Assembly (NCBI RefSeq): GCF_963853765.1 | Contig: NC_088854.1 | Location: forward strand, 13,144,001-13,208,000 | Reading direction: 5' to 3' | Origin: Magallana gigas | Lineage: Eukaryota | DNA length: 64,000 nucleotides | Shown here: one piece after another, positions 1 to 64,000 of the stretch | How the letters are laid out: each line of letters opens with the position of its first letter | Numbering within the stretch: position 1 is the stretch's first letter | Made by a program: the position numbers and the translations under genes | Notes under the pieces: model-generated | The model's input: only the letters and a program-made list of their open reading frames with translations | What the model was told of the DNA's origin: nothing | The model's database searches: none

Positions 1-25131: not shown

Positions 25132-26987
25132 ATATTTTTCAATTTTGTATTTGTTATATAGATAAAATAACAGCCCTGATAGACTAGGCAGTATATCTTT
25201 TTTCAGACAGCAAAATAAATATTGTTTTGTATACAAAATTATAAAGTTTACAACTTTATTGTCTTTTGACAATGGGAGTTCACCAAATAAAATATTGATA
25301 ACATTGAAATCAATTCGTATAGAAGTATATTGGTAAATATGCATGCTTAGGTTGCTCCAAATTGTTGATATTTTTTCACAGCTTACAAAAACATGTTGGA
25401 TTGTCTCAACATCCCGTTCACAGAAGGAACAGCAATCAGAAGATACAACATTGATTTTTTTCAAATAGTAATTTACAGGAAGAATTCTATGAAGTAATCT
25501 GTATTGTAACCATTGAAAAGATGAGTCATGGTTGTCTTAAAACATACATTAAAAGCATCATAAACACAAATTTCTACCCCATATTGTACCAACTCTGAAT
25601 TCCACTTAAGCATTGCAGTTGGGGTTATTTTACAGGCAATTAGTTGTTTGTAGATGGGTTTTGTACATTTGTCTTGCAAAAGAAAAGGTTTGTAATATAA
25701 TGGAATATATGGAGTAAAGGATCTCTTAAATAAACATTTGATATATACTGGTAGAGAGGATTTTAGATATGTTGATATAGCACTAACTATACTGTTGTAT
25801 TGCATTGTACAAATATGCTAATCAATTTTTTTTATAAAACATACATGTGACAAAAAATTTCCAATATCATCTAGAAGGTCATTGATGACCTTTACACCTT
25901 TTTTGTACCAACTTTTTATAAACAATGTTTTCATACCAACTCTAATATGACTATTATACCAAATAGGCATAAATAAAAAGTTTTCTTCAATATAATTATC
26001 ATCAAAAGATTTTATAACATAGAGCATTGATTTAAATACATCTTTCCAAAAATTATTATTTTTGGGAATAACACATTCAGTAATAAATGCATCACCAAAA
26101 TCAAGTAACAAGTTGACAAAGTCTTCACCATTAATGGCCTTCAATATGGAAGTCCATGACCTATGTCCAACAATTAATCTTTTAATCCATGAACATTTTA
26201 ATGACAGAATAAACTTGTTAATATACAACTTTTTTAAACCGCCTCTTTGATATACTTGAATAACCACTGCACGTTTTATTTTATCACATTTGGCATTCCA
26301 AAAAAAATTCAAAAATATCTTTGTTCAATGTGGTGATTACCTCTTTAGGAGTAGGTAAATACATAAATAAATGATTGATTTTTGGAAAAACTAGATATTT
26401 CACTACCGTCACACGTCCAATTGGTGTAAGGTTTCTTCTTTTCCATTGTTGAAGCATGCTTTTAATTTTTGGAACTTGTATAGAATAGTTTAACTCAGTA
26501 ACTTTTTCAAGATCGTCAGAAAAGTTAATACCCAGTAAACTAAACGTTGTTGAGCCCCAATCTAGTTTCCATCTCGTGTGGTGAAAGACCTGATTTGAGA
26601 ATTTTTTTTAGCCAATCCATATAATATTTGTTTTTGAACTATTTATTTTCAACCCAGAAATGTTTGAATAAAAGTCTAGAGTATCTAAAGATGCAAATAG
26701 TGAAGTAGGTTAACCATCCAAAATAAGAGCTGTGTCATCTGCATATTGACTTATTTAATGTTCTTTACTGTTTATTGTAATACCCTTTATTTTATTGTTT
26801 TATTTAATAAGAATTGAAAGTATTTCAGCACAAAGGAGGAATAAATAGGGTGCAAAAGGGTCTCCCTGTCTACAACCTCTTTCAATAGAGAAGTAATTAG
26901 ATAAAAAGCCACTTTGCAACACTGAAGCCTTAAAATTTATGTTTAATATTTTAACCCACTGGATTATATAATTACCAAAACCATAAC
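25132..26987 (-). mobile_element. Decayed L1/Tx1-clade LINE fragment (RT C-terminal half plus zf-RVT) flanked by a 14-bp direct repeat
   Basis: Minus-strand motifs ERGCRQGDPFAPYLFLLCAEIL (about 26820-26885), SQYADDT (about 26730-26750), FFWNAK..IKR..GGL..SLKCSWIKRL and CSFCERDVETIQHVFVSC, with stops and frameshifts. agcatcacggaatt occurs at 25118-25131 and 26988-27001. Confidence 0.9.
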
Positions 26988-28625
26988 AGCATCACGGAAT
27001 TTTTTTAAAAATAAATATCTGAAACTCTCAAAAATGAAATATCTTTCTCTCATGAATGTATTACTCGGGTACATACATACACAGATAACTTGGGAACAGG
27101 CAACATGTTATGTATGCTATTTATTCTCCATGCTCATTACAGATGTCAAAGGGAGTTGACACAATTTTCAATACCCTAGTCCTCTACTAGTGATACATTC
27201 AAAAACATAATCAAGTACAAGTATATAGTAAATGAAATATGGTATAATATTGTCATATTTACAATTAGTATTCAAATTAATATCCGTAGAATAAATGTTT
27301 AATAATGTCATTTTTGTAAAATATGTAAATAAATGAAAAAAAAAACCCCAAATTCAAATACATGTAGATAAATGTAATAAATTTTTTATTCTTCCAAATT
27401 AACTTTACTAAACTTAAGCCACATTTTCATTTTCTTGCTGTATCCTATATTCTATCACTTGTTGCAAACGTCGTTAAAGTAGATACATGTTGGATTGATA
27501 AGGAGGGATAAATCAACATTGACGTAAATTCAAGGATGTTTTAATTTGAATTTGAAAGAATACTAGTAATTATAAATAGATTCGTCAGTTTTTCCAGCAT
27601 TGTTTTAATTTAATTGTATAACAGTTCTTTTCTCTATGGAAGCATATATCATGAGCTTTTTAGGTTGCATAAGAATTATATTCAAATAATAAAATGTTTT
27701 ATTATTAATCTTTACCCGACCTCCTTACATTTAGTTGTAAAATCAATCGATTGCTTTCTACCTTGGCTGAAGTATACTTGAAATCACTAAGTAAATTTTA
27801 CGTGTGTAAAGAAAAATATATCTTATCTTTTTATTAGTTTCTTTATTTTTAATTTGCTATCTGCACTTGCAGCTGCAAGACCTAATTAACAAGTGGATGA
27901 TTTAACTGACGTTTAAAGCCAGTGCAAGAACGTATATACATGCATTTACTTCAAGATGGGTAAAGTTTGTTTTGATTGCTTCCCTTGTGCTCTGAGTGCA
28001 TTTTTATGGAATTTCCCACGATTTCATTTGAAATAAAAATCAAGTTTTGTTTGTAAGTATGACAAATAAGAAGGTTTTTTTTTATAAGTACAATGCAACT
28101 TGAATTATACCCTTGTGTTTTCATTTCTGGAAAATATTGTCAGTTGAAGCGTTCAGTCTGAAATAGCTATGAACACAATTTCTCCGTTTTACAGGTGCAT
28201 ACGTCATATAGAGACATGGTGATAATTTTACTTCAAACAAATTACAGAAAATAAGACTGTTGATTCTTTAAAAATAGGGAATTTTATGCACGTGTTAATG
28301 TATAGTATTGGAACTGTTGAATAAAGGTTCATGTTCATACAGTGCATGCTAGGAAAAGATAATACGGATTCTCTTTCCTACGTAAATAACTTATTGTCGG
28401 CGTATCAAGAGATTCACTAGAGTAAAACAGGGTATCAGTTCATGAAACAATCTGTCAAGAAGAGGATTTTGATAGAAATATTCTATCCAAAAATGGGAAA
28501 GAAACATGTTGGCGACAGACATATGTGGAGCTTGGTATCAAGATACATATAATAACCAAAGTACTGAAGTACTGAAAGCCGGGCTCTTTTGGTGTGTCTT
28601 CATGCATATTGTGTAGTAAAGACTT

Positions 28626-28629
<4 letters not shown>

Positions 28630-28673
<44 letters not shown>
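28630..28673. repeat. (CT)n microsatellite
   Basis: About 21 perfect CT units. Confidence 0.95.
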
Positions 28674-28675
<2 letters not shown>

Positions 28676-29190
28676 GCATTTAAATGTCGGCAAAGCGTCA
28701 GAGAGCGACCAAATTTTGTAAGCGGCTATAAACAAAAATAAGTCTGTCTAGTAGAAAAAAGTTCAACAGTTGCTGCTTTCAATTTTGCAACAAGTGATAT
28801 ATATTCAATCCCCATTTCTTCATCGCGCAGCAAAGTAGTTCATGGAAATTCATGCGCATTGTATGTGTCCAAAATGCAGTCTTGTTTTTTAAAACACATT
28901 ATTAATAGGAAAATAAAAAAAAGAAACAAAATGCCAACACTTTTGACAAAACTATTTGGTATAGCGGAAACTTTTGCTTCGACGCTGTTTGGTTTTTTGT
29001 TTACTTTTGAAGTTGTGCTATTTATAGTAACATTGGCGATATGTCTGCCTACAGTCAGGACTCTGTTTTCGGCTAAAAACAAGTCTAGCTGCATAGGAGT
29101 CACGAAATTGTTATATTTTATTTTATCTTTTATTTTTGTATTTTATCTTTGTTTTTACAAATTGCAATGATTTTTTAAAAGGTATTACTA

Positions 29191-29520
29191 TTTTAATGTC
29201 TCCTCACCCAAACCAAAGACTCAAGTGAGCTTTTCTCATCAAAATTTGTCCATTGTCTGTCGTCGGCGTTGTTGTCGTTGCATAAACTAGTCACATTTTC
29301 ATCTACTATATCAAAACAACTAAGCCAATTTTAACCAAATTTTGCACAAAGCAATATTGAGTGAAGGAAATTTCAAATTTGTTCAAATGAATTGCCACAC
29401 ACTCTTTAAAATGGGGATGATAAAGAACAAGATAAACATTTGTTGATATTTTTCAAAATTCTTCTTCTCAAAAACCATAGGGACCTGAAGCTCTCTCAGA
29501 AGCATCCTCAGGTGGAGTAG
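29191..29520 (+). mobile_element. Degenerate Helentron-associated (HINE/DINE-1-like) element fragment with one satellite-like unit
   Basis: 5' ctcacc...ctcaagtgagcttttct..tcaaaatttgtcc followed by a gtc/gtt microsatellite. The body resembles recalled oyster Cg170/HINE repeats (recognised from memory, not database-checked). Confidence 0.55.
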
Positions 29521-30258
29521 ATACAAAACCCTCAAATTTTATGTACTATTTAATTTTTATATAGATTTTTTTTTAATTTAAACAAAGTTAATAGCAACTA
29601 GCACAATACTGATTGACATAATTAATCAAAACTTGATTAAGTGAAACTAACACCGATATTTATGCCAGGTAAGCATAGTATGTAGTTTAAAATCCATGAG
29701 AAATACCAATCATTTGGTTCCATCATTTTATTGTAGGATGGTAGAAAACCGAAAAAAAAACACCAACAAGCAAAGGTGTTTTCGTCAGTGTATGTGGCCG
29801 TAGCCCACAATAAAACAATAACACATACAATCCTAAATTATCGGTTATCATTTATTGTATTAGGGATGTTTTATATTGCAACAAACCCCTTTTTCTGATT
29901 TCAGGAGATTTTAGATTTCATAAAATTAAATTTTCATCAAAAATCAAATTAAACCAAAAACAATATAAATCGTAATAAATATGTAAATATTTACACAAAA
30001 CGACCAAAGATTAAGTTGTAGGCATTTTCAAAAACATCATAAAACAATTATGACTGTTTGATCAAAACAAAGCAATAAGGATTACATGCATTCTTTTGCA
30101 GTTGTTGATTAAGCGTTTGTTAATCATATACCGTACATATTGTAAATTCAATATGAGATTCCGGTCTCTTAATCTATATCCTCTTTAAAGCTGCCTGATA
30201 TTTGTTATGTTCATAACTCCCAATATTATGCATTCTTCGTGTTTTTCTCGGAATCAGG

Positions 30259-31776
30259 CTACGGACCGTGTCGAAACGATCTTGCATCGGTTTCGTTACC
30301 GACTTTGGAGAAGGTTTTCTTTTTCCATGTACAGCAATGAATTACCAGGCAAATCATTGAGGTAATGAAAACGCCCCCACCTGCAGCAGCAACCATCATG
30401 TAAATCGTATTTATGGAGAATATACCTTCCACCGTCTTTGATGTCATTTTCAAATTGTTTCCTGTAGATAGTACTGGAGCGATCTTTTTCGCTGGCGTCT
30501 GCTTAACGATGGTAGTTTTTTCGGTGGTTGTAGTCGGAGTGGTGGTCTTGGTTGTAGGAGGAATGGTTTTCCTGGTGGTATTATTGTTTGTTGTGGTTGA
30601 GATAGTACTCATGGTAGTGGTACTGGTTGTGGTGATGGTAGTTGTAGTTGGAACATCAGTCACAATCAATTGCATGTTGACCTTATTCTGCTTTTTTACA
30701 TTGTTAGCCTGAATCGTCCACTGGCCGTTGTCATCAACGTCCAATGACTTTATGGTAAGGACACCTGTCTCAGATACTTCGTAATTTGGATAATCATAGT
30801 TATAATGCCTCAACTCCGTCTTGTCAGGCTTTGTCCATATGACGTCAGGGAAAGGGTCTCCTCCGAATGTACATGAAATATTGAGGCTGGAGTGATACTT
30901 GCCGGTACTTGAAGTTGAAGTGCAACTTACAGATGCCGGTACACAGGTTAGCTGGGAGGATGGGACATTTACAATGGACATGTATTGGAGAGATTCTGGT
31001 GTACTACACGTGACAGATTCCGGTATAGGACTAGGAAGCACTTTTACCCACTCCAAGGCACAGGTGCATTTCCAATCATTGTCATTTAAGTGGATACTAT
31101 TTATGTGAGGTAATGTCATTATTGATGAATTGGAAAGTTCCGTAAAAATGTTTCCGGAAATGTCGATATAAGCCAGATTTGTAGGGGTCTTGGTGAAGCT
31201 CCAGTCCAACTGCTTTAGTTTGTTTCCATGAAGGTCTAAGACCTTCAATATTGGAAGACGGTTTAATAAGCGTTTGTCCAGTTTCTTTAAGCCCATCTCT
31301 GCCAGATATAATTCTGTCAATCTTCCTAAATCGTTGAAAGCAGACAATTGTAATTCAGTGCCATTATTTCCAGACAAATTCAAAACGTTGAGTCTTGTTA
31401 ACCCCTTTAACGTGTTTTGTGCTATTTCGCCAATTTTGTTGAAAGAAAGTTCCAGTGTGATCAACGTTGGTGGCAAAGAGCAGCTTGTTATGGATTCTAC
31501 ATTGCTGAAAGCCATATAAAGTCTCTCCAGTTTCTGGAAGGAATTTAGATGGCTGCTCTCAATCGATGGAATCTGGTTTCGAGAGGAAAAGGTGCCACTG
31601 AGTTGTAATGAAGTGAAATGACTTGGGAAGGCTGACGGAAAGCTGGTTAATCCTGGTCTGCAAATACCAAACACATTGGAGCATTGGCACGATGTTGGAC
31701 AAGAAGATTCAACATTCCCAAAACTCACAACATTAAGTACACATGAAATCGCTGTTATTTTTCTTTTATTTTCCAT
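30259..31776 (-). CDS. LIG2: LRR-Ig-mucin-TM receptor (505 aa) with frameshifted cytoplasmic tail
   Basis: ATG at 31776 (MENKRK...); same domain order as LIG1. An extra base at 30315-30318 relative to LIG3/4 shifts the tail. Confidence 0.88.
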   Translation of the reverse strand: MENKRKITAISCVLNVVSFGNVESSCPTSCQCSNVFGICRPGLTSFPSAFPSHFTSLQLSGTFSSRNQIPSIESSHLNSFQKLERLYMAFSNVESITSCSLPPTLITLELSFNKIGEIAQNTLKGLTRLNVLNLSGNNGTELQLSAFNDLGRLTELYLAEMGLKKLDKRLLNRLPILKVLDLHGNKLKQLDWSFTKTPTNLAYIDISGNIFTELSNSSIMTLPHINSIHLNDNDWKCTCALEWVKVLPSPIPESVTCSTPESLQYMSIVNVPSSQLTCVPASVSCTSTSSTGKYHSSLNISCTFGGDPFPDVIWTKPDKTELRHYNYDYPNYEVSETGVLTIKSLDVDDNGQWTIQANNVKKQNKVNMQLIVTDVPTTTTITTTSTTTMSTISTTTNNNTTRKTIPPTTKTTTPTTTTEKTTIVKQTPAKKIAPVLSTGNNLKMTSKTVEGIFSINTIYMMVAAAGGGVFITSMICLVIHCCTWKKKTFSKVGNETDARSFRHGP

Positions 31777-32429
31777 CTTTGTTAAGAAAAAATTCGAAGG
31801 CTCATTAATTCCCAAATTATGTCAACTGTTTTAACCGGTGCCTTTCACTGAGTGTTGCGGCTTCAGTGTGACGGCATGTCCTGTTAAGGGTTGATATGGG
31901 GAGTGATAATACGGTTCGAGGATTTATTCAAAACATTTGATCACCTGACCAGGACATGTTTAAAAAACAAAAAGCTCATAAATTCATGTAATATGCACAA
32001 GATCACCACAGGTAACGAGACATTTTAGATATTTAACATTTCTATCAATTAAAGGGCATTGATTTAAACACATTTTACTTGCATATGTCAAATGGATTGG
32101 ACACAATTTTCAATATCCTAGTCCTCTACTGGTGATGCATTTAGAAATATAATCAAGTATATAATAAATGATAAATGATATAGTAATATTGTTGTGATAT
32201 ATACATGTAGTATTCAAATTCATATATGTACATTGAATGTTTATTTATGTCTTTTTTTTTTCAAATACAAATAAATAACAAAATAAACACATCCAAATAG
32301 ATATATTTGATGGTTGTTTTATTCTTCCTCATTCTTTTAAAAAATTTACGGCGCTTGTTAACTAAAATTTTGATCAATTTATTGAAATATACACTTATTA
32401 CATGCGTTAATAAGAATAAAACAACCAGT

Positions 32430-32432
<3 letters not shown>

Positions 32433-32493
<61 letters not shown>
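32433..32493. repeat. (GA)n microsatellite
   Basis: About 30 perfect AG units; shorter tracts at about 34768-34793 and 35640-35670. Confidence 0.95.
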
Positions 32494-32496
<3 letters not shown>

Positions 32497-33793
32497 GGGC
32501 TTTATACGTTAGGCACAAAAACCTATGCCTTGCTTTTAGATGCAATAAACTTTAAAACCAACAATTTTAAAGGCTATGCTAAATCAAGAATGATTTCATG
32601 TACTTACTATATGAAAAGGTGTGAATCCCCTTTAAAAAACTGTTCTAAGAGCCGCTGTTCATTGGCTGTTGTTTTAATAAGGAAAAGAACGATTTTGGGT
32701 GTTTGGGTTAAGGTTACTTGTAGATTATGTGTAATTGTTAAAATCGCACGTGCATCGAAAAAGTTATTTTTAAAACCAGCAATGTGTCTAGCTATAGTTT
32801 CTTTCCACAATACACTCTCTGCTTAAAGTATGAATATGTCGGCATAAATCTACTAATGTTCCAGATGTTATTTCTCAAAAGTAGCATATTAATTGGTAAA
32901 TAAAACAATAAACACTTAAACAGAGTTCCAAATATGTTGATACTTACCGTAAAACAATATATTTTTCTTGTAGATTCAAATTTGTCCAATAATTTGAATG
33001 TTTTCAGTTTCAGTCAAATAATAGTTGACAAAATCCTTGTTAAGAAATTGATGATGTTTAAAACAAATGCAAATACTCATGATAAGTAAAAGATTGGAAA
33101 ACAATATGTGAATTATTTTAGGTAGCATAAGAAAAGATAAGATAAAACAAAACTATTATTACATTATTTTTTAATTTATTTATTTTTACCATACATGTGA
33201 AATTGTAATAATGTTTTAATAAAAAAATTAATACTATTATAAAATCCATTTTGTAATTTAATGCTTACCCAATTGTAATGCATAATCATTTTTACATGCA
33301 GAGGTTAAACTAAGAAAATTCATTATTTCAATTAGATTTACGACAATGCCTACCTCTTTGCAGCAAGAGTCCATATACGGATGTATTAACAATGATAGAA
33401 ATTAAAAAAGAAAACAATGATTAGAATTGTTTGATTTCGGTTCATTACATAATAGACGTCCCAACGTGGAAATAATGCTCCTCCTGAAGCTTACCTGAAT
33501 TTTAATTGTATATTTGTGTTTACAATGATAAAATTAGGCATCTTAACACTTCATTTACGGAACTTCTAATTTGTATAGAGTAGTTCATTTATATCTTCAC
33601 CCCACCCCCCCCCCCCCCCCAAAAAAAAATATGCTCCGTATTTTTATTTTAACTTATATAAGCGTAAAATAAAGATAAGTGTACAATAAATGCAATGTGA
33701 TACAGTAGTATCTATTGTCTAAATGTAACGATGTGTATGTTTATACATGTATCATATGTAATATATATTGTTTCGATGAATAATTGAAATTAA

Positions 33794-34290
33794 AGGGGCA
33801 TGGTCACGATTTTCGTCAAATTTTATTTTTCTGTTTTTATGATTTGCAGTGCTTTAGAAATGCATTTCTAATGATCAAATGAAAATTGGGTGCCAGTCGT
33901 TGAGTTTTAAGAAAGATACAGGGCTTACAATTCTTCGTCATGTAAACAAGGCTCGTGCCCTGTTTTTGTTTATATATGTTCAATATACCAGTAAAAATCT
34001 TTTTAAAGATGGTTTGTCTATCTTATTATTGATTTTAAGCATAAATAAACGGTTCCTCACGATTAACACATTCATTTTAGGTCTAAAACTGGAATTTTCA
34101 CTTCAACATTCAAAATGTAAACAAACGCGTTGTTTACATAGCGAAGAATTGTAAGCTCTGTAACTCGTTTATAACTCATCAAATGACACTCAAATTATGG
34201 TTGCCTATTAAAAATACCTTACTGAAGCAAAGCATTGTAAACATTTAAATCGAAAAAATAATTTTTGACCCAAATCGTGACAATGCCCCT
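33794..34290. mobile_element. Kolobok-like MITE (TTAA TSD)
   Basis: 19-bp TIR aggggcatggtcacgattt / aaatcgtgacaatgcccct (1 mismatch), flanked by ttaa at 33790-33793 and 34291-34294. Purine-initiated termini fit Kolobok rather than piggyBac. Confidence 0.8.
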
Positions 34291-35637
34291 TTAAACTGAT
34301 ACTGAATTATCAACATGTTTTCGTTCTTTATAACTTTTCTCATTCGGCTCTTCTATTGGAATATCAATTTTCTATCCGTCTCTTATTATACACATAGTAA
34401 AGACCATTTATTCAGGAAATCAAGGAACGATAAAAAAGTTCATAATATGAGCTAATAATATGATTGTATTTCACGTAATCATATTTTCAATTTGTTGATC
34501 CATTCATAGTTTTCCGTTTAAAGTTATTTGATCCATGATAAATATTTTACCAGAAAACGTCGATAATGCAATGGAACTACAAGAACATTTAACATTTTAA
34601 AAGAAACAGCTTGGATGGTAGTTTGTGATGCTAGAGATTTGTATATTTAGGTCGTTCAGTATAAAGATATTCCTTTAAAACACATAGGACACACGAGACG
34701 TGGTTCAAATTAAGTATGCATTTCTAGGTTACAATTTCTATTAATTTTTTACCACTGAAAGATCATGAGAGAGAGAGAGAAAGAGAGAGAGAGATGCAAT
34801 ATTTCATTAGTTTTAGCTTCGTGTTTTCTTTCGAGATATTTACGAATATTTAAACTAAGTAAAATTTGGGTTGAATTATTTCCCTTTCACTTAAAGTTCT
34901 TGTTAAGAGCATTCTTTAAAGTTTAGAAAGAAGTTCAAATTCACAAAATTGACAAAAAATCCTGTTCTAGTTCCGAAAGCTATGACCTTTTTCACCCATA
35001 TCCTTAAATCTGAATAACATTTATCATAAATTATCAACATTTAAACAATCCAAACAATATTTTTGGGGGTTTTTTTTATAAACAAGATGCAACTTGAATC
35101 TAATTTGTCTGGAAAATGGCCCCACTCAATTATTAAGTTCTGAAGAATAACGTTTTACATATGACTGAGACATTATCTTAATTCAAACTATCTATAAGAA
35201 GTAAGCTAAGAAATGTTATTTATCTACCAAGACCTTTATTTATTGATATCATCGACATAAAACAATGGTGTTTTTAAAAATAATATAACAGTAAGTACGA
35301 CAAAAACAAAATCATGAATGATTTATTTTGAATTCCTGATCAAAATGTAATTATTATTTTGTAGGCTTTGCATACCTTTGCATTGCATACCTATATTGCA
35401 TACCTATAGAGAAATTCATTCAAATTGGTTGAAAATCTGAGCAAGGTTGGTTTCAAAATGAGCACATGTTTCATTGGTATCACGTAAATGAGTTTATAGA
35501 TTAAAAAAACAAATAGCTGAAACTCTCATCAATAAATGATTGTCTTTAATTAATGTATTGCTAATGTACATATATACACACGTACAACTTAATTTGGCAC
35601 AGCCAACATGTTATACATCCTACACACTATTAATTCT

Positions 35638-35672
<35 letters not shown>

Positions 35673-36454
35673 GACACACATTTAATATTCTTTTTCCTGT
35701 ATTCTATCACTTATTACATGCGTTGTTAACGTAGATAAACGTCTGATGAATCGCCTTTTAACTGACGTTTAAAGGCAAATCGAGAACGTACGTACACGCA
35801 ATAACTTGTTCTCCTTGCACTTTTCAAGCTCAAGTTTTAGGGAATTTTTCCTTGATTTCATTTGAAATAAAATGTTCAGTGGTAAGTGTGACGAAAGTTT
35901 AATTGTGTTTTATTAAGTATGATGCAACTTGAGTTATATCCTTGTTTTCATTTCTGGAAAATCGGTTCTGAAATTCTGAATTTGCTATGGACGCGATTTC
36001 TCAGTTTTCGTGCATATGTTAACATAGACATGATGATAATTTTACTTCAAGCAAATTTCAGAATATGCTCTACATGTGATATGAGACTATGTTAAAATAA
36101 AGGAGTCCTAACACATGTTGATTGATAGCATTGGAATTGTGTTTTTATGTTATACAGAGTTGTATGTTCATACAGGGCATGTTGAAAAGAGGAAAATATC
36201 AACCCCCCCCCTTTCGTGAATAACTTATAATTAGCATATTTAGGGATTCAATAGAGTAAAATATGATATCAGTTAATGAAATCAATCTCTCTAGAAGATA
36301 TCTTAACAAAAAAGAAAGATTTCAAAATGGTTCTTATAGGAAATAAATAGGTTGTGTCTTTGTCACGAACTGGTCTTGAATTTCTCAAATTTTATTTTAC
36401 TTTATCTTTGTGTTTACAACTTGCAATGCTTATCCAAGTATTACTAATATTATA

Positions 36455-36824
36455 TAAAAAGTGCCTGTTTGGGAGGGTAACAGTTGAAATTGACACCCCG
36501 AGAAAACCATTGTCAACCGACGCGAAGCGGAGGTTGACAATGGTTTTCGAGGGGTGTCAATTTCAACTGTTATCCTCCCAAACAGGCACTATTTATTTTG
36601 TTATACTGAATGTCTTTTTTAAAATTTTAAAGATAATTTTACTGCTTTTATATAGGAATCACGTGAATTCGACAGCGAACCGTACGCGCATAATTTTCGC
36701 GCATGTAACATTTTTTAATATTACCCGTTGCCAAGTGCGTTGCTAACGCTGAGGGCAATAGTAAATATTATTAACTGCGTCTTAACCAATCAGATTTCAG
36801 TATTTAACATGAAAGTATAACAAA
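36455..36824. mobile_element. ~370-bp hairpin-headed non-autonomous element, copy 1
   Basis: 131-bp near-perfect palindrome at 36460-36590 followed by a tail ending gaaagtataacaaa. Absent from the paralogous site near 48445. Confidence 0.7.
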
Positions 36825-36889
36825 TTGTATTATTAACTTTAGAATGTTGATCGTTGAGTTGCCAAATAATAATTCTTTGTTATGGTATT

Positions 36890-37256
36890 ATATTAATAGT
36901 GCCTGTTTGGGAGGGTAACAGTTGAAATTGACACCCCTCGAAAACCATTGTCAACCGACGCGAATCGAAGGTTGACAATGGTTTTCGAGGGGTGTCAATT
37001 TCAACTGTTATCCTCCGAAATAGGCACTATTTATTTTGTTATACTGAATGTCTTAATATTTAAGAAAATTTTACTGTTTTTATAAAGGAATAACATGAAT
37101 TCTACAGCAAACCGTACGCGCATAATTTTTGCGCATGTAACAATTTATAATGTTACCCGTTGCTAAGTGCGTTGCTAACGCTGAGGGTAATAGAACAGAT
37201 TATGAACTGCGTCTTAACCAATCAGATTTCAGTATTTAACATGAAAGTATAACAAA
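36890..37256. mobile_element. ~370-bp hairpin-headed non-autonomous element, copy 2
   Basis: Same palindrome (about 36897-37029) and same tail as copy 1. Absent from the paralogous site near 48505. Confidence 0.7.
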
Positions 37257-39732
37257 AATGTTTGCGCCATGTTTCGTTAACAAATAAATTACTCAAAGAT
37301 TCTTTTATATTTTAAACATAATGAATAGCGACTAATCTAGAAATAATTGACACAATCAATAATTATATATTTAATGTGAAACTAAAAGCAATTCAATTTC
37401 ACGCTAGCTTAACATACAATGTAAAACCCGTTGGAAAAATATTCCATTTAGTATTCTAAACAAAATATAATTTTGAATTGCAATTATGCCTATAAATCAG
37501 TAGCATTTTTCTAAACCCATCCACCCCCATCTCATCATCGTAAACATGTTTCAAGAGATAAAAACTCGATATTGTCCCTTTATTGTTGGTTGGTGGATTT
37601 CAAATAAGACAACAGTGCCTGTGGCCAAAGCCCACCATAAAACTGTATATTTTCCAATAATAAGAGATAAACTTATATTCTCGGCTAATTTTTACTGTGC
37701 TATTGATGGTTTATCTCGCGACAACCCCCTCTTCTTAATATTGTGATTTCACACAATAATCAATCTGATTTAGGGAGATTTTATTCCATAATATGACATT
37801 ATCAACATAAATCGATGTAAATCAAACAAACATAAATCGTAATAAATAACAAATCAATATGATACAAACAAACTACAGAAGGATATGTTTGATAAAAGCA
37901 TTAAATAATATATTCAAAAACATTGCGATATGATAAATACTGTTTTAACAAAACAAAGCAACAAGAAATACATGCAGTCTTTGATAGTCGTTAATGACAC
38001 GTTCGTGAATCAAATACCTAGAAAATTGAGAAGTCAAATTGATGTCTGTGTTTGAATCACGAAAAAAATAGCCATAAATTACAAGGTAGTTTTTTTCCCA
38101 TGAGATTCCGTTCTCTTATACTCTACAAAATTTCCCGCTATTCGTAAAATTCATAACTCCCAATAGTATGCACTCTTCGTGTTCGTCTCGGAGTGAGGTT
38201 CCGGACCGTATCGAAAAGGTCTTGCTTCGGTTTCTTTTCCGACATTGGAGGAGGTTTCTTCTTCCGTGTACAGCAATGAATGACCAGACAAATCATGGAG
38301 GTAATAAACGCGCTCCCACCGGCAGCCGCCACCATCATGTAAATCGTATTCATGGAGAACATCCCTTCCGCCGGCTTAGGCATCTTCTGGTTTCCTGCAG
38401 GTGGAACTGGAGTGGTATTTTTAATTGTCGTCTGCTTAACAGTGGTTGTGGTGGTGGGTTTGGTGGTAGATGTTGTAGTAGGTTTTTCAGTGGTAGTGGT
38501 AGGAGTGGTGGTAGTCGTGGTGGTAGGAGGGGTGGTAGTCGTGATGGGGGTACTGGTTGTTGTTGTCGGGGTGGTGGTTGTGGTCGTCGTAGTGGTAGGG
38601 GTAGTGGTAGTAGTGGTGGTGGTAGTCGTTGTAGTGGTGGTTGGAATATCGGTCACGGTCACTTGCATGTTGACCACATTATGTTTCTTCACGTTGTTGG
38701 CCTGAACCGTCCACTGACCGTCGTCATCAACGTCCAATGACTTTATGGTAAGGACACCTGTCTCAGATACTTCGTAATTTGGATAATCATAGTTATAATA
38801 CCTCAACTCCGTCTTGTCAGGCTTTGTCCATATGACGTCAGGGAAAGGGTCTCCTCCGAATGTACATGAAATATTGAGGCTGGAGTGATACTTGCCGGTA
38901 CTTGAAGTTGAAGTGCAACTTACAGATGCCGGTACACAGGTTAGCTGGGAGGATGGGACATTTACAATGGACATGTATTGGAGATATTCTGGTGTACTAC
39001 ACGTCACAGATTCCGGTATAGGACTAGGAAGCACTTTTACCCACTCCAAGGCACAGGTGCATTTCCAATTATTGTCATTTAAGTGGACACTCTTTATGTG
39101 TGGTAATGTCATTATTGATGAATTGGAAAGTTCTGTAAGAATGTTTCCGGAAATGTCGATATAAGCCAGATTTGTAAGTGTCTTAGTGAAGCTCCAGTCC
39201 AACTGCTTTAGTTTGTTTCCATGAAGGTCTAAGACCTTCAATATTGGAAGATTGTCTAATAAGCGCTTGTCCAGTTTCTTTAAGCCCATCTCTGCAAGGT
39301 ATAATTCTGTCAATTTGCTTAAATCGTTGAAAGCAGACAATTGTAATTCAGTGTCATTATTTCCAGACAAATTCAAAACTTTGAGTCTTGTTAACCCCTT
39401 TAACGTGTTTTGTGCTATTTCGCCAATTTTGTTGAAAGAAAGATCCAGCGTGATCAACGTTGGTGGCAATGAAGCGCTTGCTATGGATTCCACATTACTG
39501 AAAGCCATATAAAGTCTCTCCAGTTTCTGGAAGGAATTAAGATTTTTACTTTCAATCGACGGAATCTGGTTTCGAGAGGAAAAGGTACCACTCAGTTGTA
39601 ATGCAGTGAAATGACTTGGGAATCCGGACGGAAAGCTGGTTAATCCTGGTCTGCAAATAGCAGAGACATTGGAACATTGGCACTGTGTTGGACAAGAAGT
39701 TTCAACATTCCCAAAACTCACAACAATAAGTA

Positions 39733-41765
39733 GGCAATCGGTTTTTAGAACGCAGTTCGCAGTTCGCAGTTCGCAATTGAATAGTGAACTGCGTTCTATA
39801 GAACGCAGTTCGCAATTCAAAATTTAGAATTCATATTTGGGGCCCGCTTGCCTTATATGCAATTGAATAGTGAACTGCGTTCTATAGAACGCAGTTCGCA
39901 ATTCAAAATTTAGAATTCATACTTGGGGCCCGCTTGCCTTATATGCAATTGAATAGTGAACTGCGTTCTATAGAACGCAGTTCGCAATTCAAAATTTAGA
40001 ATTCATACTTGGGGCCCGCTTGCCTTATATGCAATTGAATAGTGAACTGCGTTCTATAGAACGCAGTTCGCAATTCAAAATTTAGAATTCATATTTGGGG
40101 CCCGCTTGCCTTATTTGCAATTGAATAGTGCACTGCGTTCTATAGAACGCAGTTCGCAATTCAAAATTTAGAATTCATACTTGGGGCCCGCTTGCCTTAT
40201 ATGCAATTGAATAGTGAACTGCGTTCTATAGAACGCAGTTCGCAATTCAAAATTTAGAATTCATACTTGGGGCCCGCTTGCCTTATTTGCAATTGAATAG
40301 TGAACTGCGTTCTATAGAACGCAGTTCGCAATTCAAAATTTAGAATTCATACTTGGGGCCCGCTTGCCTTATTTGCAATTGAATAGTGAACTGCGTTCTA
40401 TAGAACGCAGTTCGCAATTCAAAATTTAGAATTCATACTTGGGGCCCGCTTTCCTTATATGCAATTGAATAGTGAACTGCGTTCTATAGAACGCAGTTCG
40501 CAATTCAAAATTTAGAATTCATACTCGGGGCCCGCTTTCCTTATATGCAATTGAATAGTGAACTGCGTTCTATAGAACGCAGTTCGCAATTCAAAATTTA
40601 GAATTCATACTTGGGGCCCGCTTGCCTTATATGCAATTGAATAGTGAACTGCGTTCTATAGAACGCAGTTCGCAATTCAAAATTTAGAATTCATATTTGG
40701 GGCCCGCTTGCCTTATATGCAATTGAATAGTGAACTGCGTTCTATCTAGAACGCAGTTCGCAATTCAAATTGTTGAATAGTGAACTGCGTTCTATCTAGA
40801 ACGCAGTTCGCAATTCAAAATTTAGAATTCATACTTGGGGCCCGCTTGCCTTATATGCAATTGAATAGTGAACTGCGTTCTATAGAACGCAGTTCGCAAT
40901 TCAAAATTTAGAATTCATATTTGAGGCCCGCTTGCCTTATTTGCAATTGAATAGTGAACTGCGTTCTATAGAACGCAGTTCGCAATTCAAAATTTAGAAT
41001 TCATACTTGGGGCCCGCTTGCCTTATATGCAATTGAATAGTGAACTGCGTTCTATAGAACGCAGTTCGCAATTCAAAATTTAGAATTCATACTTGGGGCC
41101 CGCTTGCCTTATATGCAATTGAATAGTGAACTGCGTTCTATAGAACGCAGTTCGCAATTCAAAATTTAGAATTCATATTTGGGGCCCGCTTGCCTTATTT
41201 GCAATTGAATGGTGAACTGCGTTCTATAGAACGCAGTTCGCAATTCAAAATTTAGAATTCATACTTGGGGCCCGCTTGCCTTATATGCAATTGAATAGTG
41301 AACTGCGTTCTATAGAACGCAGTTCGCAATTCAAAATTTAGAATTCATACTTGGGGCCCGCTTGCCTTATTTGCAATTGAATAGTGAACTGCGTTCTATA
41401 GAACGCAGTTCGCAATTCAAAATTTAGAATTCATATTTGGGGCCCGCTTGCCTTATTTGCAATTGAATAGTGAACTGCGTTCTATAGAACGCAGTTTGCA
41501 ATTCAAAATTTAGAATTCATACTTGGGGCCCGCTTGCCTTATATGCAATTGAATAGTGAACTGCGTTCTATAGAACGCAGTTCGCAATTCAAAATTTAGA
41601 ATTCATACTTGGGGCCCGCTTGCCTTATATGCAATTGAATAGTGAACTGCGTTCTATAGAACGCAGTTCGCAATTCAAAATTTAGAATTCATACTTGGGG
41701 CCCGCTTGCCTTATATGCAATTGAATAGTTCTAGAACGCAGTTCGCAATTCATTTTTGGGGCCCG
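39733..41765 (+). repeat. Left arm: tandem array of an 86-bp unit (about 23 copies)
   Basis: ggcccg recurs at 39841, 39927 and onward (period 86). The unit contains the 26-bp palindrome gaactgcgttctatagaacgcagttc plus EcoRI, ApaI and MfeI sites. Confidence 0.97.
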
Positions 41766-41929
41766 AAATTTTCAGGGGCATCTACTAGTGGTATTTCACT
41801 ACCACTGTGAAATTTGGTGATGCAGTAATCTATAGTTTTTGAGATCTGTATGGTGTCCGGATAGGGCCATTTGCATTAGCGCGACATCGCGTTCAGATAA
41901 ACGAGACATTGCGCTAACACATGTACACA

Positions 41930-42051
41930 ACACACCGTCGCGCTAACGCAACTTTGCACAACACGCCGTCGCGCTAACACAACTTTGCACAACACGCCGT
42001 CGCGCTAACACAACTTTGCTTAACACGCCGTCGCGCTAACGCAACTTTGCA
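41930..42051 (+). repeat. 31-bp minisatellite (4 copies) in the central loop of the foldback element
   Basis: cgctaac recurs at 41941, 41972, 42003 and 42034. Confidence 0.9.
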
Positions 42052-42229
42052 AGTTTCACAGTCTAGTAGGAAGTCGTGTCCGGAAATATTAGACTGCGCA
42101 TGCTGAAATATGCATGCACGCAAGCATGGATAAAAAATAAATAAAATGTACTTTGAAATATATATATTATTTTCATTTATTATCAGTGCATATGAATAAA
42201 GATATAGTTACTAGTGTGTCACTAGATAA

Positions 42230-42412
42230 GGATATGAATTTCGTGGATCATTGTTTAGTTGATCCACGAAATTAAATATTCATTGAAGTGCAATTTTAAT
42301 TAACATTTTGTATTGATAGGTTCATTGGCCACTAATTTACGTATACTTGATATTGTGATTTTCACTTTATCCACGAAAATTGATGCCCTTGAATATCAAT
42401 GAAACTACAGTA
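42230..42412. mobile_element. Small MITE-like relic with internal hairpin
   Basis: Perfect 14-bp arms aatttcgtggatca / tgatccacgaaatt (42237-42273). The end aatgaaactacagta resembles a recalled common mollusc MITE terminus. Confidence 0.4.
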
Positions 42413-42744
42413 TTCAATTGCATATAAGCTCGATTCTCAGAAACTATAGATAACTGCATCACCATATTTTCACTGTGGTAGTGAAATACCACTAGTAGAT
42501 GCCCCTGAAAAATTCAGGTCCCGAATATGAATTCTAAATTTTGATTTGCAAATTGCTTTCTAAATAGAACGCAGTTCACTATTCAATTGCATATAAGTCC
42601 GATTCTTAAACATAGGTAATAACAGATTACAAAGCTCACCGAGACGAGGGATCACCTTTTTGAGGAATCACCTTTATGAGACCACCTTTATCATATTATT
42701 TGAAAATCATAGTTAATGATCTTGGATATACATGGATACTGTTT

Positions 42745-43700
42745 TGACAAAATATCGTATAACAATATCATATAAATAAAAATTGTATAATAATCATATG
42801 TTCATTTCATAGGGTATTATATGATACAATGTTTATCAATACGATAATATAAAATACTATATTGCATCCTATGATACCAGTACAATATATATCATATATT
42901 ACAATAAAATATATACTGTAATAAATAATGATGAAATATGATATTGTAACATATGATATGACATTGTATCTTGTTATACATTATTGTATTTGATCACATA
43001 ATACACTATCATAATATATTATGATATTGATATGATATGATACATTATAATAATATATGATACAATATCATATCACATAATGCATCACAATATTATACTG
43101 TATAATATTATAGCATGATATTGCATTGTATGATATTGTATCATATTTAATACAATGTAGGATATTGTATCATATGATACAACAAAATTAGCTACAACAT
43201 TGTATCATATCAATTGATACAATATCATGTGATATAGTACTATATTATATCATACAATATCATAGTATACTTTATTGTATGATATGATACAATATCACAT
43301 TATACAATATCATATAATACATTTTCATATATTGATATAATTATATATTATATAAACCAATCTCATTTTATACAATATCGTATCATATGATATGATATAT
43401 ATTATACAATATCATATCATATGATACTATATTATGATGCAATATCATATGAAATAGCATGTGATAAAATATAATATATGTCATATTATACAATATCATA
43501 TTATACAATATTGTATCATAATAAACAATACTATACATAACAATATCACAATACAATATCATATCTTATGTACAAAAAAAATTGATACAATATCATATCG
43601 TATCATATAACTTTTTACAATATAATATATGATATAATATTGTATCATATAAAACAATAGTGTATCATATCATACAATACTATATCATAGGAATCATATT
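42745..43700. repeat. AT-rich degenerate (atatc/gatat-type) low-complexity tract
   Basis: About 950 bp of imperfect tacaatatcatatcatatgat-like motifs inside the HINE-like element. Confidence 0.85.
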
Positions 43701-43859
43701 ATATCATTTAACAACGAACACATCTATCAAGCAGGTTTTAGATAGGATAATTTTTTTTAGCAACTTTGATAATGGAGATCTGCATCTGAAGCTACCTCTG
43801 CAGTTCATTAATATTATAGTTAAATCAACTTTGCAAGCTATTATCTATAAAATTTGTGA

Positions 43860-44915
43860 CCTGTTCCAAAAAAACAAATCTCATCCAGCATCCGAAACAT
43901 ACGCCTCAGATTCAGCATTCAAGCCTGCCAGGTGCATCAGTATCATAAGACGTATCATCCATGCAAGTTTTATGAAGTTGGGACCAGTAATAACTAAGAT
44001 ATAATCATCAGAGGGCACCTGCTCCAAAAACTTTAACAAACTCTTAAAACCTTAACCTCCTTCAGCATCCGAAACCTATGGCTCAGATTCAGCATTCATG
44101 CCTGTCAGGTGCATCAGTATTATAAGACGCACCATCCATATAAGTTTGGTGAAGTTAAGACCAGTGATAACTAAGTTATAATCATCAAAGGGCACCTGCT
44201 CCAAAACTTTAACCAGCTCTAAAAACCTTAACCTCATCCAGCATCCGAAACTTATGGCTCAGATTCGGCATTCCTTCCTGTCAGAGGCATCAGTATCATA
44301 CGACACACCATCTATGCAAGTTTGGTGAAGTTAGGACCAGTAATAACTAAGATATAATCATCAAAGGGCACCTGCTCCAAAAACTTTAACCAGCTCTTAA
44401 AACCTTAACCTCATCCATCATCTGAAACCTATGGCCCAGATTCAGCATTCAAGCCTGCCAGGTATATCAGTATCATAAGACGCACCATCTATGCAAATTT
44501 AGTGAAGTTAGGACCAGTAATACCTAAGATATAATCATCAAAGGGCACCTGCTCCAAAAACGTTAACCAGCTCTAAAAACCTTAACCTCATCCAGCATCT
44601 GAAACCTAAGGCTCAGATTCAGCATTAAAGCATGTCTGATGCATCAGTATCATAAGATGCACCATCCATGCAAGTTTGGTAAAGTTAGGACCAGTAGTAA
44701 CCTATAAATTGCTATCAAAGGGCACCTGCACCAAAAACTCTAACTTGCTCCAAAAACCTTAACCTCCTCCAGCATCTGAAACTCATGGCCCTGATTCAGC
44801 ATTCAGGTCTTTCAAGTCCATGAGTAGGTCAAGATGCATCATCCATGCAAGTTTGGTGAAGATAGGACAAGTAATAACTTAGATACAGGACCTGCAACAA
44901 AAACTTTAACCAGGT
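43860..44915 (+). repeat. 177-bp tandem repeat (about 6 copies)
   Basis: agcatc(c/t)gaaac anchors at 43887, 44064, 44240, 44417, 44594 and 44771. Confidence 0.93.
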
Positions 44916-44983
44916 TCGGACGCCGACGCCGAGGGTATAGCATAAGCTCCCCCCGACTTCGTTTCGGTGAGCTAAAAACTACC

Positions 44984-47157
44984 CAAATATGAATTCTAAA
45001 TTTGAATTGCAAACTGCGTTCTAGATAGAACGCAGTTCACTATTCAATTGCATATAAGGCAAGCGGGCCTCAAATATGAATTCTAAATTTTGAATTGCGA
45101 ACTGCGTTCTAGATAGAACGCAGTTCACTATTCAATTGCATATAAGGAAAGCGGGCCTCAAATATGAATTCTAAATTTTGAATTGCGAACTGCGTTCTAG
45201 ATAGAACGCAGTTCACTATTTAATCGCACTAAATTTTGAATTGCGAACTGCGTTCTATAGAACGCAGTTCACTATTCAATTGCATATAAGGAAAGCGGGC
45301 CTCAAATATGAATTCTAAATTTTGAATTGCGAACTGCGTTCTAGATAGAACGCAGTTCACTATTTAATCGCACTAAATTTTGAATTGCGAAGGGCGTTCT
45401 ATAGAACGCAGTTCACTATTCAATTGCATATAAGGCAAGCGGGCCCCAAGTATGAATTCTAAATTTTGAATTGCGAACTGCGTTCTATAGAACGCAGTTC
45501 ACTATTCAATTGCATATAAGGCAAGCGGGCCCCAAGTATGAATTCTAAATTTTGAATTGCGATCTGCGTTCTATAGAACGCAGTTCACTATTCAATTGCA
45601 TAGAAGGCAAGCGGGCCCCAAATATGAATTCTAAATTTTGAATTGCGAACTGCGTTCTATAGAACGCAGTTCACTATTCAATTGCATATAAGGCAAGCGG
45701 GCCCCAAATATGAATTCTAAATTTTGAATTGCGAACTGCGTTCTATAGAACGCAGTTCACTATTCAATTGCATATAAGGAAAGCGGGCCCCAAGTATGAA
45801 TTCTAAATTTTGAATTGCGAACTGCGTTCTATAGAACGCAGTTCACTATTCAATTGCATATAAGGCAAGCGGGCCCCAAGTATGAATTCTAAATTTTGAA
45901 TTGCGATCTGCGTTCTATAGAACGCAGTTCACTATTCAATTGCATAGAAGGCAAGTGGGCCCCAAATATGAATTCTAAATTTTGAATTGCGAACTGCGTT
46001 CTATAGAACGCAGTTCACTATTCAATTGCATATAAGGCAAGCGGGCCCCAAATATGAATTCTAAATTTTGAATTGCGAACTGCGTTCTATAGAACGCAGT
46101 TCACTATTCAATTGCATATAAGGAAAGCGGGCCCCAAGTATGAATTCTAAATTTTGAATTGCGAACTGCGTTCTATAGAACGCAGTTCACTATTCAATTG
46201 CATATAAGGCAAGCGGGCCCCAAATATGAATTCTAAATTTTGAATTGCGAACTGCGTTCTATAGAACGCAGTTCACTATTCAATTGCATATAAGGCAAGC
46301 GGGCCCCAAGTATGAATTCTAAATTTTGAATTGCGAACTGCGTTCTATAGAACGCAGTTCACTATTCAATTGCATATAAGGCAAGCGGGCCCCAAGTATG
46401 AATTCTAAATTTTGAATTGCGAACTGCGTTCTATAGAACGCAGTTCACTATTCAATTGCATATAAGGCAAGCGGGCCCCAAATATGAATTCTAAATTTTG
46501 AATTGCGAACTGCGTTCTATAGAACGCAGTTCACTATTCAATTGCATATAAGGCAAGCGGGCCCCAAATATGAATTCTAAATTTTGAATTGCGAACTGCG
46601 TTCTATAGAACGCAGTTCACTATTCAATTGCATATAAGGCAAGCGGGCCCCAAATATGAATTCTAAATTTTGAATTGCGAACTGCGTTCTATAGAACGCA
46701 GTTCACTATTCAATTGCATATAAGGCAAGCGGGCCCCAAATATGAATTCTAAATTTTGAATTGCGAACTGCGTTCTATAGAACGCAGTTCACTATTCAAT
46801 TGCATATAAGGCAAGCGGGCCCCAAATATGAATTCTAAATTTTGAATTGCGAACTGCGTTCTATAGAACGCAGTTCACTATTCAATTGCATATAAGGCAA
46901 GCGGGCCCCAAATATGAATTCTAAATTTTGAATTGCGAACTGCGTTCTATAGAACGCAGTTCACTATTCAATTGCATATAAGGCAAGCGGGCCCCAAATA
47001 TGAATTCTAAATTTTGAATTGCGAACTGCGTTCTATAGAACGCAGTTCACTATTCAATCGCACTAAATTTTGAATTGCGAACTGCGTTCTATAGAACGCA
47101 GTTCACTATTCAATTGCGAACTGCGAACTGCGAACTGCGTTCTAAAAACCGATTGCC
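44984..47157 (-). repeat. Right arm: inverted tandem array of the 86-bp unit (about 25 copies)
   Basis: Reverse complement of the left-arm unit, with some deletion-variant units at about 45215, 45355 and 47045. Confidence 0.97.
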
Positions 47158-49384
47158 CAATAAGTACACATGAAATCGCTGTTATTTTTCTTTTATTTAC
47201 CATCTTTGTAAAAACAAAATTTGGAAGGCTCCTTAATTTTAAATTATGGCAACTGTTTTAACCGGTGCCTTTCACTTAGTGTTGCGGCTTCAGTGTCACA
47301 GCATGTCCTGCTAAGGGTTGATATGGGGAGTGATATTACGTTTCGAGGATTTATTCAAAACATTTGATCACCTGACCAGGACATGTTTAAAAAACAAACA
47401 ATTATTAGTGTACCCAATCGCCATTTATTTATGCAATCAATCGACTGCTTCCGTGTTTGGTTAAAATCTACTAAAAATCTACTAAATTTGAGTTTACAAG
47501 TGTAAGGGGAAATGTACCCTCTTATCTTTTTATTACTTTATATTCTTACTATGCAATCTCATTTGCAGCTGCAAGTTCTAAATAACAAGATGTTGTTTTA
47601 GCTGACGTTTAAAGGCAAATCGAGAACGTACGTACACGCAATAAGTTTAAACTTATTTTTTGTTTTTAAATGATGTTCTCCTTGCATTCTGAGTTTGGTT
47701 TGACTGCACTTTTCAAGCTCAAATTTTAGGAAATTTTCCTATGATTTCATTTGAAATAAAATTTTCGGTTATAAGTATGACGAAAATTTAATTGTGTTTT
47801 ATTAAGTATGATGCAACTTGAATTATACCCTTGTGTTTTCATTTCTGGAAAATATTGTCATTTGACGCGTTCGGTTCTGAAATTCTGAATTTGCTATGGA
47901 CGTGAATTCTCAGTTTTACGTGCATATGTTAACATAGACATGATAATAAATTTATTCAAGTAAATTACAGAATGTAAGATATGAGACCATGTTAAAATAA
48001 ACGAGTCCTTACACATGTTGATGGATAGCATTGGAATTGTGTTTTAATGTTTTATACAGAGTTGTATGTTCATACAGGGCATGTTGAAAAGAAAAATATG
48101 AATCCCCCCTTTCGTAAATAACTTATAATTAGCATATTTAGGGATTTGCTAGAGTAAAACACGATATCAGTTAGTGAAATCAATCTTTCTAGAAGAGGTC
48201 TTTTAAAGAAATAGATTCCAGAGTCATTTCTTTACATAGGAAAGAAAATATGTGGTCAACAGACATACAAATCAATGGAGCATGGTATTTAGTAACTATC
48301 TATTTAAAGAAACATAGAATATAAATAAGTCTAGCTGTGTCTGAGTCACGAACTGGATATGAATTTATCAAACTTTATTTTACTTTATCTTTGTGTTTAC
48401 AACTTGCAATGCTTAGCAAGGTATTACTACTATATTGTAATATTATTAACATTAATTAGAATGTTGTTCGTTGAGTTGCCAAACTAATAATTCTTTATTA
48501 TGGTATAAATGCTCGCGCCATGTCTTGTTAACAAATAAATTACTCAAAGATTCTTTTATATTTGAATAGCGACAAACACAAAACTAATGGGCACAATTAA
48601 TTATTATATATTTATGTGAAACTAAAAGCAATTCAATTTCACGCTAGGTTACATGTAGCTTAGCATACAACGTAAAATCCGTTGGAAATATATTCCATTT
48701 AGTATTTGAAACAAAATATAATTTGAAATTGCAATTATGCCCATAAATCAGTAGCATTTTTCTAAACCCATCCACCCCAATCTCATCATCGTTAACATGT
48801 TTCAAGAGATAAAACTCGAGATTGTCCCTTTATTGTTGGTTGGTGGATTTCAAATAAGACAACAGTGTCTGTGGCCAAAGCCAACATAAAACTGTATATT
48901 TTCCAATAATAAGAGATAAACTTATATTCTCGGCTAATTTTACTGTGCTATGGATGGTTTATCTCGCGACAACCCCCTCTTCTTAATATTGTAATTTCAC
49001 ACAATTATCAATCTGATTTAGGGAGATTTTATTCCATAATATGACATTATCAACATAAATCGATGTAAATCAAACAAACATAAATCGTAATAAATAACAA
49101 ATCAATATGATACAAACAAACTACAGAAGGATATTTTTGATAAAAGCATTAAATAATATATTCAAAAACATTGCGATAGGATTAATACTGTTTAAATAAA
49201 ACAAAGCAACAAGAAATACATGCAGTCTTTGATAGTCGTTAATGACACGTTCGTGAATCAAATACCTAGAAAATTATAAAGTCAAATTGATGTCTGTGTT
49301 TGAATCACGAAAAAAATAGCCATTAATTACAAGGTAGTTTTTTCCCATGAGATTCCGTTCTCTTATTCTCTACAAAATTGCCTG

Positions 49385-51025
49385 CTATTCGTAATGTTCA
49401 TAACTCCCAATATTATGCACTCTTCGTGTCCGTCTCGGAGTGAGGTTCCGGACCGTATCGAAAAGGTCTTGCTTCGGTTTCTTTTCCGACATTGGAGGAG
49501 GTTTCTTCTTCCGTGTACAGCAATGAATGACCAGACAAATCATGGAGGTAATAAACGCGCTCCCACCGGCAGCCGCCACCATCATGTAAATCGTATTCAT
49601 GGAGAACATTCCTTCCGCCGGCTTAGGCGTCGTCTGGTTTCCTGCAGGTGGAACTGGAGTGGTATTTTTAGCTGTCGTCTGCTTAACAGTGGTTGTGGTG
49701 GTGGGTTTGGCGGTAGATGTTGTAGTAGGTTTTTCAGTGGTAGTGGTAGGAGTAGTGGTAGGAGGGGTGGTGGTTGTGGTGGTAGGAGGGGTGGTAGTCG
49801 TGGTGGGGGTACTGGTTGTTGTCGGGGTGGTGGTTGTGGTCGTCGTAGTGGTAGGGGTAGTGGTAGTAGTGGTGGTGGTAGTCGTTGTAGTGGTGGTTGG
49901 AATATCGGTCACGGTCACTTGCATGTTGACCACATTCTGTTTCTTCACGTTGTTGGCCTGAACCGTCCACTGGCCGTCGTCATCAACGTCCAATGACTTT
50001 ATGGTAAGAACACCTGTCTCAGATACTTCGTAATTTGGATTATCATAGTTATAGTACTTCAACTCCGTCCCATCAGGCTTTGTCCAAATGACTTCCGGAA
50101 ATGGGTCTCCTCCAAATGTACACGAAATTTTGAGGCTGGTGTGATATTTGCCGGTACTTGAAGTTGAAGAACAACTTACAGATGCCGGTACACAGGTTAG
50201 CTGGGAGGAAGGGACATTTACAATGGACATGTATTGGAGGGTTTCTGGTGTACTACACGTGACAGATTCCGGTACTGGACTAGGAAGCACTTTTACCCAC
50301 TCCAAGGCACAGGTGCATTTCCAATCGTTGTCATTTAAGTGGATACTCTTTATGTGTGGTAATGGCATTATTGATGAATTGGAAAGTTCCGTAAAAATGT
50401 TTCCGGAAATGTCGATATAAGCCAGATTTGTAAGTGTCTTGGTGAAGCTCCAGTCTAATTGCTTGAGTTTGTTTCCATGAAGGTCTAACACCTTCAACAT
50501 TGGAAGATGGTCTAATAAGCGCTTGTCCAGTTTCTTTAAGCCCATCTCTGCAAGATATAATTCTGTTAATTTGCTTAAATCGTTGAAAGCAGACAATTGT
50601 AATTCAGTGCCATTATTTCCAGACAAATTCAAAACTTTGAGTCTTGTTAACCCCTTTAACGTGTTTTGTGCTATTTCGCCAATTTTGTTGAAAGAAAGAT
50701 CCAGCGTGATCAACGTTGGTGGCAAAGAAGCGCTTGCTATGGATTCTACATTGCTGAAAGCCATGTAAAGTCTCTCCAGTTTCTGGAAGGAATTTAGATG
50801 GCTGCTCTCAATCGACGGAATCTGGTTTCGAGAGGAAAAGGTACCACTCAGTTGTAATGCAGTGAAATGACTTGGCAATCCAGACGGAAAGCTGGTTAAT
50901 CCTGGTCTGCAAATAGCAGAGACATTGGAACATTGGCACTGTGTTGGACAAGAAGTTTCAACCTTCCCAAAACTCACAACAATAAGTACACATGAAATCA
51001 CTATGGCACATTTACTTTCCAGCAT
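49385..51025 (-). CDS. LIG4: intact LRR-Ig-mucin-TM receptor (546 aa)
   Basis: ATG at 51025 (MLESKCAIVIS...), full domain set, tail ending IGSYEHYE. Near-identical to LIG3 in TM, tail and 3' flank. Confidence 0.92.
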   Translation of the reverse strand: MLESKCAIVISCVLIVVSFGKVETSCPTQCQCSNVSAICRPGLTSFPSGLPSHFTALQLSGTFSSRNQIPSIESSHLNSFQKLERLYMAFSNVESIASASLPPTLITLDLSFNKIGEIAQNTLKGLTRLKVLNLSGNNGTELQLSAFNDLSKLTELYLAEMGLKKLDKRLLDHLPMLKVLDLHGNKLKQLDWSFTKTLTNLAYIDISGNIFTELSNSSIMPLPHIKSIHLNDNDWKCTCALEWVKVLPSPVPESVTCSTPETLQYMSIVNVPSSQLTCVPASVSCSSTSSTGKYHTSLKISCTFGGDPFPEVIWTKPDGTELKYYNYDNPNYEVSETGVLTIKSLDVDDDGQWTVQANNVKKQNVVNMQVTVTDIPTTTTTTTTTTTTTTPTTTTTTTTTPTTTSTPTTTTTPPTTTTTTPPTTTPTTTTEKPTTTSTAKPTTTTTVKQTTAKNTTPVPPAGNQTTPKPAEGMFSMNTIYMMVAAAGGSAFITSMICLVIHCCTRKKKPPPMSEKKPKQDLFDTVRNLTPRRTRRVHNIGSYEHYE

Positions 51026-52110
51026 TTTTCAGTAAATTTTGTACTTCCTTAATTTCTGTTCTTTCTTCTTCGTAACCTTTTATCTGTGTGTCGTTTTTCG
51101 CTTTTGCCTCACAATAATTTCGTTCCAATTTTAAGATGTGTCCTTCTGAGGGTTGATATAATGGTAAAGAACGGAGGTTAAAGCGGGTTCTGCTTGCCCA
51201 TTTACCACGGCTTTGCTTTTGATATTCCTCGTAATACGTCATGTCAAAATTAATGAATTTACATGAACGAGACAGAGGAATGCCGGATTAAGACTCTTTT
51301 AAAGAACAACGACGTGATTCAAAGCCATGAATGACTTGAATGTCCAGAATATATCATATTAGAATTTAATGTCTGTGGAAACATAATAAGGGGATTGAAA
51401 AGGTAAGTGAAAATCTTGCTTCGACCAATCATCGCCAAGAATGGGACGAAATGGAAGGTCCTTTGAGTAATGGCAGAAAGATCGGTGCGTAATCTAAAGA
51501 TTTCTATATAGAAAGTCTCTCCTGGATGGCTTCTCTTATTTTCTAATTTTTCATACACTTATTTTAGTTTGCGCCCTAAAAGAACTTGTTGACATCCCCT
51601 AATCTTTTTCTAATGATTTTATTCAGAGGTTACATGATCTATTTACGTAAAAGACATATTTTGAATGATAACAATTTGGACCATTGCCTCTGTTGGCAAA
51701 ATCAACAAAACCACTAGTGACCACGTCAGACATTTTATTAAAAGTAGTATTTTGCCGTATCTAGGCTTAAATTTTCATATGAATTTAAGAGCACATATAT
51801 CGGTCTGGTATGGATTTCAAAGCTAAACTTTCCAACGAGTGGAAAAATAATAAATGCCGTATACTATAGTACATGTATTTTTACTATAATTTGGCATTTT
51901 TGTTTATTTGAGCGATACTTGACTTTTCAATGGAAGTGCGCATGGGAGCAGAAATAAACAACCAATATACACACGAGTATGGATCAGTCAATCTATTTTT
52001 TCTTACTTCTGTGATATTTTTATATGATTCAGTAAGTATCCAAATAATGAGTAGTCTTTAATCTCCCAATCGTAAGTCTTTACTGCTGCTTGTTCTAGTA
52101 ATCCAAAATA

Positions 52111-52571
52111 AAGGAGATGGGTGGATAAGGCGTGTAAAGTGCCCATGGAGTTTTTATGATAATTTTTTTTTATCTCTAGTTTTTTCCCGGCCGGCCCTGA
52201 ACCGCTTCGCATATGTTTCGTTTATGCGTAATATAACTTTATTACATGCACTAAGGTGTTACAAATATGTCTGGTTGAAATATGTTGTATGGTGTGATTG
52301 TAGTATATAAAGTATTTAAAGATTGTGAGTGTTGAAAGTAATTAAAAATAAAATAAATACGGCGTCCAGCGCGCACAACATAGTTACATGTATGTTGTTG
52401 TTTATGTTTATAGTAAGTGAAGTTAATACCTGAAAATAGTTAGAACATGTGCTTTTGCAAACTTCTGTTATAATATATTTGAATAGATTTAATTTGGAAA
52501 AAATAAATTCAAAATTGTATTTCACGACTAAACCGAATGGGCATTTGCGCCATCTTATTCACCATCTTCTT
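52111..52571 (+). mobile_element. ~460-bp MITE-like element, copy A
   Basis: Ends aaggagatgggtggataaggcg... and ...cgccatcttattcaccatcttctt are imperfect inverted repeats. Both ends are shared with 54676-55149. Confidence 0.55.
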
Positions 52572-54675
52572 ATTTTAAAAGATATTCATAACATTTGTAT
52601 TTTCAGAATTAAAAAAGCCCACCAATTGGTTATTGAACTTATTTTCAAATTTGCAGCATAAAGTGAGATTTTATCCTGACATAAGTAGTTAATTAAATGA
52701 ATTTGATAAAATACGCCACATAAACCTTTAAGGATGCTTGAAAATAAAGAGATGACCAATTAGATCTACTTTTAAACTTAGCCATAAACTATAATTAAGT
52801 AAAAAAAACCCAACATTTTAACCATTGAAACTAAACAGTTTGATAAAATATTTTGTTTTTGCACATTGTTCGATCGGGTTATCATTTAGCATAAAATTTC
52901 ATTTTTATGATATAAAAGATACATGTACTTTAATAGATACATTACTTAAGTGAAAAAGACTTGACCCATTGATTTAGCAATACTAGTATTTTATGATTTA
53001 TGATGAAGGTCCTCTGAAATAAACTAATTATTTTAAGATATATTATATTACCTTCTAAATTTTTATCTCCTAGAATATCTCATAGTGTAGGGATAATTTT
53101 ATCGTAAAAAAGTTCCTTACAGCGGATTCTGATCATGAAATAGATATGTAAAAACGAATTATATTTCTAATAAGTTTTAACGTAACATAATAATTAACGT
53201 TTTATCACATTTATTTTCAAACCGTGGATAAAGTGGGAGGGACTATTAGTGCAAGCAGATCCTAGGTTCAAAATGAAGAATTCTGCCAATGTGTTTGCAA
53301 TGAAATGAAATTCAATGTTAACTCTTTCCACTGCGTAATTGATTACGGAGGCATTTCGGTGTAATCTAGGATCACATGCATTTGCCTCTGAAATCCATTT
53401 ATTAGTCATAAGACATATACCTATATGTAAAAAAAGGACGTGCAAAATGCATTAAATTATTTCATATAACCACGACGGGGACAATTTTGGCAATTCCGTG
53501 ATAAAAACGGAAGAAAAATGATGTTTGACGTCCATAAATCAGTCAACGTTACAAAGTTGGGGCCCCCTATGTTGCGATGATTAATGACCAAAACGCTAAG
53601 AAGATAGGTCTAATTGATTGTCCAAACAGCCCCCCCTTTGCCTTATTCTACAAGACACGCGCCTCAGAATAAGACCCGATATAGCAGATTAATTGGACAA
53701 TGGTTGTTTACCGAGGTTATCATATGGAATAAGGTTGACATGGCGTTTCCAACGGATATCGTTAGGTTTCAATTAAGAGTAATTTACGGGACACCTTACG
53801 ACAACGCTTATTTTTCAATCGGTTTTGCCGGCTGAAATGGGAAAACTTTTAACTAATGGCGGTGACGAGAGCTACTTTTTATGGATTAGATTATCGCACA
53901 AACGCATAGCTTTATTCTTTTAAGTCTCCAAGAAATCTGAAATCGATCGATTGATTTGCTCTTAACAATAAATGGAAGAATGATTATTTTTGTAAACAAG
54001 ATAATGTGTTTATTTTCACTCTCTAATTGCCAAATGGACTATAAATTACAAACATACTGTTGCATTGTCATATCATTCCCTCTTATATAGTTGTGAATCT
54101 ATTCATGGAGCTTTCATTTTTTGCATTCTTTATAAAAATTTCACAAGTTGTAATTTTGGGGATATCTATTGCATACCTTATTATCTTATTTTTTAAAGTA
54201 TATGCACAGCATTGGGGTAACTGTATATTTTTGCTAAACCTCTTTCAGTATCATATGAACATAACTGCATATCTTATCATTGCGTACATGTTTATAAATT
54301 TGAAAAGCAAAGGCAATAAAACCTATGAAAAGCCATGTTTAAATCTTTATTCAGTGGTTGATACTATTAAAAATATATATTCCATTTATCTATTACTGTT
54401 GTGCGTACCGTCGAGATTTTGACGTCACCAGGTGCTGGTAAACGATATCAAAGGAAGGTCCAGCTAACAAAATTTCAAAGAATTTTGTTGGTGTTCTTCA
54501 ATAAAAAAAAAGTCCAACAAATATTTGGCTTTCATATCTTTTCAAGATTATTTTCTTATACAATATCTTTATGCAGGAGTACACTCGAGTCCAGCACCGT
54601 CGGAAACTCATGTTCAGTCTTGCATACGATTAATGAACGTGGGACAGCTTGCTGACTTTTTCTCGTTCTCCTAAA

Positions 54676-55149
54676 AAGAAGATGGGGGAATAAGATGGCG
54701 CAAATGCCCATTCGGTTCAGTAGTGAAATACAATTTTGAATTTATTTTTCCCCAATTAAATCTATTCAAATATATTATAATACAACTTTGCAAAAGCAAA
54801 ATTTCTAACTATAGTCAGTTTTTAATATATTTAACAAAAAATAAGAAAAAAAATATTGTCGGAAATTTTGGTGGTATCGAACCCGTAACATAAAAACCCT
54901 AGATATGTAAGGTTAGCTTATGCCAGGTACTCTAACCACTGAGCCATTTCAGACACAACAAAGTGGGCTTTTTAATATTATGTTTGACTAAGACCACGAA
55001 CTACCGGACTTGTATTTTTTTTTTAAAACGTTCAATTGTTGGGATACAAAATGATACTTTTTGAGTATCAGATTTATTGATACTAATTTTTCAGCAGCCT
55101 GTCCGACCGCGAATGGGCATTTTACACGCCTTATCCACCCATCTTCTTT
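54676..55149 (-). mobile_element. ~470-bp MITE-like element, copy B (inverted), with tRNA-like A/B boxes inside
   Basis: Same termini as copy A in opposite orientation. Minus-strand tggctcagtggttag (54946-54932) and ggttcgatacc (54883-54873). Confidence 0.55.
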
Positions 55150-57182
55150 CATGATCTATTCCGATTGGTGCCTACACACTTTCATGAAGGATATCTAACC
55201 AATCTTGGCATTGCTTATGCGTTCATCTATTAAAACAATAACATGTTTTCAGAAAATGATCGCTGTCTGCGTGTTACTTAACAAATAAAGAGTTCCCTTT
55301 GATTAATAGTAAATGGAGAGTTATAAATATTCATAAAAACGAGAAAAAGTTAATAAGAGGGCCCATAGGTCAGTAAGCAAATGCGAGACTGACCGTGGGT
55401 TTCCGACGATGCGATTCCAGTAGGTTTAAATACATGTCATTGAAAAATAGTGACGATCCATATTTCTCAGGTCTTTCAAAAGATTTTTCCAGAATTGAAG
55501 CGAAGTTAGTGTTGTTACATGTTCTTGTTTGTCAGTCGCGCCCGGAAATTGAATCCACGACTTCGCACATTAAACGTTTGCTAGGTTTCCTTAAACTTTG
55601 CGCGAACACTTAGATATGTTTTGCAGGTTTCTGAAATCTATCTTAAAATTTTTAAAGTTGAGTCCAAAATATTTTTTTTTAAATCTAAAATGTTTTCTTC
55701 ACTCTAATGAAAGGATTTGATGAGTTAATTCCTAAATTATAAACCAAAGACTCATATATCAATCTTTTAACCCCACGTATTGACTTAAACTATTATAATC
55801 AGCGGTGTTACACTCCATGTCGTTAATTAAAGTGCAAATAATGTGAAATCAGAATCAATTTCAAATCCGTCTTTTTCAAGTCTCCAGATAGTGCGGAATC
55901 TCTGCGCCGTGCGTGTATTTTTTGGGGGTATAGGGTGGCATGCTATTATAAATAAGCTGTAGCATGTGTTTCCTTCGACGATCTGTCAGAGAGAAAAAAA
56001 TGAAAATTCCGCCAGTTATCGGTGCGTTCACACTTTCTTTGCCATTTTTACGTCGTGGGTTTGAAGTTGCACAATGATGGCGCCGTGTCTTCTCTGTTGA
56101 CACCAGGATACGAGATAAAGACCCACAGTTCTCTTCTTTAAGTCTTGAAAAAAAAAGAATTACGCATTTTCTAATATTAGACAAATCGCTCTTACTGTAT
56201 AAACTTAAGTTTTGATGATTTGCAATAGATTTACTCATTCTTATCAAATAGACACTCTCTTTTTCGGCTCGAATCAGTCTTGGTTTTAATTATTTGTTTA
56301 TTTTGTTAATTGAATAAAAATGTTTTTTAAAAATTTTATTCAAGTACGTCAACGGACTTGATACAAGTTATATCTTATATCAAAATAGGGATCAGGTACA
56401 TGTATTTGTTCTCCTAGTATTCATTTCTTGAAAAGAGGTAAGCAATTTTGATAATTTGTGCATTTATTAGAAAATATCCACATCAACAATAAAAGAAAAC
56501 AAAGAAAACAAAGTATTTTTTGCATCAAATCAATGCACGTAATATGTGGGATTTTTTTTCGCGCACACAATAAAACAAGGATTGACATATTTGATTGAAA
56601 CAAAGAATCTCAGAAATCAAGCTGATAATATCAATGAGAACCCCTGATTTGGACAATGAATAAAATAATCTACATGTAAATTACGACAATGAAATAGAAT
56701 CACACATAATTAAAAAATTTGAATGAACAAACAGCAAAATCTAGTTTCAATAACCATAAAATAATATTTCAAAAGTAAATAAAAACACATATAAGGAACA
56801 AGAATACACTTGTAATTGAATAGCTACACCTATCCTGAATTTAGGATAAACTACCTATATTTGTAACTTTTCAGCAGTGAGGAATCTTTGGTAGAACCAT
56901 GCTATGATAGGTAATGTATCACGTCTTAAATGAAACAGTGAATGTCTATGTTTCTACGCTTGGACTTCTAACAATGATAAATGTGCTATCGACTAGCAAG
57001 TACACTTGTATATTGAGCAAATCTTTAACAATAATAAAATACATGAACAATGTAATTCCACGTAATAAACACCGTCTGACACATAAATAAACCTTGTCGT
57101 GAGTACACTACCCGGAACGTTTTTCCTGCCACATAAAGCGAGTTGTTTTGTGTTTCTATAAATTCGTAGTCTTTTCCCCAAC

Positions 57183-58787
57183 TCAGAATTCGGATAGTGT
57201 TTCAATAATGGTGAAAGCGTTTGTGTTTCGTTCCGCTTTTCGGAAGTCGTAACTTGGTTTTCTCCCCACTCTGTTCTTCTTGACTGGCCCCGAGTAAGGC
57301 TGCCCCGGCGGTTTTTTACAAAACGCAAAGTACATGATAGCAATACAGATCGAGGTAATAAGCAGCGAACTGCCTCCGACTATGGTCAAAATAACGCCGA
57401 TCTTTTCCAGATCGTCTTTAGGTTTGGACGGTGTTTTAGACGCGTTGTTGGTAGTCGTACTTTTTGTTGGAGTTGTGGTTGTGGTGGTTTTTATTGTTTT
57501 TGTTGTGGTCGGTTGTGGTGTCGTGGTCGTAGTGGTGGTGGTCGTAGGAGTTGTTGTAGGAGTTGTCGTAGTGGTCGTGGAAGCGGTCGTAGTGGTGGTA
57601 GTCGGAGTGGTAGTGGTTGTCGTGCTAGTGGTCGTTGTGGTTGTGGTGGTAGTGGTGATGATTCTTACCTCGATATGAACCACCACTTTGATATCATTTC
57701 CGTGTGTGTTCGTGACCGTCAGAGTCCAGTCGCCGGAATCACTCTCGACAGACGATGGAATCAACAGACTTCCGTCCGTGAGCACGATGTGGGAGGAATT
57801 CGTCGAGTTCTTTACTAAAAGTTCTTCACCGCTCGGTTTGTTCCATATAGGATAGGGCCGTGGATCTCCGCCGTTGAATCGACAGTTTACGCGTATTGGT
57901 TCCGTTTCATTCACGATGATCGAAGTCCTTTCGCATGTTGCGTTGTACGGTGGGATACACAGCATTTCGCTGTCTGGGATGAGCATAAGGTTTCTATTTT
58001 CCAGCTTTTTCGGCGAATCACAAATAACAACCCCTTTAATGTTTGTCCATTTCTTTAATGCATTCATTTCACAATTACAATGCCACGCATTTCCGTCTGT
58101 GTACAGGCTTTTCAGAGTGACCATTTGCTGATACGTAAAGGAGGGAAGAGCTATCAACCGGTTTCCCACCAAATCAAGGCTCATCAACGATGCAAAATTC
58201 TCGAAAACTTCGGGTTCGAATTCGACCAGTTCGTTTCCATGTAAATCTAAATGTACAATCTTCCTTGTATTGTAAAATAAATATGGCTGAAGATTACTTA
58301 ACTTCATTTGCCCAAGAAATAGTTCGAATAGATTTGGAACATGTTGAAAGGCATTTTCCTCAATCACGCAATTCTCATTGCTTGTTAGTTCGAGTTTCGT
58401 CAATTTCGTCAATCCTCGGAATGTAGCCTCTTTTACTGAGCTAAGCTGGTTGTCAGACAGATCAAGTGTTCGTAAATTAGAGAGGCTTTCAAAAGCACCG
58501 TCCTCGATTGATTCGATTCCAGAATTGGCTAGATACAGGCGCTGTAATATCGGAAAATTTGCAAAGTCACTCTTCCTTATCCTTGTGAAAGAATTTTTCT
58601 GTGCAGATGTTCCGGAGAAATAAAGGTTTTTCACGGTAGAGGGAATTCCCGAGGGTATGGCTGACAGCCCACCGAAACATTGTACAAGCGAGTCCCCAAA
58701 CAAACACCGACAGTCAGACGGGCAGCCAGCAGAAATCTCAAATAACACAACACAGCCACAAAAAATGGCAACAATTCCCCGCTCCAT
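57183..58787 (-). CDS. LIG5: divergent LRR-Ig-mucin-TM receptor (534 aa)
   Basis: ATG at 58787 (MERGIVAIF...). CPSDCRC LRRNT, the same number of LRRs and the same atypical repeats as LIG1-4, WHCNC LRRCT, Ig, Thr stalk and TM. Confidence 0.92.
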   Translation of the reverse strand: MERGIVAIFCGCVVLFEISAGCPSDCRCLFGDSLVQCFGGLSAIPSGIPSTVKNLYFSGTSAQKNSFTRIRKSDFANFPILQRLYLANSGIESIEDGAFESLSNLRTLDLSDNQLSSVKEATFRGLTKLTKLELTSNENCVIEENAFQHVPNLFELFLGQMKLSNLQPYLFYNTRKIVHLDLHGNELVEFEPEVFENFASLMSLDLVGNRLIALPSFTYQQMVTLKSLYTDGNAWHCNCEMNALKKWTNIKGVVICDSPKKLENRNLMLIPDSEMLCIPPYNATCERTSIIVNETEPIRVNCRFNGGDPRPYPIWNKPSGEELLVKNSTNSSHIVLTDGSLLIPSSVESDSGDWTLTVTNTHGNDIKVVVHIEVRIITTTTTTTTTTSTTTTTTPTTTTTTASTTTTTTPTTTPTTTTTTTTTPQPTTTKTIKTTTTTTPTKSTTTNNASKTPSKPKDDLEKIGVILTIVGGSSLLITSICIAIMYFAFCKKPPGQPYSGPVKKNRVGRKPSYDFRKAERNTNAFTIIETLSEF

Positions 58788-61700
58788 TACAAAAAACAAA
58801 GTGTGAATTAAACACGAATTCAACCAGTTTGTAGTTTTTTCCCACTGATCAAAATATGTTAAATTGACATCTTTTATTTTATTTCGCCGATTTGTAATCT
58901 TAGACTGATGTAAATTTGGGATTTCGCCTAATCCCTCCCATTTTGAAAACGAGTTGACCAACGGGTTTAAACCTAAGAAAAGTTCCGGCGTCTTATCGCA
59001 TTGTTGAGAAATAAATTTACGATATATGACTTCAGTTTTTACTTACAGTGGGCGGTACTTCTGCCTAAGGTGATTTCCCATTTCTGTGTCAAAAACGTAG
59101 CATTCATTTTCGAAAGAATTTTACCATTTTTTTGCCCAAAAAATCGGAAAAAAGAAAATTGTTTGTATTTATGGAGAAACAGAAAAATCTAACCTTTATC
59201 AACCAATAAAGTTTTAAGGAGAATCCTTTGAACAAGAATACCTTTATTGGGCAAATTAAAGATGATTGGATTTAAATTTTTTGATGTAGCGTGTGTTGTT
59301 CAGGTAATAAGCGTCTGATTTAATGGTTGTGCAATAGTTCCGTATTTCGGCGGGTGGCTTTGATGGAACCGTTTACCAGTAAGTATACAATGGGTGAAGA
59401 TAAAAACTTATCGCACTTATTATTCTTGTTCACCGTAAGAGCGGAATGTCAATCAAAAAGTTAATCCATCATAGCGCGCATTTCAATTTATCGGATTAAG
59501 CATAAACAGACATTGATAACTTGGTGTAAGATAGATGTTTAATAAATAAACAAACAATAATTTCGTGGATAAGGGCTCGCCCTGTGGAAAAATGCAAAAA
59601 TGTCCTCGCTTTGCAAGGTTTCACTTTCTGACATCGAATCTTCAAATGTTGAGACTTTCAAGAGTGATCTACAATGAATTATACTATTTGACGTCAGTAA
59701 GGCATAATTATTTCATATGCGTTCAAAATATGACGTATCTTTTCGCCAGTTTCTGTGCGTTTTCCATCAAAAATATTTGCTGAGTTGTCGCGCAAAGTAG
59801 CAAATGATGCCACCTAGTTATTCGTAGTTTACCCTGAGGTTTTCTTTAACGCGATTAAGCTTTTTAGAACACGGTGGTTGGCAAATTTATTTGTAAAAAT
59901 AAATCTGGGTGGATTTCATAAAGAGATAACCAACGCACATCGGATGTGTTCTAAAACCCTCTCATAAACTACTTTTTCATTGAAACTGTCACACAAAACT
60001 CAACGACTTTCTGATTATCAACCAGGGGAGAGTTATTATCCTTAATATGAAAGAATTTAGGTCAGTTAATATTGAAATATTGTAAGTGACACACTAAAGA
60101 AGAACTACTCATACGAACCATCAGGCCCTGATGCTGTTTGACTGCAAAATTCATGTAATCCTGAACTCAATTATAATGATATTATAACAAACTGAGGATT
60201 TATTTGGATTTTAAGGTATTTACGTTTTGGCTCAGATTTAATGGAATCAGCGAACAATGACCCCCTCCCCGCAGATGAAAGATTCACAAAAAAAAAATGC
60301 TGATACCATAAAACTACGTAAATACTTCACTGTATGAAGTTTATGTTTATTCAAGGATTATATAACAGATAATTATATCGGTATGAATAAAACAATATGT
60401 TCGACTCTGATTTTTTCCACAAAATTATGGCAACTTAAATTTTGTGTGGATTAATCAATATGTAGATGACCAATAGAGGTAACTGAAAATATGTAAGCAG
60501 AATCTCTTGCAAATGAAATTACATATGTCTCAAGATATTTTTATCTCCATATTTAACAGTCAATATTTCAGTAGATAATATAAGACTGTCGCAGAGAAAG
60601 AAAAAGGTATAAAGATTAATATTTTGAATCAATCTATTTGATACTGGTTTTTATTTTATAAATATAAAATGTGTTTAAAGCACCCAAAAGCCAACAAAAC
60701 TGATTTCTTGTAACAATGCTTGAAAAACTGTATATCTGTGAATAATGTGAATAGATAGACCGCAATAAGTCCACGCATACACTCAACAAAGACCCTTTCC
60801 TGTTAATGTACAGTGTATTTCTCCAGGTACATGACAAATTTGATGCAGAAATATCTAGACACATTTCATTAAATTGTTATTAAATAACCTTCAAATCAAA
60901 GCGGGGTTTTTTGTTTTGTTTTTTGTTTTTTTTGTTTGGTTTTTTTTTTTTTGGCTAAATTTATTCCTGGTTTTTTTTTATCATTATTATTAAAAATGTA
61001 TTCTTAAAGAAAACCATTGTACAAAACCTCCTGAAGTTGGACATTTAAGAAAAATTCTGAAACAAGGTTAAGAATAACCCGGAAACCTTTTTTTAGAGAT
61101 GTAATGACGGTGTTCCCTTAGATATTAATAAAGACATATTTTTATTTATTCAAATGAGAGGAAGTGGCCCTCCATTCACTCACCCTCCCCCTAAATCCGT
61201 TAGTGGCCTATTTGTTTTTATTTTGGCGTTACGTTATGTTGGCGATACCGATATTTTGCCATAGGTGAAATTGGCTATATGTTGTTGAAAAGTCAGCACA
61301 TTATTTAAATTATTACTAGATAATATCTCGCGCAAGCGTGGGAATTTAACACTTAATTTATTTATTTTTTATTTCAAACCAGTGAGATGGTAATTAATGT
61401 GTTGCACCTCTAAATTTTGTTTTTATGGTCAAATTGTATTATAATATTTATTCATGTTCCAAACATATACTAGTATAAGATTTTTAGATGAAAGACTTAT
61501 GCAATGGGGCCTCATTCCACTTCCCCGTTTCATGTATGTATACATTAATAAATTATTTAAATCAATGCATAACTTATTCTTATTGACGCAGGACTATTAC
61601 AAAATAAGGTTTACTAACAATCTAAATCTGTCGTGGTGTAAAAATGTATAAATTTTAAAAAAAACCCTAGTGTATGCATATTTATTTCCACATTTTAAAC

Positions 61701-64000
61701 ATTTATTCACTTTTTGTATTAACCAAAGATGTCCGATCCAAATTGTCTACCCGCGATACATGATAAACTCATCCTATACGTCAACCTGCGTTCTTGGTTA
61801 CTCCGTTCTGAAAAGTTCTATTCCAGTCTCTCACCAGAGGTCACGCTTCGCTAGCGTTCTGTACATGAAAACTAAAATCGCGCACTCAAGAATTGAAAAG
61901 AAATGACTTCTTTTGATTAGGCCTATTCAACGTTTGTCAAATATTAACGTCTATGTTCACAATAAGTAAGTACCCAGTAATTATATTCACTCTTTACGTA
62001 ACCATTCAATTGCAAGCATATATTTTGATGCGAACTCCCAGTAACGTGGATCCACCAAAGCGTGTCCTCTACCTTACTCTCATTTTTGCTATTTCGGGCT
62101 AGTTTATCGAAAAAGAAAGTATGTTTTTGTTTAATTTCACACTTATTCCTTATCAAATATAATTCAATTAAAGTTTACGGACACCGTCTTATGTCGATAC
62201 ATCAAATGTATAAGCAATTGCACTGGTAAAGGCATTTCGTAGTTTATTGCCAAAAAGTCTTCATCTATAAGTAAAGATTAGACTTGAGATATGTTTGGTT
62301 AAAATATTATATTATCAACACAGGTGCCTGACGTTAAAAATATATCTTTTTAATGATAAAATTATACTATGTACTGTAATAATAACAGTTAGTAGTACAT
62401 AAGAAAAAATTTTAACATCAAGCGCATGTAATTTTCAACATATTTTTGATATCCATTTAATTTAATTCGGGGTTTGTAGATATAAAAGAGAATTTTATAA
62501 AAAGACTAAATGTTCAAAAGGTTTGACGTCATTTTTCAGAAAAGTGCGCATGAACGTAGGTATACGTAAATTATTTCTGACACCAAAATTAAAAAGCAAT
62601 GAAATTCGCCGACAGAGCCGAGAAATGCACACATCATTGCGGTAACAAAGTGTAAGAAAGGACTGTCAACTTAAGTCTGTATTAGCTATCCCTGCAGAGC
62701 AAGAAATCCCATAATCCACGAGTAAACTTCCGGTTCGCCAAGACCTCATAGTTGCTTTATGGAATGGTTGGCCTTCTTGCTACTTCTTTATGTCTCAAAG
62801 TTAGATTAGCTTATTTGATTTCCTTTTAAATATTTGGACGTCCAAAAAGTCACGTATAAGTGTTATAATAAGTTTATACAGTCTAAGAATATTTATTGCG
62901 TAATGGTCATAACTCTATTTCATTTCCTTAAGATCTGCATTCCTTTCGAATCGTCAAAGACGGGGATATTGAGGAATTTTCGATAGGGGGAACAAGGTGC
63001 GCTCCTAGATTTTCTGATCAATAAGTATGTCATAAGAAACAGTGAATGAGCGACGAAATATGAATATTCTGTATGCGTTACTCAATGTAGTAATTCTGAT
63101 GACGTAGGCTCACTCCTTGACAGATTTTCTTCCAAAATCCCCAAATCACATTTATTGGCTTTGCTTAAGACAAAGTTCTTCTGTACTTATATATCATAAG
63201 TGCATTTCAGTTTTTGAATTAAAAGTTCCGGGTATCTAAAAAGTTCTTTTTTTTTAAAATTAAAAGCAAGTTAAATGAATCGACATAACGTTACGTGTAA
63301 AAACAATCAAATGTAAATGTAATATATAAGATAAATTATATATAATAAATTAAATTCTTCATTCGTTTTTATTTTATATATTATATTAATTTATCAAATA
63401 TAATTTGTGATTTTTATCTTCCAATGTTTTTCTTCTTTCCAAACTCAAATATTTATATTTCCAGGTTTTCATACATGTATTTTTTCTCCAGAAATCATTG
63501 TTAATTTTGCAATTGCATACATTTTAAAAAACATATTTTTTTTTAATACGTTAAGTTATAATAAGTTATAAGTTGTGTCTCTTGCAATTGCATCTGTAAT
63601 TTAAAAAAAAAGATGGGAAGAAGAGGATATGAAGAAGGCAAGATGATGATGACAACGATGGTGATATACCAGTAGTTAGAGGACAGTTGATTATTTAGAG
63701 AGGTCATAGACGAAGGTTAAAAACCAACAGATGACTCGCACAAAAAGACATTCAAAATATTCTCTGTCGTGACTATGACAACACAACAAATATTTATGGT
63801 AGGAAAACTACAGAATCATACCCGACTGACTAAGACCACTGAGTGCTCATTTGAATGATTCAAATTCTGATAAAACATTTACATTTTCATTAAAAATATC
63901 AGGTTTACAGTAAATGAGTGCTAAATGTATTTTTTTCTCTCTTTTCATATTCAGAAGCATTAATACAGCAACAATCTTATTCACCTCCCACTTAAATTAA

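What the first reader, a model, noticed from the sequence alone, without database searches (positions are those of the whole stretch)
39724..47166. 7.4-kb Foldback/MULE-like transposon whose ~2-kb TIRs are satellite arrays of an 86-bp unit
Seen: exact terminal inversion starting GGCAATCGG, exact 9-bp TSD, about 23 units on the left and about 25 inverted units on the right. A unique inner inverted block (about 41770-41844 / 42435-42510) marks the true TIR inner ends around a loop of about 590 bp. There is no transposase. Known: 9-bp TSDs and long, internally repetitive TIRs characterise Drosophila FB and Mutator-type (e.g. Phantom) elements. Inference: a recently active non-autonomous family that spreads a satellite by transposition; it may be uncatalogued.
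Basis: partly seen in the sequence, partly recalled or inferred. Interest (0 to 1): 0.8.

Follow-up and report, generated by a model that had tools for sequence, protein, structure and literature searches.

The report
Oyster foldback transposon carrying satellite arrays
This is a real, recently mobile, transposase-less "foldback" DNA transposon of an oyster: its two arms are arrays of a published oyster satellite (CgiSat25), it carries a second mobile element inside, and this copy sits in the coding sequence of a receptor-like gene. It is a new example of a known kind of element, not a new kind.

Summary
The element spans window 39733-47157 (7,425 bp) and is flanked by an exact 9-bp duplication, CAATAAGTA. 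Its ends are exact inverted copies for 95 bp. The arms hold 23 (left) and 26 (right) tandem units, mostly 86 bp.

It belongs to a family of about 100 copies (204 termini) in a 564-Mb oyster genome. Copies range from 0.5 to 12.3 kb, and 20 of 25 checked have exact 9-bp duplications. Removing the element in silico restores a 543-aa LRR-Ig receptor-like ORF. Public oyster runs suggest the insertion is still segregating.

- The 86/88-bp unit is already published as satellite CgiSat25 of Crassostrea gigas.
- The "unique inner block" is one copy of a 169-bp long unit, which forms whole arrays in other family members.
- About 2.4 kb of the interior (about 42607-44979) is a nested Helentron non-autonomous element carrying satellite CgiSat37. 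Most copies share it, so it moves with the element.

No transposase was found in any copy. The Mutator/Phantom assignment rests only on the 9-bp duplication and the foldback architecture. I found no description of the transposon itself in the literature I could search; Repbase and Dfam could not be queried. Verdict: a new member of a known kind, of moderate interest.

The parts
39724..39732 (.). Left target-site duplication, CAATAAGTA
   Evidence: identical 9-mer at 47158-47166. Removing one copy plus the element restores the host ORF.
39733..39776 (+). Left terminus: tip GGCAATCGGTTTTTAGAACGCAGTTCG followed by 7-bp CAGTTCG repeats
   Evidence: TRF finds a 7-bp repeat at 39751-39775. The 28-mer has 204 genomic hits against 0 for the control.
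39777..41729 (+). Left arm: 23 tandem units, mostly 86 bp (CgiSat25). Each unit carries a perfect 26-bp palindrome that repeats the terminal motif on both strands.
   Evidence: Identity to the published CgiSat25 monomer.
41730..41844 (+). Left inner block: the extra segment of one 169-bp 'long unit'
   Evidence: Inverted match to 42435-42533. The same segment is tandemly arrayed with period 168-169 bp in other copies.
41845..42412 (.). Central loop of 568 bp, non-coding, containing a 31-bp x 4.6 tandem repeat at 41911-42051
   Evidence: In 15 other copies (L046 is a variant with only a partial match) it is 93-100% identical (97-100% in 14 of them) and sits in the same position.
42413..42597 (-). 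Right inner long unit (inverted) plus one degenerate 86-bp unit: the innermost part of the right arm
42607..44979 (+). Nested Helentron non-autonomous element (Cg_HINE CL7 / Helitron-N12_CGi type). It comprises a left flank with sub-TIR (42633-47) and a 16-bp microsatellite-like repeat, an AT-rich variable segment, a CgiSat37 array and a right flank with sub-TIR (44959-73).
   Evidence: Independent genomic copies match only from query position 9-11 of the left flank and only up to position 93-96 of the right flank, with about 1,500 first-look candidates each. Sub-TIR pair. Literature.
43880..44885 (+). 177-bp x 5.7 tandem array = satellite CgiSat37
   Evidence: TRF. The published CgiSat37 monomer contains the same sequence.
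44980..47113 (-). Right arm: 26 tandem units (19x86, 3x88, 3x56 bp spacings), inverted relative to the left arm
47114..47157 (-). Right terminus, an exact inverted copy of the left terminus
47158..47166 (.). Right target-site duplication, CAATAAGTA
38138..39732 (-). Host gene, distal part (codon ~13 to stop): a single-exon protein with LRR, Ig (I-set), a Thr-rich stalk and a TM segment, cut by the insertion
47158..47203 (-). Host gene, first ~15 codons (MVNKRKITAISCVLI), separated from the rest by the element

Best explanation
Window 39733-47157 is one copy of a non-autonomous, foldback-type class II (cut-and-paste) transposon family of an oyster, most likely Crassostrea/Magallana gigas or a very close relative.

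Shown:
- The termini are defined and lie in inverted orientation, and insertion makes 9-bp target duplications.
- The arms are arrays of satellite CgiSat25 units. Array ends are inherited from copy to copy, while unit number changes quickly.
- A Helentron HINE carrying satellite CgiSat37 inserted into the inner right arm of an ancestor. It has since been copied along with the element.
- This copy landed in the signal-peptide codons of an LRR-Ig receptor-like gene.

Suggested by public data:
- The insertion appears to be still segregating in oyster populations.

Inferred:
- A transposase supplied in trans binds the motif TAGAACGCAGTTC. That motif sits at the tip and twice per unit, as a 26-bp palindrome, giving roughly 50 sites per arm.
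- The transposase cuts at the GG ends and integrates with a 9-bp stagger.
- It is most likely a Mutator-like (Phantom-type, FLYWCH + MULE) enzyme. I put that at about 0.55. The foldback-transposon reading itself I put at about 0.95.
For: - Termini and TSD read directly.
- 204 termini in the genome against 0 for the control; 129 are exact, forming 42 exact-exact pairs 0.5-12.3 kb apart.
- Of 25 elements checked, 20 have exact 9-bp TSDs, 1 matches 8/9, 1 matches 7/9 and 3 have none.
- Copies of 543 and 562 bp are loop-less foldbacks that flip at a unit palindrome.
- 16 of 22 full copies share the order inner block - 568-bp loop - inner block - HINE, mostly 97-100% identical.
- Arm 'barcodes' share tip and inner-end units, while the 86-bp unit count varies from 7 to 55.
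- Excision in silico restores a 543-aa ORF, 506/547 identical to the neighbouring paralog.
- Contigs from 3 of 4 unrelated runs stop matching exactly at 39732 and run on for 317-1,094 nt. Junction-spanning 31-mers occur in 13 runs from 7 studies.
- The genome holds 81 MULE-domain hits, and at least 9 loci have FLYWCH directly upstream of MULE.
- From the literature: 9-bp TSDs with tandem-repeat TIRs characterise the Phantom/MULE-linked foldback element Tm1 (PMC3169594). Tetris has 8-10-bp TSDs with tandem-repeat TIRs and was tentatively assigned to Mutator on that basis (PMC4079207). MULE TSDs are 8-11 bp (PMC6446971).
Against: - No copy encodes a transposase. The only long ORF in any fetched copy is a nested LINE.
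- No PF10551 or PF04500 hit lies inside or next to any terminus pair.
- The terminal 16-mer is almost confined to this family. Only 3 exact non-family hits were found, and one of those is a family end with a mutated terminus. No autonomous element with these ends was seen.
- Merlin elements also make 8-9-bp TSDs (from my own knowledge). Foldback architecture has also arisen in the P superfamily, as in Galileo (PMC3688188).
- Transposase binding to the repeated motif is untested.
- Empty-site alleles are inferred from where contigs stop matching. I could not see the letters beyond the break.
Confidence: 0.85

Rival explanations
1. The same foldback element, but mobilised by a DDE transposase from another superfamily (Merlin with 8-9-bp TSDs, a P/THAP type as for Galileo, or an unclassified one) rather than a MULE/Phantom enzyme.
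For: No MULE or FLYWCH hit is associated with any family copy. Foldback architecture is known to evolve independently in different superfamilies, for example Galileo in the P superfamily (PMC3688188; discussion in PMC4079207).
Against: The TSD is strictly 9 bp in 20 of 25 copies. P/Galileo make 7-8 bp and hAT 8 bp (my own knowledge). Published foldback families with 9-bp TSDs (FB, Tm1, Tetris) are placed in or near Mutator.
Confidence: 0.3
2. The family is extinct. The copies and this insertion are old, and nothing moves any more.
For: No autonomous copy is present in this assembly. Three of 25 copies lack TSDs and 75 of 204 termini carry 1-2 mismatches. The junction words occur in runs labelled as two different organisms, so this insertion is not brand new.
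Against: 129 termini are exact and 20 of 25 TSDs are exact. The central regions are mostly 97-100% identical. The interrupted host ORF is otherwise fully open. The insertion appears polymorphic.
Confidence: 0.3
3. The composite is moved by the rolling-circle machinery of the internal Helentron element rather than by cut-and-paste at the foldback termini.
For: A HINE with sub-TIRs and a CgiSat37 array lies inside. Helitron-type elements are the dominant satellite carriers in oysters (PMC7492417, PMC8268682).
Against: Helitrons make no TSD (PMC7492417), whereas copies here have 9-bp TSDs exactly at the foldback termini. Copies without any HINE (543 and 562 bp) have the same ends and also carry flanking duplications (9/9 and 7/9). 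Independent HINE copies end at ~42607 and ~44979, not at the element ends.
Confidence: 0.02
4. An assembly artefact, or a local inverted duplication of a satellite island, and not a transposon.
For: Long near-identical inverted arrays are hard to assemble.
Against: About 100 copies lie at unrelated loci, each with its own 9-bp TSD. The left junction words are found in 13 independent runs. Precise excision restores an ORF.
Confidence: 0.01

Closest known systems
Drosophila Foldback (FB) elements, including FB-NOF
   Same: Long TIRs built of tandem repeats whose unit complexity grows inward. Here the series is a 7-bp repeat at the tip, then 56, 86/88 and 169-bp units. Arm length is highly variable, some copies have no loop, TSDs are 9 bp, and most copies are non-coding. 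The FB features are from my own knowledge and from the papers.
   Different: No sequence relationship was tested. The units are much longer (86-169 bp against 10-31 bp), and each contains a 26-bp perfect palindrome. No NOF-like coding copy with these termini was found. The host is a bivalve.
Tm1 of root-knot nematodes (Mutator/Foldback, Phantom-type transposase; PMC3169594)
   Same: Composite TIRs of variable length made of tandem repeats, 9-bp TSDs without a target consensus, and mostly non-coding or MITE-like copies.
   Different: Tm1 has an identified Phantom-type autonomous member, while none was found here. Tm1 repeats are 13-15 bp.
Tetris of Drosophila virilis (PMC4079207)
   Same: A non-autonomous foldback element whose TIRs contain ~220-bp tandem repeats that also count as a satellite. 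TSDs are 8-10 bp, no autonomous partner was found, and it was assigned to Mutator only by TSD length.
   Different: Tetris has only three complete copies, and its repeat also forms kilobase-scale standalone arrays. Here there are about 100 copies, and the unit hits I could inspect were all inside elements.
CgiSat25 satellite of Crassostrea gigas (Tunjic-Cvitanic et al. 2021, PMC8268682)
   Same: The published 88-bp monomer is the arm unit. It is collinear with the 86-bp consensus apart from a 2-bp GA indel in the palindrome loop. The 88-bp spacing also occurs in the window. The satellite was reported on all 10 chromosomes with about 2,500-3,000 monomers.
   Different: The paper lists it only as a satellite with a fragmentary 'NonLTR/R1' Repbase similarity. 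It does not describe it as the TIR of a transposon.
Cg_HINE (CL7) / Helitron-N12_CGi with CgiSat37 (PMC7492417, PMC8268682)
   Same: The internal segment ~42607-44979 has the HINE layout: a left flank with sub-TIR and a microsatellite-like repeat, a variable spacer, a 177-bp array and a ~95-bp right flank with sub-TIR.
   Different: This HINE copy is a passenger inside another transposon and is replicated by that element's transposition.
Galileo (P superfamily foldback-like element)
   Same: Long, internally repetitive TIRs with multiple transposase-binding sites (PMC3688188). This serves as a functional analogy for the repeated motif here.
   Different: Galileo encodes a THAP/P-type transposase and makes 7-bp TSDs (my own knowledge). 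Here the TSD is 9 bp.

Membership tests
Foldback-type (FB-like) transposons (structural class) | Long terminal inverted repeats composed of tandem repeats | tested here: met
   arms of ~2.0 and ~2.2 kb with 23 and 26 units; the ends are exact inverted copies for 95 bp.
Foldback-type (FB-like) transposons (structural class) | Arm length and loop vary between copies, and some copies have no loop | tested here: met
   copies range from 543 bp to 12.3 kb, arms from 0.7 to 5.1 kb, and the 543- and 562-bp copies fold back at a unit palindrome.
Foldback-type (FB-like) transposons (structural class) | Defined termini with target-site duplications at many unrelated loci | tested here: met
   204 termini; 20 of 25 elements have exact 9-bp TSDs.
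Mutator / MULE superfamily (Phantom group) | TSD of 8-11 bp, typically 9 | tested here: met
   9 bp in 20 of 25 copies. The expected range is from PMC6446971.
Mutator / MULE superfamily (Phantom group) | An autonomous member with the same termini that encodes a MULE-domain DDE transposase (with FLYWCH in Phantom) | tested here: inconclusive
   None of 81 PF10551 hits or 20 PF04500 hits lies within or beside a terminus pair. The 22 full copies fetched are non-coding apart from a nested LINE. One assembly was searched, and flanks of the MULE loci could not be fetched.
Mutator / MULE superfamily (Phantom group) | Similarity of termini to a known MULE/Phantom element | not testable with these tools
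   No Repbase or Dfam access.
CgiSat25 satellite DNA | Sequence identity of the repeat unit to the published monomer | tested here: met
   By eye, the published 88-bp monomer is collinear with the TRF consensus except for a 2-bp indel. 88-bp spacings are present in both arms.
Helentron non-autonomous element (Cg_HINE, CL7 / Helitron-N12_CGi) | Central array of the family's own satellite (CgiSat37, 177-178 bp) | tested here: met
Helentron non-autonomous element (Cg_HINE, CL7 / Helitron-N12_CGi) | Left and right flanks with complementary sub-terminal inverted repeats, and independent copies sharing the same ends | tested here: met
   Sub-TIR at 42633-47 / 44959-73. Copies outside the family match only from ~42606-08 and only up to ~44978-81.
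Helentron non-autonomous element (Cg_HINE, CL7 / Helitron-N12_CGi) | 3' palindrome and insertion without a TSD | not tested
   I did not examine the 3' hairpin or the target dinucleotide in detail.

The most novel reading that the evidence does not exclude
A foldback family still transposes in oysters although no element in the genome carries its termini together with a transposase. On this reading it is driven by an enzyme with unrelated ends: a Phantom-type gene, a domesticated host gene or an unknown transposase that recognises the 26-bp palindrome. The family also repeatedly picks up Helentron HINEs. Two subfamilies carry CL7-type HINEs at different positions, so the family acts as a shuttle for two satellites and a second dispersal route for oyster satellite DNA beside Helitrons.
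Probability: 0.15. Interest if true: 0.65.

Novelty: new member of a known kind. Interest (0 to 1): 0.42.

Why it matters
- It explains the scattered, all-chromosome distribution of a published oyster satellite. CgiSat25 is the arm repeat of a mobile foldback element, and every unit hit I could inspect lay inside family copies.
- Oyster satellite dispersal has so far been attributed mainly to Helitron/Helentron elements. This adds a cut-and-paste foldback vehicle.
- It shows one element (a HINE with CgiSat37) being amplified as a passenger of another.
- I found no foldback transposon family described for bivalves in the literature I could search.
- This copy interrupts the coding sequence of an LRR-Ig receptor-like gene in a tandem paralog cluster and appears polymorphic. 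It is therefore a candidate natural knockout allele.
- Long inverted arrays of this kind are known elsewhere to promote rearrangements.

Tried and rejected
- **Autonomous partner.** I looked for coding capacity in the longest copies. The 4.8 kb of extra sequence in the 12.3-kb copy is a nested LINE with a 1,250-aa APE/RT ORF and a poly-A tail. The 9.5-kb copy is fully covered by this element's own sequence. The novel 1.4 kb of subfamily 2 has no convincing ORF.
- **Transposase domains.** MULE (PF10551) and FLYWCH (PF04500) hits were cross-checked against all listed termini, and none is co-located.
- **Other elements with the same tip.** A search for elements sharing only the terminal 16-mer found essentially only this family.
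- **Metagenome scan.** A scan of JGI metagenome contigs for the terminus found nothing.
- **Fetching more copies.** Mid-size copies (2-6 kb) and the flanks of the MULE loci therefore remain unseen.
- **Private nested insertion.** I first thought 42600-44985 was an insertion private to this copy. That is rejected, because it is shared collinearly by most copies. It is nested, but ancestral to the subfamily.
- **Other internal repeats.** The 169-bp long unit and the 31-bp loop repeat are not in the published C. gigas satellitome file.
- **Earlier scan note.** Note s1-366436 reports an FB/NOF-like element 432 kb upstream. No MULE or FLYWCH hit lies at that position, and I could not read its sequence.
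Full report

Yes. Reading both ends shows the 9-mer CAATAAGTA at 39724-39732 and again at 47158-47166. The element proper (39733-47157, 7,425 bp) begins GGCAATCGGTTTTTAGAACGCAGTTCG at both ends in inverted orientation. The two ends are exact inverted copies for 95 bp.

Tandem Repeats Finder reports 86-bp arrays at 39773-41729 and 45373-47062 with 97-98% matches. Hundreds of long inverted pairs link the two arms. Counting unit starts gives 23 on the left (spacings 20x86, 1x50, 1x88) and 26 on the right (19x86, 3x56, 3x88), plus one inner unit.

The inner inverted block is 41747-41844 / 42435-42533, 91% complementary, with 590 nt between its inner ends. Only two ORFs of 60 aa or more overlap the element. 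The 114-aa ORF has no Pfam hit above threshold and the element has no Rfam hit.

The terminal 28-mer occurs twice in the window against none in 100 shuffles.

**2. It is a transposon family, not a local oddity.**

The window is contig C2:13,144,001-13,208,000 of a 564-Mb, 29-contig genome. The terminal 28-mer has 204 hits at up to 2 mismatches (98 forward, 106 reverse), against 0 for the reversed control. Of these, 129 are exact. By my count they form 42 plus/minus pairs, 0.5-12.3 kb apart, spread over all ten large contigs.

For 25 elements whose two flanks I could read, the result was:
- 20 have an exact 9-bp duplication, different at every locus.
- One matches 8/9 and one matches 7/9.
- Three have none.

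The duplicated 9-mers are AT-rich with no obvious consensus.

The smallest copies (543 and 562 bp) are pure foldbacks with no loop. The left arm turns into the right arm at the palindrome inside one unit.

**3. The strongest single proof of transposition is in the window itself.**

The element sits in a gene. Four single-exon paralogs lie on the minus strand at 30259-31815, 38138-..., 49385-51025 and 57183-58961. The one at 49385-51025 has LRR_8 and I-set/Ig_3 Pfam domains. These are followed by a Thr-rich stretch and a hydrophobic segment.

The second paralog is split. Its first ~15 codons (MVNKRKITAISCVLI) lie right of the element, at 47203-47158. The rest lies left of it, from 39732 downwards. 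Removing the element and one TSD copy in a script restores one uninterrupted 543-aa ORF. That ORF is 506/547 identical to the neighbouring paralog. The insertion is therefore exonic, in the signal-peptide codons. The rest of the ORF has not decayed, which argues that the insertion is young.

**4. Organism and population data.**

Public runs that hold the left flank include several labelled 'oyster metagenome'. The repeat units match published Crassostrea gigas satellites (section 5). The host is therefore an oyster of the C. gigas group. I did not see a species name.

I laid the contigs of four unrelated runs on 38900-40000. In three of them (X1, X19, X20), contigs stop matching exactly at 39732, the last TSD base. 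They then continue for 317-1,094 further letters that do not match the element. One 150-nt contig in X1 matches the flank with no differences and then has 26 non-matching letters (table 8). This is what an empty site looks like, but I could not see the continuing letters, so it remains an inference.

Conversely, 31-mers spanning the flank/terminus junction (39703-39762) occur in 13 runs from 7 studies. These runs carry two coded organism labels and 'oyster/mollusc metagenome'. Other runs of the same studies show none (only 2 sampled words, so absence is weak). Taken together, the insertion looks like a segregating polymorphism.

**5. What the parts are.**

(a) *The arm unit is a known satellite.* The supplement of the C. 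gigas satellitome paper (PMC8268682) lists CgiSat25 as an 88-bp monomer. It is collinear with the 86-bp consensus except for a 2-bp indel in the centre of the palindrome (CTAGATAG against CTATAG). The 88-bp form is also present in both arms.

The paper reports CgiSat25 on all ten chromosomes, with about 2,500-3,000 monomers and only a fragmentary 'NonLTR/R1' Repbase similarity. In the library I could search, no other paper mentions it.

A 35-mer from the unit core has 1,300 genomic hits. The first 100 listed (C1 and the first 12.3 Mb of C2) all lie inside family copies. CgiSat25 therefore appears to be essentially the TIR repeat of this family.

(b) *Each unit contains a perfect 26-bp palindrome* (GAACTGCGTTCTATAGAACGCAGTTC; 43 matches at up to 3 mismatches in the window). 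Its half-site repeats the sub-terminal motif TAGAACGCAGTTC found at the element tip. Each arm therefore carries roughly 50 copies of the terminal motif.

(c) *The 'unique' inner block is not unique.* In other family members (L003/L004, L007-L012, L027/L028) the arms are arrays of a 168-169-bp unit. That unit is the 86/88-bp unit plus this very block.

The arms are thus hierarchical. A 7-bp repeat sits at the tip, followed inward by 56-bp, 86/88-bp (or 144-bp = 56+88) and 169-bp units. Different copies use different mixes.

(d) *About 2.4 kb of the interior is a nested Helentron non-autonomous element.* The 177-bp array at 43880-44885 is CgiSat37. The satellitome paper ties CgiSat37 to Repbase Helitron-N12_CGi and to cluster CL7 of the Cg_HINE elements.

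I searched the genome with the putative left flank (42598-42720) and right flank (44886-44985). Each gave about 1,500 first-look candidates. Copies outside the foldback family match only from query position 9-11 of the left flank and only up to position 93-96 of the right flank. This places the HINE ends at about 42607 and 44979.

The two flanks carry a complementary 15-nt sub-TIR (42633-47 / 44959-73). The layout is left flank with a microsatellite-like 16-mer, an AT-rich spacer, the array and a ~95-bp right flank. This matches the published HINE description.

On both sides the HINE is bordered by CgiSat25-unit sequence. On its left are the first 9 nt of the long-unit block, so it entered (or replaced most of) a second long unit at the inner end of the right arm.

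(e) *The composite moves as one piece.* Sixteen of 22 full-length copies, including this one, have the same order: inner block, 568-bp loop, inner block, HINE left flank ... right flank. Segment identities are mostly 97-100%, and the copy at C2:12.30 Mb is 99.3% identical over 3.3 kb.

A second subfamily (5 copies) lacks the loop and has a CL7-type HINE right flank abutting the inner block instead. A third has long-unit arms. The HINE-less mini copies share the same termini and also carry flanking duplications (9/9 and 7/9).

(f) *Arrays are inherited but unstable.* Coding each arm by unit length shows conserved tip and inner-end units across copies. The tip is usually a 56-bp unit. The inner end reads '...56-88-88' on the right and '50-88-88-88-88' on the left. 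Meanwhile the number of 86-bp units varies from 7 to 55.

This copy and its closest relative share an unusual left arm: no 56-bp tip unit, and 'about ten 86-mers + 50 + 88' modules. So the arrays travel with the element and then expand or contract, presumably by unequal exchange or replication slippage (inferred).

**6. The transposase.**

None was found. The longest copy (12.3 kb) owes its size to a nested LINE. The 9.5-kb and 9.9-kb copies are simply long arrays. None of 81 MULE-domain hits or 20 FLYWCH hits lies within or next to a terminus pair.

The terminal 16-mer is almost exclusive to the family. Three exact hits continue differently, and one of those is a family end.

The genome does contain Phantom-type architecture, with FLYWCH 0.4-0.7 kb upstream of MULE on the same strand, at nine or more loci. 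Examples are C1:36.53 Mb and three tandem copies at C3:4.62-4.65 Mb.

An earlier, unchecked scan note (s1-366436) reports an FB/NOF-like element 432 kb upstream of the window. Neither Pfam search hits that position, and I could not inspect it.

**7. Mechanism.**

Shown:
- Defined inverted termini.
- 9-bp duplications.
- Restoration of a host ORF on excision.
- About 100 dispersed copies.
- Inheritance of the arrays and of the nested HINE.

Inferred:
- A DDE transposase supplied in trans binds the repeated motif, cuts at the GG ends and integrates with a 9-bp stagger.
- The many motif copies per arm act as extra binding sites, as shown for Galileo's long TIRs (PMC3688188).
- The superfamily is most likely Mutator/Phantom. 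Strictly 9-bp TSDs plus tandem-repeat foldback TIRs are the signature of FB, Tm1 (PMC3169594) and Tetris (PMC4079207). MULE TSDs are 8-11 bp (PMC6446971).

I give the MULE assignment about 0.55. Another DDE superfamily (Merlin with 8-9 bp, or an unclassified one) gets about 0.3. Rolling-circle movement by the internal HINE is excluded by the TSDs and by the HINE-less copies. An assembly artefact is excluded by the independent junction reads and by the many loci.

**8. Novelty and score.**

The satellite (CgiSat25) and the internal HINE/CgiSat37 are published. Foldback elements with satellite-like TIRs and 9-bp TSDs are a known kind.

What seems undescribed, in the literature I could search, is the following:
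- CgiSat25 is the arm repeat of a mobile foldback family in an oyster.
- The family carries a Helentron HINE as a passenger.
- This copy is a probable natural knockout of a receptor-like gene.

Repbase and Dfam could not be checked. The 2021 Repbase screen of CgiSat25 returned only a fragmentary R1 hit, which suggests no entry contained the array at that time.

I rate it a new member of a known kind, interest about 0.4.

Noticed in passing
window 30259-31815, 38138-39732 (+47158-47203), 49385-51025, 57183-58961 (all minus strand): A tandem cluster of four single-exon paralogs encoding a signal peptide, LRR, Ig (I-set), a Thr-rich mucin-like stalk and a TM segment. The second paralog is the one interrupted by the element.
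   Followed up: partly
G000 C2:4,546,033-4,634,565 (loci L007-L012): Six same-strand solo termini spaced 11.6-24 kb apart. Five of them have near-identical flanks (four identical, one differing at one base). A truncated family copy appears to have been amplified as part of a tandem segmental duplication.
   Followed up: no
L031+L032 (G000 C4:2748164-2760414), element positions ~3958-8740: A non-LTR retrotransposon with an open 1,250-aa endonuclease/reverse-transcriptase ORF and a poly-A tail is nested in the AT-rich spacer of this family copy.
   Followed up: partly
G000 C1:36527876-36528718; C3:4624595-4646259 (three copies); C2:44568662-44569501; C7:37042150-37043054; C9:15670846-15671656; C10:32709747-32710525; C4:5660937-5661638: A FLYWCH domain lies 0.4-0.7 kb upstream of a MULE domain on the same strand. 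This is Phantom-type transposase architecture, and some loci have open frames of 400-500 aa. They are candidate trans-acting sources for foldback families.
   Followed up: no
G000 C3:55619015 (+) and C3:55663497 (-): Two exact family termini face each other 44 kb apart, with family interior only near the left one. This could be two truncated copies or a foldback-mediated rearrangement.
   Followed up: no
L035, L037, L038, L039, L043 (subfamily 2): These copies lack the 568-bp loop. They have about 1.4 kb of unrelated non-coding sequence and a CL7-type HINE whose right flank abuts the inner block. This suggests a second, independent HINE acquisition or an internal rearrangement.
   Followed up: partly
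window 41911-42051: A 31-bp x 4.6 tandem repeat lies in the central loop. It is not in the published C. gigas satellitome file.
   Followed up: partly
L003/L004, L027/L028, L037: Three terminus pairs have no matching 9-bp duplication. Two of them have long-unit (169-bp) arms. They may be products of recombination between different insertions.
   Followed up: no

Follow-up and report, generated by a model that had tools for sequence, protein, structure and literature searches.

The locus analysed here raises the question of whether the reference genome of the Pacific oyster Magallana (Crassostrea) gigas carries a working copy of one of its LRR-Ig genes or an allele of that gene that has been split by a transposon. 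The window, by which we mean the whole stretch of 64,000 nucleotides that was analysed, belongs to the chromosome-scale contig C2 (61,469,542 bp) of a 564-Mb assembly and contains a tandem array of five such genes. The third of them is called LIG3 below, following the improvised numbering of the LRR-Ig genes in the first-pass annotation, and should not be confused with DNA ligase III, which usually goes by that name. Our reading, to which we give a probability of roughly 0.8, is that the reference haplotype carries a recent foldback insertion splitting LIG3, that this allele is most probably null, and that an empty allele is present in other oysters. The coordinates of the genes and of the parts of the insertion are collected in Table 1.

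Table 1. Genes of the LRR-Ig array and parts of the insertion in LIG3 (positions in the window)
Feature	Position	Strand	Remark or basis
LRR-Ig gene 1 of the tandem array	21156-22616	-	single-exon
LRR-Ig gene 2 of the tandem array	30259-31815	-	single-exon
LRR-Ig gene 3 (LIG3)	38138-39732 + start at 47203	-	single-exon, split by the element
LRR-Ig gene 4 of the tandem array	49385-51025	-	single-exon
LRR-Ig gene 5 of the tandem array	57183-58961	-	single-exon
LIG3 body: rest of putative signal peptide, LRRNT, LRRs, LRRCT, Ig domain, Thr-rich stalk, TM segment, cytoplasmic tail	38138-39732	-	stop codon 38138-38140
9-bp target-site duplication CAATAAGTA, left copy	39724-39732		perfect match to right copy
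Non-autonomous foldback transposon, 7,425 bp	39733-47157		inverted arms, 95-nt perfect tips, no ORF
Left arm: two arrays of an 86-bp unit (11.6 + 11.1 copies) with a variant unit between	39773-41729		Tandem Repeats Finder, 97-98% matches
Non-coding central core; AT-rich block about 42800-43710, 177-bp repeats 43880-44885	41730-45372		repeat and sequence analysis
Right arm: 19.7 copies of the 86-bp unit, inverted orientation	45373-47062		Tandem Repeats Finder and arm comparison
Displaced LIG3 start: ATG 47203 and 15 native codons running into the element; 46-codon ORF, then stop	47063-47203	-	translation
9-bp target-site duplication CAATAAGTA, right copy	47158-47166		perfect match to left copy
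LIG3 5' UTR, minimum extent, moved with the ATG	47204-47309	-	inferred from the length of the X15 RNA contig

Each of the five genes encodes, in the same order, a putative signal peptide, an LRRNT, LRRs, an LRRCT, one Ig domain, a Thr-rich stalk, a putative TM segment and a short tail. A Pfam scan of the LIG3 body returned LRR and Ig families only (LRR_8, 4.5e-20; Ig_3, 8.7e-09; I-set, 2.8e-08; all above the curated cut-offs) and no ATP-dependent DNA ligase domain, so that an identity with DNA ligase III was rejected. The LRR block is followed by the immunoglobulin domain, as in the LRR-Ig (LIG) type I membrane proteins. The sequence has two hydrophobic stretches: ITAISCVLIVVSFG, upstream of the CPxxCxC motif of the LRRNT, and IYMMVAAAGGSAFITSMICLVI, after which basic residues follow. 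Judging from its sequence, the LIG3 protein may have a role as a surface receptor or in adhesion.

The succession of LRRNT-LRR-LRRCT, one Ig domain, stalk, TM segment and short tail is shared with the vertebrate LRR-Ig proteins LRRC4/NGL, LINGO-1, LRIG1 and LRRC24. The matches of LIG3 to LRRC4C (9.5e-21) and LINGO-1 (3.5e-19) cover both the LRR and the Ig parts, that to LRIG1 (1.2e-30) lies mostly within the LRR part, and solved NGL, LINGO and LRIG structures are included among the matches. One oyster paralogue is named 'leucine-rich repeat-containing protein 24-like' by its source, through automatic annotation. This likeness is one of sequence matches and not of phylogeny, and the oyster genes differ from the vertebrate members in being single-exon and tandemly amplified and in having a long, mucin-like Thr-rich stalk. 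When protein collections were searched with the whole LIG3 body and with its LRR-Ig part alone, no intact LIG3 protein was returned; the hits were models of the LIG1/LIG2 type, a fused model and less close relatives, and neither LIG3 nor LIG4 was found in the collections searched.

The element that interrupts LIG3 has tips that form a perfect inversion over 95 nt, and its arms, of about 2 kb each and made of 86-bp units, are 97-99% complementary over more than 900 nt. It contains no ATG-started frame of at least 90 aa; the 114-aa frame that is present begins at GTG. The first-pass annotation had described a foldback insertion with a perfect 9-bp duplication lying in the codons V-L-I-V of the signal peptide, and both copies of CAATAAGTA were indeed placed there: on the minus strand the duplication reads G/TA CTT ATT G/ (slashes marking its limits), which corresponds to codons 13-16 of LIG3. 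Joining the flanks in silico produced MVNKRKITAISCVLIVVSFGNVETSCPTQCQCS, in agreement with the SCVLIVVSFG of the paralogues and, as expected, the signal peptide is uninterrupted in LIG1, LIG2 and LIG4 of the same window.

The start codon of LIG3 is displaced by 7,434 bp, that is, by the element plus one copy of the duplication, which bears out the 7.4 kb given in the annotation. Translation from this ATG runs for exactly 46 codons, where about 46 had been announced, and then meets a stop within the element. The remainder of the ORF had been called intact, and so it is, since the body (38138-39730, minus strand) comprises 530 residues and a terminal stop, 531 codons in all with neither internal stop nor frameshift. 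The arithmetic of a 9-bp footprint likewise holds: both duplication copies, left behind without the element, would add L-I-V in frame.

Contigs of four oyster-labelled sequencing runs (X15, X4, X3 and X1) were aligned to positions 38650-39800 at a likeness of at least 97%. In X15, an RNA run, a contig of 830 nt matches 39046-39732 and extends 143 nt beyond it; the initial 30 nt of this extension are identical to 47167-47196. X4 is a DNA run from a different study, whose contigs sum to about the size of the genome and in which the terminus of the element is hugely over-represented; here a 150-nt contig fits 39609-39732 without mismatches and then carries 26 nt of the same sequence as 47167 onward. 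The contigs of both runs hold a single copy of CAATAAGTA at the uninterrupted site. Mismatches to LIG3 are absent from them, against 11-31 sites of difference for LIG2 and 3-13 for LIG4, and on the 5' side they go on with sequence of the LIG3/LIG2 type and not with that of LIG4. As a LIG3-specific base in the duplication is joined to CACATG, an uninterrupted LIG3 is the only possible source of these contigs.

The X3 run adds a continuation of 11 nt at 39732, which is compatible with the empty site, LIG3 and LIG4 not being separable in this contig. A loose end of X3 at 39729 was rejected as a junction, given that it belongs to a chromosome 8 contig sharing just 17 nt, a chance partial match. 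The X15 and X4 contigs and the short contig of X3 pass the empty site without a branch, and in the contigs of these three runs, from which rare variants may drop out, the filled allele was not seen; it was present in the reference assembly only. For none of three small ORFs lying across or beside the filled junctions was a protein record found, exact look-ups being rarely successful for ORFs of this size.

An RNA junction of this kind could also be left by a spliced LIG3 transcript from which the element had been removed, a possibility raised in the first-pass annotation. For the observed junction this is excluded: the segment removed would have to begin at one of 10 offsets within the duplication, whose first two bases are TA, AC, CT, TT, TA, AT, TT, TG, GG and GG, and none of them has GT...AG or AT...AC ends, there being no GT start and the AT offset not ending in AC. 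Because canonical splice ends are missing and the X4 contig is DNA, an empty allele is the only reasonable reading of the RNA junction. The insertion is therefore not fixed, in keeping with the segregating allele that had been proposed, and intact LIG3 is transcribed, since LIG3-specific contigs of X15 and X4 cross the uninterrupted site. That an uninterrupted LIG3 allele exists in other oysters and is transcribed is a new fact. From the X15 contig, the 5' UTR of LIG3 can also be given a minimum length of about 106 nt (the first 30 nt of the continuation were read, the rest being taken from its length). The situation is of the same kind as that of the transposon-insertion null alleles that segregate in natural populations, with an insertion in an exon, an intact target duplication and a coexisting ancestral empty allele.

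On the reference haplotype, a non-autonomous foldback transposon has recently moved by cut-and-paste into the signal-peptide codons of LIG3, and 7.4 kb now lie between the promoter, the 5' UTR, the ATG and the first 15 codons on one side and the other 531 codons on the other. Any transcript begun at the native promoter would yield a 46-residue peptide only, and would also enter the 2-kb inverted repeat. In the LIG3 body the first in-frame ATG is met only after about 76 codons, past the signal peptide and the LRRNT. A type I membrane protein that lacks a signal peptide cannot reach the surface. With no in-frame ATG supplying a signal peptide, and so no surface delivery, the inserted allele should be null, and its loss of function is predicted on these grounds.

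It is improbable, in our estimation, that the inserted allele still gives a membrane-targeted LIG3 from a promoter or start in or near the element or through unusual RNA processing. Contigs of X1 cover the LIG3 body from 38650 to 39668 with a single difference from the reference haplotype in about 990 positions. The lack of depth on the element terminus in this run makes it probable that X1 is RNA, so that the severed body may be transcribed to some extent. The frame of the body, moreover, stays open for 29 codons into the element. However, this extension contains no ATG, its listed 'start' being a TTG under the bacterial code, and the in-frame ATG of the body comes too late to include the signal peptide and the LRRNT. 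Nor do any of the 10 junction-restoring cuts have the ends that splicing would use, and the X1 contig ends 64 nt away from the junction. In the runs examined, no RNA from the inserted allele that would define its products was seen.

We consider it just as improbable that LIG3 was dispensable or already decaying, so that the event was neutral and not the knockout of a working receptor. LIG3 has four close paralogues within 40 kb, its body sharing 94.7% nucleotide identity with LIG4, and on the reference haplotype it carries five derived amino-acid changes at paralogue-conserved positions (G126D, H160N, F198L, I215V and Q350H). About five derived synonymous changes accompany them, and with a non-synonymous to synonymous ratio of about 5:5 these reference-private substitutions do not show relaxed constraint. 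Against a prior decay stand the dN/dS between LIG3 and LIG4, of 0.25 overall and 0.19 in the LRR-Ig part (at a dS of 0.11), the open frame of the body and the transcription of the uninterrupted allele. A C. virginica protein has the full LRR-Ig architecture in common with LIG3, and the cytoplasmic tail is conserved in it. From the low dN/dS relative to LIG4 and this conserved tail, we infer that LIG3 was constrained until recently.

The 28-nt terminus of the element occurs 204 times genome-wide (98 forward, 106 reverse), compared to none for a reversed control, and many of the occurrences face each other in pairs at distances of 0.5-10 kb. Of 10 paired copies, 7 are flanked by perfect 9-bp duplications whose sequences are unrelated, and in two more the flanks match at 7 of 9 positions. 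The core of the element is 99.4% identical over 3,645 bp to that of a copy at C2:12299746-12309601, 0.88 Mb away on the same chromosome; compared with eight other copies, identity was about 95-99% in long blocks for five and partial, at 80-85%, for three. The 204 termini against an empty control, the unrelated 9-bp duplications and the shared 3.6-kb core establish that this is a real mobile family. It is very unlikely that the insertion, instead of being a germline allele, arose somatically in the sequenced specimen or through an error of assembly. In favour of this reading are its presence in the reference only, the lack of records of junction-spanning ORFs from other assemblies and the difficulties that inverted repeats are known to cause in assembly. 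Against it, an artefact would make neither a perfect 9-bp target duplication nor tips identical to about 200 other termini, would not reproduce the architecture of other copies that have their own duplications, and the blank look-ups of such tiny ORFs are uninformative. The insertion in LIG3 is also recent, as had been suggested from the start, because the duplication and the tips are perfect, the ORF of the body is intact and the core is nearly identical to that of another copy.

An ORF of at least 90 aa was absent from 10 of the 11 family copies examined, and none of the copies encodes a transposase; the sole long ORF, in a 12.2-kb copy, was rejected as a transposase since it belongs to a nested LINE with endonuclease and reverse transcriptase. 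Among the copies listed, which account for 100 of the 204 termini, no autonomous copy with a MULE DDE transposase between the same termini was found. The genome contains at least 61 matches to MULE transposase domains, many of them in long open frames, and none lies within the listed copies of the foldback family. The element shares 9-bp target duplications and long TIRs with non-autonomous MULEs, but differs from them in that the MULE transposase matches counted in the oyster genome lie outside these listed copies.

Closer in structure are the foldback transposons of Drosophila (FB, and Tetris of D. virilis; PMC4079207), which likewise have long TIRs of tandem sub-repeats with satellite-like arrays in the arms, a variable non-coding middle, target duplications of 8-10 bp and mostly non-autonomous copies. 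They differ from the oyster family in the repeat unit, which is of 86 bp in the oyster, and in the host phylum, and there is no sequence relationship to test. Foldback elements have been placed in the Mutator superfamily on their structure and duplication length (PMC4079207); for the oyster element we use the term 'Mutator-like', an assignment made from the length of the duplication only. Nothing specific to an oyster foldback family or to an 86-bp satellite was found in the literature searched.

The event in LIG3 is an ordinary and well-known kind of insertion polymorphism, of the sort expected in a genome rich in transposons and polymorphism. A wider proposal, that the foldback family is currently active in the germline and that the LRR-Ig array forms a variable receptor repertoire in which transposon-made null alleles add to the differences between individuals, is speculative and, on balance, rather unlikely. 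Presence/absence variation of immune-type genes has been reported in other bivalves, and the proposed repertoire would be comparable to it. If the proposal were true, the insertion might have come by a local hop from the near-identical copy on the same chromosome. The locus provides a clean and datable case of a recently moved foldback transposon in an aquaculture species, with filled and empty alleles that are easy to genotype, and shows that a foldback family of roughly 100 copies can disrupt genes. The allele in the reference genome is a disrupted one, while other oysters have the gene intact and transcribe it, which calls for caution in annotation and matters to those who study the LRR-Ig family from the reference.

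The reference haplotype of LIG3, the gene of the LRR-Ig array that carries the foldback insertion, showed derived states at several residues encoded within window positions 38650-39400 (G126D, H160N, F198L, I215V and Q350H), and the conserved residue was kept at each of these sites both in the contigs that cross the uninterrupted LIG3 site and in the paralogues. In the metatranscriptomic run X15, which contains one of these empty-site contigs, the element terminus (window 39733-39800) was covered at a depth of 37-148, several-fold higher than the neighbouring gene; either the ends of the foldback family are transcribed or the library contained DNA.

Alignment over LIG1 and LIG2 (window 21156-31815) showed that P0005, a protein of 496 aa named 'peroxidasin [Magallana gigas]' in its source, corresponds to the C-terminal portion of LIG2 fused with a portion of LIG1. 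A similar fusion was present in the metaclust entry P0001 (722 aa), and both have the appearance of gene models that were merged across the tandem array. Two ORFs of identical length lie between LIG1 and LIG2, and are probably a repeated unit; a protocadherin-like gene adjoins the array.

Features near the LRR-Ig array and foldback-family loci in the reference assembly (G000)
Feature	Location	Strand	Description
Protocadherin-like gene	window 2957-5710	minus	single-exon, 917 aa, seven cadherin repeats
ORF pair	window 24970-25464 and 25818-26312	minus	each exactly 164 aa, 848 bp apart
Single foldback termini, n=5 (L008-L012)	G000:C2:4570212-4634565		near-identical flank TCAACTGAAGGTTTATTGGT
Foldback-family copy with nested non-LTR retrotransposon (L037, L038)	G000:C4:2748164-2760414		12.2 kb
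Foldback-family copy (L036)	G000:C2:12299746-12309601		9,856 bp; duplication GTTTTGAAG

Elsewhere in the reference assembly, the single termini on contig C2 follow one another at intervals of roughly 11.6 to 23.7 kb and nearly share their flank, in which only L008 differed, by one base; these two features suggest a tandem segmental duplication that takes in one element end. The retrotransposon nested in the C4 copy has an open ORF of 1,249 aa with endonuclease, reverse transcriptase and zf-RVT domains. The L036 copy is located on the same chromosome as the LIG3 insertion, at a distance of 0.88 Mb, and its core was 99.4% identical to that of the element in LIG3. This copy could be the donor in a local transposition.
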